Assembly (NCBI GenBank): GCA_964630365.1
Contig: CAZVUP010000005.1
Coordinates: 1,877 to 65,876 of the forward strand
Length of the DNA: 64,000 nucleotides
DNA from: an uncultured Muribaculaceae bacterium
Lineage (GTDB): Bacteria > Bacillota_I > Bacilli_A > RF39 > UBA660
Reading direction: 5' to 3'
Below are positions 1-64,000 of this stretch, piece by piece. The notes beneath the pieces were generated by a model that worked only from the letters and a program-made list of their open reading frames with translations, made no database searches and had not been told where the DNA came from. The translations under genes and the position numbers were made by a program. Numbering within the stretch: the first letter of the stretch is position 1; each line of letters opens with the position of its first letter.

Positions 1-208
1 AATTATAATAATCATCTTCACTTTTTAAAAGTAAATAATCTTGTCTGTATTCATTACTTATAGTCATATTTTCTAAATAAATGAAGTCCTCTTTGCCATT
101 TAGTTTATTATTTAGAATTGTTGTTAATAATAAGATTATTATTGCTAATACAACTATTATTATGAAGACTATTTCTAATATTTTTTCTGATTCAAAATTT
201 TTTTTCAT
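1..208 (-). CDS. Hypothetical membrane-anchored protein, N-terminal part; gene runs off the left edge
   Basis: Minus-strand ATG at 208 is preceded by a GGTGAT RBS. It reads MKKNFESEKILEIVFIIIVVLAIIILLLTT... (one TM helix) with no stop before position 1. Its 5' end resembles that of ORF 18509..19078. Confidence 0.45.
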   Translation of the reverse strand, partial: MKKNFESEKILEIVFIIIVVLAIIILLLTTILNNKLNGKEDFIYLENMTISNEYRQDYLLLKSEDDYYN

Positions 209-265
209 TCTATCACCTATTATAATCATATCATGTTTTAAAAAAAAGAAAAAGGCATTTTGCCT

Positions 266-412
266 TTATCGATTATGATTGCAATTTCCATTATTATTTC
301 CAAATCCCCAGAATAGGAAGAAGATAATAATTATTATTATAAAGATTGCCCACCAACTTCCAAAACCATCATTGTTTTGATTTTGATAGACTGGATAACC
401 ATATGTATACAT
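266..412 (-). CDS. Small (48 aa) membrane protein, unknown function
   Basis: Hand-translated: MYTYGYPVYQNQNNDGFGSWWAIFIIIIIIFFLFWGFGNNNGNCNHNR. GGAGA RBS lies 6 nt upstream of the ATG at 412. The stop overlaps hairpin AAAGGCA/TGCCTTT (251-267), which is followed by a T-run on the minus strand. Confidence 0.5.
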   Translation of the reverse strand: MYTYGYPVYQNQNNDGFGSWWAIFIIIIIIFFLFWGFGNNNGNCNHNR

Positions 413-471
413 AAACATTCTCCTTTCTATATATTATATTAAGAATGTCTATGATTGCTAATAATTGTTAC

Positions 472-2217
472 CTATTCTACTGTTACACTTTTAGCTAAGT
501 TTTTTGGTTTATCGATATCACAGCCACGTTTATAGGCTACATAGTAAGCTATCATTTGAAGAGCTGGTACAACTAATAGTGGTTGTAATTTTTTATGTAC
601 TTTAGGAATTATTATTTTATTAGGATAATTATTATTGAAAGTACCTACGTAGATTGGATTTGCCCCACGAGAGATAACTTCTTCTAAATTAGAAATAGTT
701 TTATCTTGAGTCTCTTCATCTGTAACTATAGCAAAAACTATCGTTCCATCCTGAACTAAAGAAATTGTTCCATGTTTTAATTCCCCTGCTTGATATGCAT
801 CACTATGAATATAGGAAATTTCTTTTAGTTTAAGGCTTCCTTCCATACTAATAGCATAATCTATTCTACGACCAATAAAGAAAACATCTTCATGTTTGTA
901 TATTTGATCAGCTATTTTTTTATAGAAGCCTGTTTTATCTAGTTGAACTTTCAATTGCTGAGGAATATTCTTTATATCTTTTAAGTATTGATCATCTTTA
1001 TTTATTTTATATGAAAGAAGGCTAAATACTAAAACTTGTAAAATATATGCTTTTGTTGTTGCTACTGCAACTTCTTTCCCAGCCTCTATCAAAACTTTAT
1101 ATGTGCACTCTCTAGCAATAGTTGAACCATCTGTATTAACGATTGCTAATGTATCAGCATTATTATCATTTGCTTTACGCATAGCTGCTATAGTATCTGC
1201 TGTTTCTCCAGATTGAGAAATTAGTATTACTAGCGTATTATCTTCATAAATTATATTACGATAACGATACTCTGAAGCGACATCTGCATCTACTTTTATA
1301 CCATCGTCTTCTAGTAAATATTTACCAACCATGCCTGCATAATAGGCTGATCCACAGCCGACTATGTGAATATGCCTATACTTTGAAAGATCTGGAAGTA
1401 GATCTAAATTATTAATATATTTATTGATTAAATTTTCCACAAGAATCGGTTCTTCCATTATTTCTTTCATCATATAATGTTCATAACCTCTAAGAGAAAT
1501 ATCTTCTGTTTTTAAATCACTAGTTTGAACTTCTCTTTTAATCTCTTTCCCATCTTTGATTATTTTATAACCTGAGTTATCAATTACTACAATTTCATTT
1601 TTTCCAAGCAGGCTATAATTTTTTGTATAATTTAGAATTGCTCCTATATCACTTGTTATAAAATATTCATCATTTCCAACACCTATTATTAATGGCGATT
1701 CACATCTAACGGCATATAGTTTATTATCATCGTCACATAGAATACCAAAGGCATAACTTCCTTGAAGTACTTTGATTGCCTTGTCTATAGCCTCAACCAT
1801 ATCACCATGATAATATTTATCAATAACTGCTGCAGCAACTTCTGTATCTGTAGAACTTGCAAATGTTACTCCTTCTTTTATTAATTCATTTCTTAGGATA
1901 GCAGCATTTTCTATGATTCCATTATGAACTAATGTTATCTTACCAACTTTATGGGGATGAGCATTTGTTTCATTTGGTTCACCATGTGTTGCCCATCTTG
2001 TATGTGCAATACCAACATTACACTCAATTAAATTTTCTTTGTTAATTTTTTCTTCAAGATTAGCAATTTTTCCTACACTTTTAATTATTTGAAGGTTTTC
2101 ATTATTTTTTAATGCCATTCCAGCAGAATCATATCCACGATATTCTAAATTTTTCAATCCATTTAATAATATTTCTTGAGGCTGCTTTTTTCCTAAATAT
2201 CCGATTATTCCGCACAT
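472..2217 (-). CDS. glmS: Glutamine--fructose-6-phosphate aminotransferase (isomerizing)
   Basis: N-terminal MCGIIGY (Ntn amidotransferase Cys2), two SIS domains, C-terminal ...AKSVTVE; 581 aa, a typical GlmS length. Confidence 0.95.
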   Translation of the reverse strand: MCGIIGYLGKKQPQEILLNGLKNLEYRGYDSAGMALKNNENLQIIKSVGKIANLEEKINKENLIECNVGIAHTRWATHGEPNETNAHPHKVGKITLVHNGIIENAAILRNELIKEGVTFASSTDTEVAAAVIDKYYHGDMVEAIDKAIKVLQGSYAFGILCDDDNKLYAVRCESPLIIGVGNDEYFITSDIGAILNYTKNYSLLGKNEIVVIDNSGYKIIKDGKEIKREVQTSDLKTEDISLRGYEHYMMKEIMEEPILVENLINKYINNLDLLPDLSKYRHIHIVGCGSAYYAGMVGKYLLEDDGIKVDADVASEYRYRNIIYEDNTLVILISQSGETADTIAAMRKANDNNADTLAIVNTDGSTIARECTYKVLIEAGKEVAVATTKAYILQVLVFSLLSYKINKDDQYLKDIKNIPQQLKVQLDKTGFYKKIADQIYKHEDVFFIGRRIDYAISMEGSLKLKEISYIHSDAYQAGELKHGTISLVQDGTIVFAIVTDEETQDKTISNLEEVISRGANPIYVGTFNNNYPNKIIIPKVHKKLQPLLVVPALQMIAYYVAYKRGCDIDKPKNLAKSVTVE

Positions 2218-2243
2218 TTTTATTTCTCCTTTATATACTATTT

Positions 2244-3497
2244 CTAACGAGTTATTTCATCTTTCTTAAAATAGAAGTTCTTTTTTGGACTTTTATTTTT
2301 TTTCATTTCAATTAATCTATCTTCTTGGATAGAATCATTGTAAATATTTGTATATGTATATTTTATATTTTGTTTTTCAGTTAGGATTTGTTTTTCTTCA
2401 TCTGTTAATGTATTCTGAACCTCTTTTTCCTGATATTCATTTATATTTTCTGTACTATTTTTATAAACAAGGTAGCCATCTTTTGCCTGATAATGCAAAT
2501 AAAAATCAATGTCCGTTTTTAAATATACATTGTATACAGAGTTTTCACCTATCTCCACTTTACATGTTGCATCAGCAATTGAACCAAAATTCTCATTCTT
2601 CTTTAAGTCCATATTTGCAAGTTTTATTAATTTAATACAAGTGGCTTTATTCTCACTATTCTCACTCCAAAACTTTGAATGCTGACTTCTGCTTACTCTG
2701 ATATTGAATAAAACAATTAATAAAAATATCAAAAACGCTAGGTATATTATTAAAGCAGCGACAAAATTAACTCCACCCTTTTTAGCACAAATATTAATTA
2801 TTTTAAAACGATCAGTATCATCTGCTTTATTTTTTATATGTTTTACTCTTTTTCTAGCAATAAAAATATAATATTTATTAAAGAAAATTCCCCAAAATAG
2901 CATTGATATAAATGCATATATCACAGTTATTATTAGTGATTTAAAGCAAACTATAATTAAGCCTGTTAAAAACAAACCAAAAGCACCTGTAAAATATATT
3001 TTCCTATAGAGAAGATAAATCCAACTAAATATGAATGCATAAATATTAAATGGTGTCTTTTTAACTATTTTATAATCTTCTCCAATATAAGCTTCTAAAA
3101 TATCTTCATCTTCATAATAAAATTCTTTTTCTTTTGATGATATTTTTTCTTTTTTTGGTTTTTCCTTTTTTTTCTCTTTTTTTTCTTTTTTTGCAATTTC
3201 ATCTTCATCAACAATATCAATTATATCATCATTTGTTTTTATTAATTCATCTAAATCAACATCTGTTTCAATCACTTCATCTTCGTCATCAGCTACATCT
3301 TGAAAATTATCTTCTTCTTTTTCATCTTCATCATCTAATAATATATCATCAATAGTTTTTAAGTCTTTTTCATTTTTTGAGCTTACAGTTTCCCAACTGC
3401 TATCATCTAAATCTGTATCTGGTTCATTGAAAAAACCACATACTGTACAGAATGTTTCATTTTGTTTTAATTTTTTTCCACATTTTTGGCAACGCAT
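2244..3497 (-). CDS. Zinc-ribbon membrane protein with acidic/lysine-rich linker, unknown function
   Basis: N-terminal CxxC...CxxC (MRCQKCGKK...FCTVCGFF), a long D/E- and K-rich low-complexity segment, about 4 predicted TM helices, and a C-terminal soluble domain. Confidence 0.6.
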   Translation of the reverse strand: MRCQKCGKKLKQNETFCTVCGFFNEPDTDLDDSSWETVSSKNEKDLKTIDDILLDDEDEKEEDNFQDVADDEDEVIETDVDLDELIKTNDDIIDIVDEDEIAKKEKKEKKKEKPKKEKISSKEKEFYYEDEDILEAYIGEDYKIVKKTPFNIYAFIFSWIYLLYRKIYFTGAFGLFLTGLIIVCFKSLIITVIYAFISMLFWGIFFNKYYIFIARKRVKHIKNKADDTDRFKIINICAKKGGVNFVAALIIYLAFLIFLLIVLFNIRVSRSQHSKFWSENSENKATCIKLIKLANMDLKKNENFGSIADATCKVEIGENSVYNVYLKTDIDFYLHYQAKDGYLVYKNSTENINEYQEKEVQNTLTDEEKQILTEKQNIKYTYTNIYNDSIQEDRLIEMKKNKSPKKNFYFKKDEITR

Positions 3498-3508
3498 TTT
3501 ATCACCCC

Positions 3509-4483
3509 TTATTCTTCACTTAAATGTTCATACTCTACAGGTTCTCCAACGCATTCTTTTATTTGATCATTAAACATTTTATCAAACTGAGGCATAGATT
3601 TAGTAATAACATCTTGATAAATGTTTTTACTAGTTACTATTGCCTGTCTTATATCCATAATATTTACTTCTTTTCTATTATCAAATAAGGCATTTGAAAA
3701 TGCTTGTTGTATTATTGTAAGGGATACATCTGGGTATCGAGAACCAATTTCATAAATTCTTTTGTACTCACTAGTTATGTCAGTTATAAATTCCATAATT
3801 CGTCTTTTTATGAAAGATGTATATAACATTTTAGCACCTGTTCTATATTCTATTTTAGGGAGTGTTCCTAATAGTATTTCAATATTTTCTTCTCTAGTTG
3901 GCTCGAATATTTCAACTTTTTGAAATCTACGAACAAATGCTTTGTCTCTAAGTATATAACGTTCATATTCTTCAGTGGTTGTTGCTCCGATTACTTTTAT
4001 ATCACCTCTGTCTAAAGCTGGTTTAAACATATTAGCAAAGTCAAGAGCTTCTCCCTTGGTTCCCATTAAAGTATGAATTTCATCTATAAATAAAATAAGC
4101 TTAGATTTATCTTTTAATTCATCAATTAATGTTTGGACTTTTGATTCGCCAGTTATTGGATCTGTACCTAGAAGTGCCGCTGTATTTAATTTTATAACTT
4201 GATAATCTTTTAAAATATCAGGTACTAGTCCCTTTTGAATACGATAAGCTAATCCTTCTACAGTCGCGGTTTTACCAACACCAGGTTTTCCTATTAAAAC
4301 TGCAGATTTATCTGGTGTTAAAAGAATTAGTATTAATTCTTTTATTTGCTTATCTCTTCCTATGGCTGGATTAGTTATATATTCGTTTTTTTGAAAATTT
4401 TCCCCATAGTTTTTAAGCATACTAATTCTTTTAGATTTTATATCAAAATTATTATTTACTTTATTATTAAATTCCTCATTCAT
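3509..4483 (-). CDS. AAA+ ATPase homologous to ClpA/ClpB/ClpC nucleotide-binding domain 1 only
   Basis: GRDKQIKELI..., Walker A LIGKPGVGKTATVEGLAYRI, Walker B LILFIDEIHTL, and GATTTEEYERYILRDKAFVRRFQKVEI are collinear with ClpB NBD1. The ORF ends after NBD1 (324 aa), with no NBD2 or N-domain. Confidence 0.8.
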   Translation of the reverse strand: MNEEFNNKVNNNFDIKSKRISMLKNYGENFQKNEYITNPAIGRDKQIKELILILLTPDKSAVLIGKPGVGKTATVEGLAYRIQKGLVPDILKDYQVIKLNTAALLGTDPITGESKVQTLIDELKDKSKLILFIDEIHTLMGTKGEALDFANMFKPALDRGDIKVIGATTTEEYERYILRDKAFVRRFQKVEIFEPTREENIEILLGTLPKIEYRTGAKMLYTSFIKRRIMEFITDITSEYKRIYEIGSRYPDVSLTIIQQAFSNALFDNRKEVNIMDIRQAIVTSKNIYQDVITKSMPQFDKMFNDQIKECVGEPVEYEHLSEE

Positions 4484-4619
4484 TTTATCACGTCCTAATC
4501 TATCAATAATTATACCATATTTTTTTATTTACTCATACTATATTTGGTATATTCACTTGACTATCTGTATAGAAAAAACTCTTTTAAATATTATTTTATA
4601 ATTCTAGTATATTTTTTTA

Positions 4620-5480
4620 TTACATTGGATTAACATGGATTACAGTTAAGTATATTTCTTCTATTTCTTTTTCTATTTCCCGCTCTAATTTATTTGCTAT
4701 TTCGTGGGAAGCAAAAGTAGTTAAATTACCATCAACAAATATTGTGAAAGATATTTGATATTTGTAACCTACTGGTGTGGCATTAAAATGATTAACTTTT
4801 TTAATTTCTTTATGTTTTTCGATTAACTTATAAACTTTATTTTTTGTTTTCTCATCCATACATTTGTCCATTAAAACATCATAGCTTTCGATAAAAATTT
4901 TAATAGCAGCATAAGCTATCCAAATAGAAATTATGATTCCAACTATAATATCAATTATATAATATCCATATAATCCAAGTATAGCAGACACTAGTGTAAG
5001 TGAAGTTAATAAACAATCATTTCTGTGATCCTTACTATTTGCTAGTAATAGAATACTATTATTATTCTTAGCTAACTTTGATGTATATAAATATAAAGAT
5101 AATTTAGTTATTATTGTAATTAATGAGACTACTACTAAATAAATGGAAAAGTTTATTTTATCATGATGAATATATGTTAAAATGCTGTTTTTTATAACAC
5201 TATAAGCTGTGAAAAGCATTACTATACTTATTAATAATGAATATATATATTCTGCTTTGCCATGGCCTAAATTGTGATCATCATCCGCTTCTTTAGAACT
5301 AATCTTATTGCCAATCATGGTCATTAGTGATGATAAGACATCTCCAAAGCTATTAAAAGCATCAGCAAGCATAGCTTGACTATTACTAATAATCGCAATT
5401 ATTCCTTTTATGACTAATAAAAACAAATTAAATATTATTCCCAAAAGACTTGCTTTATTAGTTGCTTTATATCTATTCAT
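4620..5480 (-). CDS. Cation diffusion facilitator (CDF) family metal efflux transporter
   Basis: Motifs SQAMLADAFNSFGDV and DDDHNLGHGKAEY, six TM helices, and a C-terminal cytoplasmic domain; typical CDF layout. Confidence 0.85.
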   Translation of the reverse strand: MNRYKATNKASLLGIIFNLFLLVIKGIIAIISNSQAMLADAFNSFGDVLSSLMTMIGNKISSKEADDDHNLGHGKAEYIYSLLISIVMLFTAYSVIKNSILTYIHHDKINFSIYLVVVSLITIITKLSLYLYTSKLAKNNNSILLLANSKDHRNDCLLTSLTLVSAILGLYGYYIIDIIVGIIISIWIAYAAIKIFIESYDVLMDKCMDEKTKNKVYKLIEKHKEIKKVNHFNATPVGYKYQISFTIFVDGNLTTFASHEIANKLEREIEKEIEEIYLTVIHVNPM

Positions 5481-5489
5481 AATCCACCT

Positions 5490-6608
5490 CTATAGTTTAT
5501 CAACTTTATCAATAAAAGAATTTAAGGCATGATACCAATCATATATTTTTTGCTTTTTTGTTGAATACGCTGCTATTTCTTCAAAAGTAGCATCATTTTT
5601 ATTTTCTTTATACCTCTTAATACATCTTTGATAGCAAGTATTAATACAGGTCCTGATAATTATAATATCTCCTTTTAATAATTTAGTATTTTTCATATTA
5701 CGAAACTGAGCACTATCAATTATTAACATTTTATTCTTATCTTTATAATAATTTATTATTTCCTCATATAACTCATCAAAGTTGTAACAGATATTAGGTA
5801 ATTCATGGTGTTTTTTTATTAAATAGTCATATAATTCTTGATTATTTTTATCTTTTTCCATATTTCCGAAAACTTGATCTGTATCAATTACTATACAATC
5901 TGGATTATCTTTATATTTTTGAGCTAATGTGGATTTACCACTACCACTTTCACCTGTTATATTTAAAACATTATCATCACTTAAATGTTTAATATAAGGA
6001 TCTTTATCAATGTCTTCTGTAATATATAATTCTTCTTTACGAAAATATTCCTTTAGAAAGTTTTCTTTAGTTAAACGATATTTTATTCCTTCTACTTCAT
6101 TTTCAATAAATGTATATTTCAATTTTTTTGTACCTAGTTTTTTAAAACCTAGTTTTTCTATTAGTTGCCAGCTTGGTTTATTATCTTTAGCAATTGCTGT
6201 TTCAATATATTTTATTTTTACTTCAGTAAACATATACTTTAATATTTCTAGAGCTGCTTCGTAGCAATATCCTTTTCTTTGAAAGTTTGGACTAATAAAC
6301 CAACCAATATCTCTAATTGCTAAATCATTACTTTCATCGTTTTCTTGGATACTAATTTGACCTATAACTTCATGCGTATTTTTTAATTCAATTGTCCATC
6401 TAAAAACATCTTGGTTAGTTGCTTCTTCAAGCTTTCTATATTGCCATTTTTTCTCATCTTCCCAAGAAAAGTTTATTTTTGTAGTTAAATAGTATTTATT
6501 AACTTCACTAAGACATAGTATTTTCCAGAGTGGTTTTAAATCTTTTTCTTCGGTTTTATGTAAAATTAATCTCTTTGTTTCTAGTGTTTTACTACCTAAA
6601 AAATTCAT
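5490..6608 (-). CDS. Fusion protein: RimJ/RimL-like GNAT acetyltransferase (N-terminal) plus P-loop kinase-like domain (C-terminal)
   Basis: N-terminus LETKRLILHKTEEKDL...RKGYCYEAA...LGF is GNAT-like. The C-terminal half has Walker A ITGESGSGKSTLAQKY followed by IVIDTD, resembling small NMP/zeta-type kinases. Confidence 0.6.
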   Translation of the reverse strand: MNFLGSKTLETKRLILHKTEEKDLKPLWKILCLSEVNKYYLTTKINFSWEDEKKWQYRKLEEATNQDVFRWTIELKNTHEVIGQISIQENDESNDLAIRDIGWFISPNFQRKGYCYEAALEILKYMFTEVKIKYIETAIAKDNKPSWQLIEKLGFKKLGTKKLKYTFIENEVEGIKYRLTKENFLKEYFRKEELYITEDIDKDPYIKHLSDDNVLNITGESGSGKSTLAQKYKDNPDCIVIDTDQVFGNMEKDKNNQELYDYLIKKHHELPNICYNFDELYEEIINYYKDKNKMLIIDSAQFRNMKNTKLLKGDIIIIRTCINTCYQRCIKRYKENKNDATFEEIAAYSTKKQKIYDWYHALNSFIDKVDKL

Positions 6609-7444
6609 TTTTTTGCAACTCCTCTATTATAAATAAAATATCTCTCTATCATTTGCCTGTTGACAGCAAATTTTTGTAATCTGTCTGTAACAATTTCTTC
6701 TGGTATTTCTACACCTTCTGCTTTTAGCTCGGCAAAAATTTGTTTGAGACTTTTTTCACTTATTACTGGTAACATTTCTATTAAACGTTCTGTATATATT
6801 GTGTCACTTAATTTTAAAAATTTATAAACTAAATTTTCTTGTGGATCTAAATTATAACCAAATGAGTCGCCTTTTTCTATACCCAAACAGTATTCCCCAT
6901 CAGTTATTGCTTCATAATCTAACATGCTCTCATTATCGAATAACGGGGCAAATCTTACTCCTTTATCATCAACAATTATTCCTATATTTTCATTATGACG
7001 ATCAATATTTCCAATTATAATATCGAATAGAAAGATATTTACTAATTCATCCATTAATTTTGCTGTTGTATCCTCATCAAACATCATGTCAAAGGCATAC
7101 CAAATATCTTCTAAATTGTTTTCATTATCATAGCTTTTAGAAGAGTCACTATAATATTTTCCTAATATATCAATCATTGGTATATAGTGTTTAGTATCAA
7201 ATTTTTTAGTAACAACGCCATGTGTTTTTTTATAATTTGCAGGATAATATTTGCAACAAGATACTCCTAATCTCTCAGCAATTTTTTGAGCAATTAATTC
7301 ATTATAAGCGTATTCAAAACCTTTATCAGCTTTATAATAGTAGCTATTTCCTTGATAAGTAAAAGATAAAGCTGACAATCTGTGTTCCTTTATATTAGTA
7401 ATTTCATTTTTCATTTCATTTAAATTAAAATACACTTTATGCAC
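6605..7444 (-). CDS. HipA_C / PI3-4-kinase-like protein kinase paralog 1
   Basis: Catalytic-loop-like FLFDIIIGNIDRHNENIGIIV followed by FAPLFDNE (Mg-binding Asp position in HipA). About 270 aa, so no HipA N-terminal domains. 4-nt overlap with the downstream GNAT fusion. Confidence 0.6.
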   Translation of the reverse strand: MHKVYFNLNEMKNEITNIKEHRLSALSFTYQGNSYYYKADKGFEYAYNELIAQKIAERLGVSCCKYYPANYKKTHGVVTKKFDTKHYIPMIDILGKYYSDSSKSYDNENNLEDIWYAFDMMFDEDTTAKLMDELVNIFLFDIIIGNIDRHNENIGIIVDDKGVRFAPLFDNESMLDYEAITDGEYCLGIEKGDSFGYNLDPQENLVYKFLKLSDTIYTERLIEMLPVISEKSLKQIFAELKAEGVEIPEEIVTDRLQKFAVNRQMIERYFIYNRGVAKK

Positions 7445-8230
7445 CTACTTACTATGATTAATTATTTTTTCAGGCATACTCATGGCAATCATTTCTCTGT
7501 TATATGAAAACTTATCTAAAATAGTATTTTTTATGTTTTCTGGAATTACTACTCCCTCTGTTTCCAATTCATAAAAAATATCTTCTAATGATTGTACATT
7601 TATTATAGGTAACATTGCTTGAAGACGTGCTGTATACGAAGAATCACTTTCATTCAAAAATTTATAAACTGTATTTTCTTTATCTTCTTTACTTACGCTT
7701 AAATGATAAGTTCCTTCATAAATTGATTCATTATGGAGCATACCATCATGATCAAATAGAGGTGCAAATTTCACTTTGCCATTTGATACAATTAATCCAT
7801 AGTTTTCATTATGGCGGTCCCCATTGCCAATTAAAATATCAAAAAGAAATATATTTACTAACTCATCCATTAGTTTTTTAGTAGTTTTTTCATCAAATGT
7901 TTTAGAAAAAGCATACCAGATATCTTCTAAATTATTTAGTTTATTATTATCAGTTCTATAAACTGAATACAAAATGTCTGAAATTGTAATGTAGTTTGTC
8001 ACATCAATAGCCTCTGAAGAAATTCCAATGGAACCATTATTTGTAGTCAAATAGCAATTTGCAGATGGCAATCCTAATTTTTCGGCAATTTTATGGGCAA
8101 TTAACTCATAATATGTTCTTAATTCATCTAATTGTTTATAATAGTATTCTTTCCCATCATATTCAAATACTTTTTTATTTAGACTGTTTACTTTATAATT
8201 AACTTTCATTTTATTTAAATCAAAAACCAT
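7445..8230 (-). CDS. HipA_C / PI3-4-kinase-like protein kinase paralog 2
   Basis: NNLEDIWYAF...LMDELVNIFLFDILIGNGDRHNENYGLIV...FAPLFDHD. This block is nearly identical to paralog 1, and the gene abuts paralog 1 with no gap. Confidence 0.6.
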   Translation of the reverse strand: MVFDLNKMKVNYKVNSLNKKVFEYDGKEYYYKQLDELRTYYELIAHKIAEKLGLPSANCYLTTNNGSIGISSEAIDVTNYITISDILYSVYRTDNNKLNNLEDIWYAFSKTFDEKTTKKLMDELVNIFLFDILIGNGDRHNENYGLIVSNGKVKFAPLFDHDGMLHNESIYEGTYHLSVSKEDKENTVYKFLNESDSSYTARLQAMLPIINVQSLEDIFYELETEGVVIPENIKNTILDKFSYNREMIAMSMPEKIINHSK

Positions 8231-8281
8231 AGTTACACCCTCTTTATTAGTATATCATAATTGTAAAATACAAAAACATAC

Positions 8282-9100
8282 CTATTTCGCTTTTTGGTAT
8301 GTTTTTGGTTTTTCTGTAAAATAATTTTCAATCATTTCTCTGTTAATAGCAAATTTTTTTAAAAGTTTTAATCTTATATCGATTGGAATTGTTATTCCTT
8401 CTCTTTCTAATTCAAAAAAGATTTTTTGAAGATTTTTTTTAGAGATTAATGGTAATAATTTTAATAGTCTTTCATGATAAGTTTTATCTGAAATATCTAA
8501 AAAATAGTATAACATATTTTGTCTTTCACTAATTTTATCAAATCTTAAATCATAGTAACCATCTTTAATTGTTTTATCATAAGTCATAAATTCATTATCA
8601 ATTAAAGGGGCAAATTGAGTACTATCTTCTTCTATTATTAAACCATAATTTTCTAAGTTTCGGTCTGGATTACCAATTATTGCATCAAAGAGAAAAATAT
8701 CAACTAATTTATCCATTAATCTGGCTGTTGTGGCCTCATCAAATTCACTATCTAATGCTTCCCAAATATTTTCAAATGTATTACGAATTTTTCTATGCCT
8801 AGTACGATGATTATCTAAAAAAGCTTGCATACTTTGATAATGCTCTAATTGAATTTCTTCTGATATTATACCATCTCGACCAGCAAAGCAACCTAAGTAA
8901 TAATGAGCACATGGTATTCCGGCTTGTTTAGCTATTTTTTCTGCTATAACCTCATTGTAATAGTATTCATATGTAATCATTTCTTTATAGTAGTATTTTT
9001 GACCATTGTAGGTAAATACTAATTGTCTTCTATAATATTCTTTTTTACTTTTTATTATTTCAATTGGTAGTTCATCAAGATTAAAATACATGTTGATCAC
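8282..9100 (-). CDS. HipA_C / PI3-4-kinase-like protein kinase paralog 3
   Basis: FLFDAIIGNPDRNLENYGLII...FAPLIDNE. The His of the DRH motif is replaced (DRN), so it may be a catalytically altered paralog. Confidence 0.55.
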   Translation of the reverse strand: MINMYFNLDELPIEIIKSKKEYYRRQLVFTYNGQKYYYKEMITYEYYYNEVIAEKIAKQAGIPCAHYYLGCFAGRDGIISEEIQLEHYQSMQAFLDNHRTRHRKIRNTFENIWEALDSEFDEATTARLMDKLVDIFLFDAIIGNPDRNLENYGLIIEEDSTQFAPLIDNEFMTYDKTIKDGYYDLRFDKISERQNMLYYFLDISDKTYHERLLKLLPLISKKNLQKIFFELEREGITIPIDIRLKLLKKFAINREMIENYFTEKPKTYQKAK

Positions 9101-9938
9101 CTGATATCTTTAATTTTGTTTTAGGTTTTTTATTATTTAGAAATTCTTTTATTAAATTATAGTTCATTTCAAATTTTAGTATCAACTCTAATTTTATTTG
9201 AAAGGGTATTTCTACTCCTTCTTGATTTAAAATTTTAAATATTCTTTTCAAATTTTCTGGCCTTATAACTTCAAGCATAGTCTGGAACTTCTCCCAATAC
9301 TCTATTGGTAAGGCATTAATAAATTTATGAAAAATATTTTCTTCTGAAGTATCTTCTCGTGTTGCTAAAAGTGCGTATTGTCCAAAAAAAACACTTTCTT
9401 CTGTTAATAATTTTTCATTATCAAATAATGGTGTAAATTTCACTTCATTATCTGTAATTATTAAGCCATAATTACCTGGATGACGGTCATTATTTCCAAT
9501 TATTACATCAAAGAAAAATATTTCTATTAAATCTTCTATTAATTTAGCAGCTATTTCTTGTGAGAAAAGGGATTTAAAAGCAAAACTAATATCTTCAAAA
9601 TTATTTAAATCATAAAGAATAGAAGCACTTTTTTCTACTCTTTTACTACGAATATAAAAATTTTCTAATAGCGTCTCCATGGTAATACAATTGCTGGTAT
9701 CAAAATATTCAGATACTACTCCACAAGCATTATCATGTTCACCTAACATATAATGCGCACATGGTATTCCTAAATCTTTGGCTATCATTTCAGCAATTAA
9801 TTCATTATACAATTCTTTTTCTTTACTAACTTTTTTATAGAAATATTTTTTTCCATTATATATAAATGTAAATTTAGTGGAAAACAATTCATCTATATCT
9901 ATAATTTTTATGTTCAATTTATCAAGATTAAAATACAT
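9081..9938 (-). CDS. HipA_C / PI3-4-kinase-like protein kinase paralog 4
   Basis: FFFDVIIGNNDRHPGNYGLII...FTPLFDNE. Overlaps paralog 3 by 20 nt and lies 19 nt downstream of the polyprenyl synthase gene. Confidence 0.6.
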   Translation of the reverse strand: MYFNLDKLNIKIIDIDELFSTKFTFIYNGKKYFYKKVSKEKELYNELIAEMIAKDLGIPCAHYMLGEHDNACGVVSEYFDTSNCITMETLLENFYIRSKRVEKSASILYDLNNFEDISFAFKSLFSQEIAAKLIEDLIEIFFFDVIIGNNDRHPGNYGLIITDNEVKFTPLFDNEKLLTEESVFFGQYALLATREDTSEENIFHKFINALPIEYWEKFQTMLEVIRPENLKRIFKILNQEGVEIPFQIKLELILKFEMNYNLIKEFLNNKKPKTKLKISGDQHVF

Positions 9939-9957
9939 TTTGTCCCCCTGTGTTTAA

Positions 9958-11028
9958 TTATTTTTTTCTTTCCCTTAAATATTCAATAAATCCTACAAGT
10001 ATTTCTTTTTTATCATTATCTATCCACTTAATATTATTAAGTACGTCTAAACCATCATCATATAATTCGTTCATCAATTTAAGTGATTTATCTAAAGCTT
10101 TACTTTTTATAAAAATATTCTTAACTTTATTAATGTTTTCAGTAGTTAATTCTTCTTGTCCATAATACTTTTCTAATTCTTCTATATATTTAGTATTTTT
10201 CGCATAAGAATATAATATTGTCTGCTTATATTCTTTGATATCAGAAGCTACTACTTTTCCCATTTCATCAGAAAATATTCCTAGGATATCATCTTGAATT
10301 TGAAATGCTATTCCAACTTTCTCGCCAAACTTCTCAATATCTTCTATTTTTTTAGTATCAGCTCCAGCAAGTAGTAGCCCAATTGTTAATGGACCTATTA
10401 TTGTATAATATGCTGTCTTTAACCTATAGATATTCATAATATTTTTTTCAAGATCGCGTTTTTTTATTATAGCGTTTCTACTTTCAAATGGCAAGATAAC
10501 GTCTAATAATTCACCTTTAATTGTTTTTAAGACTGTATCATTAAATGAATTAAAGACAATAGCGAGATTTTCATCATCTTTATAGTTATCAATTATTATT
10601 TTATTGGCAGAATATAGGCCATAGTCTCCTACACAAAGAGCTATGGAATTACTTAAATGCTCTACTTCTTTTGAATTATACTTTTGATATTTTTTATAAT
10701 TAGCATAATGAACTGTATCTTTACCACGACGTTTATTATCTTTATCAATAATGTCATCATGTACTAAAATAGCAGTTTGGAATACTTCATACGCTAAAGC
10801 TAATGGATAGGAATAGTTTTTATTATTTCTTAGAAGGCTATAGCCTAGATTGACAAGTGTTCCTCTAACCATTTTCCCAGATGAGTTTAAATTTTTGAAA
10901 TGCTCTAAATTTTCTCTTATTAATTGATTTTCATCTTCTGAAAAATTAGAATTATATTTATTTAATAATTTTTCCATCTCTTCTTTTTCTGATGAATAAT
11001 ATTTTTTAAAACAAGTAATATTTTCCAT
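9958..11028 (-). CDS. Polyprenyl diphosphate synthase (trans-isoprenyl diphosphate synthase family)
   Basis: First Asp-rich motif LVHDDIIDKDNKRRG and second motif FQIQDDILG. Chain-length specificity cannot be read from the sequence. Confidence 0.85.
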   Translation of the reverse strand: MENITCFKKYYSSEKEEMEKLLNKYNSNFSEDENQLIRENLEHFKNLNSSGKMVRGTLVNLGYSLLRNNKNYSYPLALAYEVFQTAILVHDDIIDKDNKRRGKDTVHYANYKKYQKYNSKEVEHLSNSIALCVGDYGLYSANKIIIDNYKDDENLAIVFNSFNDTVLKTIKGELLDVILPFESRNAIIKKRDLEKNIMNIYRLKTAYYTIIGPLTIGLLLAGADTKKIEDIEKFGEKVGIAFQIQDDILGIFSDEMGKVVASDIKEYKQTILYSYAKNTKYIEELEKYYGQEELTTENINKVKNIFIKSKALDKSLKLMNELYDDGLDVLNNIKWIDNDKKEILVGFIEYLRERKK

Positions 11029-12110
11029 TATTTATTATGACCTCCCTCAATAATACTCTCTGCTGTAGCATTTAAAATTTGATTTTCTATTTTTTCTTTT
11101 ACTGGTAATAATCTAATAGTTAGATACTCATCTATTTCGTAGGGAAATGTATCAATTACTATACTTTTATCATGATGGGCAATTCTTCTGAATGTTCTTA
11201 TTAATTTATCGGTTGCATTTTTTTGGATAAAATCATTTTTTTCTAATAATTCTGCTTCATTATTATGTCCTCTAGCAAATATCATTCTTGAAGAATATCT
11301 AAGAGGTAAGTATGTAACAATCTTTATTTTTTCAATTTTCTCTTTTTTTAATAAGGATAGAAAAATATTAAGTGCAAAAACAAATGATGGTGTAACATCA
11401 GTTATATTTTCTTCTTCTGATAATGGTTTTTCTTTTGGAGGAACGCCAGCATTTAATTTAAATAATAAGCGTTTCATCTTTTTTATATATTTTTCTTCAA
11501 CTAGTGATTTTTCATTTGATTTTTCTTTGGGGTTCATAACACTATATATATAACAGGTACCATCGCTTATTCCATAATAAATAGATGGCAGTTTATAGCT
11601 AAGATACTCACCATTTTCTTCGCTATTTAAGCTTAGTTCAATTATATTAGGTGTTTCCATTGCGACTGGGGCATTACTCTTTTTTATATGTAAACAACTA
11701 TTGTTTAGTACTTCATTTACTTCTATTTCTATACCATCAGAGAGATAGTCGAACGTTTTGTCTTGCAAATAAGCTATTCGTCTTCTAATTAATCTTTCTG
11801 GATTTAGAAAATCTTCTGTAGTAGCATTTATAAACAAATAAGACATTATCCATTTGATAGGACTTTTTTTCTTATCTAAAAAGTTAGGAATCTTTCTGTT
11901 TTTTTCTAGTTCTAATTTTATATATTCTTCTAGTAGTGAAAAAAATGTTTTTTCATCTTTTATAACTAATTCGGCAAGATTTTGTTCATTATAATAATGT
12001 ATGTTTTTTTCAAGGATTCTTGTGTTAAAGGCTATTTCAAATTTGTCATTATCTATTGTGACATTTCCTTCTTTAGCTTCCTTAATTAATTCATAAAATA
12101 TTTCTTTCAT
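11028..12110 (-). CDS. Hypothetical protein (360 aa), no recognised domain
   Basis: Long ORF translationally coupled (overlapping stops/starts) to lspA upstream and the polyprenyl synthase downstream. No motif recognised. Confidence 0.5.
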   Translation of the reverse strand: MKEIFYELIKEAKEGNVTIDNDKFEIAFNTRILEKNIHYYNEQNLAELVIKDEKTFFSLLEEYIKLELEKNRKIPNFLDKKKSPIKWIMSYLFINATTEDFLNPERLIRRRIAYLQDKTFDYLSDGIEIEVNEVLNNSCLHIKKSNAPVAMETPNIIELSLNSEENGEYLSYKLPSIYYGISDGTCYIYSVMNPKEKSNEKSLVEEKYIKKMKRLLFKLNAGVPPKEKPLSEEENITDVTPSFVFALNIFLSLLKKEKIEKIKIVTYLPLRYSSRMIFARGHNNEAELLEKNDFIQKNATDKLIRTFRRIAHHDKSIVIDTFPYEIDEYLTIRLLPVKEKIENQILNATAESIIEGGHNK

Positions 12111-12583
12111 TTTTTTTCCTCCTGCTTAGCAAAGAACATTATTATGATAAGACCTAAAGTTCCTAATGTTATAGCAATATCAGCTAAATTAAATATTGGA
12201 AACTGATACTTAAAAATAGTAAATGATAAGTAGTCAATAACTCCTTTATGAATTATCCTATCAATTAAATTTCCATATATTCCACCACTTATAATAGCAA
12301 GTAAAATTATACTTTTTTTATTGATAGTTTTATCATTATTAATATAATGATTGATAAATACTAGAACAATAACACTTAAAATTATTAATAATAAAGTATT
12401 GTTTTCTAAAATTGAAAAAGCTGCTCCTGTATTTTTGACATAATAAATGCTGAAGAACTTAGGAATAACTTTTATAGTACTATATAATTCCATATTTTTA
12501 ATAATAACAATCTTTATTATTTGATCTAATAAGAAGGTTATTGTTGTAAATATATGAACTTGCTTATTCTTCATAGTTATCAC
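12107..12583 (-). CDS. lspA: Lipoprotein signal peptidase (signal peptidase II)
   Basis: Four TM helices with NTGAAFS and FNLADIAI motifs containing the catalytic Asp residues; 158 aa. Confidence 0.85.
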   Translation of the reverse strand: MITMKNKQVHIFTTITFLLDQIIKIVIIKNMELYSTIKVIPKFFSIYYVKNTGAAFSILENNTLLLIILSVIVLVFINHYINNDKTINKKSIILLAIISGGIYGNLIDRIIHKGVIDYLSFTIFKYQFPIFNLADIAITLGTLGLIIIMFFAKQEEKK

Positions 12584-15518
12584 CTTTTAATATTTTTATT
12601 TTCTCAACAATTATTTGATATTCATCCAATCGTTTTTCAATATTACCCCTAATCTTAATAAGATTTCCTCGAGATAAGGTAGGATACTCTGAATATACTT
12701 TTGGAAAAATAATAAATTCTTTGGTAGATGTTTCGTCACTTCCAGTTAGAAAAGACATTTTTTCACCATTCTTAGTATTAATTGTTTTAATTTTTTCAAC
12801 AAGAACAAGGACATCTACCCGCTTATTAAAATTATTTTCTATTTCATTTAGTGATATACAGTATGGGTTATCTTTACGATATAGTGCTGTTGGATGGGAA
12901 GTTAAGTAAAAACCAAATACTTCTTTTTCTTTTTCTAACAAATAAGAATTTGGATATTCTTCCTGTAATTCAATAACTGGCTTCATAACGAGAGAAGGAT
13001 CAATATCTTTAGTAAGTTCTGCATAATTAAATAAACTATCTAAATTATAGATTAAAGTAGCTCTATTATAATTAAACTCTTTAAACAAATCTGCAAATAT
13101 CAATATTTCAAATGTTTTTTTACCAATACCGGCAATATACAATCTACTAAAAGCATCATAAATATTAGTGAATTTTCCTTCTTCTTTAGCCTTAGCTATT
13201 TGTTCTGATACAACTACACCAATTCCTTTAATATTTGATATTGGATAAATAATTTTATTATCTTTTACAAGGTACTTACTTTCACTATTATTTATCGTTG
13301 GCTTTTCGACATCAATATTATTTTTTTTAGCTTCCATAATATATTCATGAGTTTTGGTCTCGCTACCTATTACATTCGATAGTAAATTAGCAAAAAATAT
13401 AGTTTGATAATGACACTTTAAATAAGCCATTTTGAAGGCAATTATTGAATAAACAACAGAGTGTGATTTATTAAATCCATAACCTGCAAAATTCAAAATT
13501 AAATCAAAAAGCTTTTTAGCTTCTTCTTTTGGATGATTATGTTCAACACTTTTACTAATAAATTTATCTTCTTCTTGTTTTAATAATTCAAGCTTCTTTT
13601 TACTCATGGCTCTTCTTAGAATATCTGCTTCACCTAATGTATATCCAGCATAAAGATTAGCCACTTGCATAATTTGTTCTTGATATATTAAAAGACCATA
13701 TGTCGATTTAGTAATTTCTTCTAGAGACTTATCGAAATATGTTACTTTTTCCTCTTTATTTTTTCTTCTAATATATGTATCAATATTGATGGCTGCTCCT
13801 GGTCTAAATAAAGCGATAGCAGCTATTATATCTTCAAAAGATTTTACTTTTAATTTTTTTAAAAAGCTACGCATTCCTGAAGATTCAAATTGGAAAACAC
13901 CACTGGTATTTGCCTCTTCAAATAGTTTTAGTGTTTCTTTATCATCTAATGGGATATCATTATAATTAATTTTATTCGTTGTTAATGTGTTTATGTCATT
14001 TATGATATTATCTAATATTGATAAGTTTTTAAGGCCTAAAAAATCCATTTTTAAAAGACCAAGTTCTTCAAGATATTCCATTGAATAACCAGTTAAATAT
14101 AAATTATCTGATTTCATTAAAGGTATTACTTCATCTAGATCAACTTGACTCATTACAATACCTGCTGCATGTTGTGAAGTGTGTCTTGGAAATCCTTCTA
14201 ACTTAATAGCTATTTGTAACATTTCAGATAATAGTGTATCACTATCTATTCTGACCTTGAATGTTTGATTGTTCTTATAAATGTCTTCTAACTTTTCTTT
14301 AGACAAATTAGGGATTAATTTGCATAAAGAATCTACTTTGTAAGTTGGTACATTTAAAACACGTGACACATCTCTAATGACTTGTTTGGCTGCTAGAGTA
14401 CCAAAAGTTACTATTCCGCTTACGCGTTTTTCCCCATATTTTTCTTTGACGTAACTAATTACTTCTTCTCTTTTATCATCAGGAAAATCAGTATCAATAT
14501 CGGGCATTGTTTTTCTTTCGGGATTTAAAAATCTTTCAAATAGTAAGCCATATTCTAGAGGATCAATATCAGTTATGCCTAAGGAATAAGCAACTAATGA
14601 TCCGGCAGCACTTCCTCTTCCCGGTCCTACTAGTATATTATTTTTTTTAGCATATTTTATAAAATCATAAACAACTAAAAAATAATTAGAAAAGCCCATA
14701 TTATCGATGACTTGTAATTCATGAGTTAATCTTTTTTTATAGTCATCAGAAACATTACCTGATAAGCGTTTTTTTAATCCTAAGCGGCATAAATCAAACA
14801 AATACTTTTTAGGATCTTCACAATCATAAATTGGTAAAAGAAGTTTTGCCTCAGGAAAAACCAGATTACACTCATTAGCAATAATTTCTGTGTTATTCAA
14901 TCCTTCTAAAGTACTGAAATCTTCTAAATTACTTATTTCTAGATTATGATTGTTGACATCATAGGAAATGTCATCACTAATTGTTTTTCCATCTCTTATT
15001 CGATATAGGTATGGTAATATTTTTGAATCATTTTCTTTTAAATATAAGTTTTCTTGAAAGAATACCACTTTATCGGTGATAATTCGTGAATTTTTTTCTT
15101 CTTTTTTGTTTGTAAAACCTAAATATATATCAACATATAACTCTTTTAATTCTTCATAAACATTTTGATATAAAGCTGGGATTATTGCAATAACATTTTT
15201 TCTATATTTTTTTAAATCCGAAATATCAATTCGTCTTTCACTTTGTATTGTTGATAATTTGATTAAACATTTATAGCCTATGTAGTCTTTTGCTAATAAA
15301 ACGAATTTATAATTATCTAAAATTAATTCTAAGCCAATGATTGGTTTAATATTTTTAGTTTGGCATTTCTTAATAAATTCCATTGTTCCAAACATATTTG
15401 TATCTACTAAGGAAATAGCTGGTAATTTATTTTTTTCTGCATAATAAATAATCTCATCTATTTTTAGTAGACTAGATAATAATGTATAATTACTTTTATT
15501 AAACAATGGAATATACAT
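12564..15518 (-). CDS. dnaE: DNA polymerase III alpha subunit (DnaE type)
   Basis: N-terminal PHP domain, GPGRGSAAGSLVAYSLGITDIDP, PDIDTDF catalytic aspartates, HhH, and C-terminal OB fold; 984 aa. Confidence 0.95.
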   Translation of the reverse strand: MYIPLFNKSNYTLLSSLLKIDEIIYYAEKNKLPAISLVDTNMFGTMEFIKKCQTKNIKPIIGLELILDNYKFVLLAKDYIGYKCLIKLSTIQSERRIDISDLKKYRKNVIAIIPALYQNVYEELKELYVDIYLGFTNKKEEKNSRIITDKVVFFQENLYLKENDSKILPYLYRIRDGKTISDDISYDVNNHNLEISNLEDFSTLEGLNNTEIIANECNLVFPEAKLLLPIYDCEDPKKYLFDLCRLGLKKRLSGNVSDDYKKRLTHELQVIDNMGFSNYFLVVYDFIKYAKKNNILVGPGRGSAAGSLVAYSLGITDIDPLEYGLLFERFLNPERKTMPDIDTDFPDDKREEVISYVKEKYGEKRVSGIVTFGTLAAKQVIRDVSRVLNVPTYKVDSLCKLIPNLSKEKLEDIYKNNQTFKVRIDSDTLLSEMLQIAIKLEGFPRHTSQHAAGIVMSQVDLDEVIPLMKSDNLYLTGYSMEYLEELGLLKMDFLGLKNLSILDNIINDINTLTTNKINYNDIPLDDKETLKLFEEANTSGVFQFESSGMRSFLKKLKVKSFEDIIAAIALFRPGAAINIDTYIRRKNKEEKVTYFDKSLEEITKSTYGLLIYQEQIMQVANLYAGYTLGEADILRRAMSKKKLELLKQEEDKFISKSVEHNHPKEEAKKLFDLILNFAGYGFNKSHSVVYSIIAFKMAYLKCHYQTIFFANLLSNVIGSETKTHEYIMEAKKNNIDVEKPTINNSESKYLVKDNKIIYPISNIKGIGVVVSEQIAKAKEEGKFTNIYDAFSRLYIAGIGKKTFEILIFADLFKEFNYNRATLIYNLDSLFNYAELTKDIDPSLVMKPVIELQEEYPNSYLLEKEKEVFGFYLTSHPTALYRKDNPYCISLNEIENNFNKRVDVLVLVEKIKTINTKNGEKMSFLTGSDETSTKEFIIFPKVYSEYPTLSRGNLIKIRGNIEKRLDEYQIIVEKIKILKGDNYEE

Positions 15519-15654
15519 ATTAATGCCTCCTAAACTTATTTTAACATATATTTTAATATTATTATCATATAAATAAGCTATATTTTGTTTGACTTTCTAG
15601 TTGTTTTATGTTAAAGTTATTAAGCAGATGAAGTGATACCAAAGGAGGGATAGT

Positions 15655-15834
15655 ATGGCAGTTAATGTAAGTAAAAGAAAAGGTAATGTTAAAAACAATA
15701 GATCACATGCTCTAAATGCTACTAAGGAAAGACAAAATTTAAATCTACAAGTTTATAGATGCGAAGACGGTACTAAAGTTAGACTTTCTACAAAGGAAAT
15801 GAGAACTTTAAAGAAAAATGAAAAAGCTGCATAA
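15655..15834 (+). CDS. rpmB: 50S ribosomal protein L28
   Basis: Hand-translated 59-aa ORF below the track cutoff: MAVNVSKRKGNVKNNRSHALNATKERQNLNLQVYRCEDGTKVRLSTKEMRTLKKNEKAA. The NNRSHA.NA.K....NLQ core is the L28 signature. AAAGGAGGG RBS lies 6 nt upstream. Confidence 0.85.
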   Translation: MAVNVSKRKGNVKNNRSHALNATKERQNLNLQVYRCEDGTKVRLSTKEMRTLKKNEKAA

Positions 15835-15850
15835 TGCAGCTTTTATTTTT
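15822..15850 (+). terminator. Rho-independent terminator of rpmB (stem overlaps the stop codon); possibly bidirectional
   Basis: AAAAGCTGCA-TAA-TGCAGCTTTT hairpin followed by ATTTTT. The A-run on the left side could also serve the convergent gene 15851..16546. Confidence 0.7.
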
Positions 15851-16546
15851 TTATTCACAAGTATATCCTTGACTTTCTTTTTCTTGTTGGATTGTTTCTT
15901 TCTCGGCATTTAATTGGTAATCTAGTGCTGTTGTAAAGTGATTTTGTTGTTGTGGTGGAAGAGTTGTAACATCTAATACTTTATAATCAACTACTACTTC
16001 AGCAATAAGATTTGTACCACTTGGCGTTACTGTAATTGTATAACCTGGTACCTGATTCATAAATGGTTGATAACCAGTAACATAATTTTGGACACCAGTA
16101 GGTCCTTGAGGATTTCCTGGAGTTGGTGAGATTGTAAAAGTCTTAGTATAACCAACTAGTTTTTCTGATTCAAATTTGTAATCAACTTTATATACAGTAT
16201 CTGTACCATCTGGATTATTAATCCAAGTTAGTGTACATACTAAATCTTTGTCATCAACTTTTTTATCAGTCTTTTTCTCTTCAGTTTTACGATTCTGAGT
16301 CATTTTATTTAGAGTTTTATTTGCTGATAACATTTCAGTAATTCCAAATGTTGTTCCAAAAGTTATTGATAATATTCCTAGTAAAGCAAAAAATAATGCT
16401 GGTTTTTTGCTTGTTCTTTTTTCAAATTTAGCAACTCTTTCTACTTCTTGTAAATTTAAGACTTGTGTTTTTTGTAATTCTTCTTGAGTCATTTGTTGTT
16501 TATTAACTTGATTTTGACTATTTTGCATATTTTGATTCATACACAC
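15851..16546 (-). CDS. Hypothetical membrane-anchored protein with Q/N-rich N-terminus
   Basis: N-terminal MNQNMQNSQNQVNKQQ..., one TM helix (ALFFALLGILSITFGTTFGI), and an extracytoplasmic beta-rich C-terminal domain. Confidence 0.5.
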   Translation of the reverse strand: MCMNQNMQNSQNQVNKQQMTQEELQKTQVLNLQEVERVAKFEKRTSKKPALFFALLGILSITFGTTFGITEMLSANKTLNKMTQNRKTEEKKTDKKVDDKDLVCTLTWINNPDGTDTVYKVDYKFESEKLVGYTKTFTISPTPGNPQGPTGVQNYVTGYQPFMNQVPGYTITVTPSGTNLIAEVVVDYKVLDVTTLPPQQQNHFTTALDYQLNAEKETIQQEKESQGYTCE

Positions 16547-16593
16547 TCACCTTACCTTAATACCATTATAGCAAAGTAGAAAAAAATAGCCAA

Positions 16594-16620
16594 GAAAAAA
16601 ATAACTATTTCTAGTTATTT
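16594..16620 (-). terminator. Rho-independent terminator after typA
   Basis: AATAACTA/TAGTTATT hairpin overlaps the typA stop and is followed on the minus strand by a T7 run. Confidence 0.6.
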
Positions 16621-18428
16621 TTATTACGAGCATCAAATTTTTTTCTTTCTTCAGTATTCAAGATTCTTTTCCTCAAACGAATATTATTTGGAGTTACTTC
16701 GACTAGCTCATCAGAATTTATATAATCCAAAGCATATTCTAATGATATTGGACGTGGTCTTTTTAGGACAACTGTGTGATCAGATCCAGCAGCACGTGTA
16801 TTTGTTAATTGTTTTCCTTTAACGACGTTGACTGCTAAATCATTATCTCTATTACACTCTCCAACTATCATTCCTTCATATACTTCTGTACCAGGTTCAA
16901 TAAACATTATTCCACGGTCTTCTAAATTACCAATTGAGTATGCTGTAGCATTACCATTTTCCATCGAAACTAAAACACCTAATTTTCTTTCTCCAATAAC
17001 AACGTTTTCATATGGTTGGTAATCTTTAAAGGTATGATTCATAATACCATAACCTTTAGTTAATGTCATAAATTCTGTTGAAAAACCAATTAATCCTCTT
17101 GATGGAATGGTATATAATAATCTAACTTGATTTTCAAAATTAGTCATATTTTCCATTTTTCCACCACGAATTCCTAATTGTTCAATTACTGATCCAACTG
17201 ATTCTTCTGGTACTTCTATTTGTAATTCCTCATATGGTTCATATTTTTGGCCATCTATCTCTTTTATTATTACACTTGGTTTAGATACTTCTAATTCATA
17301 TCCTTCACGACGCATATTTTCAATTAAAATCCCTAAATGAAGTTCTCCCCTACCACTTACTAAGAATGATTCATTGGTTGCTGGTTCAACACGAAGAGAG
17401 ACATCCTTTTGAGTTTCACGCATTAGACGTTCTTCGATTTTTCTAGCTGTTACAATTTTTCCATCTCTTCCAACAAATGGTGATGAATTTGTTCCAAAAG
17501 TCATTTGTAATGTTGGTTCATCAATATGTAATTGTGGTAATGGATTAATATTATCATTATTACAAATTGTTTCTCCAACAGAAATGTCTGCAAGACCAGC
17601 TATTGCTATTATATCTCCAGCTTCTGCTTGTTCAATTTCTATTCTATTATAACCATAATAACCAAATAATTTTTGAATTCTAAATTGCTTAGTTGCTCCA
17701 TCAAGACGACAACAAGTTACCATTTCTCCTGTCTTAATAGTACCATTTTGAACTCTACCTATTCCAATTCTACCAACAAACTCATTGTAATCTAATAAGG
17801 CTGGTTGAAATTGTAAAGGTTTAGTTGCATCTCCTGTTGGTGCTGGAATAAGTTCAATAATCTTATCTAAGATTTCACTAAATCCTTCTGTTTGTGTTGA
17901 TAAATCATCACTAAGTGAACAGGTATTATTAACTGCTGATGCATAAATAACTTGAAAATCTAATTGCTCATCATCTGCACCAAGTTCAATAAATAAATCT
18001 AATACTTCATCAACAACTTGCTTGCATCTAGCACTTGGTTTATCAACTTTATTTATTACAACAATAGGTTTTACTCCAGCTTCAAAAGCCTTTTTTAAAA
18101 CAAATCTTGTCTGGGGCATTGCTCCTTCATAAGCATCTACGACTAATAAAACACCATCTACCATGTTCATTATACGCTCTACTTCTCCACCAAAATCAGC
18201 ATGCCCTGGAGTATCTAATATATTAATTCTAACTCCTTTATAATCTAGTGCTGTAGTTTTAGCAAGAATAGTTATTCCACGCTCTTTTTCTAGAGCATTT
18301 GAATCCATTGAAACATTTGAGACATCTTCATTATCTCTAAACATTCCAGAATGCTTTAAAATTCCATCTACCAATGTTGTTTTTCCATGATCAACATGAG
18401 CAATTATAGCAACATTTCTTTTTTCCAT
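16611..18428 (-). CDS. typA: Translational GTPase TypA/BipA
   Basis: [29 protein letters not shown], and NKVD G-motifs, plus the BipA C-terminal domain. Start moved to MEKRN (ATG 18428), which has a GAGGTG RBS. Confidence 0.93.
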
Positions 18429-18508
18429 ATTAATACACCTCTTTTTAAACGTCGCCAACAATTATAGCATAAAAAAAAAGAAATTACTATATATTTCTTT
18501 TTTATTTT

Positions 18509-19078
18509 TTAATATATTCTATTTCCCAAATATGCACTTTCTGCTGATATAGATATTTCCTCTATTCTAGGAATGTAATTATCATCATCAGTATAGTTAA
18601 TAATGTCCGATTTTATATAAATAATATAATCATCATATTCGAATTTAACATCACTACCATTATTTTTAGTAACTTTAAAGCCATACTTTTCAATCTTAGA
18701 AATAGATTTTTCTATTTTATCACCCACTTTTACTCCTAACAAATTATATTTCCTACTTAACAAAGTAATTGATGCTAAATAAAAGTCAGCTTCATCATTT
18801 GGATAACCATAGTATGAGAACTCAATATCTTTATTACTATAATCATCTGACATATAATTATTTATAAATTCATATTTTTTTTGATATCTATCGGAATCTT
18901 TTCTTGTCATTTTTTTCATATATTCAACAGGCAAATTGCTATTATTATTAATCGTAGTTACTATATTTTTATTTTTTTCTAATTCATTTTCATCTTTTTT
19001 TATTAGTATAAATACTATACTACTTAATATTAGAATAGTTGTTAAAAATAAAATAATAAATTTCCAATTTTTTTTCAT
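18509..19078 (-). CDS. Hypothetical membrane-anchored protein
   Basis: Probable start MKKNWKFIILFL (ATG 19078, GGTGA RBS). The poly-Ile extension in the track ORF is an upstream read-through artefact. One TM helix plus a soluble domain. Confidence 0.5.
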   Translation of the reverse strand: MKKNWKFIILFLTTILILSSIVFILIKKDENELEKNKNIVTTINNNSNLPVEYMKKMTRKDSDRYQKKYEFINNYMSDDYSNKDIEFSYYGYPNDEADFYLASITLLSRKYNLLGVKVGDKIEKSISKIEKYGFKVTKNNGSDVKFEYDDYIIYIKSDIINYTDDDNYIPRIEEISISAESAYLGNRIY

Positions 19079-19115
19079 TTTATCACCTATTATTATTATT
19101 ATTATTATAAGTTTA

Positions 19116-19715
19116 CTATTTACATTTTGCAATTAATAACTTTTTATATATAAATCTAATAATTACTATTATTAAAATTATTCTGATTGGAATTTTTAAA
19201 TAATCTATATAACTTTTAATAGTTATCCAGTTTTCACCTAAAGCATAACCAAAATAAACAAAACCTAGAGTCCAAGGTATCGAACCAATTATTGTATAGA
19301 TTAGAAATTTCCAAAAAGAAAATCGCATTATTCCAATTGGTAGAGATATTAAAGTCCTAACTATTGGAAAGTTTCTTCCTATAAGAGCAGATAACATGCC
19401 ATATTTATTAAACCACGAGTCACTTTTTTCAATATCTTCTTCTTTCATAAAAAAATATTTACCATATTTTTTAATAAATGGTTTACCGCCAAGATAACCC
19501 ATAAAGTAAATTATTATGGCACAAAAAGTGCTTCCTAAAAGCCCAATGGTAAAAGCTCCTGTAAAGGTAAAAATACCTTTACTAGCTAGAATACCACCTG
19601 TTGCTAGTATCAATTCACTAGGAATAATAATTATTACTGCTTCTAAAATCATACCTAAAAACATGCCTAAATAGCCATAACTACTTATAAGATTTAAAAC
19701 AAAGTTATCCATCAT
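19116..19715 (-). CDS. DedA family membrane protein
   Basis: GYLGMFLGMILEAVIIIIPSELIL... and the overall 4-5 TM layout of the DedA/SNARE-associated family. Confidence 0.75.
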   Translation of the reverse strand: MMDNFVLNLISSYGYLGMFLGMILEAVIIIIPSELILATGGILASKGIFTFTGAFTIGLLGSTFCAIIIYFMGYLGGKPFIKKYGKYFFMKEEDIEKSDSWFNKYGMLSALIGRNFPIVRTLISLPIGIMRFSFWKFLIYTIIGSIPWTLGFVYFGYALGENWITIKSYIDYLKIPIRIILIIVIIRFIYKKLLIAKCK

Positions 19716-19745
19716 ATCACCTAATAAATGATATGAAAAAAAGAA

Positions 19746-20444
19746 TTAATCTTGCATTAATTCTTCTATATAATCGCTTAATGATTCATATTTCTTTTTA
19801 TTTAGTTCATCTAATATAGGATGATGCTTTTTGATAATTCCTCCAGGGAACGCCTTTAGCATTTCATAGTCATTATCATTATCCCCTATTACATATAAAT
19901 CATTATAGTTAAGATGTTCAAGGTTAAATAATTTACGTAGAGCATTTTCTTTATTTACACTTTTATTAATTATATTAATGTGAGTACGACTAGCATATAT
20001 ATGAATACTAATTTTATCTTTCAACAATTTTGTCATCTTATCTTTTTCAATGTCATCATGACAATTTACAACTATCTTTACACAATCATTATAATTGTTT
20101 GTAATATTATAGCCATCATCAAGGTAATAATCACAATTGTTTTCTTCTAGAATTGGTACTGTTTTTTCGATGTCTTTTGGACTTAATAAAATAGTTTCTA
20201 TACAATAATCCATATTATTAAATATTTTTGCACCATCTTCACATATCAAATAGGAATACGGAATATTGTATTTTGTAAGTAACAATTTCAAATCAGTATA
20301 ATTTCTACCAGTAATAATACAAAAAATATTTCCTTTAGATATAAATTTTCTAATGGCATTAGCATTTTTCAAATTTTTTGCTTCATCATCTAAAAAATAC
20401 ATTGTATCATCAAAATCACTAGCTAGAACTTTCATAAGTATCAC
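19746..20444 (-). CDS. HAD-superfamily hydrolase (Cof-like phosphatase)
   Basis: Motif I ASDFDDTM and motif IV GDNDNDYEML, with a cap-domain insertion of the Cof type. Confidence 0.75.
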   Translation of the reverse strand: MILMKVLASDFDDTMYFLDDEAKNLKNANAIRKFISKGNIFCIITGRNYTDLKLLLTKYNIPYSYLICEDGAKIFNNMDYCIETILLSPKDIEKTVPILEENNCDYYLDDGYNITNNYNDCVKIVVNCHDDIEKDKMTKLLKDKISIHIYASRTHINIINKSVNKENALRKLFNLEHLNYNDLYVIGDNDNDYEMLKAFPGGIIKKHHPILDELNKKKYESLSDYIEELMQD

Positions 20445-20612
20445 CCATTTTTAGTATATAATAATTTATACTTTTATGAAAGTATTACTTTATTAATTTT
20501 GAATATGTATTTTAATTGTTAAATAATGATTTTAGCGCAAAATATTTGAATGCTGTATTTAAATATGATAAAGTATATTCATTAATTAAATATTATTTAG
20601 TGAGGTGTTTTT

Positions 20613-21950
20613 ATGGATTTAAAAGAAAAAGCAAAGTTATTTGCGATAAAAGCACATATGGGTCAAATACGCAAAAGTGAACCTGATAAACCAATGATTA
20701 TGCATCCGATTTCTGTTGGGAATTACTTAGAGAGTTTAGGTTGTGATGAAGCAGTTGTTGCCGCTGGATATTTACATGATGTTGTTGAAGATACTAGTTA
20801 TACTATCGAAGATATAAGAAAACATTTTAATGATGATATTGCGGACTTAGTTATGGTTGCTAGCGAACCTGATAAATCATTATCATGGGAAGAAAGAAAA
20901 CTGCATACAATTCAGTCGACAAGATTATTACCATTGAGAAAAAAAATGGTTATTTGTGCTGACAAAATTGATAATTTAGAAGATATAATGCTTAAAATAC
21001 AAAAAAGTGGTGTACGGGATTTTTCAGCATTTAAACGTGGTGAAGAACAACAAAAATGGTATTATACAAGCATGTATGAAAGTTTAATATATGGAGAAGA
21101 TGAAAATTTACCTATATTCAAAAAATTTAAAAGTATAATTGAGGCTGTTTTTGGTGGCTATGAAAATTCATTTTTAAGGGATACAATATTTGCTGGTAAT
21201 GATTTATATTATGAAGAATTAAAAAAATTACATGCTCAAAAATTAGAATTACAAAAATTAAGATCTTTATCTCCTTTAGCTAAACCTTTTGTTATTGAAT
21301 TTTGTGGGACACCTAGAACTGGGAAAACTACTATAATAAATAATTTATATGACTTTTTAAAAAAAGGTAATTTTAATGTCCAAATTATTGAAGAATTTAC
21401 AACTTCGAAGTATTATAGAGAAAATTTAAAAAACAACTTTAAAGAAACTGAATTAAGTATTAGAGATATTGCTATTGTTGAAGAAGTATATAAACAATTA
21501 TTAGAAGCTTTAAATTCTGGAAAAGAAATAATATTGATTGATAGATCTATAAATGATAGACAAATTTGGAACTATCGAAGATATCTAAGGGGTGAAATGT
21601 CTGAGGAACAATATCTTGATCTTAGAGAAAGGTATAGTGCCCTATCTAAAGAATTAATAGATTTTCTAGTAATAACATATGCAGATTCTTTAACTGCACT
21701 AAGAAGAGATTATAATTCAAGTTTAGCTTTGGAAAATAGAAGTTTTTTAAATATTCCAAATTTAGATGAATATAATCAATGTTTAAATGATTTGGAAGCA
21801 TTATTTGAAGGTAGCGTTGATTGTTTAGCCTTTATTGATACTAGTAATGTAGATATGGCAGATGTTTCTATTGATGTTAGTAAAAAAATAATGCCAGAAA
21901 TGAGAAAAAAATATATTAAAAATTTTAAACAAGCTTATAATTTGAAATAG
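20613..21950 (+). CDS. Fusion: SpoT/Mesh1-type HD (alarmone hydrolase-like) domain plus P-loop kinase-like domain
   Basis: N-terminal: AIKAHMGQIRKSEPDKPMIMHPISV...AAGYLHDVVEDT (RelA/SpoT HD_4 signature). C-terminal: Walker A FCGTPRTGKTTIIN, later ILIDRS (dNK/thymidylate-kinase-like DR). Confidence 0.65.
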   Translation: MDLKEKAKLFAIKAHMGQIRKSEPDKPMIMHPISVGNYLESLGCDEAVVAAGYLHDVVEDTSYTIEDIRKHFNDDIADLVMVASEPDKSLSWEERKLHTIQSTRLLPLRKKMVICADKIDNLEDIMLKIQKSGVRDFSAFKRGEEQQKWYYTSMYESLIYGEDENLPIFKKFKSIIEAVFGGYENSFLRDTIFAGNDLYYEELKKLHAQKLELQKLRSLSPLAKPFVIEFCGTPRTGKTTIINNLYDFLKKGNFNVQIIEEFTTSKYYRENLKNNFKETELSIRDIAIVEEVYKQLLEALNSGKEIILIDRSINDRQIWNYRRYLRGEMSEEQYLDLRERYSALSKELIDFLVITYADSLTALRRDYNSSLALENRSFLNIPNLDEYNQCLNDLEALFEGSVDCLAFIDTSNVDMADVSIDVSKKIMPEMRKKYIKNFKQAYNLK

Positions 21951-21973
21951 CTTAATTAGTTATTTTATAGTTT

Positions 21974-22012
21974 AAAAGAGTAGATGTTCTTTTTTAGATA
22001 TCTACTCTTTTT
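21974..22012. terminator. Bidirectional rho-independent terminator between convergent genes
   Basis: AAAAGAGTAGAT ... ATCTACTCTTTTT hairpin flanked by an A-run and a T-run. Confidence 0.7.
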
Positions 22013-22037
22013 ATATCAATTTAATTTAGATATTTAA

Positions 22038-22442
22038 TTATAATGTTTTTGCTTCCTTTTCTTTTTCTAATCTAAGTATTATAGGAACACCGTCTGGATT
22101 TAAATGCCATAAATCTTTTGAATTAGCATATAAAAAGTTTCCATTGGCAACACCTAAAGCTACTAGTTTTTCTACATCTTCTGGTTGCCCCCATTTTGTG
22201 CCATCTTTGTCTTTATCTAGTGCAAGTAATGAAGCACTTCCACTACCAGCCAACTGATTAGTTAGACTGTCAATTGTACTTGAGTGTTCCTCTATTTTAG
22301 TAGAATCAAATACATAATCTTGTTTCAATCCCTCAACCATTTTGTAATTTTCACTTACATTCTCATTATTAATAGTATATAGCTCTACTGAACAGATTGA
22401 AAATATATTATCAACATTAGTTGCTGTTAACTTAATTTCCAA
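22038..22442 (-). CDS. Hypothetical protein (134 aa)
   Basis: ORF with plausible coding composition; no recognised motif. Confidence 0.4.
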   Translation of the reverse strand: MEIKLTATNVDNIFSICSVELYTINNENVSENYKMVEGLKQDYVFDSTKIEEHSSTIDSLTNQLAGSGSASLLALDKDKDGTKWGQPEDVEKLVALGVANGNFLYANSKDLWHLNPDGVPIILRLEKEKEAKTL

Positions 22443-22491
22443 AATATCACCTCTTTCTTTAATAATACCATAAAACTATTTATTAATTATA

Positions 22492-22890
22492 TTATTTATT
22501 TGTTTTCTTTGTTGTTTTAGACTTTTTTAATACAAATGCTGAATGCTTTAAATTTACAGTATCAGTTAATGGTTCTTGCCAATACTCTTCCACACACTCT
22601 AAGTCCTCAGTTTTCTTTACTATATGGCCTGATGCAAGAAATGACAAGAAATCTTCTAGATAATATGTATTTTTTCCATATCCTTTCTCTAGTGATCTTA
22701 ACTCTATCTTATAGCCATCAGCTAATTTATATCTTTCTTCTACTATTATACATTCAACCCATTTTTCACGTGTACTACTAGATGTATACGCTATTGATCC
22801 AAATGGAGTAATAACCCCCTCTATTGGATGCATTAATATAAAGTAATGGGCATTTTTATCAATATTTTCAAATTCTCGCATTAATATCAC
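22492..22890 (-). CDS. Hypothetical protein (132 aa)
   Basis: ORF with a basic C-terminal tail; no recognised motif. Confidence 0.4.
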   Translation of the reverse strand: MILMREFENIDKNAHYFILMHPIEGVITPFGSIAYTSSSTREKWVECIIVEERYKLADGYKIELRSLEKGYGKNTYYLEDFLSFLASGHIVKKTEDLECVEEYWQEPLTDTVNLKHSAFVLKKSKTTKKTNK

Positions 22891-23056
22891 TCCTTATTGG
22901 AATTATATACTAGCATAATTCATAATATTTAGCAACAAAAACACTTTACATAGATTTTTTTCTTGTTAGGAATAATACTTTAGTTATTATAAGCTGGAGC
23001 ATTTCTTTATTTTGTAGTATAATTAGTTAGATATATTTTTAAAGGAGCGTATACAC

Positions 23057-24115
23057 ATGCATAGAAGTACATTTGTTGAGGTTAATTTAAAAAATTTAAA
23101 ATATAATGTTAAATCTTTAATTAATAAGTATAGCAATTATAAATATTATTTTGGTGTTGTTAAAGCTGACTGCTATGGGCATAGTGGATTAGAAACAGTA
23201 AAAACTATAATAGAAGCCGGTTGCAATTATCTTGCTGTTGCAACACTTGATGAGGCGTTAACTATAAGAAATGAAATAAAAGATATCCCTATATTATGTT
23301 TAAGTGTTGTAGATATTAAATTTATTCCAATATGTATAGAAAATAATATTACTATTACAATAAACAGTTATGATTATTTAAAAAATATAGATATTAATAA
23401 TAATAAATTAAAAGTTCATATTAAAATTAATACTGGTATGAATAGACTTGGTGTTAGTACAAAAGAGGAATTCAATATTGTATATGAATTAATAAGAAGA
23501 AAAGATTATGTATTAGAAGGAATATATACTCATATATATAATCCTACTGATGAAGTTGATACTTTAAAGCAGTTTAGAGAATTTGAAAAAATTACTAGTG
23601 ATATTAATTTAGCTGAAATTCCTATAGTACATGTCGGAGCAAGTGAAGCAACAGAACTTTATCCAAAAAGAGATTATGCAAATGGATGTCGATTAGGAAT
23701 TTCGATGTATGGATTAGTTGATTGTTCTGATATTGACTTTAAATCTACATTTAGTTTATATAGTAAAGTAATACAAATAAATGAAGTTGATCATGGAACT
23801 GTAGGATATAATGGTGCCTATAAAGTAAGTGGAAAAGAAAGGATAGCTGTTATTCCAATAGGATATGCTGACGGAATAATTAGAAAAAATACAGGTAGAT
23901 ATGTATATATCAATGATAAAAAATATAAAATAGTTGGTAATATTTGTATGGATATGTTATTTGTCAAAGTCGATGATTCTGTTAATATTGGGGATAAAGT
24001 TACTATTATAAGAGATATTAATCATATTAAAGAAATTGCTAAACATTTAGATACTATAACATATGAGGTAATCTGTTCTATTAGTAAAAGAGTTCCAAGA
24101 GTATATATTAAATAA
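23057..24115 (+). CDS. alr: Alanine racemase
   Basis: PLP-lysine motif GVVKADCYGHSG near the N-terminus and a C-terminal beta domain with ICMDMLFV; AAAGGAG RBS. Confidence 0.88.
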   Translation: MHRSTFVEVNLKNLKYNVKSLINKYSNYKYYFGVVKADCYGHSGLETVKTIIEAGCNYLAVATLDEALTIRNEIKDIPILCLSVVDIKFIPICIENNITITINSYDYLKNIDINNNKLKVHIKINTGMNRLGVSTKEEFNIVYELIRRKDYVLEGIYTHIYNPTDEVDTLKQFREFEKITSDINLAEIPIVHVGASEATELYPKRDYANGCRLGISMYGLVDCSDIDFKSTFSLYSKVIQINEVDHGTVGYNGAYKVSGKERIAVIPIGYADGIIRKNTGRYVYINDKKYKIVGNICMDMLFVKVDDSVNIGDKVTIIRDINHIKEIAKHLDTITYEVICSISKRVPRVYIK

Positions 24116-24116
24116 A

Positions 24117-24146
24117 AATAAAAACTAGTTAGCACTAGTTTTTCTT
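24117..24146. terminator. Bidirectional rho-independent terminator (alr / metallophosphoesterase gene)
   Basis: AAAACTAGT-TAGC-ACTAGTTTT hairpin flanked by A- and T-runs. Confidence 0.7.
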
Positions 24147-25720
24147 TATTTGTAATAAGTTAAAATATTAGATATCTCATTTTTTCTATCACTGGATTTT
24201 TGGATTGAACTAAGTATATTATGATATTCTTTATCACTTATAATGATGCGTAAGGCTTCTCCTAAAGATTTATTCATCCCAACAAAAGTTGGAACTTCAA
24301 TTTCTCTTTTTGCTAAGACTAATTCAGATTCTTTTGTTCTTTTAGAACTTTCATAAAAATATATATTTCTTAATAAAAATCTAATTAACATATTCTGTAA
24401 TTTTTCAATATCTATTTGAGAAGAGATGTCAACGCTTTCAATAATTCTATTTAGTTTTTTCAGTGCTAATATTTTCTTTTCATTATCTGTTTCGTAAATA
24501 TATTGTAAAAAGCAATTAATAATATCAGCTAATATATTAGTGGTTTGAATGCTAAATTTTGGATATCTAATTGATTCTGGATTATCTAGTCCAATTTTTG
24601 TAGCATATTTTTCTATTAGCGATTCCCCACTTGTCACTATAAAGTCATCTGATTTATAAAAGTCAGTAAGTAATATATTCATATCTAGATATCCTTTAAA
24701 TCTATTTTTCTTTGTAGCATAGATAAATGACAATATACAAATAAAATCTATCTTTTTATAAAAATCTGGATTAAATCCCTCTACTTGAACCAATTTTTCA
24801 TAAATCTCATTACTAAATTTTTTAAATAAATTTCTATTAGTTCCAACAGATTTTTTAGGATCAAATAGCTTAGTAACATCTAAGTCTGATGGATTAAAGA
24901 TTGTGTCATATTTTTTATTTAACATAAGTGATCCAAAAACTACAATTTCATTCTTGTATGGTGTTAATAATTCTAAAAGAACAGTATATAAATAGTCTGT
25001 AACTATTTTACTTTCTTGAAAGTGATTAAATTTACGCATTATCTCATGTAAAATTTCAAAAAACTCTTCTCCCAAAAATGGTTTATTGTTATTATTATAT
25101 CCTAAATATGATTTTGTTCTGCCAACTAATATCGGCCTATAATCAACCTGCTCACAAGCAACATTTTTTTCTCTTTCACCATTATTTATTAAAGTATGTT
25201 GATGGCCATGAAAATTTATCCCTGAATCTGAGTTTCTAAACTCTTCACACAAGAACTTATATAATATTGTATTAGGATGTTCATTACTTTCAACAGAAGC
25301 ATTTAATGGATAGTGAGAATAATAGTCACCATTAAATTTTACCGGAAAAAGAAATACATCTTCAAAGCCTGCTCTTAAATATATATCAGGCTTAGTTGAT
25401 ACTTCATGATTACCCATGATTAAAAACTTATGTCCATTAAGTTTTGAGACTAACTCCGCTAATCTTTCGCTTCCTACCTTAAAAGAAAAGTCTCCTAACA
25501 TAATGACAATATCATCTTCACCAACTACTTCATTGTGATTTGAAATAATATAGTCATTCATTGTTCTTAATGAAAGATCTAAATCAGTAGAGTTAAATAA
25601 TTCACTTCTTGTATGGCCGATTATATTCTTGTGGTCAAAATGTTGGTCACTTATAACAAAGACCTTTCTATCAGGATATTTACGTGCCAAAGTACTTGAA
25701 ATATCTTTAAAGTATCCCAT
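24146..25720 (-). CDS. Fusion: calcineurin-like metallophosphoesterase (N-terminal) plus Pol-beta-type nucleotidyltransferase-like domain, with a helical C-terminus
   Basis: MPE motifs VISDQHFDH, LGDFSF, GNHE, and HGHQH. Downstream: VVFGSLMLNKKYDTIFNPSDLDV (G-S...D-x-D) and YLDMNI (third acidic residue), as in minimal NTases. Confidence 0.6.
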   Translation of the reverse strand: MGYFKDISSTLARKYPDRKVFVISDQHFDHKNIIGHTRSELFNSTDLDLSLRTMNDYIISNHNEVVGEDDIVIMLGDFSFKVGSERLAELVSKLNGHKFLIMGNHEVSTKPDIYLRAGFEDVFLFPVKFNGDYYSHYPLNASVESNEHPNTILYKFLCEEFRNSDSGINFHGHQHTLINNGEREKNVACEQVDYRPILVGRTKSYLGYNNNNKPFLGEEFFEILHEIMRKFNHFQESKIVTDYLYTVLLELLTPYKNEIVVFGSLMLNKKYDTIFNPSDLDVTKLFDPKKSVGTNRNLFKKFSNEIYEKLVQVEGFNPDFYKKIDFICILSFIYATKKNRFKGYLDMNILLTDFYKSDDFIVTSGESLIEKYATKIGLDNPESIRYPKFSIQTTNILADIINCFLQYIYETDNEKKILALKKLNRIIESVDISSQIDIEKLQNMLIRFLLRNIYFYESSKRTKESELVLAKREIEVPTFVGMNKSLGEALRIIISDKEYHNILSSIQKSSDRKNEISNILTYYK

Positions 25721-25747
25721 ACCATAATCCCCCTAAATAGTGGCTAA

Positions 25748-25776
25748 ATTATACCAAAAAAATTGTATTTTGTCAA
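25748..25776 (-). promoter_or_regulatory. Consensus sigma-A-type promoter for the metallophosphoesterase-NTase gene
   Basis: Minus strand reads TTGACA (25776-25771), a 17-nt spacer, then TATAAT (25753-25748). Both hexamers match the consensus perfectly. Confidence 0.7.
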
Positions 25777-25807
25777 TTATGTAAACATGGGACAGTACTA
25801 ATGTAAA

Positions 25808-26518
25808 TTAATAATTTAATATCCATTCTATAATTAATTTTTTTATTTCATAATATTCTTGTTCTTCAAATTGCATATTTGCTATACAAAATCTTTTAGA
25901 TACTATATGTGAGCAAAACATACACTCATACAAATCAAAGCAATCCTGAATAAATAATGAATTACTTACTTTATTAGAACAAATAACATTATAACTATTA
26001 CTACAATCCTTAGAGTCGTCGCATCTAATACAGAAATTACAAGTACCAGATCTCTTTGATGCTAGTAAAAATTCACTATTACCACATGAATCACAATAAA
26101 TTATATTTTTAGAATCACTACAACCAGTACTTCTATAAACATTTTCACATCTATAAATAGTATCACTTTTTATTACATTAATAGAATCATAAACTCTTTC
26201 TGTTGTAGTTAAGTTAATCATATTCCATATATCAATTAATTCTTGTAGATTATTTATTTCTTTTTTAGGGATCATCCACCCTGTTTTTTTATCTTTCTTT
26301 TCCATATTTTTATTTGTTATAAATCTACCACTATTAATTGAATCAGCCCAAGTTATTTCATTTGTTGTTGAGTCATTTACTTGCTTAGGTAACTTAACAT
26401 CAAAGGCAAACTTTTCTAATAAAGTATCTATAGAAAAACTGTTTTCTCTTTCAAAAATACTTTTAAATATTTTATTAACAATTTCTAATGCGTATACATC
26501 ATTCATTTTTTCATACAC
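25808..26518 (-). CDS. Cysteine-rich protein of unknown function (236 aa)
   Basis: 13 Cys within about the last 100 aa, in short quasi-repeats (YCDSCGNS, CNFCIRCDDSKDCSNS, ECMFCSH). The start overlaps the upstream ATPase gene by 8 nt. Confidence 0.55.
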   Translation of the reverse strand: MYEKMNDVYALEIVNKIFKSIFERENSFSIDTLLEKFAFDVKLPKQVNDSTTNEITWADSINSGRFITNKNMEKKDKKTGWMIPKKEINNLQELIDIWNMINLTTTERVYDSINVIKSDTIYRCENVYRSTGCSDSKNIIYCDSCGNSEFLLASKRSGTCNFCIRCDDSKDCSNSYNVICSNKVSNSLFIQDCFDLYECMFCSHIVSKRFCIANMQFEEQEYYEIKKLIIEWILNY

Positions 26519-28367
26519 CTTCCTTATTGGTTGAATTAGATATTAAAATGTCTTTTAAATTTATATTACTATTTAACTTAAAACTAGCTTTAGAGTCATT
26601 GAATTTATTTTCTTTATTTCTATTTGTATTAGTATTCGTAATGTTTCTTTTAATTCTAGGAATACTTCGATAATCCAATGTATTCCCTTTAAATGCTGGT
26701 AGTAATATACCATTAGAATCTATTCTAGCAATGCATTCACGTGGTTGAAGTTCAGTTAATAATTTTATTTTTCTATCCTTAGAATCATCCAATGGTATTT
26801 TCATGTTAAAATTATCTACTAATATGTTAGCATCTAATTTTGATACTCTAAAGACGAAGTAGTTGATGACATTAGCAAATACAGAATCTTTTAATTTATC
26901 AGATATTTGATTAAAATATTGACTTGCTAATACTAAAGATAAATTATATTTGCGGGCTTCTGATAAAAATCTTGCTAAAATTGGATTTTCTACAACAGCA
27001 ACTTCATCAATAATAAATATAATATGTTGATTAATTGTTTTTTTCCCTATTATAGTTAATAATTGTTGCATTATTAATCCAGATATAGTTTTAGTAACTT
27101 TATCGCCTAGATTTGTTCTGTCTAGGGAGAATAAAGTTAAGAAATTTTCATGTATAGTATCAGTTAAATTTTTCTCATTTTGTTCTGAATTAAATACCGG
27201 TATCATTTCCATTTCATCTATAAAAGCTATGATTGGAGAGATAGCTTCACCATAAGACTTAGTTTTTAAATCATTGAAGTCTGAAAGAAAGAAATCTTTT
27301 ACACTAATTGGCAAGTCATATTTTAACTTTTTTAGTAGACTATTTCTATATTCTAAATCAAGGATTAATCTTCTTAAATTTCTGAAATTAAATGATTCAT
27401 TAATTAATAATAAGTATATAGCATGTCTTAAAACTCTTTCTAATTTTGAATTATATTGATCAGCAATTAATGATTTTAATAAATCTAATAAGAGTTCTGT
27501 TGATGCAACAACGTCTTCACTACTATTAATAAATAAATTAATACTGTCTAGACTACTTTTAAAATCAATAACCTTCCCTATACCACCTATGTCTTCTTCT
27601 AGTGCAGCATGTGGGTCAATAACTACTACTCTATATTTTGATTTGAGACTTTCATTTTTACTAATATTGTTAATTAGTAAACTGATGAATTTAGATTTAC
27701 CACATCCAGAGGAGCCTATTATAATTGAATGCTTATCAAAACTAAAATTATTCTGATTTAAATAAAACTTTCCTTGTAAATATGGAAATGTATCAACAGA
27801 TAATAAAGCATTATTAGAGTCAGTATTTAATAAGTGCAATATTTTATTTATCTCTAAGTATTTAGGTGGACTCTTATAAAAATATCTTTTATTCCCTTCA
27901 AAGTCTACCGATAATATACTTTTGGGAATAGTAAATAAACAATTATATTTTTTTATTTTATTGTTTTTAAGAAGATAAAAACTGACTTTTGATAAAATCT
28001 TATTTTCATATATTTTAAGAAATATAATTTCAAGGTATTTAAAAGCACCTTTATTTTTCACTTCACTATAGTTTATTATATCTATGATACTACTACCAAC
28101 TTTGGGTAAAGAAATTAATGTGCAAACTTGTTTAGGTTTTTTAATTCTTTTTACAGGTTTTAATAAGAAAGAATTTAAATTATTTATTGTCGATGGTAAA
28201 CTACAATTTGTTTCAACAAAATATCTTAGTTGATTTTTGTCATTTATGATAGTTATTTGCCAGTTTCTTAAAATGCCATTATAGTTTGATATAGTCTTAA
28301 TTAACTCTAACCATTCTTCTTTAGAGATATATTTCTTTGTCAAATATATTTCTGACGTTAACTCCAT
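26511..28367 (-). CDS. HerA/FtsK-superfamily P-loop ATPase (DUF87-like)
   Basis: Walker A IIIGSSGCGKSKF, VVVIDPHAALEE (compare HerA iDPhGEY), Walker B IIFIIDEVAVV, and LVLASQ, with an approximately 210-aa N-terminal beta-rich domain. Confidence 0.7.
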   Translation of the reverse strand: MELTSEIYLTKKYISKEEWLELIKTISNYNGILRNWQITIINDKNQLRYFVETNCSLPSTINNLNSFLLKPVKRIKKPKQVCTLISLPKVGSSIIDIINYSEVKNKGAFKYLEIIFLKIYENKILSKVSFYLLKNNKIKKYNCLFTIPKSILSVDFEGNKRYFYKSPPKYLEINKILHLLNTDSNNALLSVDTFPYLQGKFYLNQNNFSFDKHSIIIGSSGCGKSKFISLLINNISKNESLKSKYRVVVIDPHAALEEDIGGIGKVIDFKSSLDSINLFINSSEDVVASTELLLDLLKSLIADQYNSKLERVLRHAIYLLLINESFNFRNLRRLILDLEYRNSLLKKLKYDLPISVKDFFLSDFNDLKTKSYGEAISPIIAFIDEMEMIPVFNSEQNEKNLTDTIHENFLTLFSLDRTNLGDKVTKTISGLIMQQLLTIIGKKTINQHIIFIIDEVAVVENPILARFLSEARKYNLSLVLASQYFNQISDKLKDSVFANVINYFVFRVSKLDANILVDNFNMKIPLDDSKDRKIKLLTELQPRECIARIDSNGILLPAFKGNTLDYRSIPRIKRNITNTNTNRNKENKFNDSKASFKLNSNINLKDILISNSTNKEGV

Positions 28368-28402
28368 AATCCGTCACCTCGTAATAAAATATATCAAAAA
28401 TT

Positions 28403-28437
28403 GAAAATAAAAAACTGACTTTTTAATAATCAGTTTT
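28403..28437 (-). terminator. Rho-independent terminator after the AraC-family gene
   Basis: AAACTGA ... TCAGTTT hairpin followed on the minus strand by TTTTTTATTTT. It separates the AraC gene from the ATPase operon. Confidence 0.6.
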
Positions 28438-28443
28438 GTCAGT

Positions 28444-29238
28444 TTAAAAAATTGCAACTAAGAAATCTGTTATACCATCATGATAGTGTTCTAATTCAGG
28501 TATTTCTTTTAAATTATATTTGACTGATGGTAGAAATTCACCATAAAATTTATGGGATACTTCTTGGATATCTTTTGCATCTTGAGAATTAATTCTAAAT
28601 CTTAACCATTTACTTTTAGGTATTTTAATGTGCTCAAATTCCATAATTTCTTTATCATATAAACAGTAATATTTTTGACTTTCTTCGCGCTCAACATCAT
28701 AAGTAATCATGCCATATTGAATTCTACCATATTTATTTAGATATTTATCTTCGGTTATTTTAAAAAAGTTTGGAGCATCTTCACTAATTTTATCATTGCT
28801 TGTGGTAATACCTACTCCATATAAATTAATTTCATCAAGTGTAACTATTTCATAATCTAATTCCGTAGCAATACTTATGTCTTCATTAAAAACAATTCTA
28901 GGAAAATTTTTTAATTTAGTTTCAGTAGTGACTAGACTTGGTTTGATGCCATGAAACCGCTCAAATGCTCGTGAAAATGATGTAGCATTATCATATTGAT
29001 ATTTAACAGCAACATCTATCACTTTTAATTTACCTTCGTATAGGTCAAATCCTGCATTAGATAATCTTCTTTTTCTAATATATTCTGAGAGTGAAATACC
29101 CGCTATCATAGTAAATAATCTTTGCATAGTATAAACATTTACTCCTAACATTTTTGCTAGAATCTCATAACTAATTTCTTCTTCCAGATTATTATCAATA
29201 TACTCAGTTATTTCATTTAAACTTTTATAGATATTCAA
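28444..29238 (-). CDS. AraC-family transcriptional regulator with GyrI-like effector-binding domain
   Basis: N-terminal double HTH (LAKMLGVNVYTMQRLF...YDNATSFSRAFERFHGIKPS) and a C-terminal GyrI/SOUL-like domain. Confidence 0.8.
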   Translation of the reverse strand: MNIYKSLNEITEYIDNNLEEEISYEILAKMLGVNVYTMQRLFTMIAGISLSEYIRKRRLSNAGFDLYEGKLKVIDVAVKYQYDNATSFSRAFERFHGIKPSLVTTETKLKNFPRIVFNEDISIATELDYEIVTLDEINLYGVGITTSNDKISEDAPNFFKITEDKYLNKYGRIQYGMITYDVEREESQKYYCLYDKEIMEFEHIKIPKSKWLRFRINSQDAKDIQEVSHKFYGEFLPSVKYNLKEIPELEHYHDGITDFLVAIF

Positions 29239-29425
29239 AGTAAATCACCTATATAATATTGTATCATATTTTTTATTATTTGATTGAAATAACATTTTTT
29301 GTTTGATTATTTTTTGAAGTATATACTTTAAAGATTTATAGTAAATTATTCTTTGTATACTAGTTGCATAATATAAATTAAAGTATCTCCTTTATTAAAA
29401 ATATGTAAAATCATTGTTTGTTCGA

Positions 29426-29454
29426 TTGACTGTAGGAATTTAATATGCTATTTT
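29426..29454 (+). promoter_or_regulatory. Promoter of the small hydrophobic-peptide (toxin-like) transcript
   Basis: TTGACT (29426-29431), a 17-nt spacer, and an extended -10 TGcTATTTT (29446-29454). Confidence 0.5.
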
Positions 29455-29485
29455 GTGCTTAGGAACATTTAGTTGTTGGATGTCT

Positions 29486-29514
29486 ACCTTCTTATCTTCT
29501 AGAAGAAAGGAGGT
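29486..29514 (+). promoter_or_regulatory. Shine-Dalgarno-sequestering hairpin in the toxin-like mRNA leader
   Basis: ACCTTCTT (29486-29493) pairs with AAGGAGGT (29507-29514, one G-U) around the palindrome TCTTCTAGAAGA, which occludes the SD. Confidence 0.5.
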
Positions 29515-29522
29515 TTGATAAG

Positions 29523-29621
29523 ATGAAAGCTAAGACTTTTATTTTAAAAGTTTTAAAATTCATATGTATCATTTTATTCCTTTTAATCATTTTGATTATT
29601 GTAATAAAAAAAGGCATCTAA
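29523..29621 (+). CDS. Type I toxin-like small hydrophobic peptide (32 aa)
   Basis: Hand-translated: MKAKTFILKVLKFICIILFLLIILIIVIKKGI, a single TM helix with a basic C-terminus. AAGGAGG SD lies 9 nt upstream of the ATG. Confidence 0.5.
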   Translation: MKAKTFILKVLKFICIILFLLIILIIVIKKGI

Positions 29622-29727
29622 TCTTGATAGATTAAATGTCAACTCATTGATTGGGTAGACATTCAACTCGCAAAAACTGAATGTTCCCATTTTTATTTTA
29701 TGCAAGATTCCTTGCTACATACATAAT

Positions 29728-29806
29728 AACATAAAAAGGAACTTTTTTCAAGTTCCTTTGTCATTTCATATAGAGCGATTAAGCAACATCTTACGAACCA
29801 TAACGC
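29728..29806 (-). ncRNA. Predicted small RNA convergent with the toxin-like gene (candidate antitoxin RNA)
   Basis: Minus-strand promoter TTGAAA (29841-29836), 17-nt spacer, TATAAT (29818-29813). Hairpin AAAGGAACTT/AAGTTCCTTT (29735-29759) is followed by a U-run on the minus strand. No ORF. Confidence 0.35.
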
Positions 29807-29918
29807 AAAAATATTATATATGAAATTCTATTATATTTCAATGGGAGTATGGAGAATTTTGTTGTTTTATAGTATAATATATTCAAAATTAAACTTGATT
29901 TTATATAGGAGGTATAAA

Positions 29919-30335
29919 ATGAACGCAAATTTATGGACGCAATTACTTATAGCAATAGTTCCAGCACTTATTACTGGTGCTGGAAGTTTAATAATTGCAA
30001 TTAAGAAATGTAAAAATGAAATTAATACTCTTGAAACTAATAATAAACACGAAATAGAAAAATTAATGAAACAACATGAAATAGATCTTGAAGCATTAAA
30101 AGAAAAGCATAGACTTGATATGGAATCTAAAGAAAAAGAACATCAATTAAAAATTGAAGAAATAAAAGTCCAAAATGAACAAGAAATATTAAAAAGAGAA
30201 AAAGAATTATCTAATTCTGCAATGTATTCAATGATGGGCGATGCAACTAAGGATTTGTTTACTGGAATATTTAATTCACCAGAATTTAAAGAAGAGATGA
30301 ATAAAAAAATTAAAGAAGGATTTAATAAGAAATAG
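29919..30335 (+). CDS. Membrane-anchored coiled-coil protein, unknown function
   Basis: Start at ATG 29919 (AGGAGG RBS). One N-terminal TM helix (LLIAIVPALITGAGSLIIAI), then a K/E-rich helical region. Confidence 0.5.
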   Translation: MNANLWTQLLIAIVPALITGAGSLIIAIKKCKNEINTLETNNKHEIEKLMKQHEIDLEALKEKHRLDMESKEKEHQLKIEEIKVQNEQEILKREKELSNSAMYSMMGDATKDLFTGIFNSPEFKEEMNKKIKEGFNKK

Positions 30336-30384
30336 TGTTATATAATTATAAAAATAAGTTGGAATGGTTGGAGGTAATTATATA

Positions 30385-31131
30385 ATGAATAAAAAACAGA
30401 TTTTAGAGCAAGTTGATAAACTAATAATTATGTATAAAAATGGTGAGTTAGGTGGCGAAGTAATGCCTGAAGATGCTAATCCACATTTTGAAAAATCTAG
30501 TTTAGAAAATTATTTATATTTTACATTACCTATGGCTCTTAATTATCAAAGAAATTCTTATACTCTATGGGAAAGTGCTCTAAAAACTTATAATGATGAA
30601 GAAACAAGATTTGTATTTAATCCAAAATTATGCTTAGAGAAATCATTTGAAGAAGTACAATATGCTCTTACCAAATATAAAGTTGCTTTGCAAAAGCAAA
30701 AACAGACTGAAATATGGCTTGCATTGTGTAATACATTTGTAGAATTATTTGATGGTGATATAAGGAAATTATTTGATGAATTAGACAATGATGTTGAAAA
30801 AATTAGAGATTATATCCAGAAACAAAATAAAAAGAAATTTCCTTATTTATCTGGTACAAAAATATGTAATTATTGGATGTATGTGATATATCAATATACG
30901 GATAGAAGATATAAAAATATTGAAAAATTAACTGTTGCCCCTGATACTCATGTATGCAAGGCAACACTAAAATTAGGATTAATTAATGATGAAGAATTTA
31001 ATTCTAGTAATGTTCAATTAATCGTAATAGAAAGATGGCAAGAATTATTTAAAGGTACAAAATATAAACCAATTGATATTCATACTCCGCTTTGGTTATG
31101 GAGTAGAAATGGATTTAAGGAGGTAAAATAA
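30385..31131 (+). CDS. HhH-GPD superfamily DNA glycosylase-like protein
   Basis: FPYLSGTKICNYWMYV (HhH, G-x-K) followed by LTVAPDTHVCKATLKLGLI, which parallels endonuclease III LPGVGRKTANVVL...VDTHIFRV..R.G. No Fe-S cysteine cluster. Confidence 0.5.
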   Translation: MNKKQILEQVDKLIIMYKNGELGGEVMPEDANPHFEKSSLENYLYFTLPMALNYQRNSYTLWESALKTYNDEETRFVFNPKLCLEKSFEEVQYALTKYKVALQKQKQTEIWLALCNTFVELFDGDIRKLFDELDNDVEKIRDYIQKQNKKKFPYLSGTKICNYWMYVIYQYTDRRYKNIEKLTVAPDTHVCKATLKLGLINDEEFNSSNVQLIVIERWQELFKGTKYKPIDIHTPLWLWSRNGFKEVK

Positions 31132-31686
31132 TGAAGATGGGAAATTTAGAATTTAAACCTATAATAGAAAATAAAAATCTTGTTCCAAAGTGCATATATG
31201 ACTTAGTTAATGATTGGGATAATTTAGAAGAAAAAAAATATATTTATGGTTGCAGAAATTAATCCTAATTTTGCTGATGGAAATAAACTTTGTGAAGAAT
31301 ATAATATTGATAAAAAAATTGGGTTTAATTGTTTAATAGTTGAGTGTAAAAGAAATGAAGTTATTAAGTATTGTGCTTTAATAGTTCCTGTTGGATATAA
31401 GTATAATATGGGAAGTGTAGTTAGAAAATTTACAAACTCTAGAGTTGTATCTGTAGCTCCTCTTGATTATGTTTTAGAAAAAACACAAATGGAATATGGA
31501 AGTATCACGCCAATTGGTCTTCCAAAGGACTGGATGATATTGGTTGATCCATTAATAAAAGAACAAGAGCAAATTATAATTGGTGGAGGTTTAGTAAATT
31601 CTAAAATCTCATTACTAACAGAGTTATTTTTAAAGATTCCTAATGTTGAAATTGGTGATGGTGTTGCCAAAAAAATTATTGAGTAA
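31131..31686 (+). pseudogene. YbaK/ProX-type aminoacyl-tRNA editing domain protein, interrupted by a frameshift at an A8 tract
   Basis: ATG 31131 (overlapping TAATG with the upstream gene) opens a 43-codon frame. The +1 frame continues from the A8 run (31231-31238) as ...EINPNF...EYGSITPIGLP...IIIGGGLVNSKISL (tRNA_edit-like). Confidence 0.5.
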
Positions 31687-32071
31687 TATCTTTTATAAAG
31701 GGTATGGGAATTCCCATAGTAGAATTTATGCGGGAGTATAAATTCAGTGCTGGCTAGACAAGGGCTTTACTCCCACTTTGTGATAAATATAAAAAGAGGA
31801 TTAGATTATTTTGATAATTTTTTCCTCTTTTTAGTTAGTAAAATAAAAACTTACGAACTTTAATTAGTCCGTAAGTTGTCTTCAAATGGAGCGAGTGTCG
31901 TAGATATCTACAACTCTTTCTCTAGTGATATGATAAATATCACTCACTACTAATAATATAGCATATTTTTAGAGAATAATAAACAAAATTATAAACAAAA
32001 ATGTAAAAATTTGATATAATCATAATAGCGAATATCTTATGATATTCTCTTTTTTTATAAGGAGGGTAAAA

Positions 32072-33043
32072 ATGTTCTCGAAAAAATTTTTAGACAAAGG
32101 ATTTGTATTTTTAGGTGTAGGAATTGTCTCATTTGGAAATATATTGACAGAAATTATACTTAATTATTTTAATATTGATATTCCACAATATAATATTTAT
32201 ATTTGCTTAATTGTTGGAATCTTATTAATTATTGTTGGATTAATAATGTATTATAAGGAGTCAAAAGAAAATCATACTTTATCAATTATAGGTTTAGATA
32301 ATATGAACTATATCACCAAAATTAAAAATCCGCTTACTATTAATATAATTGATGATTGTAAAAATATTAAAACAAGTAATTCTAAATCAATAATATCTAG
32401 TTACGTTAAAAATATTAAAGAAAAAATTAGTAATTATATTTCATATAAAATTTCTTATTTTGGCGTTGCACCTTTACCTTTTGTTGCTATAGCAGGAAAA
32501 TATTATAGAAAAGTAAACATTATAAAACATTATGAATATCACCAAAAGGATGATAAAATTTTACCATTGAAGATAAAAAAATTATTTTTTAATGAAAAAC
32601 TAAAATGTGAAGAAAAGAACAATAATAGTAATATTGCAGTTATTACTATAGAAACAACAACTAGAATTAATGATGAAGATTTAAAACAATTTAGAAATGC
32701 TAATGTTTTTAAATTTTACCTAGAAGATACCAGAACTAATGCTATTACTTATGAAAAACAGCTAGAAGAATATTCAGAAACAATTGCAGATACTATTTAT
32801 AAAATTAGTAAAACAAATATTGAAAAAATTTATATATTAGGTGCATGCCAAAGTTCTTTAGTTTTTGAAGTGTTTAGAAGATTAAATGATAATAGAATTA
32901 AAGAAATAATTGTTTGCAATTACAAGGCTAAATCAAAAAATAAATACAACTGGGGGATTAGCATTTACAATGAAAATGATATTGAAAAATATGTAGAATT
33001 AGGAAGTGATATATGTGGACAAAATCAAAAATCTAATGAATAA
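32072..33043 (+). CDS. 2TM-SAVED-like CBASS effector candidate
   Basis: Start at ATG 32072 (GGAGGG RBS). Two N-terminal TM helices, then an approximately 250-aa domain with two Rossmann-like units (ISYFGVAPLPFVAIAGKYY; IYILGACQSSLVFEVFRRL), as in SAVED/CARF. Confidence 0.5.
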   Translation: MFSKKFLDKGFVFLGVGIVSFGNILTEIILNYFNIDIPQYNIYICLIVGILLIIVGLIMYYKESKENHTLSIIGLDNMNYITKIKNPLTINIIDDCKNIKTSNSKSIISSYVKNIKEKISNYISYKISYFGVAPLPFVAIAGKYYRKVNIIKHYEYHQKDDKILPLKIKKLFFNEKLKCEEKNNNSNIAVITIETTTRINDEDLKQFRNANVFKFYLEDTRTNAITYEKQLEEYSETIADTIYKISKTNIEKIYILGACQSSLVFEVFRRLNDNRIKEIIVCNYKAKSKNKYNWGISIYNENDIEKYVELGSDICGQNQKSNE

Positions 33044-34364
33044 TTTTTACTATAATGAAGTTATACTATCGAATGATAAAGTTACTGAGTTACGTGAAAA
33101 GAAAAGTATAAATATAACTAGATTAAAAGATGGAATAAATAAATATAATGAAGATAATAATACCGATTATATATTATACGAAAGTTTAGAACAAGGAAGT
33201 ATTGCAATGTCCACTGCAATTGAACCAGAATACGATGACTTTGATATAGATGTTGCGATAATATTTGAAAAAGAGAAAATACCATCATCGACTGATGAAA
33301 TGAAAGACTTAGTAATAGATTTTTTAAAACCATATAATTATTATTTTAAAGAAAATCCAAAAAAGAAAAACAACTGTATAAGAATTGAATATCAAGATAA
33401 TTATCATATAGATTTTGCTGTTTATAGAGTTTCAAATGATTATTATGAACATTGTGGTTTGAATTGGACAGAAAGGAACCCTAGAAGTATAAATAATTGG
33501 TTTCATGAACAAAACAATTTGTATGATGACAAACTAAGAAAAATCACACGATTGATAAAGTATTTTTCTAAGACTAGAAAAGATTGGGATATATGTGGTG
33601 GTTTTATAATAACTATCCTTGTAAATGAGGCATTAGCAAATATAACATTAGATGTAGATATAGATAAATTACTACTAGATGTAATAAAATCTATTTCCAA
33701 TAGGATTAATTTTAATACTTCTGTTAAAAATCCTACTAATAATCAAGAATTGATAAATGATGATAAAAACAAAAAAAGATTAAAAAACTTAAAAGAAAAA
33801 TTGGATGAACATATTAGTGATATTGAAAATGCTTATTTAAATAATGATGTTGAAGATGTAAAAAGAAAATGGAATAAGTTTTTTAAAACGAATTATTTTA
33901 CATCAGATTCTCAACAAAGAAGTAGATGTGAAGACAATGAAATGTTTATCGAAAATATATATAGTATTGATAAATTAATGCCAATAAAGTTTGAAATAAA
34001 ATGCCAAAGATATATTTCAAAAGATAACTTTAAAAACTCTACATATGTTAATTGCTTTGACAATCAAAAATTTAGTATAACTCAAAATAGAGATGAAAAA
34101 TTATGCTTTTCGATAGATACAACTATTCCTAAACCATATATTTTGTTATGGAAAATAAAAAATAATGGTAATTATGCTATAGAAAATAATAGTTTACGTG
34201 GAGAGATATACTATGGTAATAATTTAAACTCTTTTGCAGATGATCCACATAGTTTTAAACGATTTGAAAGTATATCGTTTAAAGGAAATCATTATGTAGA
34301 ATGTTATTTAATCAAAAATAATAAGTGTATTGCTAAATCACGATTTAATGTTAATATTGAATAA
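33006..34364 (+). CDS. CD-NTase (SMODS) family nucleotidyltransferase with C-terminal beta-rich extension
   Basis: LEQGSIAMSTAIEPEYDDFDIDVAIIF (G-S ... D-x-D) and NYHIDFAVY (third Asp), then RKITRLIKYFSK. The C-terminal part, LLWKIKNNGNYAIENNSLRGEIYY, is possibly an AGS-C sensor domain. Start is uncertain (GTG 33006/33015 or ATG 33036). Confidence 0.65.
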   Translation: MIYVDKIKNLMNNFYYNEVILSNDKVTELREKKSINITRLKDGINKYNEDNNTDYILYESLEQGSIAMSTAIEPEYDDFDIDVAIIFEKEKIPSSTDEMKDLVIDFLKPYNYYFKENPKKKNNCIRIEYQDNYHIDFAVYRVSNDYYEHCGLNWTERNPRSINNWFHEQNNLYDDKLRKITRLIKYFSKTRKDWDICGGFIITILVNEALANITLDVDIDKLLLDVIKSISNRINFNTSVKNPTNNQELINDDKNKKRLKNLKEKLDEHISDIENAYLNNDVEDVKRKWNKFFKTNYFTSDSQQRSRCEDNEMFIENIYSIDKLMPIKFEIKCQRYISKDNFKNSTYVNCFDNQKFSITQNRDEKLCFSIDTTIPKPYILLWKIKNNGNYAIENNSLRGEIYYGNNLNSFADDPHSFKRFESISFKGNHYVECYLIKNNKCIAKSRFNVNIE

Positions 34365-34451
34365 TTAAAGGAAATTTAGTGGTTTTTTAAGACATTTAAC
34401 ACTTTTTATGATAGAATAATACTTGAATTAATTTTCAGGAGGGATTTAGAT

Positions 34452-35993
34452 ATGAATTATTTAGCGAATATCAAAAGAATATTAGATAGTGATGCAGGAT
34501 TGATAATTGAAGATATGTCTCAACCAGATATTAAAAAAGTTGTAGATAATAGATTTTCTCTTATTAAGCAAAGTGTTGAACGAGTTGAAAATAAAGATGA
34601 TAATTTTTACACTGAATTAGTAAAATTAATAAGTAATTACATTAATGAATTATGTGATAAGAAAATTGAAGATTTTCCTATTATTGTTTTTGATGAAAAT
34701 AGTGAAGAAATTGCACAAGAATATGATGAACTTAATTCAAGTGATATGTTGAATCTAACACATGCAAATAAGGAACTATCAAAAAAATTATTTGAATATG
34801 TATGTAGTATTTTAGAAGTTAATAAAGATGTTAAGTTAGATATTGAAACATTAAAGAAACTATTAAATCGTAATCCAAAATTATTTACTTTATCGGTAGA
34901 AGAAAGTTATTTATATAGAACTTTTGATTATAAAAAATTAGTTAAGATTATCAATGAAAATGGAACATTAGAAAAATCAAATATTAGCATAGATGACATT
35001 TACCAAATATTATTTGATACTTGTCAACTTAATAATCAAGATGTTTTTTGCGGTTTAGTAACACCAGAACAATTTAGTAAAAATCACAAAAAAATAGATG
35101 AAATGTTAAGCTGTTGTAATGCAAAAGCATTTGTCGAAATAACTAATATAATAACACGTAATTTTGATAAAAAATTTGATAGATTAAGTTTTGCAAAGAA
35201 TAGAAGCAAAGATAAATTTTGTGAAAGATTAATAATTGAATTGCTACACTCTTATGTTAAAGATGAAGATTGTAATTTAATTCATCAAATTCTTACAGAT
35301 TCTGAAATTCAAATTGATTATGATAGATATTATGCAGATTATATAGGACAAACTAATTTAAAATCACTTATTGCATTAAGTAAAAATCCTATAATTATAA
35401 AAGACCTTTTAAGCAAAGAACAAAATGTGCAAGATTACTATTGGCATGGTGAATCTGGCATACAATTATTTAGATTATATGGAATTATTGGTGACTACGA
35501 GAAAGCACTAACTAATTTCAATGAAAAATATAATTATGGATGTGATTACACAGAAGACTTTGATGATGATTTTAATAGAGTTGGACATACTTATGGAGGC
35601 TGGGATTACGGAGATTCCGTTGCTGTATTTGTTAATGATGTTTGTACTTCATTTAATGAACAAAATACTGATTATTCAATGCGCAAAGCAATTATTAATA
35701 AGATTTTGAATAATGATAAAGTAAAGTATATTAATTTAGAAGAAACATTACCTGTTGTGCAAGAAGTATTATCAGATGAAGATTTTAAAGCATTATTAGA
35801 TACTTTAGTTTTAAAAAGAAATTCTGGTAATTTAGGGTTTATTGTTTCAGAAGAAAATAATGAAGATAGTTTTTTCAATCGCTATGTCATTAGATTGGCT
35901 AGTGAAGAAGAAGTTCAAGATTATTTATCATCATTGAATAAAAAAGAAAAAGCTAAAGTTTTAAGTTTAAATCCTACTAAAAAAGATGATTAG
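34452..35993 (+). CDS. Hypothetical protein (513 aa), no recognised domain
   Basis: AGGAGGG RBS and a long ORF directly downstream of the CD-NTase-like gene with no terminator between them. Its stop overlaps the convergent mob gene stop by 4 nt. Confidence 0.5.
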   Translation: MNYLANIKRILDSDAGLIIEDMSQPDIKKVVDNRFSLIKQSVERVENKDDNFYTELVKLISNYINELCDKKIEDFPIIVFDENSEEIAQEYDELNSSDMLNLTHANKELSKKLFEYVCSILEVNKDVKLDIETLKKLLNRNPKLFTLSVEESYLYRTFDYKKLVKIINENGTLEKSNISIDDIYQILFDTCQLNNQDVFCGLVTPEQFSKNHKKIDEMLSCCNAKAFVEITNIITRNFDKKFDRLSFAKNRSKDKFCERLIIELLHSYVKDEDCNLIHQILTDSEIQIDYDRYYADYIGQTNLKSLIALSKNPIIIKDLLSKEQNVQDYYWHGESGIQLFRLYGIIGDYEKALTNFNEKYNYGCDYTEDFDDDFNRVGHTYGGWDYGDSVAVFVNDVCTSFNEQNTDYSMRKAIINKILNNDKVKYINLEETLPVVQEVLSDEDFKALLDTLVLKRNSGNLGFIVSEENNEDSFFNRYVIRLASEEEVQDYLSSLNKKEKAKVLSLNPTKKDD

Positions 35994-37378
35994 AAACCTA
36001 TTTCATAATCATCTTTTTCTTTGTCTTTATTTTTATCATTTTCTTTATTCCAAATATAATCATCTTGAATTGATTGAATAGTTTTATCACTAAATATATT
36101 ATGAGTATATAAATCTTTTGAAAAATTCCAGTAATTTTCTCGTTCTTTTTCTTTACTAAACATTTTATCTTTTATAAACTTAACTAATCTATCAAATAAA
36201 TTTTCAAAGAAATTAATCGTGCTTTGTAGTTTAGAATTTTTTTCTTTAAGATCATCAATCTCATCTACTTGTTTATCTATCTTTTTTTCAAGAGATTTAA
36301 CTTTAATGTTTAAGGCATCATTGTTTTCAGTTAGTATTTTAACTTTTTCTCTGTTTTCTTTTAATTCAGTTTCAACATCATTTAAGGTAATAGATAACTT
36401 TTGCATTTTCTTATATTCTTTATTAGTTGAATCTACTTGCTGAATAAATTTATCAATTTTATCTTTATCACCTTTATTTAAAACATATTTATCTTTGTTA
36501 GTGAAAGTAGTTTTTAAATTACTAACTATATTTTTAACCTCATTAGAATTATTATCTAGTTCTAGTGATTTTTTATTGGCTATTTCTAATCGTTCTTTAT
36601 TTTTAGATAATTCTTCTTGCATTTCAATATAGTTTCCCATATCTTTAACATTTATATCTTTATTTCTACCTTTTTGTTTAGTTTTTAAAACATTATTTAA
36701 GCCATATTCTTTATTAAAACTAGCAATACATAAAGTTCTCATTTTATCTTGTAGTTCTATTAACTTTGTTTTTGTGAATACATCAGATTTACCAACTTGT
36801 TTAGACATACCATTTTTGCTTTTATATTTAATTGGAACACCAACAATATGCATATGTGGACTAGTTTCATCATAATGAATAATTGCACTTGCTATTTTAA
36901 AGTTAGGAATTAAAGTTTCTAAATCTTTAACTTGTTCTTTATATACATTAGACATTTTGTGCTTGAATTTCTCATCTTTAGTATCCCAATACTTTTTATC
37001 TCCAAGTTCAATAATAATTTCACAAGCCAAATCATTTTTAGAATTATCACTAATCTTTTTAAAGTAGTCATCTATCTTTCTATCATCTCTAGTTTGTTTA
37101 GAATTGTATTCTAATCTTGCTTCTTCAAATTCATCTTTATATAATTTTTGAACATCATTATATAGAGAAGTTGTTCCTCTAACAATTTCAATTAAGTGTT
37201 GTTTGTCATCATACTTACGATAATTATGTTTATCAACACGAGATAATTGTCTAGCATTTTGTATTGCATTATTTGATAGAGAAGTATTTCCACTAGCATT
37301 AGATTTTGCTCTTGCTCTTGATACATTTTTTCTATTCTTATCACTACCCAAATGCAGTGAGTATGCAAGTTCTGGCAT
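35990..37378 (-). CDS. MobV-family (Mob_Pre) relaxase
   Basis: Motif III HxDE..PHxH is present as IIHYDETSPHMHIVGVPI, with an N-terminal HL..D..R region and a long C-terminal coiled coil typical of MobV/Pre proteins. Confidence 0.8.
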   Translation of the reverse strand: MPELAYSLHLGSDKNRKNVSRARAKSNASGNTSLSNNAIQNARQLSRVDKHNYRKYDDKQHLIEIVRGTTSLYNDVQKLYKDEFEEARLEYNSKQTRDDRKIDDYFKKISDNSKNDLACEIIIELGDKKYWDTKDEKFKHKMSNVYKEQVKDLETLIPNFKIASAIIHYDETSPHMHIVGVPIKYKSKNGMSKQVGKSDVFTKTKLIELQDKMRTLCIASFNKEYGLNNVLKTKQKGRNKDINVKDMGNYIEMQEELSKNKERLEIANKKSLELDNNSNEVKNIVSNLKTTFTNKDKYVLNKGDKDKIDKFIQQVDSTNKEYKKMQKLSITLNDVETELKENREKVKILTENNDALNIKVKSLEKKIDKQVDEIDDLKEKNSKLQSTINFFENLFDRLVKFIKDKMFSKEKERENYWNFSKDLYTHNIFSDKTIQSIQDDYIWNKENDKNKDKEKDDYEIGF

Positions 37379-37608
37379 ATATAAATCACATCCTTTCTTT
37401 GAGCTTATTTTGTTTATGACAAAATATTTAACCCCCTAGGTATTTTGACACAAGTATCAAAATAACCTCGTGGGCTAGGGATTCCCTAGAACCCTTTTGA
37501 AACTTATTTCGTAATGTTTTAAAACTTCGTAATAAAACAAAACTACATAAGTTTATAAAATGCTATCGCCACTTTCATTTACTTCGTAAACAAAACGTGC
37601 CACGCATT

Positions 37609-39540
<1,932 letters not shown>

Positions 39541-39729
39541 TCAAAAAAAGAGAGACAAAAGTAATAGAAATATATACTACTACCTTTATCTCTCTAACTT
39601 TTACTATCAAAATAAATTTTTTTCTTATTCCCATAATGCATAACCCCCATTAATACATTTAAGAATATCTCTTTCAGTTGCTTTATATAATAATATTTTT
39701 GTCTTAAAAAGTCAATAGTTAGCGAAATA

Positions 39730-40023
39730 TCAGGCATTTAGTAGATTTTTAATATAATCTTCAAGTTCCACAAGTTGAATCTTTTTATTTAGACTACCAA
39801 CATAAATATCAGTAGAATAATTAAATGCTAGAAAAGTAGTATCTTTAACAATAATCTTATGTGGTTCTATGTAAGATAGATTAGTCTTATCAATTTTTCT
39901 AATACTACCATTTATAATAGTAGGTTTGATATGACAAAACTCACATATAAATTCTAGTCGTTGTTTAAGATTGCCTTCTATTTCTAGTTCTTGTGTAATA
40001 ATCTTAATCACTACAAACACCAT
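39730..40023 (-). CDS. Hypothetical protein (97 aa)
   Basis: Small ORF upstream of the recombinase gene, inside the element. No recognised motif. Confidence 0.35.
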   Translation of the reverse strand: MVFVVIKIITQELEIEGNLKQRLEFICEFCHIKPTIINGSIRKIDKTNLSYIEPHKIIVKDTTFLAFNYSTDIYVGSLNKKIQLVELEDYIKNLLNA

Positions 40024-40032
40024 CCTTTCTTT

Positions 40033-40110
40033 TAAGGATGACTTTTTAATAGAACTTCCAAGCTGAAACGCGAGAGTTCGACAAACAAAAAATCATCTCA
40101 ATATGAGATG
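40033..40110 (+). pseudogene. Decayed tRNA-Gly-like relic, inverted relative to the intact tRNA-Gly
   Basis: TTTAAT-AGAAC-TTCCAAGCTGA-..ACG.G.G-GTTCGA-...ATCATC matches blocks of the adjacent tRNA (TTTAATGGTAGAAC[CTCAGCC]TTCCAAGCTGACTACGTGGGTTCGATTCCCATCATC), with a 7-nt deletion and 3' decay. Confidence 0.4.
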
Positions 40111-40112
40111 AT
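40083..40112 (-). terminator. Rho-independent terminator downstream of tRNA-Gly
   Basis: ATCATCTCA-ATA-TGAGATGAT hairpin (40092-40112), followed on the minus strand by TTTTTTGTTTG. Confidence 0.65.
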
Positions 40113-40153
40113 ATCTATCGTAAATGTTCGAAAAGTTCGAACAGAAACGTCAC

Positions 40154-40227
40154 TGGAGCGGATGATGGGAATCGAACCCACGTAGTCAGCTTGGAAGGCT
40201 GAGGTTCTACCATTAAACTACATCCGC
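40154..40227 (-). tRNA. tRNA-Gly (anticodon UCC), CCA encoded
   Basis: The reverse complement folds as a cloverleaf: acceptor GCGGATG/CATCCGC, D arm GTTT-AATGGTA-GAAC, anticodon arm TCAGC-CTTCCAA-GCTGA, T arm GTGGG-TTCGATT-CCCAT, and 3' TCCA. Confidence 0.92.
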
Positions 40228-40341
40228 ATAAATTCTTTAATCGCCTTAGTACTTTCCGATTTACCAAGTCGACTAAATCAGTAGACATGTTTAATTATAA
40301 CAAAAAAATGGCTAAAGTCAATAGTTTTTAGCCATTTTTTA

Positions 40342-41526
40342 TTATGAAAGTGTTACTTCCACTTCTTTTTCTTTATATTCTCTTCCTTTTATATAACTAA
40401 TTGTTAGTTTAACTTTATCTCCTTTTTTCTTTTCATATATGATATCAGTTAAATTATCAAAGCTTTCAACTTTGTTTCCTTCAATACCAGTTATAATATT
40501 TCCTATTTCTAAACCAGCTTTATCAGCTCCACTATCTGGAGATATTTTTGAGATATAGAATCCTGTTGGCATATTATATTGTTTACTTTGAGTTTCTGTT
40601 ATCATATAACCTTCCACACCCAGTGTAGCACTACTTGTATCTTCTTCTCCATTCATTAACGCAGTTATTAACTCTTTTACATCTGTGATTGGAATAGCAA
40701 ATCCCATTCCTTCAACACTTGCTGATGTAGATGTTCCAGAAGATGAATATTTAACAGAATTTATTCCTACTACTTCACCTTTACTATTTAATAGGGCTCC
40801 ACCACTATTTCCACCATTGATTGCGGCATCTATTTGAATCATTTTACTTGTTACATTATCAACTGTAATACTTCTATTTACAGCACTTACAACACCTGTT
40901 GTTACTGACTGTCCATAACCAAGAGCATTTCCAATAGCAATAATTCCATTACCTACTTTTAAGGCATTACTATCACCTAAAGTTGCAATTTTTATTGATT
41001 CAATTGTTTCATCATCTAAATCCTTTAATTTTACAGCTATTACTGCCACGTCTTTTCTTTCAGATGTTCCTTTAATAGTTGCATCAACACTTTTTTCATT
41101 TACAAATTGAACTGATAATTCTTCAGCATCTGCAACAACATGATTATTAGTTAAAATTAATAATTCACTATCATTTTTACTGATTATTATACCTGAGCCG
41201 GCACCTTCTGCATATTGATTTTCATTACTGAAAAAAGGGCCAAAATTACCAGATGATACTAATGTCTTGCTTGTAATCGCAACAATTGATGGCATTACTT
41301 CTTCAACTACTTCGGATACATCTGTAATATAAATTCCTTCCTTTATTTTATCATTTGTTTCAGTATAATTTAATTCTGCTTTTTTACTTGGTACTTTTAT
41401 TTTATCAAATTTTAATAATCCAACATTATTAAGAGCAATTAGCATAGAAACTAATATTAACATAATAAATGCAAATACTAATAGTCTCACTAATCCACTT
41501 TTTTTCTTTCTTTCTTCTTTATTCAT
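40342..41526 (-). CDS. HtrA/DegP-family serine protease with PDZ domain
   Basis: N-terminal TM anchor, the trypsin-like catalytic triad context (TNNHVV, RKDVAVI, GNSGGALLN), and a C-terminal PDZ domain. Confidence 0.88.
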   Translation of the reverse strand: MNKEERKKKSGLVRLLVFAFIMLILVSMLIALNNVGLLKFDKIKVPSKKAELNYTETNDKIKEGIYITDVSEVVEEVMPSIVAITSKTLVSSGNFGPFFSNENQYAEGAGSGIIISKNDSELLILTNNHVVADAEELSVQFVNEKSVDATIKGTSERKDVAVIAVKLKDLDDETIESIKIATLGDSNALKVGNGIIAIGNALGYGQSVTTGVVSAVNRSITVDNVTSKMIQIDAAINGGNSGGALLNSKGEVVGINSVKYSSSGTSTSASVEGMGFAIPITDVKELITALMNGEEDTSSATLGVEGYMITETQSKQYNMPTGFYISKISPDSGADKAGLEIGNIITGIEGNKVESFDNLTDIIYEKKKGDKVKLTISYIKGREYKEKEVEVTLS

Positions 41527-41550
41527 TTTATCACCTCATTTATTATATTA

Positions 41551-42498
41551 TTAACCGTGGCGTCCTCCTCCACTACTGTGTCCTCCACCTGAAGATCCAC
41601 TATGCGAAGAGAAACTACCTCCACCACTACTGCCACTGCTTGATGATGTAGTATAGCTTGTAGTATGTGAATTTATAAAAATATCTTTACGTTTAGTAAT
41701 ATTGATTGACTGTTTATTCAAATACTCTTCAGCAAGAGTGGCTTTATAAACCATTTTGTTTCTTTTGATTAAAATTATCATTACAATAAGCGTTATTACT
41801 ATGGCTATACCTATAACTATTGGCCATGGTACCTTGTAAACCTTCGGTGGTGGGTTATATTGTAAATTACCCATATCATCAACGTAATAATATTCCATTT
41901 CTTTAGGAATACCATTTGAAATAAAGACATCTGTCCTATTAATAAAATCTTTAAAACCAGTTAAATAATTACCTGAATGCAGATTATCATATATACCATC
42001 TAAAATACTATCGTATCTATTAGGTGTAAAGTATAGTTGAGCATCACCAAAAGTATACATATCATAATATGGTTTTTCAGAATTAGAATTTCTTAGAAGT
42101 AAAATACCACTATTATTCTTAACATTCATACCAAAATCATTATAGTCGTAAAAATCAGCAGCATATTCTTCATTTTCACTATCAACTAAATATGAAAAAT
42201 TTGTTGTTACAATTACTAAATCCATATTATTTTTTTCTATAAAACTATCAATTTGATTTTTTAGTTCTTTTTCTTCTTCATCTGTTAACAATTCACTAAA
42301 ATCATATATTTTTTCACTAGCATCAACTGCTGGTGTCCGCATAACGTTATCCAAATTCTTTTCATCAATTGTCCAATTCTTTTTAACACCATAATTTTCT
42401 AATTCATTACGATTAAAAGTATTTGTGCTAGCATAACAATTAGTTATACCAAGAATAAATGTTGCAATTATTGTGAAAGTAGTTAATAATTTTTTCAT
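41551..42498 (-). CDS. TPM-domain (YgcG-like) membrane protein with G/S-rich tail
   Basis: Signal peptide, IYDFSELLTDEEEKELKNQI...DLVIVTT (TPM phosphatase-like domain), a TM helix, and a C-terminal SSSGSSGGGS...GGGRHG tail. Confidence 0.7.
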   Translation of the reverse strand: MKKLLTTFTIIATFILGITNCYASTNTFNRNELENYGVKKNWTIDEKNLDNVMRTPAVDASEKIYDFSELLTDEEEKELKNQIDSFIEKNNMDLVIVTTNFSYLVDSENEEYAADFYDYNDFGMNVKNNSGILLLRNSNSEKPYYDMYTFGDAQLYFTPNRYDSILDGIYDNLHSGNYLTGFKDFINRTDVFISNGIPKEMEYYYVDDMGNLQYNPPPKVYKVPWPIVIGIAIVITLIVMIILIKRNKMVYKATLAEEYLNKQSINITKRKDIFINSHTTSYTTSSSSGSSGGGSFSSHSGSSGGGHSSGGGRHG

Positions 42499-43622
42499 TA
42501 ATTACCACCTCCAATAAATACAAGATAACTTATTCCTATGCAAATAGCTAATGAAATAATGAATACAAGTATTGTATATAAAAAGGTCTTTCCTTTATCA
42601 AGAGGAATATTACCAATAAATTCTCCTGTTTGACCATTCATAGCAAATATGTGCATCTTATCATTATATTTTACATTAACCATCCAAACTGGCAACATAG
42701 CATAGGCTTTGTTTTTTTCTTTAACTGATAAGTTATCAGATGTTATTACTTTAGCTCCATACATTCTAGCATCATCCATTAAAACATTCTTTGCTGTATT
42801 ATGTGCTCTGTTTGTTGCTTCATCAAGTGTTTTTTCACTAGCTTCATCATATTTTTCAGCATAAAACCCTGACAAATATGCATGATTATATGGAACCATT
42901 TCTGAATAATCAAATGGTTCAATTGTATTCATAATGGCATTATCAAATCTAGTTGAAGCATCTACTGGGACATTTGCAAAATCCATTGTTCCACCTCTGG
43001 TAACTAGGAAGGTATCTGTTTTAGTATAATGTGTATCTCCACTAGTCCAAGTTTCAACTATTTCTCCATTCATAGTTACATCTCCAGAGACATTAAGATC
43101 ATACAACCAAAAAGGAATATAAACACCTCTTATTTTTTCAATGTTTTTAACATTATTAAAATTCTTTGGCATTAATGGTCTTCCTTTTGATAAGCCTTTA
43201 AATGCCGCTATAGCAGCTTCTTTTTCCTTTTTAAAAGGAATTATTTTATCTGGAGAAAATTCACCTGATAATTTACTTTTTAGGATTGCTGTATTGCCAC
43301 AGTAAACACAGAATGTAGCTGCTGTTTGTTCATCAGCTATTATTTCTGCACCACAACTTTCACAACGATAATTAACATAACCATCAAAAGTATCTTTTTT
43401 AGTTGTTTCCTTTTTATTATCCTCTTTTGTCGATGCATTATCAGAATGTTTTTGCATTTCTTCAAGTGTAAATTCACTTCCACAATAGGAACATTTCCAC
43501 TTACCTGCTGTTGGATTAAAAGAAATTGAAGCACGACATGCTGGACATCTATTTTCTAAAGCTTGTTCTTCTTTTACTTCTTTTGGTTGTTCCATATCCT
43601 TAACTTGCTCTTTCTTTTCCAT
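42498..43622 (-). CDS. Double zinc-ribbon protein with C-terminal membrane anchor
   Basis: CPACRASISF...CSYCGSEF and CESCGAEII...CVYCGN, with a C-terminal TM helix. Start set at ATG 43622 (AGGTGA RBS). 1-nt overlap with the TPM gene. Confidence 0.6.
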   Translation of the reverse strand: MEKKEQVKDMEQPKEVKEEQALENRCPACRASISFNPTAGKWKCSYCGSEFTLEEMQKHSDNASTKEDNKKETTKKDTFDGYVNYRCESCGAEIIADEQTAATFCVYCGNTAILKSKLSGEFSPDKIIPFKKEKEAAIAAFKGLSKGRPLMPKNFNNVKNIEKIRGVYIPFWLYDLNVSGDVTMNGEIVETWTSGDTHYTKTDTFLVTRGGTMDFANVPVDASTRFDNAIMNTIEPFDYSEMVPYNHAYLSGFYAEKYDEASEKTLDEATNRAHNTAKNVLMDDARMYGAKVITSDNLSVKEKNKAYAMLPVWMVNVKYNDKMHIFAMNGQTGEFIGNIPLDKGKTFLYTILVFIISLAICIGISYLVFIGGGN

Positions 43623-43664
43623 ATATTCACCTACTATAGTTCTATTATATAACAAAAGAGAAGA

Positions 43665-44261
43665 TTATTCCACTTTTAAATTACCTTCTCTTAATATATT
43701 TACTTTATTATTTTCTACTCTAACAATTGTGGAAGCAACGCCAATTGGTGATTTTCCACCATCAACTATAATATCAACTTTATCTTGAAATTCTTCTATG
43801 AAGTCATCAACTTCTATTCCTGGTGATTCACCAGATAGATTTACAGAAGTTGTTGCTAAAGGATATGGGTATTTTTTTAGTATTTCTAGAGCAATAGGAT
43901 GATTAGGAATACGAACACCTATTGTTTTTAAATTTGCTGTTAATAAATCTGGTACATTTTCTTTTTTATTTAAAATTATTGTTAAATCTCCAGGTAAATA
44001 CTTATTAATTAATTCTTGTTCTTTTGAATTTATATTTTCTGCTACTAGCTCTATCTTTTCAATACCATCTGTTAAAACATTTATTGGTTTAGATAATGGT
44101 CTATTCTTAAATGAAAACAATTTTTTTAGGGCTTTTTCAGAATAACAATTACAACCTATTCCATAAACTGTATCAGTTGGAAAAATTATAATTCCATCAT
44201 TATTTAAAACATCTACTATTACGTTTAAATTATTTTCCGTCAATTCATTTATTAGTTTCAT
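43665..44261 (-). CDS. tsaC: L-threonylcarbamoyladenylate synthase (TsaC/YwlC/Sua5 family, short form)
   Basis: IIFPTDTVYGIGCN, SKPINVL, and TSVNLSGE motifs of the YrdC domain; 198 aa. Confidence 0.8.
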   Translation of the reverse strand: MKLINELTENNLNVIVDVLNNDGIIIFPTDTVYGIGCNCYSEKALKKLFSFKNRPLSKPINVLTDGIEKIELVAENINSKEQELINKYLPGDLTIILNKKENVPDLLTANLKTIGVRIPNHPIALEILKKYPYPLATTSVNLSGESPGIEVDDFIEEFQDKVDIIVDGGKSPIGVASTIVRVENNKVNILREGNLKVE

Positions 44262-44268
44262 AATACCT

Positions 44269-45774
44269 CTATTTAATTAATGAATCACCATTTATTTCAA
44301 CAGGTATTGGTAGATTCATTAAATTAAGAACTGTTGGTGCTATGTCAGCTAGCTTTCCATGTTCTTTTAATTCAATACCATTTTTAGTAACCATAAATGG
44401 TACTGGATTAGTTGTATGTGTTGTACAAATTGTTCCATCATCATTTACCATAACATCACAATTACCATGATCAGCAGTTATTATTAATGTTCCATCTAAT
44501 TCTTTTATTTTTTTATAGACTCTTTCTAGGCATTTATCCATAAATTCTACTGCTTTAACAGCTGCTTCATAGACTCCAGTATGTCCTACCATATCTCCAT
44601 TAGCATAATTTAAAACTACGAAATCTAAATAATCTTTGTCTAATTCTTCTAATAATTTATCTGTTACTTCTTCGGCGCTCATTTCTGGTTTTAAATCATA
44701 AGTTGCTACTTTAGGTGATGGAATTAAGATTTGCTTTTTATTAGGTAAATCTATATCTTTATCACCATCAAAGAAATGCGTAACATGGGCATATTTTTCT
44801 GTTTCAGCTATTCTTAATTGTGATAGCCCTAGATTAGATAAATATTCACCTAGACCATTTAATATTTCTTGATGTTCAAAAGCAGTAAGGCCTTTTACCG
44901 TATCACAAATTGGCATCATAGATACAAACTTAATATTATTAAATGTTGTTGTCTCCATTGGGGAAGCTTCTGGATTAGTAATAGCTGTAAACATTTCGCG
45001 TAGACGATCCGGGCGATAATTCCAAACTATTATCCCATCATTATCAGCTAATTTTCCTTCATTTAAAACGCTTGGCAATATAAATTCATCTGTAATATCT
45101 CTATTATATTGATCGTCAAAAACTTCTTTTACAGAATCATATTTTTCTCCTATTCCATAGCAAATTGCATCATAGGCAAGTTTTAATCTATCATAATTAT
45201 TATCTCTATCCATTGCGTAATATCTACCTGAGATAGTTGTTATTTTACCAAGATTAGTTTCTTCCATTTTATCTTCTAATTTTTTTATCCATTCTTGAGC
45301 AGTATGGATACCAGTATCTCTTCCATCAGTAAATAGATGAAAATATATTTCTTTAATACCATTTTGTTTACACATATCAACAATTGCTAGTAAATGTGAA
45401 GTGTGCGAATGAATTCCTCCATCACTAATTAAACCCATCAAATGAAGTTTAGAATTATTTTCTTTTACATGATTCATTACTTTTAATATATTTTCATTTT
45501 GAAAAAACTCTTTTGTCTCAATGGCATGATTAATCATTTCAAGAGACTGATAAACTATTCTTCCAGCTCCAATATTCATATGTCCTACTTCACTAGTGCC
45601 CATCTGTCCTTTAGGTAGACCTACTTCTTGACCTGATGCTTCTAAAATTGTGTATGGAAAATTTTCTTTTATATAATCTAATGTTGGAGTATTAGCATTA
45701 TCAAAAGCATTATATTTACTTTTAGGTGCTATACCACATCCATCTAAAATACATAATATTAATGGTTTTTTCAT
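44269..45774 (-). CDS. gpmI: 2,3-bisphosphoglycerate-independent phosphoglycerate mutase
   Basis: LCILDGCGI, TSEVGHMNIGAGR, ADHGN, and the overall 501-aa iPGM architecture. Confidence 0.93.
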   Translation of the reverse strand: MKKPLILCILDGCGIAPKSKYNAFDNANTPTLDYIKENFPYTILEASGQEVGLPKGQMGTSEVGHMNIGAGRIVYQSLEMINHAIETKEFFQNENILKVMNHVKENNSKLHLMGLISDGGIHSHTSHLLAIVDMCKQNGIKEIYFHLFTDGRDTGIHTAQEWIKKLEDKMEETNLGKITTISGRYYAMDRDNNYDRLKLAYDAICYGIGEKYDSVKEVFDDQYNRDITDEFILPSVLNEGKLADNDGIIVWNYRPDRLREMFTAITNPEASPMETTTFNNIKFVSMMPICDTVKGLTAFEHQEILNGLGEYLSNLGLSQLRIAETEKYAHVTHFFDGDKDIDLPNKKQILIPSPKVATYDLKPEMSAEEVTDKLLEELDKDYLDFVVLNYANGDMVGHTGVYEAAVKAVEFMDKCLERVYKKIKELDGTLIITADHGNCDVMVNDDGTICTTHTTNPVPFMVTKNGIELKEHGKLADIAPTVLNLMNLPIPVEINGDSLIK

Positions 45775-45851
45775 ATTATCTCTCCTAACTATATATATTA
45801 TATAATATTTTTTGTATTTTTAATAAAAAAAGAATATCTTTTGGATATTCT

Positions 45852-46547
45852 TTAACAACTATTTTTCTGACAAGTTGTACTTTCTTCTTCTAGACAAGTT
45901 ATTAAACATTTAAATTTGTTATAAGCGTATTTTTCTATTTTAGTAGTTAATTCCATATATGGATCAGTTAATTCATCACTAATACCTGTTTCTAATTGAA
46001 TAGCTTTACCTCTTGAGACTGCTACTACATTGGGTGCATAGATTCTTTTTTCGCCTGTCTCTATTTCTTCTTCATTTTCATTAGTTAGTGTATATTCATC
46101 TAATACATCAGCCATTTTTTCAATTAGTTCCATATAACTACTATCACCTTCTGTCGTAGTTACTACCTCACCATTTTCATTTATTTCTTTTACATCTCTA
46201 ATATCTTTAACATCTACATAATAAATAGTTTCTACATTATTGTCTTTAGCAGCTTTTATTAATTGTTCAAGTACGCTTCGACACCATGGACATTCTTTAA
46301 AACCAAAGTAGACAATAAATGTTTCTTTATTATCAATTTTTTCTGATATTTCTTTAGCACTACTATAGATAAATGGATTATCATTAGTGATATTTAGACT
46401 TCTATATTCTTTACCACTTCCATTTTTCTCTCCATTAATACTTTCATATTCAGTTTTAAATTTATAAGCATCACTATTTTTATCCACACATCCTGTTAAT
46501 AAAAAGATACTTAATAATATTAGAGCTGTTGTTAATAATTTTTTCAT
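45852..46547 (-). CDS. Thioredoxin-fold lipoprotein
   Basis: Lipobox LLTGC after the signal peptide, and a CxxC active-site-like KECPWCRS in a thioredoxin-like context. Confidence 0.65.
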   Translation of the reverse strand: MKKLLTTALILLSIFLLTGCVDKNSDAYKFKTEYESINGEKNGSGKEYRSLNITNDNPFIYSSAKEISEKIDNKETFIVYFGFKECPWCRSVLEQLIKAAKDNNVETIYYVDVKDIRDVKEINENGEVVTTTEGDSSYMELIEKMADVLDEYTLTNENEEEIETGEKRIYAPNVVAVSRGKAIQLETGISDELTDPYMELTTKIEKYAYNKFKCLITCLEEESTTCQKNSC

Positions 46548-46637
46548 ATTTTCACCTACCTCTATTATTATAACTGATTACTTTATTTTTTTCCACAAAA
46601 AAGCAATCTATCTATTAATAGATAGATTGCTCTATTA

Positions 46638-47201
46638 TTATTTTGTTAATTGAGCAGGACTATCAGATATCATTCCAGAAACTACTGTACATTCATTATT
46701 AATTGTTAGGGCTCTATATAATGATAATTCTCCATTACCATCAGGACCCGTAGTATGTGGTAATGTATATAATAATAATGCATTGTCTATTATAATGTAT
46801 TTTCCACTTTCTTTATTATATTGAGTAGATTCTTCAAATGTTCCATCTTGATTAAGTTGTAGTTTCATTTCTCCATATGCTTTTTCATTAGTTCTTACAT
46901 CACTAAGTACAGGTACTTGTCCTTTAAATATACCTTCACATACTCTAGTCTTTGCACAATTATTGTTATTGTTTTCTGAGACAGGAACTTCATCCTTTAC
47001 CTCTTCAACTGCCTTATTAACTTCTTTAATACACTCTGATTTTTTATTATTAACTACAGTAATAATCTTACTTGAGCCTACTAGATAGCCTCCAGCTGCG
47101 GCTAAAACTAGTAACACAACTATTAGTGCTGTAACTAAAACTCTTAATCCTTCTTTTTTTTGTTTTGACATACTTTTTTCATTTTTATTTTTTTCTTCCA
47201 T
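46638..47201 (-). CDS. Hypothetical membrane-anchored protein
   Basis: One TM helix (VLVTALIVVLLVLAAAGGYLVG) plus a soluble domain. Followed by the strong terminator hairpin AGCAATCTATCTAT/ATAGATAGATTGCT (46591-46622). Confidence 0.5.
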   Translation of the reverse strand: MEEKNKNEKSMSKQKKEGLRVLVTALIVVLLVLAAAGGYLVGSSKIITVVNNKKSECIKEVNKAVEEVKDEVPVSENNNNNCAKTRVCEGIFKGQVPVLSDVRTNEKAYGEMKLQLNQDGTFEESTQYNKESGKYIIIDNALLLYTLPHTTGPDGNGELSLYRALTINNECTVVSGMISDSPAQLTK

Positions 47202-47298
47202 TTTATCCTCCTACTTTATTTATTTTTATTTTAGCACATAAAAAAAAGAATTTTTAGTTTGCTATAAAAATTCTTTTTTCTTTACAGTTATTTACATT

Positions 47299-48426
47299 TT
47301 ATAAATACCATAATTTTTTATTGTCTTTTCTTACTTCTTTGATGATTCCTCCACCTAAGCATTCTTCACCATTGTAGAAAACACAAGCTTGTCCTGGAGT
47401 AACAGCTTTTACGCCTTCAGGATATTTTACCAAAACTTCTCCATTTTCTTGCCATTCTAATTCTACAGGAATATCTTTTTGACGATATCTAAATTTAGCT
47501 GTACAGTTTGTTATTTTTTCTTCTTCTAAATAATTAATATTATCAACTATGCAAGATGTACTAATTAAGTAATCATTATCTTCACCTAGACATATATAGA
47601 GAACATTCTTTTTTAAATCTTTTCCAACAACAAACATTTTATCTTTTGTTCCACCAATGTTAAGTCCTTTTCTTTGACCAATTGTATAATTCATTAGTCC
47701 AATATGTTTTCCAATTACTTCATTTGTATCAATATTTACTACATCACCTGGTTGATTAGGTAAATAATTTTTCAAAAAATTTTTAAAGTTTCTTTCTCCA
47801 ATAAAACAAATACCAGTAGAATCCTTTTTCTTTGCCGTAATTAAATCATATTCTTCAGCAATCTTTCTAACATCTGGTTTTATCATATCACCTATTGGGA
47901 ATAATACATTCTTCAATTGTTCTTTTGAAACTTGAGATAAAAAGTAAGTTTGGTCTTTATTATCATCAACTGCCCTTAATAGTTTGCCATCTTTAATTCG
48001 TGCATAATGGCCTGTAGCAATATAATCAGCCCCTAGTTTTTTTGCTTCTTTCGCAAACATATCAAACTTTATATATTTATTACACATAATGTCAGGATTA
48101 GGTGTACGTCCTAGTTTTAATTCATCAAGAAAGTAAGTAAAAACGTAATCCCAATATTCTTTAACAAAATCTTTTCTATATAGTGGTATCCCTAATTTTT
48201 CACATACAGCTTTAGCATCATTATAATCCTCTTCTTGTGGACAAATTCCAGATTCAGTAGTTGGTCCATTAAACTCTCCATCTGCAAGAGAGTCCCAGTT
48301 TCGCATGAATAATCCAATTACTTCGTATCCTTGTTTTTGAAGTTCAATAGCTGCGACACTACTATCTACTCCACCACTCATTCCTATTACTACTTTTTTC
48401 AAGTTACCACTTCCTTTGACTGTCAT
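47299..48426 (-). CDS. mnmA: tRNA 2-thiouridine(34) synthase
   Basis: PP-loop [15 protein letters not shown], the [10 protein letters not shown] catalytic Cys region, and a C-terminal beta barrel. Exact start is uncertain. Confidence 0.92.
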
Positions 48427-48550
48427 ATTATAACATTTGTCACTAAATTATTCAATTATATCTTTTATATTTATTATAACATTATTCTTTTTGTTTGCTA
48501 AGTAGTATAATATTCATATTTTTGATAATACTAAAAATGGAGGAAATAAT

Positions 48551-48979
48551 ATGGATAATAATATTAATACTTTAGATGAATTAAATAAAGGTTGTTGTAT
48601 GGGAGTTGATGCTTTAGATATCATTTTAGAAAAGGTAGAAAATAAAGATTTTCAATGTCTTTTAGAAGAACAGAAAGCAGCTTATGAAGAAATGGAGATG
48701 AAAATTAGTGATTTGTATAGTGAGTATACTACTGATGAAATTCATGAAACTAGTAAAATGATTAAGGCTATGACATGGTATGGTATTCAAAAAGATACAA
48801 TTCTAGATAATAGTGTTTCAAAACTAGCTGATCTACTTATCAATGGTACTAATATGGGAATTATTGAAGGAAGAAAATTACTTAATAATAAAACTATGGA
48901 TAAAAAAGTTCACAAGATTTGTTCAGAATACGTTACTATGCAAGAGAAGTATATTGAAAAGCTAAAAGAATTTTTATAA
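48551..48979 (+). CDS. Hypothetical helical protein (142 aa)
   Basis: GGAGG RBS and predicted all-helical composition. Followed by bidirectional terminator AAAACAGTTC/GAACTGTTTT (48981-49006). Confidence 0.45.
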   Translation: MDNNINTLDELNKGCCMGVDALDIILEKVENKDFQCLLEEQKAAYEEMEMKISDLYSEYTTDEIHETSKMIKAMTWYGIQKDTILDNSVSKLADLLINGTNMGIIEGRKLLNNKTMDKKVHKICSEYVTMQEKYIEKLKEFL

Positions 48980-49001
48980 AAAACAGTTCATTGGAACTGT
49001 T

Positions 49002-50210
49002 TTATTTATTTATATTTATTTCTTCTTTATTAGCTTTATGTTTACGCATTTTTTCAAGAATTTCTTCACTTCTTACATATAATTCATCATATAGTTTTGT
49101 ATCTTCTGTTTCCACATTATTCTTTTTACGCTCAAGAACACTATAGATTTTTAGCCCCGGAAAGTTTTCATAAAATATATGGAATAAGCTATTCAATTCT
49201 TCGAAATTTTCTTTTCCAACTTCATCAAATAAAAGATTAATATTTCCTCTTCTACTAGCAAGTATTACATCTTTAAATTCTTTAAAGAAATTTCTAACTA
49301 GGAAATTTGTATAGTCATAACTTGTTGTATATGTATATTTTGAATCTTCACTATCATCAAATATAAACATACCATTTTGATGCATAATCTCACTTATTTC
49401 TTGAGCTATAAGTTCATTAATTATTTCATTAAATAATTCATAGTTTCTCTTACTCGTCTTTTTAAATGCATCAGCTTCTTTTCTTTCTTGTTGATTGAAT
49501 TCTTCTGTGAAATCATCCCAACCACAAACAAATGAGTAACTGCTTCCAATTACTTCTTGAAGAGTAAGTTCGAATAAATGATTTAATTCATGAACAATAA
49601 AATGATCTAGACTGTTACTATCTAATTTATTGAAATTAACTAGAAGTAGTGATAATAATTCATATGAATCCCCTTTTAATACAATATTAGGATTCACACA
49701 TGTTATTTTTTCAGTGTAGGCAGTAGCATCAAAACTATCATTTTTATCAAGTAAACCAGCCCTATCAATTTCTTCTCTTATTCTTTTATGTTGGGGAGTT
49801 TGTTCGTAGAATTCTCGATAAAAAGCATTTATATATTTTTCTTTTGATTTATAAAATTTCTCTACTCTTTCAGGTGTTGGCCAAACTCTTTTTACTTCTG
49901 CATCTTCTAGGTATTTAGAATAATCATCTCCATGGTTTATTCCAAAACCATTAAAATATTTAATTCTTTTCTTAATTGTTTCTTCTCTTTGCCAATCACT
50001 TAATTTTGAAAAATCATTTTTATCTTCTTTAAAAGCATCTAGAAGAGATGGTGAAGTAAGAAAATAGCCAAATATTTCATCGGTAAAAGTTCCAAAATAT
50101 TTGTATTCATCCCCACTATCTAACTCAATTAAAACTTGCTCTCTTATGCTTTCTGGTAAGATGTCAAGATTTTCTCTTATAAATTCTTCATGATATTTAT
50201 CATCAAGCAT
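49002..50210 (-). CDS. Putative zinc metalloprotease-like protein (HExxH)
   Basis: Single HExxH motif in FIVHELNHLFE. No signal peptide or TM helix. Otherwise unrecognised. Confidence 0.4.
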   Translation of the reverse strand: MLDDKYHEEFIRENLDILPESIREQVLIELDSGDEYKYFGTFTDEIFGYFLTSPSLLDAFKEDKNDFSKLSDWQREETIKKRIKYFNGFGINHGDDYSKYLEDAEVKRVWPTPERVEKFYKSKEKYINAFYREFYEQTPQHKRIREEIDRAGLLDKNDSFDATAYTEKITCVNPNIVLKGDSYELLSLLLVNFNKLDSNSLDHFIVHELNHLFELTLQEVIGSSYSFVCGWDDFTEEFNQQERKEADAFKKTSKRNYELFNEIINELIAQEISEIMHQNGMFIFDDSEDSKYTYTTSYDYTNFLVRNFFKEFKDVILASRRGNINLLFDEVGKENFEELNSLFHIFYENFPGLKIYSVLERKKNNVETEDTKLYDELYVRSEEILEKMRKHKANKEEININK

Positions 50211-50234
50211 CTGCCTTCTTTTTACTACTCTTTC

Positions 50235-50972
50235 TTATTCGGCATATAAGTCTTTATGTTCTTCTTTAAATTTTTGATATTCATCTAAAGCATCTAAGTA
50301 ACCTTTGATTAAAAGAAGCATTTTTTTATACTCTTCGCTATTAATTTTTTCTGGAAAATTATTTATTGTTGTATTAGGTATTATAGAGTTTATTAATGTC
50401 CTTGCTTTATGAAATGTTTCTTTATATTCTTCATCAATATTTGCTTCATCTAGGTAATATAAGATATTAAATTTTGTATTATCAGCTAATGAATCAAATG
50501 ATTCCGGTAGTTTTTTTGTTTTAAATATTTCTCTATACTCTTCTTCTGAAGTTTCTGGATAATGCTTTTTATATTCTTCATATCCTGCTGTAATGAACTC
50601 TTCTTTTCTACCTTCTAAACCTATTCCATGTAATCTATAAAAATCTATCATATTTTTGATTGGATGCCCATTTGAAAAATTTAAACTACTATAGTTTAAT
50701 AAATCTCTTATTGATAAATCTAGTCCTAGTTCTAATATTAGTGGAGATAGTAATTCTTCTGTTTTTTCTTTTTCAAGAGTTATAATTGAGGTTTTAATAT
50801 ATTCAGGATCTTGATAGCCAATGAATATGGCTTGAGAAAATTTTTCTTCAATTTCTTTTCTGTATTCCTCACCATAATAAGTTACAAATGCTTCAATAAA
50901 AGTTGGAATACTTTTTCTTAATTCCTCATAGCAATCAATAAATCTTAATACTCTACTTGCCATATACTTCAC
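50235..50972 (-). CDS. Hypothetical protein (245 aa)
   Basis: ORF in an apparent three-gene operon with 49002..50210 and 50953..51264. No recognised motif. Confidence 0.4.
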   Translation of the reverse strand: MKYMASRVLRFIDCYEELRKSIPTFIEAFVTYYGEEYRKEIEEKFSQAIFIGYQDPEYIKTSIITLEKEKTEELLSPLILELGLDLSIRDLLNYSSLNFSNGHPIKNMIDFYRLHGIGLEGRKEEFITAGYEEYKKHYPETSEEEYREIFKTKKLPESFDSLADNTKFNILYYLDEANIDEEYKETFHKARTLINSIIPNTTINNFPEKINSEEYKKMLLLIKGYLDALDEYQKFKEEHKDLYAE

Positions 50973-51264
50973 CTAGTAATTCTCTTAATCTTGAATAGTT
51001 AATTGGATAATTACCCTTTCCATGATATGTAGTAGTATCATTTTCAGATATAACATTTATAAAGAACTCTTCTCTATCGATTTCATTACTATTACCATAT
51101 TCATTTTTCCAACTATATAAAAGATCTTTTAATTCTTCTAAGAACTCATCAGTTACAGTATAGATTTCATCATTAATAATGCATTCTTTTGTATTATAAT
51201 TAACTGTTGCTTTTAAATCTATAATAGTCGCTCTTGTTATTAGTATTTCTATTCTTTCGATCAT
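50953..51264 (-). CDS. Hypothetical protein (103 aa)
   Basis: First ORF of the apparent three-gene operon; overlaps the next gene by 20 nt. Confidence 0.4.
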   Translation of the reverse strand: MIERIEILITRATIIDLKATVNYNTKECIINDEIYTVTDEFLEELKDLLYSWKNEYGNSNEIDREEFFINVISENDTTTYHGKGNYPINYSRLRELLGEVYGK

Positions 51265-51321
51265 TTTATCACCTATACTTATTATAACATGTTATAATAA
51301 GCCTTATAAAGAGGTTGTTTT

Positions 51322-52002
51322 ATGTATTTTATTGAAAAAAATTTAACACGACTAAATAATGGTCAACCTACTTTCTTTTTAGATCCTAAAGAATTATTAG
51401 ATATTAAAAGAAAATTAGGTAAAGAAAACTATTCTATTTATTATCCATATAAAGATAGTGAAAAAGTTATTGTTTATAAAAAGAATATTCCTGAAGTTTT
51501 ACTTTATGAAATAAAAGTAAAAGTACCTGTTCGACATCAGGATATTTTAGGAGCAATGTACTCATTAAACATAGCTAAAGAGTTATTTGGTGATATTTTA
51601 ATTATTGATAATAGATATTATATTTATATTTTACCAATAGTAAGAAATTATTTTGAATCTAATTTTTTAGCTGTTAAGAATAGTTCTGTTGAATTGAAAG
51701 AAATTAATGTCGATACTTTTAAAGATTATGAGCGAAAATATGAAAAATTAGAGCTTATTGTTTCAAGTAATAGGATTGATACAATAGTTTCTAGTATTTG
51801 TCATATATCAAGAAGTAGTATTGATGAAATGATTAAGAAGAAAGAAATAATATTAAATTATGAATATTTAAAGAATGGGTCTAATAAATTAAAAAATAAT
51901 GATACATTTAGTATTAAAAAAATTGGGAAGTTTAAATACAATGGTATTTTAAAAAGTACTAAAAGTGATCATGTAATTGTAGAAATATTAAAATACTTAT
52001 AG
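51322..52002 (+). CDS. YlmH-like RNA-binding protein with S4 domain
   Basis: N-terminal ...PTFFLDPKE..., a central RRM-like region, and a C-terminal S4 motif RIDTIVSSICHISRSSIDEMIKKKEIILNYE. Confidence 0.65.
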   Translation: MYFIEKNLTRLNNGQPTFFLDPKELLDIKRKLGKENYSIYYPYKDSEKVIVYKKNIPEVLLYEIKVKVPVRHQDILGAMYSLNIAKELFGDILIIDNRYYIYILPIVRNYFESNFLAVKNSSVELKEINVDTFKDYERKYEKLELIVSSNRIDTIVSSICHISRSSIDEMIKKKEIILNYEYLKNGSNKLKNNDTFSIKKIGKFKYNGILKSTKSDHVIVEILKYL

Positions 52003-52050
52003 TATTTTTTCTTTTTTTTAGGTATTATAGTTACTTAAGGGAGTGAAGGT

Positions 52051-52842
52051 ATGGAAAAATATGATGAATTAAATGGAAAAATTGTTGAGTTTCTTGGTCG
52101 TGATGAAGTTGTTGAGGACGAAGAAACTATTAGTGCTTATAATTTGTTTATGCTTATGGCTAGCAAATTTAATGAATTAGTATATGCTGAGGAAGAGGCA
52201 CCAAAAAAGATTAAAGAAAATGCGAATGATGCACTACGAGCTAAGTATGGATTTTCTGCAACACGCTTTAAAAAGAAAAAATCAAACACTCAACTATATG
52301 ATAGAGTTTTTACTCTTTTTAATCTAATCGGAAATAAAATGGATATGCTTTTCTATACTGCTGATGATAAGAGAGCTGCTATATCAAAAGATATAGGAGA
52401 ACCAAATTTGTATTACAGTCATGATGCAAGAGTGGATGATTGTGTCTTAGATGCTTGCATCGATGAAATTTATACAGCTTTTGGGATATTAGAAGAATTT
52501 TATTTACTATTTAGGCAAGCAGGTATTTTAGAAACTTTAGAAAAAAACTATAATGGTGTTTCACAAGATTTTTCTTTTGAAGGTTTTAAATATAGATTAA
52601 CATATAATAAGAACGGGTATGTTGGTTCTAACTTATTTTTTAGCAAGGATATTGATCCTAATGGTGTTCAAAGTAGATGTTGGTATGGTGATAGATTATC
52701 TATAGGTGATATTATTGAAGAATATGGTGATGAATTACTTAAAAGATTTCCTATTAAAGTTAGTGAACTTGATAAAGTTTCTCAAGCAATTGTTGGTGAC
52801 TATTTAAAAAGTAAGGAAAAAGCAAAAAACAATGTAAAATAA
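52051..52842 (+). CDS. Hypothetical protein (263 aa)
   Basis: GGGAG RBS and no recognised motif. Ends in bidirectional terminator AAAAAACAATGTAA/TTACATTGTTTTTT (52826-52858). Confidence 0.45.
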   Translation: MEKYDELNGKIVEFLGRDEVVEDEETISAYNLFMLMASKFNELVYAEEEAPKKIKENANDALRAKYGFSATRFKKKKSNTQLYDRVFTLFNLIGNKMDMLFYTADDKRAAISKDIGEPNLYYSHDARVDDCVLDACIDEIYTAFGILEEFYLLFRQAGILETLEKNYNGVSQDFSFEGFKYRLTYNKNGYVGSNLFFSKDIDPNGVQSRCWYGDRLSIGDIIEEYGDELLKRFPIKVSELDKVSQAIVGDYLKSKEKAKNNVK

Positions 52843-52862
52843 TTACATTGTTTTTTATTGTT

Positions 52863-54683
52863 TTAATCTATTTTTCTGAAAAATATTGTTAAAACATTGA
52901 ATATTACAAGTAGTGTTACACCAACATCTGCAAAAACTGCCAGAAGTATTGTTGTTAAGCCTAAAAGACTTAATAATAATATTATAAACTTTATAGTAAG
53001 GGCAAAAATAATACTTTCTGTTACTTTTCTTTTAGTTATTTTAGCAATATTAATTGCTTTTTTTAAATGTAATAAATTATCTTGCATTAATACAACGTCA
53101 CTTGCTTCAATGGAAGCATCACTACCAATATTTCCCATAGAGACTCCAATATCTGCCATTCTAATTACTGGAGCATCATTAATACCATCACCAACAAATA
53201 ATACCCTACCTTCTTTTTGATACTTTTTAACATAATCAACTTTATCTGTTGGTAGAAGATTTCCAAAGCTTTCTTCTACTCCTACTTTTTTAGCAACATA
53301 TTTAGTTATTTCAGTATTATCTCCAGATAGTATTACTAGATTTTTGTTAATGACCTTTTTTAATTCATTTACTCTATAACTTGATTTTTTTATTTTATCA
53401 GATATAACAATATTTCCTGCATACTTATTATCTATTGCGACATATATTATTGTTCCAATGGAAGATGATTCTTCTACTTCTATGTTATTATCTTTTAGTA
53501 GTTTTTTATTTCCTACTAGTATTGTTTTATTATCTACTTTACAACTTATTCCCTTTCCAGCTATCTCTTTATAATTACTTACTTCATATAGTTTGTTTTT
53601 ATTAGCTTCCTTTATTGCTGTTGCAATAGGATGAATTGAATTTTTTTCTGCTGAAGCTACTAGCTTTAAAAACTCTTCTTTAGGCATCTTTGTATTTACT
53701 TCAGATACTTTAAAGACACCTTCTGTTATTGTTCCCGTTTTATCTAAGATTATATAATCAATATTATTTAGATTATCTAGTTCTTTGGAACCTTTTACTA
53801 ATATTTTTTCAATTGATGCTTTACCAATACCACAAAAGTATCCTAATGGTACAGATATTACTAATGCACAAGGACAAGATGTTACTAAGAAAACTAAAGC
53901 TCTATATAGCCAACTACGAAAGTCGTGACCTAAGGCAGTTGGAATTATTACTAAAAGCAAAGCTATAAATACAACTGTTGGTGTATAAATTCTTGCAAAT
54001 TTAGTAATAAATGTTTCAGTATCAGATTTTTTCTCATTAGAGTTTTCAATTAAATCAATTATTTTTTTTGCTGTTGTTGTTTTATAAGTAGTAGTTGCTT
54101 TTATTTTTAAAACTCCATCTTTATTTATCGTACCACTTAGTACTTCATCATTTTTATTAACTTTTCTTAATTGTGATTCTCCGGTTAGTGATGAAGTATC
54201 TAAATATGAATTTCCTTCAACAATTACTCCATCTAATGGTATTTTTTCTCCTGGTAATACTATAAAAATATCATCTATTTTTGCTTTTTCTACTTTTACT
54301 TCTTTTTCTTCATTGTCAATTAGTAATCTTATTTTTTCTACTCGTAAATCCATTAATTTAGTAATTGATTCTTTACTTTTATTAACTGCTAAATCCGATA
54401 GATACTCTCCTATTTGAAAAAGTATCATTACTAAAACAGCTTCTTCATAACTTTTTATGGCAAAGGCTCCAAGAGTTGCAATTATCATTAAAACATTTTC
54501 ATCAAATATTTCTCCATCTTTTATGTTATGATATGCTTCAATATACATTTCATATGAAATAATAAAATAACTCATAACTAAAAAGATAAGTTTAAAAAAA
54601 TGATTATTAATTATTAAAGATATTAACGCAAATACTATACTAATAATTATTTTAAATAAATCTTCATTTAAATATTTTTTCAT
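52863..54683 (-). CDS. Heavy-metal (Cd/Zn/Co-type) translocating P1B-type ATPase
   Basis: TM CPC motif (TSCPCALVIS), phosphorylation site DKTGTIT, and hinge GDGINDAP. No N-terminal HMA domain is visible. Confidence 0.88.
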   Translation of the reverse strand: MKKYLNEDLFKIIISIVFALISLIINNHFFKLIFLVMSYFIISYEMYIEAYHNIKDGEIFDENVLMIIATLGAFAIKSYEEAVLVMILFQIGEYLSDLAVNKSKESITKLMDLRVEKIRLLIDNEEKEVKVEKAKIDDIFIVLPGEKIPLDGVIVEGNSYLDTSSLTGESQLRKVNKNDEVLSGTINKDGVLKIKATTTYKTTTAKKIIDLIENSNEKKSDTETFITKFARIYTPTVVFIALLLVIIPTALGHDFRSWLYRALVFLVTSCPCALVISVPLGYFCGIGKASIEKILVKGSKELDNLNNIDYIILDKTGTITEGVFKVSEVNTKMPKEEFLKLVASAEKNSIHPIATAIKEANKNKLYEVSNYKEIAGKGISCKVDNKTILVGNKKLLKDNNIEVEESSSIGTIIYVAIDNKYAGNIVISDKIKKSSYRVNELKKVINKNLVILSGDNTEITKYVAKKVGVEESFGNLLPTDKVDYVKKYQKEGRVLFVGDGINDAPVIRMADIGVSMGNIGSDASIEASDVVLMQDNLLHLKKAINIAKITKRKVTESIIFALTIKFIILLLSLLGLTTILLAVFADVGVTLLVIFNVLTIFFRKID

Positions 54684-54980
54684 CTACATCACCTCTGAAA
54701 TATGTTCTAGACCATATTTCAAAATTATTTTTATGTGATCATCCGCAATACTGTAATAGACATTCTTACCTACTTTTTCTGCTTTTACTAAATTTGATGA
54801 GCGTAAATTTTTTAATTGATGTGAAACAGCAGACTGGGAAATATCTAAGATATCACATATCTCATTTACACATAACGGTTTATTTATTAATGCATCTAAA
54901 ATGCGTAGCCTAGTTTGATCTCCAAAAATTTTATAGAATTCACTTAAGCCATATAAAAGTTCTTTACTATGTAGTTTCAT
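54684..54980 (-). CDS. ArsR/SmtB-family metalloregulator
   Basis: Winged HTH FGDQTRLRILDAL...CVNEICDILDISQSAVSHQLKNLR. The gene abuts the ATPase gene. Confidence 0.85.
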   Translation of the reverse strand: MKLHSKELLYGLSEFYKIFGDQTRLRILDALINKPLCVNEICDILDISQSAVSHQLKNLRSSNLVKAEKVGKNVYYSIADDHIKIILKYGLEHISEVM

Positions 54981-55101
54981 AGTACCTCCTTATATGAATA
55001 ATTGTTCATACATTCATATTAATATAGTATATGTAATTAGTCAATATAAATATTTTTAGTTATGTAAATTACTAATAAAAAAATGCAATAATAATTGCAT
55101 T

Positions 55102-55578
55102 TTAGTATGTTATTTTATCGTTATCTTTTTCATATCTTCGAAAAACTTCCAAAGCTTCTTCCCTATTCATTTCTTTTAGATTTAGTATTCTTTTATTTTG
55201 TTTATCATCTGAGAGTTTTTCTAAATAATCATAAATTGCATCATCTCTAAAACCAATATCAGCAGCATCTTCTTTAGTATTGCCATAATAAACTTTTTTT
55301 ATATTTGACCAAATTATGGCAGATAAACACATAGGACATGGATAACATGAAGTATATAGTTCACAACCGCTTAAATCATGTGATTTAATACTTTTACAAG
55401 CCATTCTAATCGCAACTATTTCAGCATGTGCCGTTGGGTCATTATCTTTTATTACTCTATTTATTCCTTTGCCTACTATTTTTCCATCTTTTACTACACA
55501 TGCTCCAAATGGTCCACCATAATTTTTATCGAAATTATCATCTGATAAATCGATGGCTACTTCCATAAATTCATTCAC
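55102..55578 (-). CDS. guaD: Guanine deaminase (CDA-fold, GuaD type)
   Basis: GGPFGACVVKDGKIVG...DPTAHAEIVAIR...YTSCYPCPMCLSAIIW is closely collinear with my recollection of Bacillus subtilis GuaD. Confidence 0.8.
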   Translation of the reverse strand: MNEFMEVAIDLSDDNFDKNYGGPFGACVVKDGKIVGKGINRVIKDNDPTAHAEIVAIRMACKSIKSHDLSGCELYTSCYPCPMCLSAIIWSNIKKVYYGNTKEDAADIGFRDDAIYDYLEKLSDDKQNKRILNLKEMNREEALEVFRRYEKDNDKITY

Positions 55579-55608
55579 TTTATTACTCCTTACTTAACTT
55601 TGAAATTA

Positions 55609-56733
55609 TTATAATTTTTTATTTTCTTTTTTAGGTTTTATCATTTGATAGTGAAATTTAGTTTCACCTGATGGAATAAATCCTAATCTTTTATATAATT
55701 CACTAACTTTATTACTTTTGAAGCATTGAATTTCAATATCTTTATCAATATTTTCTTCTAATTTATCTTTTAAAATTTTACTACCTATTCCTTGGCCTTG
55801 ATATTCAGGAATAATGCATATATTACCTACTTCATAGTTTCCATTTTCTAATACTTCTCCATTATAGAAACCAATTTTTTTACCATTATACATAATTATA
55901 TAGGTATTTTCTTTAACATGATTTATAAATTTATCGAAATGATTCTTTTGATCTTCTTCTATCCAAGCTCCCCAACACTCTTCAGCATATTTTTTATAGG
56001 CTTGCTTTTTTACATTATAGATAAATTCATAATCATTGTCAGTATATGGTACTAATTCAATTGGATTATAAATATGCATTTCTCCATCCTTGAATTCATA
56101 ATATGGTCTTATACCAATAAATTCTATACTTTTATCATCAATATATATTGTATCTTCTTCAGGAATTGCATATACTGGTTTTTTCTTTGATAGTTCTAAT
56201 AAGTACTCTTTACTTATTTCTATTTTTTCTTCATTTCTATTTGTATAGTGACATAATAATGAATAGCCATTAATCATATTAAAACCAGTATTATCAATTA
56301 ACCCTACTTCATTATCATCATCAGTATTGCAGGAATCTAAATCTTTTCCAAATATAATTGCACCTGCTGAGCCACCATAGACAATTCCTTCTTCTTCCGT
56401 TAAATATCTTTTTATTTTTTCAAAAGCTCCACTTTTCTTTAAACCATCTAGTAATTTATAGGTATTTCCTCCACCTATAAATATAGCACAATATTTTGAA
56501 TAATCCTTCTCTGCTAATTCTTCAAATGTTCTTACCATTTCAATAGTCGAAATTCTTGTATTAGACATTTCTTGTTTTATCCATTCAAAACAACTATCAT
56601 AAGGATGATCTTTTTCATTCATTGCTAATGGAATATATAATAATGGTTTGCTTGGATTAATTATTGTATCAAATATTTTATTAGCTTCGATAGTTTTATG
56701 TCCTGAACCACCACCACATAATAATAGTTTCAT
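55609..56733 (-). CDS. Fusion: peptidase S51 (peptidase E-like) domain plus GNAT acetyltransferase domain
   Basis: Start set at MKLLLCGGGSG (ATG 56733, GGAGA RBS). VYGGSAGAIIFG (S51 nucleophile region), and C-terminal QGQGIGSKIL...LGF (GNAT). Confidence 0.6.
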   Translation of the reverse strand: MKLLLCGGGSGHKTIEANKIFDTIINPSKPLLYIPLAMNEKDHPYDSCFEWIKQEMSNTRISTIEMVRTFEELAEKDYSKYCAIFIGGGNTYKLLDGLKKSGAFEKIKRYLTEEEGIVYGGSAGAIIFGKDLDSCNTDDDNEVGLIDNTGFNMINGYSLLCHYTNRNEEKIEISKEYLLELSKKKPVYAIPEEDTIYIDDKSIEFIGIRPYYEFKDGEMHIYNPIELVPYTDNDYEFIYNVKKQAYKKYAEECWGAWIEEDQKNHFDKFINHVKENTYIIMYNGKKIGFYNGEVLENGNYEVGNICIIPEYQGQGIGSKILKDKLEENIDKDIEIQCFKSNKVSELYKRLGFIPSGETKFHYQMIKPKKENKKL

Positions 56734-56797
56734 ATTATCATCTCCACTATTATTATAGCATAAATAATTATAAAAAATAAAAGCCAAAAGGCTTTTA

Positions 56798-57421
56798 TTA
56801 TTTTGTTCCAAATATTCTGTCTCCGGCATCACCTAGTCCTGGGCAAATATATTTATTTTCATTTAATTCTCTATCTATTTTAGTACAGAATATTTCGACA
56901 TCTGGATGCTTTTTTGTGACATTTTCTAATCCTTCAGGAGCGGCAATTATGCATAAGAACTTTATTTTCTTGACACCTTTTTCTTTTAAAAGTTCAATAG
57001 CATCACAAGCACTTCCTCCTGTTGCAAGCATTGGATCTAATAAAACTACTTCTCTTTTTTCTATTTCTTTGGGAACTTTGAAAAAGTAATTTACAGGTTC
57101 AAAAGTTTCTTCATCTCGATACATTCCAATATGCCCTATTTTGGCATTTGGTACTACAGATATTACACCATCTAACATACCAAGTCCGGCTCTTAAGATT
57201 GGAATAAAAGCATATTTATCTTCATTAATCATGCCTGTAGTCATTTCTTCTAAAGGTGTTTTTACTTTTACTTTATCTAGTTTGGCATCGCGCATAGCCT
57301 CATAGCATAAGAACATAGCAAGTTCTCCAATTAATTCACGAAATTTTTTTGTACCTGTTTTTTCATCTCTTAAGATTGCTAATTTGTGTTCTACTAAGGG
57401 ATGATTTAATTCTGTTACCAT
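56798..57421 (-). CDS. upp: Uracil phosphoribosyltransferase
   Basis: PRPP-binding loop VVLLDPMLATGGS and C-terminal YICPGLGDAGDRIFGTK; 207 aa. Confidence 0.93.
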   Translation of the reverse strand: MVTELNHPLVEHKLAILRDEKTGTKKFRELIGELAMFLCYEAMRDAKLDKVKVKTPLEEMTTGMINEDKYAFIPILRAGLGMLDGVISVVPNAKIGHIGMYRDEETFEPVNYFFKVPKEIEKREVVLLDPMLATGGSACDAIELLKEKGVKKIKFLCIIAAPEGLENVTKKHPDVEIFCTKIDRELNENKYICPGLGDAGDRIFGTK

Positions 57422-57430
57422 AAATACCTC

Positions 57431-58867
57431 CTACTTTTTCTTTTTTGTTTTATTTAACTCTTTTCTTATTTCTTCTAAAACTTCTTCTTTTAATTCAACA
57501 GTTAATTCATCTTTTATTGATTCTTTTAATTTAGTTATTTCTTTTCTTGATAAATCTCTTTCTACTACTTCTACTTTAGTAGCAATTGCTTTATCATCTT
57601 TTAAAAATAAATTTAGTAAGATACCAACTATAGATGCTAGACTCATACCAGATATTGTTACTGATAAGTCTCCACTAATGATAGAGATTGCAGCACCACC
57701 TAATCCTAAAACTAGCATTGAACTTGCTACGACAACATTTTTTGAATTTTCAAAATCGACTTGATTTTTAATTAATACTTTTAAACCATTTACGGCAATA
57801 AATCCGTATAGTAATAGTGATACTCCACCAAGAACAGCACTTGGTATTGTTGATACACAAGCAGTTACTTTTCCTAAGAAACCAATTATTATAGCAAATA
57901 TTGCAGCTAATCCTATTACTTTTACAGATGCTACTTTAGTCATGCCAACTACTGATGTATTTTCTCCGTATGTAGTATTTGCAGGTCCACCTAAGAATCC
58001 AGCAACAAATGTTGCGATACCATCACCTAATAGGGTTCTATCAAGGCCAGGATCCTTTATTAGATCTCTTCCAATGATATTTGATAGTGATGTATGATCT
58101 CCAATATGTTCACATAATGTAACTAAAGCTACTGGAGCAATAGTTACTAGAGCTGTAAATGATAAGCTATAATCTTTAAATGGAATAATAAATTTTGGCA
58201 TACTGAAGAATGATGCTTCAGCTACTGGTTTAAAGTCAATTATTCCTAAAATACAAGCAACTATATAGCCACTTACAATACCTACTAAGAATGGTATTAT
58301 TTTAAAGAATCCTTTGGCTCTAGTCATTACGATTGCAGTTACTAAAAATGATACTAAAGCTACAACTAATACTTTCCAGTCTATTGCTGTTCCATCTGCT
58401 AAACCAATTTGCGATATAGCACTTGGTGCTAGACCCAAACCAATAATCATAATCATTGGTCCTATAACTATTGGAGGTAATAATTTTTCAAGCCAAGCTT
58501 TACCAGCAAACTTAATTATAATAGCAACTATTACATAGATTAGTCCGACTGCCATTACACCAGTCATTGCTCCACTTATTCCTCCTTTTAAAAAGGCAGC
58601 AGCAATTGGTGTGATGAAAGCAAATGAGCTTCCTAAATATACTGGAGATTTTCCTTTTGTACATAAGATGTAAATCAAAGTTCCGATTCCTGATGTTACT
58701 AAGGCAACTGGTATTGTTAATACTTCTTTTCCAGCTGCAGCATTAACAAGTATTGGTACAAGAATAGTTGCACCAAACATTGCAAACAAATGTTGAAATG
58801 CTAAGACGATTGCTTCTTTTAATGGTGGCATTTCATTAATATCATATGCCATCTTTTCTCTTTTCAT
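57431..58867 (-). CDS. Uracil/xanthine permease (NCS2/NAT family) with charged C-terminal extension
   Basis: QHLFAMFGATILVP, GENTSVVGMT, and about 12-14 TM helices. Start moved to MKREKMAYD (ATG 58867, AAGGAG RBS), because the longer track ORF runs through a terminator hairpin. Confidence 0.85.
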   Translation of the reverse strand: MKREKMAYDINEMPPLKEAIVLAFQHLFAMFGATILVPILVNAAAGKEVLTIPVALVTSGIGTLIYILCTKGKSPVYLGSSFAFITPIAAAFLKGGISGAMTGVMAVGLIYVIVAIIIKFAGKAWLEKLLPPIVIGPMIMIIGLGLAPSAISQIGLADGTAIDWKVLVVALVSFLVTAIVMTRAKGFFKIIPFLVGIVSGYIVACILGIIDFKPVAEASFFSMPKFIIPFKDYSLSFTALVTIAPVALVTLCEHIGDHTSLSNIIGRDLIKDPGLDRTLLGDGIATFVAGFLGGPANTTYGENTSVVGMTKVASVKVIGLAAIFAIIIGFLGKVTACVSTIPSAVLGGVSLLLYGFIAVNGLKVLIKNQVDFENSKNVVVASSMLVLGLGGAAISIISGDLSVTISGMSLASIVGILLNLFLKDDKAIATKVEVVERDLSRKEITKLKESIKDELTVELKEEVLEEIRKELNKTKKKK

Positions 58868-58904
58868 AAAAACTCCTTTCTTCGATAGGTATAAGAATAA
58901 TGTA

Positions 58905-58935
58905 CAAAAAAGAAGAGCCAACATATAACTCTTCT
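58905..58935 (-). terminator. Terminator/attenuator hairpin in the leader of the permease-upp operon
   Basis: Minus strand: AGAAGAG-(11 nt)-CTCTTCT followed by TTTTTT, about 35 nt upstream of the permease start. It overlaps the stop of a 29-codon leader ORF. Confidence 0.45.
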
Positions 58936-59080
58936 ATTTAGTAAATATATAAGAAAATGAACAAGCAGATAGATTTTTTCTACCTTCGTTAATTACTGAT
59001 TTTAACTTTGCTTGTTTCTTCATACTTACACCCTCTTAAATTAGAATAATATAATATTCTTAAAAAGGCAAGATTTTTTA

Positions 59081-59326
59081 TTAATTTTTAATTTCTTCTA
59101 AAGCACTAGCTAATTGATCAGGACATGAGGTGTTTCTAAAACCACATTTAATTCCTTTTAATTTGTCTTTTACAGTATTTATATCTTGTCCTTCTACTAA
59201 GGCTGCAATTCCTTTTAAATTACCATTACAGCCACCAATAAATTTAAGATTATAAATTTTATTATCTTCAATATCGAAATCTATTTGTGCAGAACAAGTA
59301 CCACTAGTTTTATAAGTTTTATGCAT
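59081..59326 (-). CDS. TSCPD-domain small protein (TIGR03905-like)
   Basis: GTCSAQIDFDIEDNKIYNLKFIGGCNGNLKGIAALVEG...CGFRNTSCPDQLA pattern; 81 aa. Confidence 0.7.
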   Translation of the reverse strand: MHKTYKTSGTCSAQIDFDIEDNKIYNLKFIGGCNGNLKGIAALVEGQDINTVKDKLKGIKCGFRNTSCPDQLASALEEIKN

Positions 59327-59327
59327 A

Positions 59328-60560
59328 CTACTTTTCTCCTTTTAATTTATGAATTAATTTAAACAGTTTATAATGCCATGTTATTGGCAATTCAAATTCT
59401 CCTATTAATTCTTCGACATAGCCATTAAAGCCTCTTTTAAATTCATAAATACCATAATCTTTAGGATGAGTATTTATATCTGCTGGTATGCCATAAAAAT
59501 TGTGCTTTTTAAAGCCATGTTTAATACCATACTTTATTAACTCCCACTGTATTAAATACTGAGAATTATATCTTAAAAATTCTTCATAATTTCCACTAGA
59601 TAGATAAATAACTTCTGGTTGTATTAACATAAACATGGAACCAGATAAAGTAATAATATCTTGGCCTTTTTCTTTGATTGTCTCTTCTGATTCTTTAATT
59701 CTTTTATTAATAGCTTCAATCTCATTATTTAGGCCTTTCTTTTGGCCATCATTGTATTTAGCATCGCTTAAACTATTAAGTTTATCTTCTTTTTCTTGTT
59801 TTTCTTTTTGTAAGCGTTCAATATATTTTTTTAAATTTAATTCAGTTATAAAGAATTTAACTTCTTCTTTATCATGAAATAAATTATACATTTCTTGGAA
59901 ATATGATAATTTTCTAACAGAAAAGCCTTTTCTTTCTCCTGTTTCAACCATAATATTTTGGAATCTATCTAATTCATCATAAGATATTTCTTTAACATTA
60001 ATACCAAACTTTTCAGTTTTTCTAATAATGTTTCTTGTATTGGGTTTCATTTCTTTAAGAATTTCTTCTTCTGTTTTTCCTTCTAGACCTAGAGAGAACA
60101 TCCAACCTACTTGTTCCATATTTTCATTTTTAACTTTTTTAAATCCTAAATTGTATAAATTTTCTACTACAGATGAATTATCCACTCCACCTTCAACAAT
60201 ATTACCATCAATATCTCTTTCTTTGTAGATTACATAAGGGTCTATTCTTAAAATATAACCTTTTTTTTCTTTAACAAATTTTTTTAATTCAGCTGTAAAG
60301 AAATCTAAAAGTTCTTTGTCATTAAAATCTAATAAATATCCTCGAGGTGAATAGAACTCATATTTACCAAAGTGTCTTATATGAGAAAATAGCATTGTTG
60401 CAGCAACAACTTTATTACCTTTTTTTACTCCTACAAAGTATGTATTCCAACCGTTTTTTTCTCGTAATTTAGATATTTCTGGTGCTGATAAAAATGTTTT
60501 TAAGGGATGATTTTCCCAAAACTTTTGATATTCTTTTTCTGTTATTTCTTGGAATTTCAT
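59328..60560 (-). CDS. FemAB-family peptidoglycan interpeptide-bridge aminoacyltransferase
   Basis: Two GNAT-like lobes separated by a coiled-coil insertion (LQKEKQEKEDKLNSL...), with the typical FemX/FmhB N-terminus FLSAPE...GW. Confidence 0.8.
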   Translation of the reverse strand: MKFQEITEKEYQKFWENHPLKTFLSAPEISKLREKNGWNTYFVGVKKGNKVVAATMLFSHIRHFGKYEFYSPRGYLLDFNDKELLDFFTAELKKFVKEKKGYILRIDPYVIYKERDIDGNIVEGGVDNSSVVENLYNLGFKKVKNENMEQVGWMFSLGLEGKTEEEILKEMKPNTRNIIRKTEKFGINVKEISYDELDRFQNIMVETGERKGFSVRKLSYFQEMYNLFHDKEEVKFFITELNLKKYIERLQKEKQEKEDKLNSLSDAKYNDGQKKGLNNEIEAINKRIKESEETIKEKGQDIITLSGSMFMLIQPEVIYLSSGNYEEFLRYNSQYLIQWELIKYGIKHGFKKHNFYGIPADINTHPKDYGIYEFKRGFNGYVEELIGEFELPITWHYKLFKLIHKLKGEK

Positions 60561-60564
60561 ATTA

Positions 60565-61269
60565 TCACTCCTGTTTTTCTTTATCTTTTATTTTAAATAA
60601 CTCTTTTGTTTTTTCTAAATCCTCTTCTATTCTTTCATCTAAATTATCAACTATTTTATCTTTATCAAGTATTGTTAAAATTAATAATACTATTGCTATA
60701 AAAAGTAAAAGTGCTATTGATGATAATGTTATATTAAAATTATCTTTTCTTTTTTCTGTTGTATCTAAATAACTATTAGTTAAATATGTTTCATAGTTTT
60801 CATTTGTTATTATGATTTCATTTTCTGCTGGTATAAAATTAGAAATGTTTTTAATAGCTAAATCTTTTAAATCATTATCAACTATTTTAGGATAACCATA
60901 AACTCTAACTATCTCTGGAACTTTATCAGTTCTCTCATAGGTATAGTCAATTATATCTTTATACTTATCATAATCTTCTTCATTAATCGCAATTAAATAT
61001 GTATGCCACTGGCCAGTATTTTCTTTTTCTATAACAAAGTGAATTCCAATATTGGATTCTTCATAAAACGCAAATTTTTCAGACATTTTATAAATATCAA
61101 TGTATGTATATTCATCAACACTTTCAACTTCATTCCAAGGAGTTAGTTTATTATTTTCACTATATAATTTATATGTATATACAAATAGAATTGTTATTAC
61201 AATCAAATAAATTAGACAGGCTAACATTTTTAAAACTAATCTTTGGTCATTTTGTTTTTTCTTTTTCAT
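60565..61269 (-). CDS. Hypothetical membrane protein (two TM helices flanking a soluble domain)
   Basis: N-terminal TM helix (MLACLIYLIVITILFVY) and a second TM helix (ALLLFIAIVLLILTIL). No recognised motif. Confidence 0.45.
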   Translation of the reverse strand: MKKKKQNDQRLVLKMLACLIYLIVITILFVYTYKLYSENNKLTPWNEVESVDEYTYIDIYKMSEKFAFYEESNIGIHFVIEKENTGQWHTYLIAINEEDYDKYKDIIDYTYERTDKVPEIVRVYGYPKIVDNDLKDLAIKNISNFIPAENEIIITNENYETYLTNSYLDTTEKRKDNFNITLSSIALLLFIAIVLLILTILDKDKIVDNLDERIEEDLEKTKELFKIKDKEKQE

Positions 61270-61328
61270 AAATAATCCCTACTCTTGAATAATCATATCA
61301 TATTTTGAGAAAAGAAAAAAGAAATCTT

Positions 61329-62096
61329 TTAATTCATCTGCGTTTTACTATTTAATTTCAACATAAATTGTTCAATAAACTTATAATTATTATTTCTTAT
61401 ATGTAAACATATTAATATAGAGAAAACTAATGCTCCTAAAAAATTGACAAATAAATCTTTTATAGTGTCAACTAATCCTATATCTAAATAGCCCCCATTA
61501 ATTACTATTATGTTTTTATTATTACTATAAATAATCGTTTTATTTATATCAGTAATTAATATACCTTTATTTTCCAACTGTGGATTTAGTTTTACTGATG
61601 ATATTTTTGTTATTATTTGATCTTTTTGCATATCTTTAGTCAAATAATGATCAATAGAAAATTCTATAAATTCCCAAAATATCCCTATTAACATTGAAAA
61701 ACTAATAGATACTATAAAAGCAAATATTGGTTTGATATATTTATTTATATTATTATTTAAAATGTAAATTAGAGAATATCCAAATGCCGCAGAAATAAAA
61801 CCTGTTATAGTATGAAGAATTGTATCCCAGTAATAAATCAGATTAAAAAAGTTATATACTTCACCAAGTATTATAGATGAATAAATAAACAAATATACTA
61901 TTACTTCTAAAAAAATCGATATTTCTATATTAAGTGTTTTATTCATAGATTTGACAATAAAAAATAATAATAAAGTTAAAAGACAAAGAAAAATATTACT
62001 CCAATTATTATTTAATATTTGGAGTAATAAACATTTAATAACTAATAAATTTAAAATGATATATGTAAGAATATTTATTTTTATTCTTTTATTCAA
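61329..62096 (-). CDS. Polytopic membrane protein (possibly YjdF/DUF2238-like)
   Basis: About 6 TM helices and an IGIFWEFIEFSIDHY motif. Family assignment is tentative. Confidence 0.45.
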   Translation of the reverse strand: MNKRIKINILTYIILNLLVIKCLLLQILNNNWSNIFLCLLTLLLFFIVKSMNKTLNIEISIFLEVIVYLFIYSSIILGEVYNFFNLIYYWDTILHTITGFISAAFGYSLIYILNNNINKYIKPIFAFIVSISFSMLIGIFWEFIEFSIDHYLTKDMQKDQIITKISSVKLNPQLENKGILITDINKTIIYSNNKNIIVINGGYLDIGLVDTIKDLFVNFLGALVFSILICLHIRNNNYKFIEQFMLKLNSKTQMN

Positions 62097-62109
62097 TAAA
62101 TTTTCTCTC

Positions 62110-63030
62110 CTATTCTTCGAATAATTTGGAGATATTTTCTTTTGGAACTAGCATTTTCATACTCTGCTCAACTCTAAAATTATAATTCATTTCTGTACTT
62201 TTATATTCTTCACCATCAATACACCAAGATGTTTTTGGTCTATCAATAAATTCTATTTCAAAATTATTGGTTCGATAATACTTTATTCCTGGTATTTTTT
62301 TGACATCCATAGTACTTACTTGAACAAGCATTCTTAACATGTCTTTTTTTGTTTTTACATGTGCTAAAGCAACTTCAAACATGTTATCATCTATTTTTAC
62401 ATCATAATATATATCTGGTTGACCAGCAACACGTGATGAATTAGTTATGAAAATGAATGAATATGTTCCGCGATGAACTTCTCCATCTACTTTATATTTT
62501 ATGCTATATTCATGAATACTATTTCTTAATTGTTTAAGTCCATAAATAATATAAGCTATTTTTCCATAACGTTTTTTTAGGCTTCTAGGAGTTGCGTAAG
62601 CTAAATCAATATAATCACCAAAACAGGCAACATAAACAAATGGTGTATCATTTATGAAGCAAACATCTACTTTTTTTGCTTTTCCTTCTAATATTTTTTC
62701 TAAATTTTTATAGACAGTTTGATCAAGTCCATACATATTTCCAACATCGTTAACACTTCCTAGTGGAAGTGGAGCAACTATAAGCTTTTTTCTTCTAAGC
62801 ATGTTTCCTGAGACTATTTCATTTAATGTTCCATCTCCGCCACCACTTAATACTAAATCAACATTGTCACTAAGAGATTGAATAATATTTTTAGCATCAC
62901 CTCTAGCTTTTGTAAATATTATATCAGTGTCATAGCCATATTTTCTTAAAATATCATAGAAACCATTATATGACTTTATCTTTTTTTTCTTACCACTTTC
63001 TGGATTCATAATTATTACACATTTTTTCAT
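62110..63030 (-). CDS. Diacylglycerol/lipid kinase family protein (DagK/YegS-like)
   Basis: MNPESGK N-terminus and the LVLSGGGDGTLNE catalytic-domain motif; 306 aa. Confidence 0.85.
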   Translation of the reverse strand: MKKCVIIMNPESGKKKKIKSYNGFYDILRKYGYDTDIIFTKARGDAKNIIQSLSDNVDLVLSGGGDGTLNEIVSGNMLRRKKLIVAPLPLGSVNDVGNMYGLDQTVYKNLEKILEGKAKKVDVCFINDTPFVYVACFGDYIDLAYATPRSLKKRYGKIAYIIYGLKQLRNSIHEYSIKYKVDGEVHRGTYSFIFITNSSRVAGQPDIYYDVKIDDNMFEVALAHVKTKKDMLRMLVQVSTMDVKKIPGIKYYRTNNFEIEFIDRPKTSWCIDGEEYKSTEMNYNFRVEQSMKMLVPKENISKLFEE

Positions 63031-63125
63031 ATTATTGCCTCCTAAAAGGTACTAACTAGCTATATTATATCATTATTATTTATAAATACTACTATATAAA
63101 AAGAAAAAGTGCTAAAGCACTTTAC

Positions 63126-64000
63126 TTAGTAATAAAATAGATTCATATCAACATTTCCGGAAATACCAGGTATTTGTCCTTCTGAAGTATATTGCCATCC
63201 TTCATAAGCACCATCATATCCAATATATCCTCGCCAATCAGCAACCCAACCAACATTATTTTTGGCACTATCTGGAAATCTATTGGCTATAAATGATGTA
63301 GATGCATATACTTTGGTTTTAATACACATTGTTTTTTCTGTATTTTCTACAAATGTATTAATCATTTGACCATAGGTTTCTTTACTTATATTATTACTAC
63401 TTTCACCAGTTGATTTAATATCCCAATCTTCTAAATCATAATATATTGAGAATATATTGGTTGCAATATTTACCTTATATTCATTTGATAACTCTATAAG
63501 CCAATTAGACTCTTTTAATGCTTCATCTGCATTTTCAGCATAGCTAAATAAGTAAATTGAATAAGGTATTCCAAGTCTTTCTAATTCATTCTTATTATAT
63601 TCAAAAGTTCTGTCACGATAACCAATTCCAAATCCTATTCTTAATATAACTGCATCAACTAAGCCAGATTGTTTAACTTTATTCCAATCAATATTACCAT
63701 TATTATGTGATATATCAATTACGCGTATCTGTCTGACAATTTTTTCAAATTCACCGGTATCGTTGTTAAACTTCCAAAATTGATCAATCATATATTGAAT
63801 CCCTCTAGCCTGGGTGCCATCTGGATTATAATAATATGTTTTTCCATCAATTACTTTAAAACCCTCTAATAGCCCTGTATCATCATTAAATTTATATTGT
63901 CTATTATTAATAGTCTGTATTCCAGTTATAAAAGCACCATCTGAGCCGCCATAATAATAATCTCCATTCCAGCTTTGCCAACCATGTAATAACCTATTTG
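63126..64000 (-). CDS. GH25 muramidase with N-terminal cell-wall-binding repeats (5' end beyond the window)
   Basis: GH25: VIDISHNNGNIDWNKVKQSGLVDAVILRIGFG. The frame stays open upstream of M63791 and reads ...GWQSWNGDYYYGGSDGAFITGIQTINNRQYKFNDDTGLLEGFKVIDGKTYYYNPDGT (CW_binding-type repeats) to the window edge. Confidence 0.8.
   Translation of the reverse strand, partial: NRLLHGWQSWNGDYYYGGSDGAFITGIQTINNRQYKFNDDTGLLEGFKVIDGKTYYYNPDGTQARGIQYMIDQFWKFNNDTGEFEKIVRQIRVIDISHNNGNIDWNKVKQSGLVDAVILRIGFGIGYRDRTFEYNKNELERLGIPYSIYLFSYAENADEALKESNWLIELSNEYKVNIATNIFSIYYDLEDWDIKSTGESSNNISKETYGQMINTFVENTEKTMCIKTKVYASTSFIANRFPDSAKNNVGWVADWRGYIGYDGAYEGWQYTSEGQIPGISGNVDMNLFYY

Follow-up and report, generated by a model that had tools for sequence, protein, structure and literature searches.

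[quoted passage not shown] The latter, of 279-321 aa, are without N-subdomain-1; an adjacent antitoxin (HipB, HipS, HipR, HipN or HipP) was part of the definition of the Hip kinase families, and the Hip Tree kept only kinases having an adjacent putative antitoxin (Gerdes et al. 2021, PMC8262856). HipH/YjjJ of E. coli, a 443-aa protein with an N-terminal HTH domain, belongs to the same superfamily and is encoded without an adjacent antitoxin. CtkA of Helicobacter pylori (JHP940; PDB 3AKJ, 3AKK and 3AKL) is a stand-alone kinase core that lacks the HipA N-subdomain; it is borne on the tfs3 ICE, varies among strains, depends on a T4SS and has at its C terminus a secretion tail that is charged and disordered (PMC5536186).

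The four kinases considered here, K1-K4, are of the same superfamily. They share with CtkA the size class (~260-325 aa), the stand-alone core, a fold match over the whole length (TM 0.66-0.68), the FDRHxxNxG catalytic loop, the APxFD Mg motif and, by sequence, the absence of the Gly-rich GAQxK loop. However, identity to CtkA is only ~20%, and the array kinase family is chromosomal, syntenic and vertically inherited. The catalytic D-x-H-x-x-N and the Mg-binding Asp are shared with HipA and HipT, and the short Hip kinases are close in length and likewise lack N-subdomain-1; unlike the Hip families, the array kinases have no partner ORF, leave the start of HipA_C unmatched and show a vertical rather than patchy distribution. 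Within NCBIfam only YjjJ matches them, faintly (13.7-18.4 bits against a cut-off of 401 bits), and they have no HTH domain.

Gene order and kinase fold

Five minus-strand ORFs, four kinase paralogs and one fusion, follow one another in the ORF listing of the window, the whole 64,000-nucleotide stretch of DNA that was analysed. K1 (9081-9938; 285 aa, with DRH) is the first gene of the array and starts 19 nt past the stop of a polyprenyl synthase gene. K2 (8282-9091; 269 aa, with DRN and PLID) likely starts at ATG 9091 (MYFNLDEL), the longest ORF being 8282-9100 (272 aa from GTG 9100). K3 (7445-8230; 261 aa, with DRH) has DH in place of DN after the Mg-binding Asp. K4 (6605-7435; 276 aa) likely starts at GTG 7435 (MYFNLNEM, preceded by AGGTG), its longest ORF being 6605-7444 (279 aa). 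The fusion ORF (5490-6608; 372 aa) overlaps the K4 stop via ATGA.

An earlier note on this DNA had described four consecutive ORFs of one architecture with shared motifs, the last coupled to the fusion by a 4-nt overlap; the ORF listing (261-285 aa), the alignment and the ATGA junction bear this out. Its picture of tight packing holds for the overlap, which is 11 nt between K1 and K2 with K2 starting at ATG 9091, but not for a zero gap: ~9 nt separate K3 from K4 with the latter starting at GTG 7435, and 51 nt separate K2 from K3. The absence of a HipB- or HipS-like partner, also claimed there, stands: the gaps between array genes hold no non-overlapping ORF of at least 25 aa, and the neighbour genes tested gave no Pfam match to HTH domains. 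GC content of the array equals that of its flanks.

Assignment to the kinase fold comes from several sides. Against a HipA_C gathering score of 30.5 bits, Pfam gives K1 43.2, K3 47.1 and K4 61.4 bits; K3 also matches HipA_2 (29.7 bits), and K2, slightly under the threshold at 28.2 bits, scores 341 bits with the family's own profile. The first ~35 positions of HipA_C, which we take to include the Gly-rich loop, are unmatched, and the HipA N-terminal subdomain is missing from K1-K4. CtkA is the best PDB sequence match to the family profile (E 4.8e-15, residues 20-229) and the top Foldseek match (E 4e-11) to the AF2 model of K4 (pLDDT 88.4, pTM 0.89), followed by HipA/HipT at TM ~0.6 and then PI3K. 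Pfam, AF2 and Foldseek thus agree on a HipA_C/PI3-4-kinase fold without the HipA N-terminal subdomain; since that subdomain and a partner ORF are both absent, the locus is, as had been proposed, no canonical HipBA module.

All four paralogs keep the catalytic Lys/Asp/Asn/Asp set. The only invariant columns among 44 diverse family members are K38, D148, N153 and D170, and in a set of 184 members conservation reaches 183 for D148, 182 each for N153 and D170, 175 for K38 and 173 for E49. By analogy with the motifs of HipA, CtkA and PI3K, Lys38 and Glu49 would anchor ATP, Asp148 would act as catalytic base, and Asn153 and Asp170 would bind Mg2+ (K4 numbering) in an ATP-dependent phosphotransfer like that of CtkA and HipA. 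K1-K4 are presumed to be active kinases, which would most probably phosphorylate cellular proteins on Ser/Thr residues. They are acidic, hydrophilic proteins; the family has conserved C-terminal helical motifs of its own (EG..IP and KF..N), and its named members are all annotated 'hypothetical protein'. The four ORFs are best read as paralogs whose family, itself uncharacterised, consists of small (~260-300 aa) kinases that stand alone, are cytoplasmic and have the CtkA/HipA_C/PI3-4-kinase fold.

Two sequence peculiarities had been singled out. A block described as nearly identical in two paralogs (K4 and K3) is indeed shared, at 33 of 41 positions, and is the family consensus; identical codons amount to 61% inside it and 55% outside, with no excess of synonymous identity, which indicates protein-level conservation rather than gene conversion. 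The DRN that replaces DRH in one paralog is present in K2, and K2's DRN and PLID are both kept in its ortholog in the sister species (L002). Of the family members, 17% carry DRN, and most of these keep the remaining catalytic residues intact; single-copy orthologs (L001, P0015) have it too. Thus DRN is no marker of a decoy, and the suggestion that the array includes one is not supported.

A normally single-copy gene and its probable expansion

The kinase gene occupies a defined chromosomal slot, DnaE-LspA-polyprenyl synthase-[kinase]-CDF-AAA-GlmS, and at least 10 related lineages from metagenomes (L001, L011, L013, L017 and L019-L024) have exactly one kinase there, whether the fusion is present or not. 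In the window, DnaE, LspA, a 360-aa ORF of unknown function and the polyprenyl synthase, assigned from ORFs and profile matches, lie co-directionally upstream (9958-15518, minus strand), in an order kept in L001, L002, L011, L017 and L019-L024. Genes for a CDF cation-efflux protein, an AAA ATPase, a Zn-ribbon membrane protein and GlmS (ORFs and Pfam) lie co-directionally downstream (472-5480, minus strand), and the CDF to GlmS genes are kept in all syntenic loci. A scan of the DnaE-GlmS run gave no terminator-like sites. Around the single kinase of the syntenic loci, the fusion, the CDF gene and the polyprenyl synthase are variable; the commonest state is a single-copy kinase with neither fusion nor small ORF. 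More distant homologs are single genes beside NTP-transferase/LigA, DUF4097/LytTR, adh_short/rhomboid, FtsW/LemA, NusB-XseA/MutS or ThiF. The phage search for the family returned no match and the plasmid search motif-level matches only, and no mobile-element genes were found in the loci examined.

Among uncultured gut Bacilli of one low-GC clade (L001 comes from goat jejunum, other loci from human gut assemblies), the kinase gene is thus chromosomal, inherited vertically and as a rule present once; it lies in housekeeping operons without an antitoxin, and its 'core' status is judged from contigs. Syntenic single-copy kinases are 41-48% identical in lineages whose DnaE is ~71-78% identical to that of the window (71-78% for L017 and L019-L024). 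The family is therefore fast-evolving for a core gene, with which a conflict-related role would also fit. An array that proves to be a widespread housekeeping cluster was one outcome which, by the earlier note, would undo its proposal; this applies by half, the single gene being a conserved chromosomal gene of the clade and the four-copy array having been seen in one sub-lineage only.

Among the loci compared, four copies are found only in the window and in L002/L003. K1-K4 form one clade (bootstrap 100) whose topology, (K1,(K2,(K3,K4))), mirrors gene order, with K1 basal and K3 sister to K4 in NJ trees, the deep nodes of which are weak. Mutual identity is 39-50%, no recent conversion tracts were found among the four, and every paralog has a 1:1 ortholog in the sister species, to which K1 is 67-68%, K3 61% and K4, the most conserved copy, 84% identical. 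The corresponding dN/dS values are 0.25 for K1 and K2, 0.28 for K3 and 0.10 for K4, the last similar to the housekeeping neighbours, most of which lie at 0.05-0.14. Purifying selection acts on each of the four, and the label of a diversified kinase array given earlier is a fair one for copies so old, monophyletic and constrained. Independent tandem pairs occur in at least two other lineages.

A lone gene between polyprenyl synthase and fusion was probably duplicated in tandem three times, serially, in the order (K1,(K2,(K3,K4))), before the split from the sister species; since then all four have been retained, K4 as the most constrained copy, while K1-K3 diverged faster. The likeliest reason for retention would be that substrate specificity was partitioned or extended, by subfunctionalisation or neofunctionalisation. 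What the data show is the homology and fold of the kinases, their synteny and copy number, their phylogeny and selection, and the absence of a partner ORF. On the best reading this is probably an uncharacterised core family of cytoplasmic CtkA-like kinases, serially duplicated and, presumably, subfunctionalised in one lineage. Because the gene is normally single-copy, vertical and without an antitoxin, a lineage-specific gene-family expansion accounts for the array better than a toxin-antitoxin or defence module.

Other readings of the kinases

It is unlikely that the paralogs are small-molecule or lipid kinases, each acting on different substrates such as prenols, other envelope lipid or sugar precursors, xenobiotics or antibiotics; kinases and fusion would then form a cluster for substrate modification, comparable in function to AAC(6')-APH(2''). 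The fold also matches the lipid kinases PI3K and PI4K; the gene directly follows polyprenyl synthase in ~9 lineages, near LspA and GlmS, and other contexts are envelope-flavoured (NTP-transferase with GT2, FtsW/LemA, rhomboid, LiaF/DUF4097). A GNAT joined to a kinase is an arrangement typically met in small-molecule modification, the P-loop half is similar to kinases of nucleosides, dephospho-CoA and polynucleotides, and tandem diversification is common among detoxifying enzymes. However, the closest relatives in structure and sequence, CtkA, HipA and HipT, are protein kinases; the slots of L013 and L023 lack polyprenyl synthase and still hold the kinase, the fusion is missing from several loci, the neighbours of distant members are inconsistent, and no biosynthetic or resistance genes lie nearby.

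It is gene context that suggests a benign housekeeping role; of the relatives that have been characterised, those nearest to the family are CtkA, a secreted effector, and HipA, HipT and HipH, toxins that arrest growth. Apart from CtkA, the bacterial kinases characterised in the HipA superfamily, the monocistronic HipH/YjjJ among them, are toxic on overexpression (PMC8262856). A cryptic system of growth-arresting HipA-like kinases, or an incomplete PDC-M03-type defence system, is nevertheless distinctly improbable; its neutraliser could be encoded elsewhere or be the fusion or a paralog such as the DRN-bearing K2, serving as decoy or immunity protein. Such a system would accord with the fast evolution and repeated tandem duplication of the family, with the ATGA coupling of kinase to fusion, and with PADLOC PDC-M03A, which matches the kinases at E 1e-17 to 1e-23 (K1 5e-21). 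This profile, a component of systems that PADLOC lists as candidates only, is the best profile-library match to their N-lobe and catalytic core, limited to ~residues 30-180 of proteins whose gene context is housekeeping. No other PDC-M03 component was detected by PADLOC in the neighbours scanned, and neither the fusion nor the ORF of unknown function matched any other PADLOC component. Against a toxin stand also the prevalence of the lone kinase, its syntenic vertical position without mobile-element genes or GC shift, the outcome of the phage and plasmid searches, and the occurrence of DRN in single-copy orthologs and in family members that are mostly intact otherwise; all four paralogs evolve under purifying selection with no degenerate decoy apparent, and the GNAT half is not of the TacT/AtaT type. 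The toxin/immunity set envisaged earlier is thus not supported for a gene that is normally single-copy, syntenic and vertical in housekeeping operons, and the kinases are inferred to be non-toxic.

Export of several kinase variants onto host proteins is most improbable: CtkA, the closest solved structure, comes from a gut-associated bacterium and acts on the host, the organism is gut-derived and effector families typically contain diversified paralogs, but the hydrophilic proteins show no hydrophobic N-terminal signal-like segment on inspection, a CtkA-like KRRR C-terminal tail was not seen in the alignments inspected, T4SS and ICE genes are absent nearby, the gene is inherited vertically in a dnaE-glmS housekeeping operon, and identity to CtkA is low.

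The fusion gene and the K2-K3 gap

The earlier note rightly saw in the last ORF a RimJ-like GNAT fused to a P-loop domain. The GNAT half (6027-6587, minus strand) is of the RimJ/RimL/SpeG-like Acetyltransf_3 type (Pfam E 6.7e-26; AF2 pLDDT 94.9), matches PDB 3fbu (E 8.6e-11) and, in Foldseek, 3fbu, PA3944, RimJ and SpeG (TMt 0.75-0.86), although at 29 bits, below the cut-off of 190 bits, it is no RimJ equivalog. The P-loop half (5493-5996, minus strand), with Walker A GESGSGKST, resembles nucleoside, nucleotide and polynucleotide kinases: AAA_22, AAA_24, AAA_33 and CoaE match weakly in Pfam, and the CthPnkp kinase domain (E 1e-3), Nrk1 and CoaE in PDB. Either half has stand-alone homologs; Foldseek found the full architecture in no solved structure. 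AAC(6')-APH(2'') is an architectural analogy, likewise joining an acetyltransferase to a kinase-type domain, which there has the APH/ePK fold instead.

Toxins of the TacT/AtaT type are small GNATs encoded beside an antitoxin; this identity was rejected for the GNAT half on Pfam and Foldseek evidence. The fusion family, of at least 320 members, accompanies the CDF-AAA-GlmS block downstream of it also at loci that have no kinase next to it, and the fusion is missing from L001, L017 and L019-L022. It is thus an independent conserved neighbour, co-transcribed with the kinases and not their obligate partner, and the suggested link to tRNA-acetylating GNAT toxins is not supported.

A hairpin of 12 bp with a 13-nt loop (8271-8307, minus strand; inverted repeat I5) spans the K2 stop, is followed by a U-rich run and is a candidate internal attenuator or terminator. 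The 95-nt region folds at -16.5 kcal/mol (z -2.4), and the stem is invariant between the window and L002, differences being confined to the loop. In the K2-K3 gap the extended -10-like motif TGATATACT (8249-8257, minus strand), read from the sequence and also invariant in L002, is a candidate internal promoter for K3-K4-fusion; a generic promoter scan performs at chance level in the AT-rich DNA of the window. Windows of 60 nt around the hairpin are 90-93% identical to L002, against 70-75% for K2 and K3 coding DNA, and the conserved hairpin and -10-like motif, if regulatory, probably divide the array between two units of expression.

Organisation of the kinase array

Reading of the ORFs confirmed, with small corrections, the five consecutive minus-strand genes described in an earlier note on this DNA, four kinases followed by a fusion protein. 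The kinases, named K1 to K4 in order of transcription, are encoded at 9081-9938 (285 aa), 8282-9100 (272 aa), 7445-8230 (261 aa) and 6605-7444 (279 aa), and the fusion, a GNAT domain joined to a P-loop domain, at 5490-6608 (372 aa), all on the (-) strand. The four paralogs are 39-50% identical in pairwise comparison (39-46% for K2 against the other three), and their alignment shows the reported common motif, hhFDhhIGNxDR[H/N]xxNxG followed by (A/T)PL(F/I)D.

The tight packing attributed to the genes holds at the K1/K2 and K4/fusion junctions, which overlap, but not between K2 and K3, where a 51-nt gap is the sole real gap. K2 most likely starts at the ATG at 9091 (MYFNLDEL), which gives an 11-nt overlap with the K1 stop in the DNA (9081-9091 (-), ATGTATTTTAA). 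The K1 C-terminus specified by this overlap, ...HVF*, is kept in the ortholog at L002, the locus of a sister species, consistent with a dual-coding constraint and translational coupling with K2. For K4, the most likely start is GTG 7435 (MYFNLNEM), with AGGTG upstream. The proposed 4-nt coupling of K4 to the fusion was found in the DNA as an ATGA in which stop and start overlap; the fusion is probably translationally coupled to K4 and is likely co-transcribed with it here. An ORF scan of the gaps of the array found no non-overlapping ORF of 25 aa or longer. GC content stays at ~26% across the window and does not shift at the kinase locus; an Rfam scan of the window returned one tRNA only and no rRNA.

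Over the last ~50 nt of K2 and the K2-K3 gap, the window and L002 share 90-93% identity, as against 70-75% over the coding DNA of K2 and K3; the segment at 8246-8350 (-), covering the 3' end of K2 and the gap, is the best-conserved DNA of the K1-K3 part of the array in this comparison. A 12-bp hairpin lies across the K2 stop codon (8271-8307 (-)), its stem invariant between window and L002 and the substitutions confined to the loop. The 95-nt region with the hairpin folds at -16.5 kcal/mol (z = -2.4), and 3' of the hairpin come a U-rich run, the extended -10-like motif TGATATACT (8249-8257 (-)), a candidate promoter element, and the K3 Shine-Dalgarno sequence. We infer from these features an internal attenuator or terminator, accompanied by a putative promoter in the gap. 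Such an element would split the array into a K1-K2 unit and a K3-K4-fusion unit.

Family, fold and catalytic residues

Profile searches, suggested in the earlier note as a check, place the ORFs in the HipA_C/CtkA-like kinase superfamily by sequence, motifs and fold. Against Pfam HipA_C (PF07804; gathering cut-off 30.5 bits), K1, K3 and K4 score 43.2, 47.1 and 61.4 bits, whereas K2, at 28.2 bits, falls just under the cut-off. Despite this score K2 is clearly homologous to the other paralogs, with 341 bits against the family's own HMM. Matches to Pfam HipA_2 and PI3_PI4_kinase are weaker than those to HipA_C, and NCBIfam gave nothing over noise for the kinases except faint YjjJ matches. The closest solved relative by sequence is Helicobacter pylori CtkA, found at E 1.8e-8 with a single sequence and at E 4.8e-15, across residues 20-229, with the family profile. 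A confident AlphaFold2 model of K4, for which 17 homologs were used (pLDDT 88.4, pTM 0.89), likewise had CtkA as its best Foldseek match, along its entire length (TM 0.66-0.68, E about 4e-11); HipA/HipT (TM about 0.55-0.63) and then PI3K/PI4K (PI3K 0.4-0.5) followed, and the CtkA, HipA/HipT and PI3K matches all had probability 1.00.

The only columns invariant among 44 diverse members are K38, D148, N153 and D170 (K4 numbering), all present in K1-K4 too. Among the 184 members at E <= 1e-30, each is found in 175-183, and E49 in 173. By motif alignment these four residues coincide with the catalytic motifs of HipA, CtkA and PI3K, from which their putative roles are taken: K38 as the ATP-anchoring Lys, D148 and N153 within the D-x-H-x-x-N catalytic loop, and D170 as the Mg-binding Asp further on. 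K1-K4 are hydrophilic, acidic proteins whose N-termini, on inspection, show no signal-like segment. Together with the retained catalytic residues, these properties make it very probable that K1-K4 are active cytoplasmic phosphotransferases, the activity itself being a prediction from sequence.

The DRN reported in place of DRH in one paralog is present in K2 (His150 to Asn). The sister species keeps it in its own K2, single-copy orthologs (L001 and the family member P0015) have it too, and Asn occupies this position in 31 of 184 family members (17%). His150 is missing from 49 of the 184, and 42 of these 49 retain the other four catalytic residues. With this distribution DRN reads as a normal family variant and does not mark a decoy; it was dropped as evidence of an inactive pseudokinase.

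Context, history and competing readings

The kinase genes lie in a co-directional run, DnaE - LspA - (360-aa ORF) - polyprenyl synthase - K1-K4 - fusion - CDF - AAA - Zn-ribbon membrane protein - GlmS, in which no terminator-like site was found from DnaE to GlmS. The sister organism (L002/L003) has four kinases and the fusion at the same place, with identities between window and L002 of 84% for K4, 83% for the fusion and 88% for DnaE. Exactly one kinase occupies the same slot on other contigs (L001, L011/L012, L013, L017, L019-L024), the DnaE of L017 and L019-L024 being 71-78% identical to that of the window. What varies at the single-kinase loci is the presence of the fusion, of the CDF gene and even of the polyprenyl synthase; the kinase is there in every case. 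More distant family members (190-340 bits) occur singly at other chromosomal sites, on contigs of up to 778 kb: flanked by an NTP-transferase and LigA, by DUF4097/LiaF and a LytTR protein, by a short-chain dehydrogenase and a rhomboid, or by FtsW and LemA, or next to NusB/XseA and MutS or to ThiF. Exhaustive profile searching yielded 197 cluster representatives at E <= 1e-30, full-length matches of 255-330 aa; the few named members come from MAGs and are called 'hypothetical protein [Bacilli bacterium]'. A scan of the genome collection returned one locus only.

The absence of a HipB- or HipS-like partner, remarked on in the earlier note for the window, extends beyond it: in addition to the scan of the gaps, the neighbours in the window have no HTH, HipS or HIRAN Pfam match, and no HTH, HipS-like or other recurrent small partner ORF is found in the window and more than 15 homologous loci, on which ground a canonical toxin-antitoxin module was rejected. 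No match was obtained by tblastn in 50,697 phage records, and plasmids gave two motif-level matches only (Campylobacter); PHROG matches of the kinases were to function-unassigned families with modest E-values. Single-copy synteny, the lack of a recurrent partner and the absence from phages make up the pattern of a chromosomal gene passed on vertically within a clade, unlike that of a toxin-antitoxin or defence module. An origin from a mobile element or phage was discarded on the phage and plasmid searches and the uniform GC content.

The array arose by serial tandem duplication of a single resident gene, since a 36-sequence neighbour-joining tree groups K1-K4 of the window and their four orthologs in L002 into a single clade (bootstrap 100) with the topology (K1,(K2,(K3,K4))), which is that of the gene order, and every window/L002 ortholog pair has a bootstrap of 100. 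The tree thereby dates the duplications, as had been proposed, to after the separation of the single-copy lineages and before the window/L002 split. Between window and L002, dN/dS is 0.25 for K1, 0.25 for K2, 0.28 for K3 and 0.10 for K4, compared with 0.04-0.06 for DnaE, CDF, AAA and GlmS and 0.13-0.14 for polyprenyl synthase, LspA and the fusion. These values indicate that selection maintains all four copies, K4 constrained like its housekeeping neighbours and the other three more relaxed or adapting. K3 and K4 are the paralogs with the nearly identical block, which is real but matches the family consensus. The block has no surplus of identical codons, and DNA repeats inside the array are 60-76% identical only, none of them long; recent gene conversion as its cause was rejected on these grounds.

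Independent tandem kinase pairs in at least two other lineages (L034/L038; K2M17_04350/04355) make tandem duplication followed by deep divergence a recurring habit of the family. One such pair (L038 1953-5240; L034 121-1727; 43-46% mutual identity) comes right after a prolyl-tRNA synthetase gene. HipA and HipT target aminoacyl-tRNA synthetases, so this adjacency, a single case, may be of interest.

With moderate confidence, K1-K4 are taken to belong to an uncharacterised, core, antitoxin-less CtkA-like kinase family, present fourfold in one lineage with subfunctionalisation and likely to phosphorylate Ser/Thr of proteins among its cellular substrates. That the kinases act instead on small molecules or lipids, possibly in relation to the envelope, is rather unlikely; such a role is suggested by a fold of the PI3/4-kinase type, by the repeated occurrence of polyprenyl synthase and envelope genes nearby, and by the adjacent GNAT/P-loop protein. 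A cryptic toxin or defence system has in its favour superfamily precedent and the PADLOC profiles for PDC-M03A, component A of a candidate multi-gene defence system, which match the kinases with E down to 2e-23, but is contradicted by context, distribution and selection and must be considered improbable. Neither the fusion nor the 360-aa ORF has a PDC-M03 match in PADLOC, and the other neighbours are housekeeping genes.

Hip kinase families (HipA/T/E/F/G/H/I/J/L/M) are defined by an adjacent antitoxin and a Gly-rich loop, one of four canonical motifs (Gerdes et al. 2021; PMC8262856). K1-K4 are not members of these families: their neighbours are polyprenyl synthase and the fusion, with no antitoxin, and, judged by sequence only, they lack the Gly-rich loop with its adjacent autophosphorylated Ser/Thr. 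The view that this is not a canonical HipBA module is upheld. Their HipA_C alignments begin at model position 32-37, with the first ~35 profile positions unmatched. In HipA these positions include the Gly-rich loop. The family consensus before the Lys, FxYxGKxYYYK, has no invariant Gly, and CtkA (LFYNNELYMVK) likewise lacks a Gly-rich loop. CtkA itself is ICE/T4SS-associated and carries a charged C-terminal secretion tail (PMC5536186), whereas the present family, about 20% identical to it, lies outside any ICE/T4SS context, in the dnaE-glmS run, and those family alignments that were inspected show no tail of the KRRR type; K1-K4 are not CtkA orthologs, and secreted CtkA-like effectors are a most improbable reading.

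Kinases of the HipA superfamily are nearly always interpreted as toxins, and this locus would be flagged likewise by automated annotation or by toxin-antitoxin and defence finders. The evidence points instead to a purifying-selected, antitoxin-less, CtkA-related branch in housekeeping operons of uncultured gut Bacilli, a branch left out of the reference Hip phylogeny by design, and cautions that fold alone is no basis for calling a toxin. This uncharacterised family has its catalytic set intact and numbers about 200 clusters at 50% identity. Only tentatively might it be regarded as an unrecognised housekeeping signalling kinase class of uncultured, genome-reduced gut Bacilli, in which the HipA superfamily would have been domesticated as non-toxic regulators or envelope-precursor kinases and the array would be a natural experiment in the diversification of substrate specificity, run as two units through the gap hairpin and promoter. 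The four paralogs offer material for how kinase specificity diverges. Neither the antitoxin-less, vertically inherited family nor the four-gene array is described in the literature searched; the fold and chemistry are known, and neither the mechanism nor the kind of system is new.

The fusion protein and neighbouring genes

The N-terminal half of the fusion is a GNAT domain (Pfam Acetyltransf_3, E 6.7e-26), with 3fbu, PA3944, RimJ and SpeG as closest structures. A RimJ equivalog was rejected at 29.4 bits against a cut-off of 190 for NCBIfam NF008072 (ribosomal protein S5-alanine N-acetyltransferase). The C-terminal half has the Walker A motif GESGSGKST and weakly resembles polynucleotide, nucleoside and dephospho-CoA kinases; for this half the Foldseek list was filled with GNAT matches and the sequence search gave weak matches only. 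The AF2 model of the protein is very confident, with a pLDDT of 94.9, and Foldseek found no solved structure that combines GNAT and P-loop domains.

Synteny is kept for the fusion/kinase neighbourhood, but the fusion is not tied to the kinase and the four-copy array was seen only in the window and L002/L003. The fusion has at least 320 homologs, many of which are full-length proteins with 55-66% identity; each half is also found on its own. It is consistently followed by CDF-AAA-Zn-ribbon-GlmS, including at L014 and L015, where a DUF402 gene lies upstream and no kinase is adjacent; conversely, kinases occur without the fusion at L001, L017 and L019-L022. An obligate pairing was rejected in view of these loci and the far larger fusion family, and the adjacency reflects conserved gene order. 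The GNAT toxins TacT, AtaT and ItaT of type II toxin-antitoxin systems are small stand-alone GNAT proteins with an adjacent antitoxin and a patchy distribution. The fusion differs in being large, in its linkage to CDF-AAA-GlmS and in having no antitoxin-like ORF, and the link to such toxins suggested in the earlier note is not sustained for a RimJ/SpeG-like GNAT that is half of a 372-aa protein with this many homologs.

Several further genes vary within the conserved block. At L024 a DUF402 gene lies between kinase and fusion, and at L002 a UDG-like gene lies between CDF and AAA, at a position where L024 has a 208-aa ORF of similar size; these small lineage-specific insertions lie at L002 12826-13467 and at L024 8149-8775 and 5634-6149, and the window has neither a UDG-like nor a DUF402 gene at these positions. 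For the 360-aa ORF (11028-12110 (-), between lspA and polyprenyl synthase) Pfam, PADLOC and PHROG give no match and NCBIfam a noise-level one only (ArlH, E 0.089). The ORF is missing from the closest relative, L002, as well as from L001 and L011, and a 48%-identical homolog replaces the polyprenyl synthase at L023 (2429-3583).

Directly downstream of glmS is a small ORF of 48-50 aa (window 266-418 (-); L002 17636-17782; L011 14913-15065; L013 13611-13757), 82-96% identical over four species, a level that many of the proteins around it do not reach. Its N-terminus is rich in Tyr, Pro and Asn and its tail in Asn, and it contains a single, very hydrophobic helix (WWAIFIIIIIIFFLFWGFG). The ORF gives no NCBIfam match and probably encodes a real, unannotated small membrane protein. 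At the other end of the run, a 59-aa plus-strand ORF (15655-15844 region) matches ribosomal protein L28 weakly (23 bits, below cut-off), and a bidirectional terminator-like hairpin after it (15822-15844) forms the upstream boundary of the dnaE-glmS run.

Follow-up and report, generated by a model that had tools for sequence, protein, structure and literature searches.

The window, by which we mean the whole stretch of 64,000 nucleotides analysed here, carries on its minus strand a gene for a 524-residue protein, P0001, in which a metallophosphoesterase (MPE) is fused to a Pol-beta-type nucleotidyltransferase (NTase). Comparison with its homologues confirmed that this two-enzyme fusion is real and conserved, with both predicted active sites fully conserved; it has so far gone undescribed. 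The literature on DUF1814 plus metallophosphoesterase, on COG4186 and on PDC-M21 yielded nothing relevant. We propose, tentatively and with somewhat less than even confidence, that P0001 is a heal-and-extend enzyme for the 3' ends of RNA, most likely of tRNA, whose domains would act in series. The MPE would either free the end of a 2',3'-cyclic phosphate or 3'-phosphate that blocks it or trim a damaged terminal nucleotide; a 3'-OH would be regenerated at the RNA end; and the NTase would lengthen this 3'-OH from NTPs in a template-free manner. The outcome would be an RNA-end repair or remodelling enzyme contained in one polypeptide. Ends with a 2',3'-cyclic phosphate or 3'-phosphate are produced by ribotoxins and metal-independent RNases.

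The gene, its signals and the domains of its product were placed as follows.

25771..25776, minus strand: −35 hexamer TTGACA, with a 17-nt spacer (12/12 consensus)
25748..25756, minus strand: extended −10 element TGgTATAAT, with the −10 hexamer at 25753-25748 (12/12 consensus)
25728..25734, minus strand: ribosome-binding site AGGGGGA, 7 nt before the ATG, read from the sequence
24146..25720, minus strand: coding sequence of the 524-aa fusion protein P0001, with an ATG start and the stop codon counted in
25091..25720, minus strand: residues 1-210, MPE domain of the COG4186/phrog_547 type
25016..25090, minus strand: residues 211-235, variable linker, then the first helix before the NTase domain (from alignments and the secondary structure of the model)
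24536..25015, minus strand: residues 236-395, Pol-beta-type NTase core (from AF2 topology, Foldseek and invariant residues)
24149..24535, minus strand: residues 396-524, helical second lobe (AF2 helices 396-523)
24111..24150, minus strand: terminator-like A/U-rich hairpin followed by a U-run, common to P0001 and the convergent alanine racemase gene

The sequence-only reading had given the gene the span 24146-25776. The open reading frame stands, but the upper limit given, 25776, falls outside the coding sequence, on the first (5') base of the −35 hexamer. The start Met of P0001 is also the start of full-length homologues (34-76% identity). The perfect consensus promoter claimed earlier is indeed present, with TTGACA, a 17-nt spacer and TATAAT, and has an extended −10 TG besides; a consensus scan found it to be the sole 12/12 match within 23900-28600. 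Judged by promoter spacing, transcription would start near 25741. RNA folding of the hairpin at the 3' end gave −11.3 kcal/mol (z = −3.9), and 0 of 200 shuffles were equally stable; the consensus scanner overlooked it because its stem has few G-C pairs. Metatranscriptome contigs, which are short, of low depth and devoid of 5'-end information, span parts of the fusion gene and give weak evidence that it is expressed. The analysis shows the fusion gene to be a stand-alone chromosomal gene with its own promoter.

The gene does lie just downstream of a HerA-like/Cys-rich pair, as had been pointed out, on the same strand and 87 nt from the Cys-rich ORF, which ends at 25808. No intrinsic terminator was found in between, so read-through is possible in the source genome, and P0001 had been suggested as a third component of this upstream HerA-like ATPase/Cys-rich module. 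When co-occurrence was checked by tblastn with both proteins of the pair (P0002 and P0003), however, neither had a match in 87 loci (840 kb), which include the approximately 35 loci with full-length homologues. The homologues have differing neighbours, and a near-consensus promoter recurs 10-33 nt upstream of them irrespective of the upstream gene. Membership of the fusion in the neighbouring ATPase module is thus close to refuted, and we give it only a very slight chance. No recurring neighbour family was seen around the fusion in the ~35 loci, not every neighbour of which was profile-scanned, and PADLOC and NCBIfam gave no match that would place it in a defence system. One candidate tRNA link, a deaminase gene upstream of the fusion (loci L005, L007 and L001), was rejected: its motifs read as guanine deaminase-like, not TadA, and the arrangement is local synteny in four related loci only, the copy in the window being 30 kb away.

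All motifs quoted in the sequence-only reading were located in P0001. DQHFDH occupies residues 25-30, GDFSF 76-80, GNHE 103-106 and HGHQH 171-175 in the MPE half, and VVFGSLMLNKKYDTIFNPSDLDV (residues 259-281) and YLDMNI (344-349) lie in the NTase half. Alignment with 22 homologues of 28-71% identity showed the catalytic residues to be invariant, namely D25, H30, D77, N104, H105, H136, H173 and H175 in the MPE and G263, S264, D279, D281, D346 and D359 in the NTase, with H27 kept in at least 90%. The motifs are beyond chance because their residues are invariant over this range of identity. The linker at residues 211-235, by comparison, showed indels and low conservation in the alignments.

The five metal-ligand motifs of the MPE are complete (D25-x-H27, G76-D77, G103-N104-H105-E106, H136 and G172-H173-x-H175). 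The N-domain scored 27 bits against Pfam PF00149 (Metallophos), above the cut-off of 21.5, and matched phrog_547 with an E value of 1.5e-31 and PDB 1xm7 (aq_1665) with 2.3e-6; phage phosphoesterases in BFVD aligned to it with a target TM of 0.55-0.79. Residues 1-210 were thereby confirmed as a calcineurin-like MPE with an intact predicted site, for which metal-dependent phosphoester hydrolysis is predicted. Its nearest relatives in sequence and structure are aq_1665 of Aquifex aeolicus and the phage COG4186/phrog_547 MPEs, a family found in 857 phage genomes; these are single-domain proteins of 165-205 aa, whereas in P0001 the domain is fused.

AF2 modelled the whole chain with a pLDDT of 92.1 and a pTM of 0.91, as two confident domains, and these values over the full chain therefore indicate a fixed inter-domain arrangement. 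The modelled NTase core (pLDDT 91-92) has the topology alpha-beta(GS)-alpha-beta(DxD)-alpha-beta-beta(D). Its signature consists of G263-S264, D279-L-D281 14 residues on, and a third carboxylate, D346, on the strand 340-349, in keeping with the superfamily pattern hG[GS] x9-14 [DE]h[DE]h; the invariant D359 also falls within the core (residues 236-395). A helical tail follows, as predicted earlier, but in the model it measures about 130 aa (residues 396-523) and not about 180. The top PDB matches of the C-domain in Foldseek were nucleotidyltransferases throughout, and those to the NTase core included MenT3, JHP933, OAS, TUTase and Pol beta, with a probability of 0.96-1.0 for MenT3, JHP933, OASL and Pol beta. 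MenT3/TglT, JHP933 and 5uvd made up the 11 top-ranking PDB matches (E 9e-6 to 1.2e-4, TM 0.4-0.5), and the match to MenT3 was bilobed, taking in both the NTase lobe and the helical lobe at a TM of ~0.5. As modelled, residues 236-524 thus show a previously unclassified Pol-beta-fold NTase whose bilobed architecture is closest to the MenT/AbiEii (DUF1814) tRNA 3'-end NTases. An NTase fold was therefore found in the middle domain, the place where its absence would have spoken against the sequence-only reading, and the fusion of an MPE with a Pol-beta-type NTase was borne out by PF00149, phrog_547, the AF2 topology, Foldseek and NTP_transf_2 matches in two homologues.

At the level of sequence, the C-domain stood apart. 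Pfam NTase models did not match the C-terminal half of P0001; NTP_transf_2 matched 2 of 18 homologues (diverged, best E 8.8e-5) and MTPAP-like_central 1 of 18. PF08843 (DUF1814) matched none of the 18 C-domains at E <= 10, a C-domain profile found no match among PDB sequences, and hhalign against the AbiEii protein of Ca. Enterousia gave nothing (probability 0.1), so that the attempted sequence bridge from the C-domain to DUF1814 failed by Pfam, PDB-sequence profile search and hhalign alike. This failure of every DUF1814 sequence test, and a modelled match to MenT3 that reaches a TM of only ~0.5, both count against the heal-and-extend proposal.

The earlier guess that the fusion could make and degrade a nucleotide signal fits less well than the alternative offered with it, that it modifies and processes nucleic-acid ends, because the NTase of the fusion is closest in structure to tRNA 3'-end NTases and the phage kin of the MPE lie in RNA-repair clusters. 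In its broader form, the small-molecule reading has the NTase making a nucleotide signal or nucleotidylating a metabolite or drug, and the MPE degrading the product or pyrophosphate. In agreement with it, Foldseek gave weaker matches to OASL, to cGAS and to small alarmone synthetases (E 1e-3 to 7e-2), and many MPEs are cyclic-nucleotide or dinucleotide phosphodiesterases. P0001 is also acidic to neutral and not basic, with a mean pI of ~6.3 in the MPE domain, 6.1 in the NTase core and 7.7 in the helical lobe, values that would be atypical for a dedicated tRNA binder and so weigh against heal-and-extend. Still, the TM to cGAS/OAS was only ~0.27-0.32, versus ~0.5 to MenT3, and antibiotic NTases were absent from the top 50 structural matches. 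Neither an effector, a receptor nor a transporter partner was found, nor any conserved neighbour whatever. Unless they were regulated, a synthase and a hydrolase that are rigidly and constitutively fused would work in a futile cycle. We consider an enzyme of small molecules unlikely. With a TM of 0.27-0.32, no PADLOC match and no conserved partner, the protein likewise does not group with the CD-NTase/OAS-type (CBASS-like) enzymes.

The known proteins closest to the C-domain are MenT3/TglT (Rv1045) and MenT1 of M. tuberculosis, AbiEii of S. agalactiae and JHP933 of H. pylori, which are likewise bilobed Pol-beta-fold NTases. They share with it a G-[GS]...D-x-D core and a helical lobe with conserved basic residues; in the lobe of P0001, K422, R447, N452 and R461 are nearly invariant among the 22 homologues. 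Their identity to the C-domain is, however, only ~10%, with no PF08843 or profile match. The C-lobe of MenT3 has a motif III catalytic Lys, K189, and a motif IV Asp, D211. The activity described for these proteins is to extend tRNA 3' ends without a template, and MenT3 adds pyrimidines to tRNA 3'-CCA ends (PMC7450476). Unlike MenT and AbiEii, P0001 is non-mobile, fused to an MPE and lacking both a conserved phospho-acceptor register and an antitoxin gene; an adjacent cognate antitoxin (AbiEi/COG5340 or MenA) was not a recurring neighbour in the ~35 loci, where not every neighbour was profile-scanned.

This kinship also bears on a switch that tails tRNA, in which a domesticated MenT/AbiEii-type NTase would block tRNAs by extra 3' nucleotides and the fused MPE would reset it, either by freeing the active-site loop of the NTase from an inhibitory auto-phosphate or by erasing the nucleotides that had been added. 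The protein would then act as a brake on translation that can be released, or as a toxin-antitoxin-like unit within a single chain. The nearest structural relatives, the MenT3/TglT toxins, point this way, and MenT toxins are inactivated by Ser/Thr phosphorylation beside the DxD motif, in an account that mentions no phosphatase (PMC11375011). In P0001, S278 directly precedes D279-x-D281, and a Ser or Thr is found there in 19 of the 22 homologues; in some phage annotations, phrog_547 proteins are called Ser/Thr phosphatases; and a gene pair of AbiEii and MPE, described below, occurs without an antitoxin. Yet the phospho-acceptor in the MenT catalytic loop has the register [ST]-x-D (S78 in MenT3, T39 in MenT1; PMC7450476, PMC11375011), which S278 does not match, and the residue is Gly or His in 3 of the 22 homologues. 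With a conserved consensus promoter to drive it and no antitoxin, a toxin that arrests growth would be difficult to keep. The gene lies on the chromosome in non-mobile contexts, with no PADLOC match and no viral-contig copy, and the phage phrog_547 enzymes do without an NTase partner. Taken together, we judge a switch of this kind to have a low probability.

An exhaustive profile search of 1.84 billion proteins found the C-domain exclusively in the MPE fusion, in 61 representatives. Short matches proved to be 5'-truncated fragments, and neither a stand-alone nor a phage NTase domain was among the matches; on viral contigs, no copy of the fusion was found. In the tree, all MPE domains that belong to fusions group in a single clade (100/97 support), and the approximately 35 loci with full-length homologues all come from metagenome-assembled genomes (MAGs) of gut or rumen Bacilli. 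These results show that the fusion has a single origin and is confined to uncultured gut and rumen Bacilli. Such an obligate fusion of NTase with MPE argues for coupled steps on one substrate.

The pairing had been called unusual. The fusion itself stands, but the combination is less unusual than supposed, as the two enzymes occur as separate genes in another lineage. In a Ca. Enterousia MAG (L039/L095), a phrog_547 MPE gene and a genuine AbiEii gene (PF08843) overlap at the stop of the latter, next to rplS-trmD-rimM-rpsP and tsaD. This pair has the same two enzyme types as P0001, with an MPE 33% identical to that of P0001, and its genes are translationally coupled, in a housekeeping neighbourhood of a gut bacterium and without an antitoxin. 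It differs in consisting of two genes, NTase then MPE, in having an NTase recognisable as PF08843 and in belonging to another phylum; moreover, the tree does not place its MPE as the specific sister of the fused clade. Among the 45 MPE-only relatives whose neighbours were examined, this was the one AbiEii partner. The other tightly coupled neighbours scanned are unrelated enzymes, among them a second MPE, a nitroreductase, a HAD hydrolase, a pantothenate kinase and a histidine phosphatase.

The phage relatives of the MPE were sampled in seven genomes of six lineages, with members confirmed as phrog_547 and RNA-repair neighbours checked with Pfam. In five of the six lineages, when tRNA-gene arrays are counted as RNA context, the MPE lies beside a gene for RNA ligase or for a polynucleotide-kinase-like protein, or within a group of tRNA genes. 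In coliphage slur16, Klebsiella phage K54_rec6 and Vibrio phage AG74, it adjoins a P-loop gene that resembles polynucleotide kinase and a gene for an Rnl1-type RNA ligase; in Listeria phage LMTA-94, RtcB, RNA ligase and NADAR; and in Stenotrophomonas phage IME-SM1, a 3'-phosphatase/5'-polynucleotide kinase gene with a tRNA array. In Enterococcus phage VRE9_1 it sits within a tRNA array. RNA-repair and tRNA genes are in any case abundant in the accessory regions of large phages, and this, with the small sample, counts against heal-and-extend, as does the lack of any RNA ligase, kinase or tRNA gene as a conserved neighbour of the fusion in the ~35 loci. In the Bastille-like phages of Bacillus (BigBertha), an MPE homologue lies between genes for a DnaB-like helicase and SbcD/SbcC-type nucleases, which points to DNA and is a further point against RNA as the substrate.

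The BigBertha arrangement would suit an enzyme of DNA ends, in which the MPE cleans 3'-blocked ends and the NTase fills or tails them, as a minimal analogue of the phosphoesterase and polymerase modules of bacterial PolX-PHP or LigD. The palm domains of Pol beta/PolX match the NTase core over ~110 residues with a probability of 0.96-1.0, and in both PolX-PHP and LigD a 3'-end-cleaning phosphoesterase is joined to a nucleotide-adding domain. These act on DNA, with other phosphoesterase and polymerase families. P0001 is missing the 8-kDa, thumb and fingers domains of Pol X, and its second lobe is MenT-like, not polymerase-like. The predominance of RNA-repair and tRNA genes around the phage MPEs goes against it too, and DNA-repair genes were not found beside the fusion in the ~35 loci. 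We therefore hold a role at DNA ends to be quite improbable.

For healing of RNA ends by an MPE there is precedent, as CthPnkp and lambda phosphatase are MPEs that turn RNA 2',3'-cyclic phosphate and 3'-phosphate ends into 3'-OH (PMC2190708). Both Clostridium thermocellum Pnkp and lambda phosphatase are binuclear MPEs, and the phage phrog_547 genes with their kinase and ligase genes resemble a split Pnkp. CthPnkp and lambda phosphatase belong, however, to another MPE subfamily than that of P0001, whose activity is a prediction, and Pnkp joins its MPE to a kinase and a ligase-type adenylyltransferase, where P0001 has a Pol-beta NTase. The nearest functional analogy is found in the CCA-adding enzyme of E. 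coli, which unites a phosphoesterase and an NTase that extends tRNA 3' ends without a template in one chain, as proposed for P0001: its Pol-beta NTase head is accompanied by an HD phosphohydrolase that can clear 2',3'-cyclic or 3'-phosphate ends. The two differ in that an HD fold stands in place of the calcineurin-like one, with no sequence relation, and a class II head/neck/body/tail in place of the MenT-like lobe. The sole tRNA gene in the window has its CCA encoded. A crude motif scan of the window and the loci, which says little, found no class II CCA head motif.

To our knowledge, MenT/AbiEii NTases are known solely as tRNA-disabling toxins, and we know of no described enzyme that prepares or reverses their substrates. 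A MenT-like fold that is fused to an intact predicted MPE and encoded by a chromosomal, non-mobile gene with a strong promoter of its own and no antitoxin suggests that MenT-like chemistry was here recruited for a constructive or regulated task. A bolder version, which we think rather unlikely as a whole, would make P0001 a self-contained enzyme for the repair of tRNA 3' ends, in which the fold of a domesticated MenT/AbiEii-type toxin is combined with an end-healing MPE of phage type. It would restore acceptor ends cut by ribotoxins or RNases and left with a cyclic phosphate. Such an enzyme might stand in for the canonical CCA-adding enzyme in repair, or conceivably in everything it does, in these gut Bacilli with reduced genomes, and a MenT-like NTase with a phrog_547 MPE, whether fused or paired, would form a widespread module of RNA-end maintenance that has gone unrecognised. 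With these results, a new NTase family outside every Pfam model comes into view, and the large, unstudied phrog_547/COG4186 family gains a testable role in RNA-end healing. If the heal-and-extend proposal is true, the poorly known Bacilli of the gut would possess an additional route of RNA repair, and their fusion would offer a compact enzyme for manipulating RNA 3' ends.

The gene for the fusion (P0001), whose protein carries a metallophosphoesterase (MPE) domain at residues 1-210 and a nucleotidyltransferase (NTase) domain at residues 236-524, lies in the window behind its own promoter.

24146-25720, minus strand: fusion ORF, 524 codons (sequence)
25776-25748, minus strand: promoter, TTGACA, 17-nt spacer, TGgTATAAT (sequence and promoter scan)

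The promoter had been described as a perfect consensus, and it is one: it matches at 12 of 12 positions with a 17-nt spacer, carries the TG of an extended −10 element, and is the sole 12/12 match within 23900-28600. An AGGGGGA ribosome-binding site is located 7 nt 5' of the ATG. An A/U-rich hairpin with a U-run (−11.3 kcal/mol, z = −3.9) lies 3' of the stop codon and faces the convergent alanine racemase gene, while no significant structure or predicted terminator was found in the 87-nt spacer from the Cys-rich ORF to the fusion. The surrounding genes are core chromosomal ones, encoding DnaE, BipA/TypA, a HAD hydrolase, an HD-plus-P-loop protein, Alr, and an AraC/GyrI regulator. A 445-aa protein encoded roughly 2 kb from the fusion (20613-21950, plus strand) combines HD_4 (SpoT-type HD hydrolase) and AAA_28 P-loop domains, and two neighbouring ORFs (134 and 132 aa; 22038-22890, minus strand) between the HD/P-loop gene and alr lack a Pfam match. 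The source is an uncultured bacterium of low GC content, known from gut metagenomes including those of ruminants, and RNA evidence for the fusion gene consists of short metatranscriptome contigs.

Residues 1-210 are, judging from sequence, an intact calcineurin-like metallophosphoesterase. They match Pfam PF00149 above cut-off and the phage "phosphoesterase" profile phrog_547 (E 1.5e-31); the top structural matches in BFVD are COG4186 phage phosphoesterases, and sequence searches turned up just one relative of solved structure, aq_1665 of Aquifex (1xm7, no function assigned). Across 22 homologues with 28-71% identity, used for both domains, all metal-ligand motifs are kept: D25, D77, N104, H105, H136, H173, and H175 never vary, and at least 90% of the homologues have H27.

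Residues 236-524 gave no match in profile searches of Pfam, NCBIfam, PADLOC, and PDB sequences. Judged by sequence, they do not belong to PF08843 (DUF1814); the NTase family is unclassified. AlphaFold2 modelled the full chain with high confidence (pLDDT 92.1, pTM 0.91; NTase domain alone, pLDDT 91.2). The NTase core runs in the order helix, strand ending in G263-S264, helix, strand with D279-x-D281, helix, and antiparallel strands with D346, followed by a helical lobe of about 130 aa. In Foldseek searches of the PDB, the 11 best matches were MenT3/TglT (Rv1045), JHP933, and 5uvd (E 9e-6 to 1.2e-4, TM 0.4-0.5), and the next were OASL, cGAS, TUTases, and Pol beta. G263, S264, D279, D281, D346, and D359 are invariant in the 22 homologues, with K422, R447, N452, and R461 nearly so, and Pfam NTP_transf_2 picks up two diverged homologues (best E 8.8e-5). 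The G-S...D-x-D...D arrangement proposed by the sequence-only reading is therefore right. As modelled, residues 236-524 are a Pol-beta-fold NTase, closest in overall shape to the DUF1814 tRNA-tailing toxins.

Full-length homologues form about 54 clusters (34-76% identity). Among one-genome-per-species contigs, about 30 loci are full-length, labelled as uncultured Bacilli, Erysipelotrichaceae, Tenericutes, or Bacillales, as well as a few contigs that are plainly mis-binned. Searched exhaustively with an HMM of the C-domain, 1.84 billion proteins yielded 61 representatives, each either a fusion of about 480-536 aa or a piece of one. Neither a set of 50,697 phage genomes nor IMG/VR contained a C-domain match. 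Since the fused MPEs form one clade in the MPE-domain tree (support 100/97), the sequences suggest that the fusion arose once and then diversified within the uncultured-Bacilli group. Two contigs with the fusion are labelled Phocaeicola vulgatus and Muribaculaceae (L011 and L024); they are probably mis-binned rather than Bacteroidota copies, because L011 has the neighbours of the Bacilli MAG L012 and L024 shares its downstream neighbours with L023. Three of about 35 loci (L040:5917-7533, L021, and L025) have the fusion split between two ORFs (201+293, 297+194, and 97+423 aa), with the L040 break where the phosphoesterase domain ends; frameshifting, pseudogene formation, or misassembly of the MAGs may account for these cases.

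The fusion had also been suggested as a possible third component of the HerA-like ATPase/Cys-rich pair encoded upstream. Neither protein has a relative in 87 loci totalling 840 kb. Neighbours of the fusion vary by locus, and none recurs beyond close relatives. The promoter does recur: closer homologues have a near-consensus site 10-33 nt 5' of the start (11-12/12, TG frequent), and many distant ones have similar TTGAC[AT]-17-TAnnAT sites at equal distance. The gene therefore stands as a unit of its own, its position beside the ATPase pair being particular to the window's genome, and membership in the ATPase module is highly improbable.

Members of the MPE subfamily are plentiful among large lytic phages (857 records). 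In our small context sample (seven genomes, six lineages) all MPEs were phrog_547. In coliphage slur16, the MPE lies 8 nt downstream of a polynucleotide-kinase-like P-loop gene (AAA_33; phrog_505, E 1.8e-9), which is oriented divergently from an Rnl1-type RNA ligase gene and adjoins the tRNA array; this ligase-ATPase-MPE trio is also found in Klebsiella phage K54_rec6 and T5-like Vibrio phage AG74. The MPE is grouped with RtcB, RNA ligase (PF09414), and NADAR in Listeria phage LMTA-94, has a tRNA array on one side and a 3'-phosphatase/5'-kinase gene on the other in Stenotrophomonas phage IME-SM1, and lies within a tRNA array in Enterococcus phage VRE9_1. Only the Bacillus Bastille-like phages, among the sampled lineages, have it in a DNA module, between DnaB-like helicase and SbcD/SbcC; DNA-end processing by the fusion is a reading to which we give little credence. 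The phrog_547, RNA ligase, and small polynucleotide-kinase-like P-loop genes, often by a tRNA array (L089:2544-4552; L091:2237-4546; L092:3989-6822; L090:1-4564), occur together in unrelated large phages (Vequintavirinae, a T5-like Vibrio phage, Listeria Pecentumvirus) and look like a split Pnkp-type RNA-repair set, apparently not annotated as such.

Neighbours were checked for 45 MPE-only cellular relatives. In a Ca. Enterousia MAG, a bona fide AbiEii gene (PF08843, E 1.6e-18) precedes the phrog_547 MPE, its stop overlapping the MPE start.

L039:5066-6519 (= L095:4072-5525): AbiEii and phrog_547 MPE pair (PF08843, phrog_547)

The NTase-phosphoesterase partnership therefore also occurs as two genes. 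This pair is antitoxin-less and convergent with rplS-trmD-rimM-rpsP, with tsaD nearby. Some Lachnospiraceae have tandem phosphoesterases, a phrog_547-like MPE with a second, different Metallophos gene immediately after it (L079:6004-7250; L085:5986-7241).

Both superfamilies are already known, and CCA-HD, PolX-PHP, LigD, and Pnkp are precedents for joining an NTase to a phosphoesterase. We found no description of this fusion in the searchable literature, and it carries no name in its sources. Its setting is non-mobile and antitoxin-less, unlike that of any MenT/AbiE system characterised to our knowledge. A MenT-like switch, with the phosphoesterase resetting an inhibitory phosphate or erasing tails, is unlikely. 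S278 suggestively adjoins the DxD, but is out of register and not invariant. Small-molecule or signal nucleotide chemistry appears comparably doubtful.

MenT3 attaches nucleotides to the 3' end of tRNA (PMC7450476), and RNA ends carrying a 2',3'-cyclic phosphate or a 3'-phosphate are turned into 3'-OH ends by metallophosphoesterases such as CthPnkp and lambda phosphatase (PMC2190708). Our tentative preference is for a heal-and-extend enzyme acting on RNA 3' ends, because the simplest reading of two intact catalytic domains joined obligately and rigidly is that they carry out consecutive steps on one substrate. Against this stand the structural match to MenT-type NTases at just TM ~0.5, the NTase domain's lack of sequence membership in DUF1814, the absence of RNA-repair neighbours at fusion loci, the acidic to neutral pI, the MPE context in Bacillus phages, which points to DNA, and the small phage sample. 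If the heal-and-extend reading holds, the MPE would heal the RNA 3' end, probably of tRNA, and the NTase would then extend it.

Follow-up and report, generated by a model that had tools for sequence, protein, structure and literature searches.

The ATPase gene and the smaller gene directly downstream of it form a genuine, unnamed and obligately syntenic module, and no description of this pair was found in our literature searches. Both genes lie on the minus strand of the window, the whole 64,000-nucleotide stretch of DNA that was analyzed. The interpretation tentatively preferred here, at somewhat less than an even chance, is that the two proteins, a motor and an adaptor, make up a regulator-linked machine inherited with the chromosome.

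Judged by its sequence, the first protein is a member of the HerA/FtsK superfamily. The 618-aa ORF and the motifs that a first-pass annotation of this DNA had named in it (Walker A, the DPH motif, Walker B and LVLASQ) were all located, and the features of the protein are as follows.

26511..28367, minus strand: ATPase, soluble FtsK/HerA-superfamily P-loop protein of 618 aa (Pfam DUF87 and TrwB_AAD_bind; PADLOC mad8/HerA, partial; PDB HerA 8xau and 8wiv)
27687..27716, minus strand: Walker A motif GSSGCGKSKF (G-x-S-G-x-G-K-S-K is invariant in the A4 alignment)
27594..27629, minus strand: VVVIDPHAALEE, the DPH motif after Walker A (sequence)
26991..27023, minus strand: Walker B motif IIFIIDEVAVV (sequence)
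26943..26960, minus strand: EARKYN motif (aligns with E-G-R-K-Y-G of solved HerA proteins)
26919..26936, minus strand: LVLASQ motif (sequence)
26529..26558, minus strand: C-terminal tail peptide LKDILISNST (family consensus L-x-[DE]-[IF]-L-x-x-Q-S-S-S-R-K)

The layout of the ATPase comprises a family-specific N-terminal domain (approximately residues 1-205), whose profile had no match in the PDB, a low-complexity linker and the conserved C-terminal tail, the peptide of which is found in long-form ATPases only. The AF2 model, built from a shallow alignment, has a pLDDT of 39.9 and predicts with low confidence that a helical segment is inserted between the two Walker motifs. The PDB search and this model are the results that bear on a HAS barrel, the N-terminal domain expected of a HerA protein. 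No transmembrane segments were found in the ATPase or its partner, and the maximum 19-residue Kyte-Doolittle value of the ATPase (1.47) is at Walker B. The ATPase gene of the L087/L088 lineage carries a frameshift inside Walker A.

The Pfam DUF87 model scored 31.4 bits against the ATPase (cut-off 23.2), with just residues 210-254 aligned, and 36-42 bits against its relatives. The best PDB sequence matches were the anti-phage HerA chains 8xau and 8wiv. These results agree with the HerA/FtsK assignment made in the first-pass annotation. The NCBIfam model HerA_antiphage (NF042943), for which the cut-off is 800 bits, scored 19.7 and gave no full-length match; TraG-D_C reached 19.3 bits (cut-off 22) and EccCb 23 bits (cut-off 346). 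TrwB_AAD_bind exceeded its threshold over the sequence (27.1 against 20.5 bits), yet each single stretch was below threshold. FtsK_SpoIIIE did not match the window ATPase, and scored 17-19 bits in its relatives, below the cut-off of 24. A PADLOC scan of the window, proposed earlier as a check, gave a partial mad8/HerA match to the ATPase (mad8, 6.6e-17, P-loop core only) and CBASS in the adjoining element, but no other mad genes were matched among the window ORFs scanned.

The second gene had been described as a 236-aa ORF overlapping the ATPase gene by 8 nt. This mechanical ORF does run from GTG 26518; however, the start of the partner is most likely ATG 26506, on sequence grounds, because among the homologues listed nearly all are 231-234 aa, with 232 the commonest length. 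The Shine-Dalgarno sequence AAGGAAGG touches GTG 26518, but is 11 nt ahead of ATG 26506. With this start the junction becomes a 4-nt spacer past the TGA stop of the ATPase gene, which is still compatible with translational coupling, and the junction measured -8 to +9 nt in all 19 of the loci measured. An alternative genetic code for the TGA stop was considered and rejected, as the Trp codon is TGG and the usage of AGG and CGG is ordinary. The partner is divided as follows.

25808..26506, minus strand: partner, 232 aa from ATG 26506 (homologue lengths; AF2; periodicity)
26207-26506, minus strand: predicted N-terminal alpha/beta domain, residues 1-100 (AF2; pLDDT 79.5 for the whole model)
25871-26206, minus strand: predicted hexad-repeat beta-solenoid with a Ser/Cys ladder, residues 101-212 (AF2 and periodicity)
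25811-25870, minus strand: predicted C-terminal helix, residues 213-232 (AF2)
25808-25810, minus strand: stop codon

The short quasi-repeats noticed earlier in the partner correspond to the repeat unit S/C-x-x-[VI]-x-x, as the Ser/Cys autocorrelation peaks at 6, 12 and 18 residues, with values of 0.40, 0.50 and 0.39 in the window partner and 0.37, 0.38 and 0.31 family-wide. The 13 Cys residues counted in its last ~100 aa are indeed present, all within residues 120-207 (232-aa numbering). Family-wide, C207 and N210 are invariant and S114, C198, I208, Q212 and Y218 are nearly so. Thus C198 and C207 are the only Cys residues kept at this level; C168 and C189 are kept in ~90% of a closer set, and the remaining Cys residues alternate with Ser, Val, Ile or Trp across homologues. 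An invariant set of at least four metal-ligand Cys or His residues is absent from the partner alignment. With only two Cys conserved, Cys richness is a local rather than a family trait and a poly-Cys metal site is not a defining feature.

The earlier statement that the partner resembles no recognized effector type was borne out in Pfam, NCBIfam, PADLOC, PDB and BFVD. The family search gave no match in Pfam (E<=0.01), including the Pentapeptide and hexapeptide repeat models, or in NCBIfam or PADLOC, and the partner profile found nothing significant among PDB sequences, with TmAFP appearing only at E 9.2. In PHROGs there was one weak match (4e-6), to phrog_15341, a family with no assigned function. 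A Foldseek search with the AF2 model, also suggested earlier, returned no known fold, with no match below E 0.8 in PDB and BFVD. Nuclease, NADase, protease and pore signatures are lacking from the partner, no catalytic-type residue is invariant, and no signal peptide is evident in partner sequences. Fused double-domain versions and tandem paralogues occur, which suggests that the partner oligomerizes. For example, L089 has six tandem copies behind one ATPase, and L093, L116 and L145 have two each. An ATPase-less fused form is found on an archaeal-looking contig.

The pair is present in at least 80 species-representative genomes of a small-genome gut Bacilli lineage. The ATPase is directly upstream of the partner in all loci of these 80 species whose contig extends far enough, in 63 out of a set of 65 divergent loci from metagenomes, whose GC content ranges over 22-59%, and also in L084, L086, L089, L092, L093 and L094. 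The pair recurs in many Saccharibacteria-like (candidate phyla radiation) contigs, in which full-length ATPase orthologues are 37-38% identical. In the Tn-seq data of Southlakia epibionticum (PMC10633639), consulted for the essentiality of an orthologue, no candidate pair was seen by gene length. The family contains only ~300 clusters at 50% identity, which makes it a sparse one within the candidate phyla radiation, and all lineages in the sampled distribution have small genomes. Partner identity is 73-92% across the 80 species and ~50% to the Saccharibacteria-like versions. The partner evolves more slowly than flanking orthologues in 59 of 75 pairs (mean identity 80.7% against 63.4%), and by these sequence comparisons it is under strong purifying selection. 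The first-pass annotation had named as grounds against a new system a conjugative clade for the ATPase, a housekeeping family for the partner, or a loss of synteny in other genomes. The ATPase does not appear to be of a conjugative clade, the partner belongs to no housekeeping family and the synteny holds.

Upstream of the pair lies a regulator gene, followed by a conserved intergenic region.

28444..29238, minus strand: AraC-family regulator, 264 aa, with HTH_18 and a GyrI-like/Cass2 ligand-binding domain (Pfam HTH_18 2.8e-16, Cass2 6.5e-11, GyrI-like 9e-9)
28404..28437, minus strand: hairpin with a 10-bp stem and a 7-nt loop, then a T-run (sequence and RNAfold)
28388..28396, minus strand: extended -10 promoter-like element, TGATATATT here, consensus TGATATACT (by-eye block in the intergenic alignment)
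28375..28380, minus strand: Shine-Dalgarno sequence GAGGTG of the ATPase gene (conserved CGAGGTGACGG block)

The AraC gene is the first of a conserved trio in the source lineage: most loci of the 80 species have it ahead of the ATPase gene, as do ~19 low-GC metagenome loci. The 75-nt intergenic region between the AraC and ATPase genes is conserved along with the pair in most of the lineage. The pair had been regarded as insulated from the AraC gene by a terminator at 28403-28437; the gene is more than an insulated neighbor, as both it and the intergenic region belong to the trio. The hairpin and T-run themselves are present, and the stem arms are kept in ~40 related loci, with one compensatory change in L023. 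However, the hairpin was passed over by a consensus terminator scan, and the 79-nt intergenic fold was no better than shuffles (z -1.33). From its sequence, the hairpin probably serves as the terminator of the AraC gene, as an operator palindrome or as both, and the extended -10-like block may act as the promoter of the ATPase gene. An Rfam scan of 24000-30500 gave no match. In three higher-GC loci only, a MerR+GyrI-like regulator adjoins the pair, so that the GyrI-like sensor occurs next to the module with two different DNA-binding families.

The surroundings were earlier described as accessory, with a mobile element on one side and a phosphoesterase-NTase fusion on the other. The element is there: upstream of the AraC gene is an integrated element with a serine recombinase, a Mob_Pre relaxase, CBASS and tRNA-Gly, which adjoins the trio; the Mob_Pre gene itself is in a non-conserved island ~7 kb away. 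The downstream protein contains Metallophos, but this is its sole Pfam match (residues 19-162) and the NTase half was not recovered. Its gene was rejected as a member of the module, having its own perfect sigma-70 promoter and being absent beside the pair elsewhere. Within this lineage, with its 80 species, the pair itself is not accessory. The 562 flanking ORFs fell into 437 clusters, and the conserved part consists of the trio only. Housekeeping families dominate the neighbors (NUDIX, Ham1, pyrG, GatC, RecX, rpoBC, uvrB), and PADLOC models match only a minority of the 137 immediate neighbors, the commonest being mad3 in 5. No homologues of the pair were found in the phage, plasmid and IMG/VR collections searched, and no conserved secretion-system, T4SS, relaxase or membrane-channel genes were found in the flanks of more than 140 loci. 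On this evidence a conserved machine of the cell seems a better description of the pair than a mobile system against phage.

The tentative reading as a regulator-linked machine is preferred for several reasons. First, the synteny, the narrow range of the junction, the purifying selection and the conservation of the trio only all point to it. Secondly, the neighbors are mostly housekeeping genes, copies are absent from the phage, plasmid and IMG/VR collections, and the partner has no catalytic-type invariants. Third, GyrI-like regulators of two families adjoin the pair, the promoter region is conserved and neither protein has transmembrane segments. Lastly, the fused and tandem versions of the partner were counted in its favor, as they suggested oligomerization. 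In such a machine the ATPase would form a ring motor, by analogy with its superfamily. The solenoid partner would dock on it through its conserved N-terminal domain and the C-terminal C-x8-C-I-A-N-x-Q...E-E-Y helix region, with the ATPase tail peptide possibly a further docking contact. The role of the partner, probably a dimer, would be that of an adaptor or of a subunit that recognizes the substrate. Expression would be turned on when the GyrI-like domain senses a small molecule as a xenobiotic or stress signal, and the machine would act on a DNA, nucleoprotein or protein target by remodeling or protection. Phage-triggered killing of the cell would not be part of its action.

Several observations count against this reading. 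In the Saccharibacteria-like L084 the pair and a 215-aa ORF sit between rpsG and fusA, in the opposite orientation. In Southlakia epibionticum ML1 the fusA-rpsG gap is without any gene, and the L084 pair has the look of accessory genes inserted into the str operon. Also, the family is sparse, the MerR+GyrI-like regulator is limited to the three loci noted above, the nearest solved relatives are anti-phage HerA proteins and a CBASS element is beside the trio.

The first alternative is a new HerA-scaffolded anti-phage or abortive-infection system in which, by analogy with SIR2-HerA and DUF4297-HerA, an ATPase hexamer would carry the solenoid as sensor or effector. We consider this possible but unlikely. 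The top PDB and PADLOC similarities and the two-gene architecture would fit it, as would the insertion-like L084 locus, the variable flanks with the CBASS island and the tandem expansion of the partner, which is reminiscent of diversified sensors. However, the partner lacks nuclease, NADase, protease and pore signatures and invariant catalytic-type residues, and it is very highly conserved, whereas SIR2-HerA homologues within one Streptococcus species are only 18-22% identical. Defense systems usually spread across phyla, and the sampled distribution here is limited to small-genome lineages; the phage, plasmid and IMG/VR searches gave no mobile-element copies, and housekeeping families dominate the neighbors. 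Of the new HerA-partnered system proposed in the first-pass annotation, the unnamed syntenic module stands, but an anti-phage role is weakly supported.

It is improbable that the pair is a substrate-translocation module, in which the ATPase would be a motor akin to coupling proteins or EssC and would move the solenoid proteins as cargo or chaperoned substrates. Cargo would account for the paralogue arrays, up to six partners behind one ATPase, and there are weak TrwB_AAD_bind, TraG-D_C, EccCb and TraD matches and the low-confidence helical insert predicted between Walker A and B, as in VirD4-type proteins. Against this are the lack of transmembrane segments, of an evident signal peptide in the partner and of conserved secretion, relaxase or channel genes, and NCBIfam-type family scores far under curated cut-offs. 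A domesticated or selfish mobile-element remnant without a cellular role, such as an addiction-type pair, is very improbable: integrase/Rep (L001) or recombinase/Mob (window) elements adjoin the trio, the flanks vary and Walker A is frameshifted in L087/L088, but the adjoining elements differ between genomes and exclude the trio, the partner is under strong purifying selection and the phage, plasmid and IMG/VR searches turned up no copies.

A wider form of the machine reading is more speculative, and we regard it as doubtful. The pair would be a new ATP-driven machine typical of ultra-small or reduced-genome prokaryotes (the candidate phyla radiation, RF39/RFN20-like Bacilli and the archaeal-looking contig), with a Ser/Cys-ladder solenoid of new fold, turned on by drug-sensing GyrI-like regulators. 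It could, for example, represent a kind of target-protection or nucleoprotein-remodeling system not seen before, important for the host-dependent lifestyle of these organisms.

In this widespread and uncultured lineage of gut Bacilli, the genes of these two annotation-less proteins rank with the better conserved ones. A motor-adaptor machine induced by stress or drugs, if that is what the module is, would represent a new functional type in the HerA/FtsK superfamily and a way into the biology of symbionts with small genomes. If its role is in immunity, the module would stand out among HerA systems by its vertical fixation and its non-enzymatic partner. In either case the two-gene unit is well defined and testable.

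The module shares features with several known systems. SIR2-HerA (Nezha/Gao19) and DUF4297-HerA are likewise two-gene units with a DUF87/HerA-type P-loop ATPase, and the Walker A region and E-x-R-K-Y motif of the solved HerA proteins 8xau and 8wiv align with the window ATPase. However, the similarity covers ~50 residues around Walker A and the RKY region, the window partner is not a SIR2, a nuclease or a known enzyme, and the module is lineage-conserved and regulator-linked rather than patchy. In the HerA-NurA end-resection machine, too, a motor of this superfamily has its own co-transcribed partner and the setting is chromosomal and housekeeping-like, but a NurA-like nuclease is missing here and the partner has no catalytic signature. 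The VirD4, TrwB and TraD coupling proteins share weak TrwB_AAD_bind and TraG-D_C similarity and the predicted long helical segment that separates the Walker motifs, whereas the window ATPase has no N-terminal membrane anchor and the module no conserved T4SS or relaxase neighbors.

Qnr and MfpA (with the MfpB GTPase) are pentapeptide-repeat topoisomerase protectors. By analogy only, their short-period beta-solenoid ending in a C-terminal helix and their pairing with an NTPase would resemble the partner, and the link of the module to GyrI-like drug-sensing regulators may be noted beside this. In contrast to them, the partner has a hexad Ser/Cys-ladder repeat, no Pentapeptide match and an extra N-terminal domain, and the analogy carries no link to topoisomerase. 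Lastly, Rob/BmrR-type regulators, with an AraC or MerR DNA-binding domain and a GyrI-like sensor, have the exact architecture of the regulators adjoining the module. They usually control efflux pumps, whereas the regulator here adjoins an ATPase-solenoid operon.

The two genes that the first-pass annotation proposed as a possible new HerA-type anti-phage system, an ATPase and the small partner protein encoded directly downstream, are a real, unnamed and obligately paired module, although the evidence leans away from a mobile anti-phage role. Both ORFs were recovered by mechanical ORF calling in the window (GC ~26%), with the following features.

26511-28367, minus strand: ATPase ORF, 618 aa (mechanical call)
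25808-26518, minus strand: partner ORF, 236 aa (mechanical call)
27687-27716: Walker A GSSGCGKSKF of the ATPase
27594-27629: VVVIDPHAALEE motif of the ATPase
26991-27023: Walker B IIFIIDEVAVV of the ATPase
26943-26960: EARKYN motif of the ATPase
26919-26936: LVLASQ motif of the ATPase
28404-28437: hairpin and T-run in the spacer between the AraC-family gene and the ATPase
28388-28396: extended -10 in the same spacer

The true partner product is most likely a 232-aa protein starting at ATG 26506, 4 nt past the ATPase TGA, since nearly all listed homologues are 231-234 aa long (232 is commonest) and the Shine-Dalgarno sequence AAGGAAGG, which touches GTG, is 11 nt upstream of this ATG. The distance from ATPase stop to partner start ranges from -8 to +9 nt in 19 related loci. 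Thus, tight coupling is a family feature. The ATPase is alone among 25 long ORFs in the window in its TGA stop (26511-26513; 16 use TAA and 8 TAG). A recoded genome was ruled out as the reason, because the Trp codon is TGG and AGG/CGG usage is ordinary.

One genome per GTDB species was scanned, and synteny was analyzed in the best 80 of 398 relatives, all of which are uncultured low-GC Bacilli (labels include 'Tenericutes', 'Mollicutes', 'Erysipelotrichaceae', Ca. Coprovivens and Ca. Ventrenecus). The ATPase is directly upstream of the partner gene in every one of these loci with sufficient contig, and an AraC-family gene precedes the ATPase in most. Compared with the window proteins, the partner is 73-92% identical, the ATPase 50-82% and AraC 52-86%. 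Beyond this trio, no gene is conserved at these loci; the 562 flanking ORFs within 5 kb formed 437 clusters, the biggest common to 7 loci. An enrichment beside defence genes was not borne out: PADLOC models match a minority of the 137 immediate neighbours (the commonest family, mad3, has 5 matches), which are mostly ordinary genes such as ABC transporters, NUDIX, Ham1, HD_3, CTP synthase, UDG and SMC_N. For locus pairs with a common flank orthologue, the partner was better conserved than that orthologue in 59 of 75 comparisons (mean identity 80.7% versus 63.4%; ATPase 69.6%). CTP synthase was somewhat more conserved than the partner (98.5% versus 92%).

The hairpin had been read as a terminator insulating the pair from the upstream AraC gene. 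The hairpin and T-run are present, but the regulator and the spacer are conserved with the pair and are part of the unit. The spacer (~75 nt) is strikingly conserved and also contains the ATPase RBS; one locus carries a compensatory stem change. The AraC protein combines HTH_18 with a GyrI-like/Cass2 domain, and the same type occurs in locus L149 and ~19 low-GC metagenome loci, while three higher-GC loci (L092, L139, L167) have a MerR regulator with a GyrI-like C-terminal domain beside the module. Two unrelated DNA-binding domains with one common sensor domain thus adjoin the same operon, which is moderate evidence that module expression is ligand-controlled.

The partner is of an unrecognized type, as first supposed. 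No match was found in Pfam, NCBIfam, PADLOC or PDB sequences, nor by Foldseek of its usable AF2 model (pLDDT 79.5) against PDB and BFVD; PHROG gave a single weak match, to a family of unassigned function. In this model the N-terminal domain (residues 1-100) is alpha/beta and confidently predicted, short strands recur at six-residue spacing from about residue 100, and a helix is at the C terminus (215-231); confidence is low in the Cys-rich stretch (140-210). A narrow beta-solenoid with an inward-pointing Ser/Cys ladder would fit the repeat S/C-x-x-[V/I]-x-x that alignments reveal, as well as the autocorrelation maxima of Ser/Cys at 6, 12 and 18. The window protein does contain 13 Cys, but Cys richness is not a family feature: counts are 10-15 in close and 4-11 in distant relatives. 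It is a local elaboration, since only C198 and C207 are invariant and the other Cys of the window stand where relatives have Ser, Val, Ile or Trp; C168 and C189 are ~90% conserved within the closer set. On the family-wide list C207 and N210 are invariant, and S114, C198, I208, Q212 and Y218 near-invariant. No conserved typical catalytic residue was found in the alignments, and the partner looks structural or adaptor-like.

The pair had also been placed in an accessory context. An island of ~11 kb (29300-40230), probably a mobilisable element integrated beside tRNA-Gly, is indeed upstream of the AraC gene. No clear att repeats were found for it.

29.3-40.1 kb: the island as a whole, which also includes a phage-like ORF
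32039-33043: SAVED-2TM effector of a CBASS operon
33006-34364: CD-NTase with AGS-C, CBASS operon
35990-37378: Mob_Pre relaxase
37609-39531: large serine recombinase
40154-40227: tRNA-Gly

The trio itself is chromosomal and merely adjoins this island; in related locus L001 a different integrase/Rep element is on the same side. Downstream are genes for a Metallophos protein (24146-25776; 524 aa, with a ~320-residue C-terminal region without family match), alanine racemase, BipA and DnaE. The Metallophos gene has its own perfect sigma-70 promoter, TTGACA-17-TATAAT with TG extension (25748-25776), and is not conserved beside the pair at other loci. Separately, 20613-21950 encodes a fusion protein of a RelA/SpoT-type HD domain (HD_4) and a P-loop kinase-like domain (AAA_28/dNK-like). 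Two related loci (L005, L024) likewise have a homologue of this fusion at a distance of a few kb from their trio.

The partner family comprises ~300 clusters at 50% identity. Partners of ~50% identity bear the source names Candidatus Saccharibacteria and Patescibacteria, and the gene immediately upstream again encodes a full-length ATPase orthologue (37-38% identity, 663-680 aa). Gene order is unchanged in relatives of 24-35% identity (L089, L092, L093, L094). A metagenome scan seeded with distant partners gave 80 loci (GC 0.22-0.59), and a same-strand ATPase adjoins the partner gene in 63 of the 65 with upstream room. Several loci are variants. L089 (2602-8726) has one DUF87 ATPase followed by six tandem partner paralogues (241-244 aa, 31-34% identity to the window partner), and L093, L116 and L145 have two copies. 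In L111 (2491-7327) a partner homologue is downstream of two ORFs (591 and 684 aa) that look like ABC exporters in sequence, in place of the HerA-like ATPase. The contig L091 looks archaeal (aS21, EF-1 beta, deoxyhypusine synthase); at 3900-7092 it has two tandem ~530-aa proteins, one of them of 526 aa, and no HerA-like ATPase nearby. For the query protein, the tandem neighbour of the 526-aa one, the cluster representative contains two copies of the partner domain. In L087/L088 (6123-8699; identical sequence in two assemblies of a related low-GC lineage), a frameshift splits the ATPase exactly in Walker A (GGSRNRKIK) and its C-terminal 65 residues are missing, with the partner intact (62% identical).

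Our preferred, still tentative, reading is a regulator-controlled motor-adaptor machine, which would act on DNA or on a nucleoprotein or protein target. For the ATPase, only DUF87 passed in Pfam (31.4 bits versus 23.2, residues 210-254), with weaker signals for TrwB_AAD_bind and TraG-D_C; NCBIfam scores were all far under cut-off (EccCb 23 bits, HerA_antiphage 19.7 of 800, TraD 18). No TM segment was found in it, and its AF2 model from a shallow alignment reached pLDDT 40. The ATPase has a family-specific N-terminal domain of ~200 residues. Long forms (~620-680 aa; window lineage and Saccharibacteria-like loci) have a C-terminal low-complexity linker and then a peptide conserved as L-x-[D/E]-[I/F]-L-x-x-Q-S-S-S-R-K and located at 26529-26558 in the window, which may be a docking motif; short forms (570-585 aa) are without it.

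A novel HerA-type immune system is unlikely, though it has several points in its favor. Among PDB sequences, the ATPase profile matched 8xau (E 2e-4) and 8wiv, both chains of anti-phage HerA, in alignments confined to the surroundings of Walker A and the RKY motif, and the PADLOC models mad8 and HerA matched partially. In Saccharibacteria-like L084 (5190-8711), a 215-aa ORF and the pair sit between rpsG and fusA in the str operon but are encoded on the other strand, an apparent insertion; this gap contains no gene in Southlakia epibionticum ML1. The paralogue arrays also count in favor of immunity, as does the family's sparse occurrence across candidate phyla radiation lineages. Several observations argue, on balance, against a mobile anti-phage system. 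First, the module is present as one copy at every species locus of the 80 sampled. Secondly, the module evolves slowly; SIR2-HerA homologues, in contrast, share only 18-22% identity inside one Streptococcus species. Third, the partner has no catalytic signature. Lastly, no relatives were found in the phage, plasmid and IMG/VR collections, and the surroundings are mostly housekeeping genes.

A translocation role is improbable, and that the module is a selfish remnant is hardly credible.

Follow-up and report, generated by a model that had tools for sequence, protein, structure and literature searches.

A type I toxin-antitoxin-like family, so far unannotated, in uncultured gut bacteria

Type I toxin-antitoxin families form a limited set that is known mostly from cultivated Proteobacteria and Firmicutes. 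In toxins of the bsrG/txpA type, the transmembrane helix lies at the N-terminus and the C-terminus is charged. In hok/sok of plasmid R1, the full-length mRNA is inert through a long-distance 5'-3' interaction and SD occlusion. Both in hok/sok and in aapA1/IsoA1, systems of Gram-negative hosts, the antisense RNA is directed at the 5' part or the ORF of the mRNA, which becomes active only after processing at its 3' end. 5'-3' closure and SD occlusion also keep the primary transcript of Helicobacter pylori aapA1/IsoA1 inert (PMC6733600). For Gram-positive type I families, overlap of the antisense RNA with the 3' end of the toxin mRNA has been described (PMC8594479); bsrG/SR4 displays this 3'-overlapping layout (PMC3834814).

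The locus described here lies in a stretch of 64,000 nucleotides (the window) from an uncultured bacterium. Judged from its sequence and that of its relatives, it is a copy of a hitherto unannotated type I toxin-antitoxin-like family present in more than 100 uncultured gut bacterial species. The type I reading of the locus is well supported by comparative sequence analysis, and we consider it probable that the family, with its putative toxin, is built like the 3'-overlapping Gram-positive systems.

The putative toxin gene and its folded transcript

The plus-strand promoter at 29426-29454 consists of a -35 TTGACT (29426-29431), a 17-nt spacer and TG-n-TATTTT (29446-29454), so that the TTGACT-17 promoter with upstream TG proposed in a first-pass annotation of this DNA is indeed present. 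In an alignment of 77 loci (A1), TTG of the -35 and the T/A positions of the -10 are near-invariant. The predicted mRNA of about 240 nt (29461-29700, plus strand, both ends inferred) contains an ORF of 32 codons (29523-29621) for the putative toxin MKAKTFILKVLKFICIILFLLIILIIVIKKGI, which has a basic N-terminus, one hydrophobic helix and a KK(GI) tail. Translation would start from the SD GGAGG (29509-29513), 9 nt upstream of the ATG. With about 18 hydrophobic residues, fewer than 60 aa in all, and a promoter and SD of its own, this is a small hydrophobic, membrane-directed ORF. The hydrophobic peptide with basic tail had been noticed in the first-pass annotation too, and about 150 relatives keep it with a coding signature. 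A terminator hairpin with U-run follows at 29654-29700 (local hairpin -11.6 kcal/mol, then UUUUUAUUUU). The same segment doubles as 3' strand of a long-range helix and as complement of the antisense hairpin SL2 described below.

Folding of 29461-29700, suggested earlier as a check, yielded an MFE of -72.6 kcal/mol versus -40.5 +/- 4.3 for 200 dinucleotide shuffles (z = -7.5), none of which equals it. In the long-range helix, 29462-29485 forms the 5' strand and has 29657-29667 plus 29675-29687 as its partners; the base-by-base pair table contains a 7-nt bulge and two G-U pairs. Immediately downstream lies a hairpin that sequesters the SD (29486-29514), in which the anti-SD ACCUUCUU (29486-29493) pairs with AAGGAGGU (29507-29514), and this predicted occlusion is thus borne out by the computed fold. 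The probability of being unpaired is at most 0.02 across 29508-29512 and 0.20 at 29513, whether or not the 3' strand is included. A 5'-3' helix of 27 nt had been proposed. Its bulge and two G-U pairs are real, but the MFE structure has 24 bp plus the SD hairpin. Since ACC at 29486-29488 is claimed by both the 27-nt helix and the 8-nt anti-SD, full formation of both is impossible.

Both elements recur in relatives. In 65 of 77 relatives, pairing of the SD in the MFE structure amounts to at least 80%, the 5'-3' helix is retained in the MFE structure of 75 of 77, and the 5'-3' duplex reaches -25 kcal/mol or lower in 144 of 149 members. Compensatory changes occur at 14 of the 27 helix pairs, versus 7.6 +/- 1.4 in shuffles (0 of 500 reach 14), as counted on strands trimmed with RNAduplex, a step biased towards pairing. 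The locus thereby passes the covariation test that the first-pass annotation had set for its own proposal. Helix cells are paired in 91.3% of cases versus 34-48% with partners slid; a caveat is that the search pattern of the first scan fixed the 3' strand. Because of register shifts, RNAalifold gave a poor consensus on the raw 77-locus alignment, and explicit structures were substituted. Long-distance 5'-3' closure of a full-length mRNA, with covariation, is thus found here as in hok/sok- and aapA/IsoA-type systems, a likeness of mechanism only.

Imperfect inverted repeats of 24-27 bp around a unit of about 230 bp, dispersed across many genomes, also bring to mind a MITE-like non-autonomous repeat, whose DNA terminal inverted repeats (TIRs) would make up the 27-nt helix and whose ORF would be incidental. 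We rejected this reading on the coding signature of the ORF (third-position variation, conservative replacements) and the covarying helix, and it is hardly credible. Conservation runs past both "TIRs" into functional promoter positions, no target-site duplications were seen, and the tolerance of the helix for G-U pairs argues for pairing at the level of RNA, not DNA.

Rumen metatranscriptome contigs of relatives, taken from unstranded assemblies, lie about within the predicted mRNA ends. Contig X28 (245 nt) corresponds to 29453-29694, X27 to 29497-29703 and X34 to 29474-29625, and X26 begins at 29460. In small-RNA libraries, an exact match to 29655-29696 was found at a depth of 29-47. As assembled unstranded contigs, these data indicate presence of RNA, neither its direction nor its true ends.

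A predicted antisense RNA over the mRNA 3' end

On the minus strand, a promoter at 29723-29751 combines a -35 TTGAAA (29751-29746), a 17-nt spacer and TG-n-TATTAT (29731-29723). Its conserved columns are exactly the cTTG of the -35, the TG and TAnnAT. Such an extended -10 promoter occurs in 83-86% of members versus about 1% of shuffles, and in about 90% of members selected by their ORF. From the conserved promoter and a three-hairpin fold (SL1, SL2 and terminator SL3), a cis-antisense RNA of about 113 nt is predicted (29716->29603, minus strand, TSS and 3' end inferred). It would overlap the mRNA over 29603-29700, that is, the last ~98 nt including the last six codons (27-32), and its complementarity to the mRNA arises because the two overlap in cis.

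Cells of the antisense hairpins are paired in 93.1% of cases versus 26-46% with partners slid. The 5'-terminal hairpin SL1, GCAAGG-AAUC-UUGC (29702-29715), lies outside the terminated toxin mRNA, and four of its five pairs are altered on both sides in relatives, e.g. GAGA/UCUC and GAAG/CUUC. The terminator (29603-29639) consists of a hairpin (29639-29612) with compensatory changes at four pairs and a U-run (29611-29603) complementary to the Lys codons of the toxin. Its pairing amounts to 93.8% when read as minus-strand RNA versus 86.5% as plus-strand RNA, with 138 versus 32 G-U pairs, a pattern that fits the minus strand only. The conserved promoter, the covarying terminator and the strand-specific G-U bias together predict an antisense RNA gene here. 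Contigs of relatives cross the predicted TSS (X30/X31, 29667-29737; X26, 29595-29755), so read-through transcripts or a start farther upstream are possible too.

A different antitoxin had been put forward in the first-pass annotation, namely a convergent, non-overlapping sRNA of about 75-80 nt acting in trans or through read-through overlap. Both its parts exist: a minus-strand TTGAAA-17-TATAAT promoter (29841-29813) with 11 of 12 consensus matches, and a 10-bp hairpin with T-run (29759-29735), the sole terminator-like site in the 1.3-kb region scanned (shuffles give 0.2). Were the mRNA to continue to 29765, the two RNAs would share about 39 nt and form a duplex of -56.5 kcal/mol. With the terminated mRNA, however, pairing is at chance level (-28.1 versus -26.8 +/- 3.5 kcal/mol; 64 of 200 shuffles do as well), and the accompanying caveat that no extended sRNA-mRNA complementarity could be found therefore holds. 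Moreover, the region of the unit (29806->29727) is common to only one of 119 family loci, L030, and its promoter is conserved only there, alongside the same end of an inserted 10.4-kb element. This promoter lies within the terminal 60 nt of that element, outward-facing in its left terminus, and is absent at loci L145 and L201, while the hairpin carries the conserved antisense -35 in its loop and is the terminator of the upstream minus-strand gene, originally tRNA-Gly. The 29813-29841 promoter is no part of the toxin-antitoxin family, and the convergent sRNA is a highly improbable antitoxin. The cis-antisense RNA (~29716->29603) is likely the better candidate.

With this RNA as antitoxin, the locus would work as follows. 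The sigma-A-type promoter at 29426-29454 would give rise to the ~240-nt mRNA (~29461-29700) for the 32-aa peptide, which by composition should span the membrane. The mRNA would be kept inert by the 24-27-bp helix, in which its very 5' end is paired with the terminator, plus the local hairpin that buries the SD. From the opposite strand, the extended -10 promoter (29751-29723) would produce the ~113-nt RNA (~29716->29603), a perfect complement of the final ~98 nt of the mRNA with the last six codons, the hairpin after the stop codon and the terminator. As in bsrG/SR4 and txpA/RatA, the two RNAs would form a duplex, probably starting from loop-loop contacts, and this may lead to RNase III decay and/or a closed SD. 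The ends and strands of the transcripts, toxicity of the peptide and RNase involvement are what we infer here.

Spread, selection and genomic position of the family

An exact-match search pattern for the 26-nt 3' core located the family in at least 119 species genomes, and it also occurs on about 78 metagenome contigs. Most 3'-core loci contain a conserved ORF of 30-32 aa with the consensus MKTKTFIIKVLKLIAIILFLLIIMIVVIKK. An independent, ORF-based scan added 78 further members plus new subfamilies; among 60 of its members with adequate flank, 58 retain the 3' module, the exceptions being L197, which has lost start codon and SD, and L185, with intact ORF. The family is common among uncultured small-genome Bacilli of gut and rumen, entered in the records as Bacilli, "Tenericutes" or Erysipelotrichaceae.

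Existing resources miss this family. Rfam yielded no relevant match, either at E <=10 over 28000-31500 or at gathering thresholds over the whole window. Four family peptides compared with Pfam and NCBIfam at E <=10 gave only noise, none of seven peptides had an identical counterpart among 15 billion proteins, and phmmer against 1.84 billion representative proteins found 0 matches. BLAST of the locus found no plasmid match, and its sole match in phage collections (29773-29860) is the end of the inserted element, outside the toxin-antitoxin module. In IMG/VR, searches for the 3' pattern and for the ORF pattern yielded nothing beyond chance matches, and no description of peptide or family was found in the published literature. 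Gene callers and family databases miss the family completely.

Entropy by codon position (0.55/0.35/0.75), a pN/pS of about 0.49 and conservative replacements point to a peptide that is evolving under coding (purifying) selection. Copies selected by their 3' module comprise about 80 intact ones, 19 with disrupted ORF, eight remnants and ten with the antisense unit only; the toxin gene or its remnants are still present in about 90% of 3' modules. Some copies have a mutated SD. Genomes can carry multiple copies and tandem arrays (e.g. three copies in L104), and many copies are located among housekeeping genes. The last observation and the purifying selection would suit a harmless small membrane protein, for instance a modulator of membrane proteins, whose level would be tuned by antisense RNA and mRNA structure and which would cause no addiction. 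We regard this as distinctly unlikely, since the multiple and tandem copies, the frequent inactivation of the ORF with retention of the antisense unit, the mutated SDs, the double lock on translation and the occurrence in more than 100 species among varied neighbours follow the pattern of selfish type I modules rather than that of a core gene.

Further, position in the genome was compared. In L145 and L201, which represent uninterrupted sites, the module lies 13 nt from an identical, intact tRNA-Gly gene; in the window, the 10.4-kb element must therefore have been inserted between them (~29779-40153). Comparison with these two loci puts its left junction at about 29778/29779, on the right-hand side of the module, and the same element end occurs in L030 and L120. 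The junction is marked by TAGAGCG (29772-29778), a degenerate copy of the tRNA-Gly 3' end, and the 3' end itself, TGGAGCG, stands at 40154-40160. This is a serine-recombinase/MobV element, and the toxin-antitoxin locus is not its cargo, as it does not lie between the two junctions. The module, once placed at the left end of the mobile element, is thus just outside it, on the old downstream flank of tRNA-Gly.

Such a position is frequent. Among 165 assessable copies, 51 (~31%) lie within 250 nt, mostly 2-50 nt, of a tRNA 3' end, where about two would be expected, and 11 tRNA specificities are represented. In these 51 relatives, the tRNA gene ends 2-50 nt beyond the equivalent of the 29735-29759 hairpin and shares its strand with the antisense RNA. 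L023 and L089 contain tandem units of about 500 bp behind tRNA-His, with 6-nt tRNA-His remnants between them. tRNA-derived direct repeats upstream of tRNA-adjacent copies were not found within the flanks examined.

We wondered if the ~110-bp 3' module might be a boundary or attachment element at tRNA 3' ends, that is, a feature of mobile cassettes or recombination with the peptide as one cargo. The excess of tRNA-adjacent copies, the tandem units and the ten 3' modules that lack toxin homology speak for it. In contrast, the toxin gene or its remnants accompany most 3' modules, the invariant positions are those of promoters, the hairpins show covariation and the G-U bias of a minus-strand RNA, and covariation also links the 3' strand to the 5' end of the mRNA, all constraints at RNA level; the tRNA remnants in L023 and L089, which are candidate crossover sites, are outside the module. 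As an explanation of the module it is thus very unlikely, although a cassette and a toxin-antitoxin system can both hold, with the latter as cargo of the former.

A specific form of this combination is unlikely as well, if somewhat less so. A minimal cassette that lacks a recombinase and is repeatedly captured at tRNA 3' ends may carry the module as its only cargo, with the antitoxin gene always co-directional just behind the tRNA and its -35 inside the tRNA terminator hairpin. If this were true, the supply of antitoxin could be tied to transcription of the tRNA or to read-through, resulting in an addiction module that senses growth rate. The near-invariant 3' module could serve as a shared "immunity" RNA between copies, orphan antisense units could protect against incoming toxin cassettes, and small-genome gut Bacilli would possess an undescribed system of cassette accretion at tRNA genes. 

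The frequent seat behind tRNA genes and the tandem mini-cassettes make the family a useful marker of integration hot spots in these genomes, and with it the linkage of a toxin-antitoxin module to tRNA loci can be put to the test.

Comparison with known systems

The layout predicted here, with an antisense RNA over 29603-29700, is that of the 3'-overlapping Gram-positive class. As in bsrG/SR4, bsrE/SR5, txpA/RatA and yonT/SR6 of Bacillus subtilis, a gene for a hydrophobic peptide would be combined with a convergent antisense RNA over the mRNA 3' end and the end of the ORF. The SD is enclosed in a short helix as in bsrG/SR4-type systems, and contacts between the loops of terminator hairpins, as in the bsrG/SR4 type, are plausible here too. 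Neither toxin nor antitoxin is detectably homologous to the bsrG/SR4 and txpA/RatA families (Pfam, NCBIfam and Rfam at E <=10; 1.84 billion proteins). Unlike the B. subtilis toxins, the peptide is basic at its N-terminus and carries a KK tail. Compared with the bsrG/SR4 type, the mRNA has in addition the 24-27-bp helix between 5' end and terminator, the hosts are uncultured small-genome gut Bacilli, and the module often stands directly behind tRNA genes, whereas bsrG/SR4-type systems are found in prophages.

With fst/RNA II (par of the Enterococcus plasmid pAD1) and Fst-like toxins, the locus would have in common a single-helix membrane peptide of about 30 aa, convergent transcription, a shared terminator region and a 5' structure that limits translation. 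Fst and RNA II interact through 5' direct repeats outside the overlap, whereas here the overlap in cis is the only extended complementarity; the family peptides do not match the Pfam Fst toxin family, and the non-overlapping RNA has no above-chance complementarity in trans.

Regarding its site, not its mode of action, the module resembles islands and cis-mobilisable elements that accrete at tRNA genes. This concerns the tandem copies behind tRNA-His with remnants of the tRNA end, and the 10.4-kb recombinase element that entered between module and tRNA-Gly in the window. In contrast to tRNA-gene islands, the units are only ~350-500 bp long and consist of the toxin-antitoxin module alone.

The likeness to hok/sok and aapA1/IsoA1 is one of mechanism, with no homology. 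The design predicted here is economical, with one 35-nt segment serving as terminator, as partner of the mRNA 5' end and as antitoxin target; such a threefold role would account for the exact conservation of the segment in over 100 species. Unlike in hok/sok and aapA1/IsoA1, the predicted antisense RNA is directed at the closing helix itself, namely at its 3' strand, and the mRNA 5' end and the antitoxin, near-identical in sequence, would therefore compete for one site.

Predicted toxin mRNA and its closing helix

All features that the first-pass annotation had listed for the putative toxin gene were found where it had placed them. The promoter TTGACT-17-TATTTT with upstream TG (29426-29454, plus strand) is followed by an ORF of 32 codons (29523-29621, plus strand), whose ATG is preceded at 9 nt by the Shine-Dalgarno (SD) sequence GGAGG on the same strand. 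Both RNAs proposed there for folding proved unusually stable: predicted mRNA 29461-29700 has a minimum free energy (MFE) of -72.6 kcal/mol, compared with -40.5 +/- 4.3 kcal/mol in shuffles (z = -7.5), and longer RNA 29461-29765 reaches z = -9.1. In the pair table, the 5' end (29462-29485) pairs with 29657-29667 plus 29675-29687, leaving a 7-nt bulge and including two G-U pairs, and anti-SD ACCUUCUU (29486-29493) pairs with the SD. Probability of being unpaired is at most 0.02 over 29508-29512 and 0.20 at 29513, which holds with the 3' strand removed. Helix and anti-SD are thus both present, but the 27-nt helix originally described cannot stand alongside the full 8-nt anti-SD: ACC at 29486-88 is used by both, so that only 24 bp coexist with the complete SD hairpin. 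Folded by itself, the 3' strand can also make a terminator hairpin of -11.6 kcal/mol, with UUUUUAUUUU after it.

The helix recurs in relatives. Folded individually, 75 of 77 relatives have, in the MFE structure, 18 or more of the leading 28 nt paired with the 3' end, and 65 of the 77 have an SD that is 80% or more paired. Duplexes of -25 kcal/mol or better between 5' and 3' ends were obtained for 144 of 149 members from both scans described below (median -37.9). Pairs were counted on A4, an alignment made by sequence only, in which 5' and 3' strands were joined end to end (67 different strings); the strands had been cut at RNAduplex boundaries, a choice that leans towards pairing. In this alignment 91.3% of cells are paired, versus 34-48% with partners slid. 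Covariation in homologous loci, on which the earlier reading had been staked, is evident: both sides changed at 14 of 27 pairs (7.6 +/- 1.4 in shuffles, none of 500 reaching 14), with 84 compensatory cells versus 20 +/- 5. For example, GUCUACC/GGUAGAC is replaced by GUCG-U-CCUC/GAGGCGAC or GUCAUCC/GGGUGAC, AGU/ACU by GAU/AUC or AUU/AAU, and AACAUU/AAUGUU by AACGUU/AACGUU or AAUAUU/AAUAUU.

A family of small peptide genes

A 26-nt pattern of the 3' end (29676-29701, with a single free position) was run against species-representative genomes. At least 119 matched; among the matches listed, hosts are nearly all metagenome-assembled genomes labelled Bacilli, Tenericutes or Erysipelotrichaceae, and matching assemblies come from the gut of rabbit, ruminant, mouse, chicken and human. 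Most copies contain an ORF of 30-32 aa with consensus MKTKTFIIKVLKLIAIILFLLIIMIVVIKK. A second scan, selecting on the ORF in metagenome contigs, added 78 members and further subfamilies (...LLVIAIKI, ...LVLVLKI) with differing 3' sequences. The peptide gene bears a coding signature, with an entropy by codon position of 0.55/0.35/0.75, a pN/pS of about 0.49 and replacements of the K/R, I/V/L and F/Y kinds.

Pfam, NCBIfam and Rfam gave no relevant match to the family, none of seven exact family peptides occurs in a collection of 15 billion proteins, and phmmer against 1.84 billion representative proteins retrieved nothing. Neither phage and plasmid collections nor IMG/VR yielded the family, and no mention of it or its peptide was found in the literature. 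The family is listed by no database; it is large, and new within a known kind.

Antisense RNA as predicted antitoxin

A convergent minus-strand RNA (29806->29727) had previously been proposed as antitoxin. Its promoter TTGAAA-17-TATAAT (29841-29813, minus strand) and hairpin with T-run (29759-29735, minus strand) are indeed present, the latter being the sole terminator-like site over the 1.3 kb that were scanned (shuffles give 0.2). The accompanying caveat, lack of extended complementarity to the toxin mRNA, was borne out: the 80-nt RNA pairs with terminated mRNA at -28.1 kcal/mol versus -26.8 +/- 3.5 in shuffles, 64 of 200 of which perform as well. Moreover, of the 119 loci listed, L030 is the only one to share region 29760-29920. 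Because of chance-level pairing and this near-absence from the family, the assignment was abandoned. The promoter faces outwards from the terminus of the 10.4-kb serine-recombinase/MobV element, and transcription from it would cross the junction and enter the former terminator of the tRNA.

A different minus-strand unit is conserved. In A2, which aligns the minus strands of 122 loci, the motif conserved downstream of the toxin terminator is cTTGnnA, a 17-nt spacer and TGnTAnnAT; in the window its two boxes lie at 29751-29746 and 29731-29723 (minus strand) and were also listed by the promoter scan. Such an extended -10 promoter occurs in 83-86% of members versus about 1% of shuffles. The predicted RNA, starting near 29716, adopts a three-part fold in every subfamily: 5' hairpin SL1 (29715-29702), SL2, the complement of the toxin terminator, and SL3 (29639-29612), all on the minus strand, the last followed by U7 complementary to toxin Lys codons. 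SL1, which lies outside the terminated toxin mRNA, covaries (GCAAG/CUUGC, GAGA/UCUC, GAAG/CUUC, GCAG/CUGC). SL3 carries compensatory changes at four pairs; its pairing is 93.8% as minus-strand RNA versus 86.5% as plus-strand RNA, with 138 versus 32 G-U pairs, an asymmetry arguing for selection of structure in the antisense transcript. Taken together, conserved promoter, fold and strand bias of SL3 point to an RNA of some 113 nt, antisense in cis and overlapping the final ~98 nt of the mRNA, as the predicted antitoxin. An antisense RNA overlapping the mRNA 3' end is a layout of Gram-positive type I systems (PMC8594479), studied in bsrG/SR4 (PMC3834814).

The mRNA 5' end and SL2 are near-identical since both complement the same 3' strand, for which they must compete. 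One segment thus serves as terminator, closing-helix strand and predicted antitoxin target, three roles that plausibly explain why its sequence is kept exactly.

Copies matching the 3' pattern comprise about 80 with intact ORF (some with mutated SDs), 19 with disrupted ORF, 8 with remnants only and 10 without any toxin homology. A toxin-antitoxin pair would be expected to lose its toxin while the antisense unit stays, but this set was itself selected on the antisense side. Of 60 ORF-selected members with sufficient flank, 58 retain the 3' module. The other two are L197, whose start codon and SD are lost, and L185, whose ORF is intact and 3' end replaced. Orphan antisense units without toxin homology (L002, L007, L024, L030 and others) break off at the post-stop hairpin, and the terminator of a neighbouring gene is joined on. 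They could make RNA pairing with the conserved 3' end of other copies' toxin mRNAs.

The module region is present in rumen metatranscriptomes, where short contigs of relatives lie wholly inside the predicted mRNA (X28, 245 nt, 29453-29694; X26, from 29460; X27, 29497-29703; X34, 29474-29625). Two size-fractionated small-RNA libraries match 29655-29696 exactly at depth 29-47, and some RNA-library contigs cross the predicted antisense start. These contigs carry no strand, and de Bruijn assembly splits them wherever variants occur; they do not serve to place RNA ends and were counted as presence in RNA only. Snap-back (palindromic) contigs of runs X30 and X31, from bovine-gut size-fractionated small-RNA libraries, cover window 29565-29606 and 29667-29737. 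They turn at 29606, where the antisense/mRNA duplex is predicted to end, and at 29667, the terminator-hairpin loop; the turns may reflect cleavage, RNA ends or artefacts of assembly.

Placement near tRNA genes and relation to known systems

Neighbours of 126 copies are varied and include housekeeping genes (SMC, PheT, ribosomal protein S4, ScpB). Of 165 assessable copies, 51 (31%) have the 3' end of a tRNA gene no further than 250 nt away, mostly at 2-50 nt, against about 2 expected by a rough estimate for random placement. These tRNAs, of 11 specificities (e.g. at L017, L041, L100, L145), are always co-directional with the antisense RNA, the module being downstream, and the hairpin whose loop contains the antisense -35 is their terminator. 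Between tRNA and module there is often another conserved hairpin (ACTCGAAAAGTTCGAGT or GTTCGAAAAAGTTCGAAC); one of this type also occurs at window 40127-40143, next to tRNA-Gly. Behind tRNA-His, L023 (4920-6250) and L089 (minus strand, ~3600-4720 in oriented coordinates) carry ~500-bp units in tandem, each with one toxin-antitoxin module and linker CTCAATTTAACGTGTTTACGAAAAATCGGC..., parted by 6-nt tRNA-His-end remnants TGGGGC. The peptide of one unit differs: it has 27 aa (MNKKDFLILSLVIIIFLLLFLLFIVLI, MNKKDFLILSL...), and the unit has its own 5'-3' helix but the same antisense promoter region.

In L145 and L201 a window-type module (87.8% identical) is followed by 13 nt and tRNA-Gly identical to window 40154-40227. 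The window module has the same flank, ...GTTCCTTTGTCATTTCATA-TAGAGCG, which then breaks into ATTAAGCAACATCTTACGAACC...; its tRNA side reads ...AACGTCAC-TGGAGCGGATGATGGG. TAGAGCG (29772-29778) repeats the tRNA-Gly 3' end TGGAGCG (40154-40160) in degenerate form, and the same element end follows GGAGCG in L030 and fecal scaffold L120. The left junction, marked by TAGAGCG, appears to lie at ~29778/29779 and not at 29414-29425. Given the uninterrupted sites and window flanks, the 10.4-kb element would span ~29779-40153. The module, formerly placed at the left end of the mobile element, is best seen as lying beyond it, on what used to be the downstream flank of tRNA-Gly, since in L145 and L201 13 nt part module and tRNA-Gly.

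The terminal ~110 nt of the element are conserved in window 29770-29885, L030:6328-6452 and L120 (MT836804.1, a human-fecal 'Bacteriophage sp.' scaffold):1501-1597, relatives having a 9-nt insertion TTTCTTTCT at ~29805. Promoters stand back to back there, minus-strand TTGAAA-17-TATAAT and plus-strand TGGAGA-17-TATAAT ahead of a gene at 29919. Inside the element are a CBASS-like pair (32039-34364; SAVED-domain protein and CD-NTase with AGS-C domain), Mob_Pre relaxase (35990-37378) and large serine recombinase (37609-39531).

Sequence evidence supports the locus as a type I toxin-antitoxin module with putative toxin and predicted transcripts; of the first-pass annotation, toxin side and class stand, while antitoxin identity and element membership do not. 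The window locus is a new family inside a known kind. Its mechanism would be nearest to that of bsrG/SR4-type systems, with a closing helix added as in hok and aapA; none of these shares sequence homology with it, and the likeness is one of predicted mode of action.
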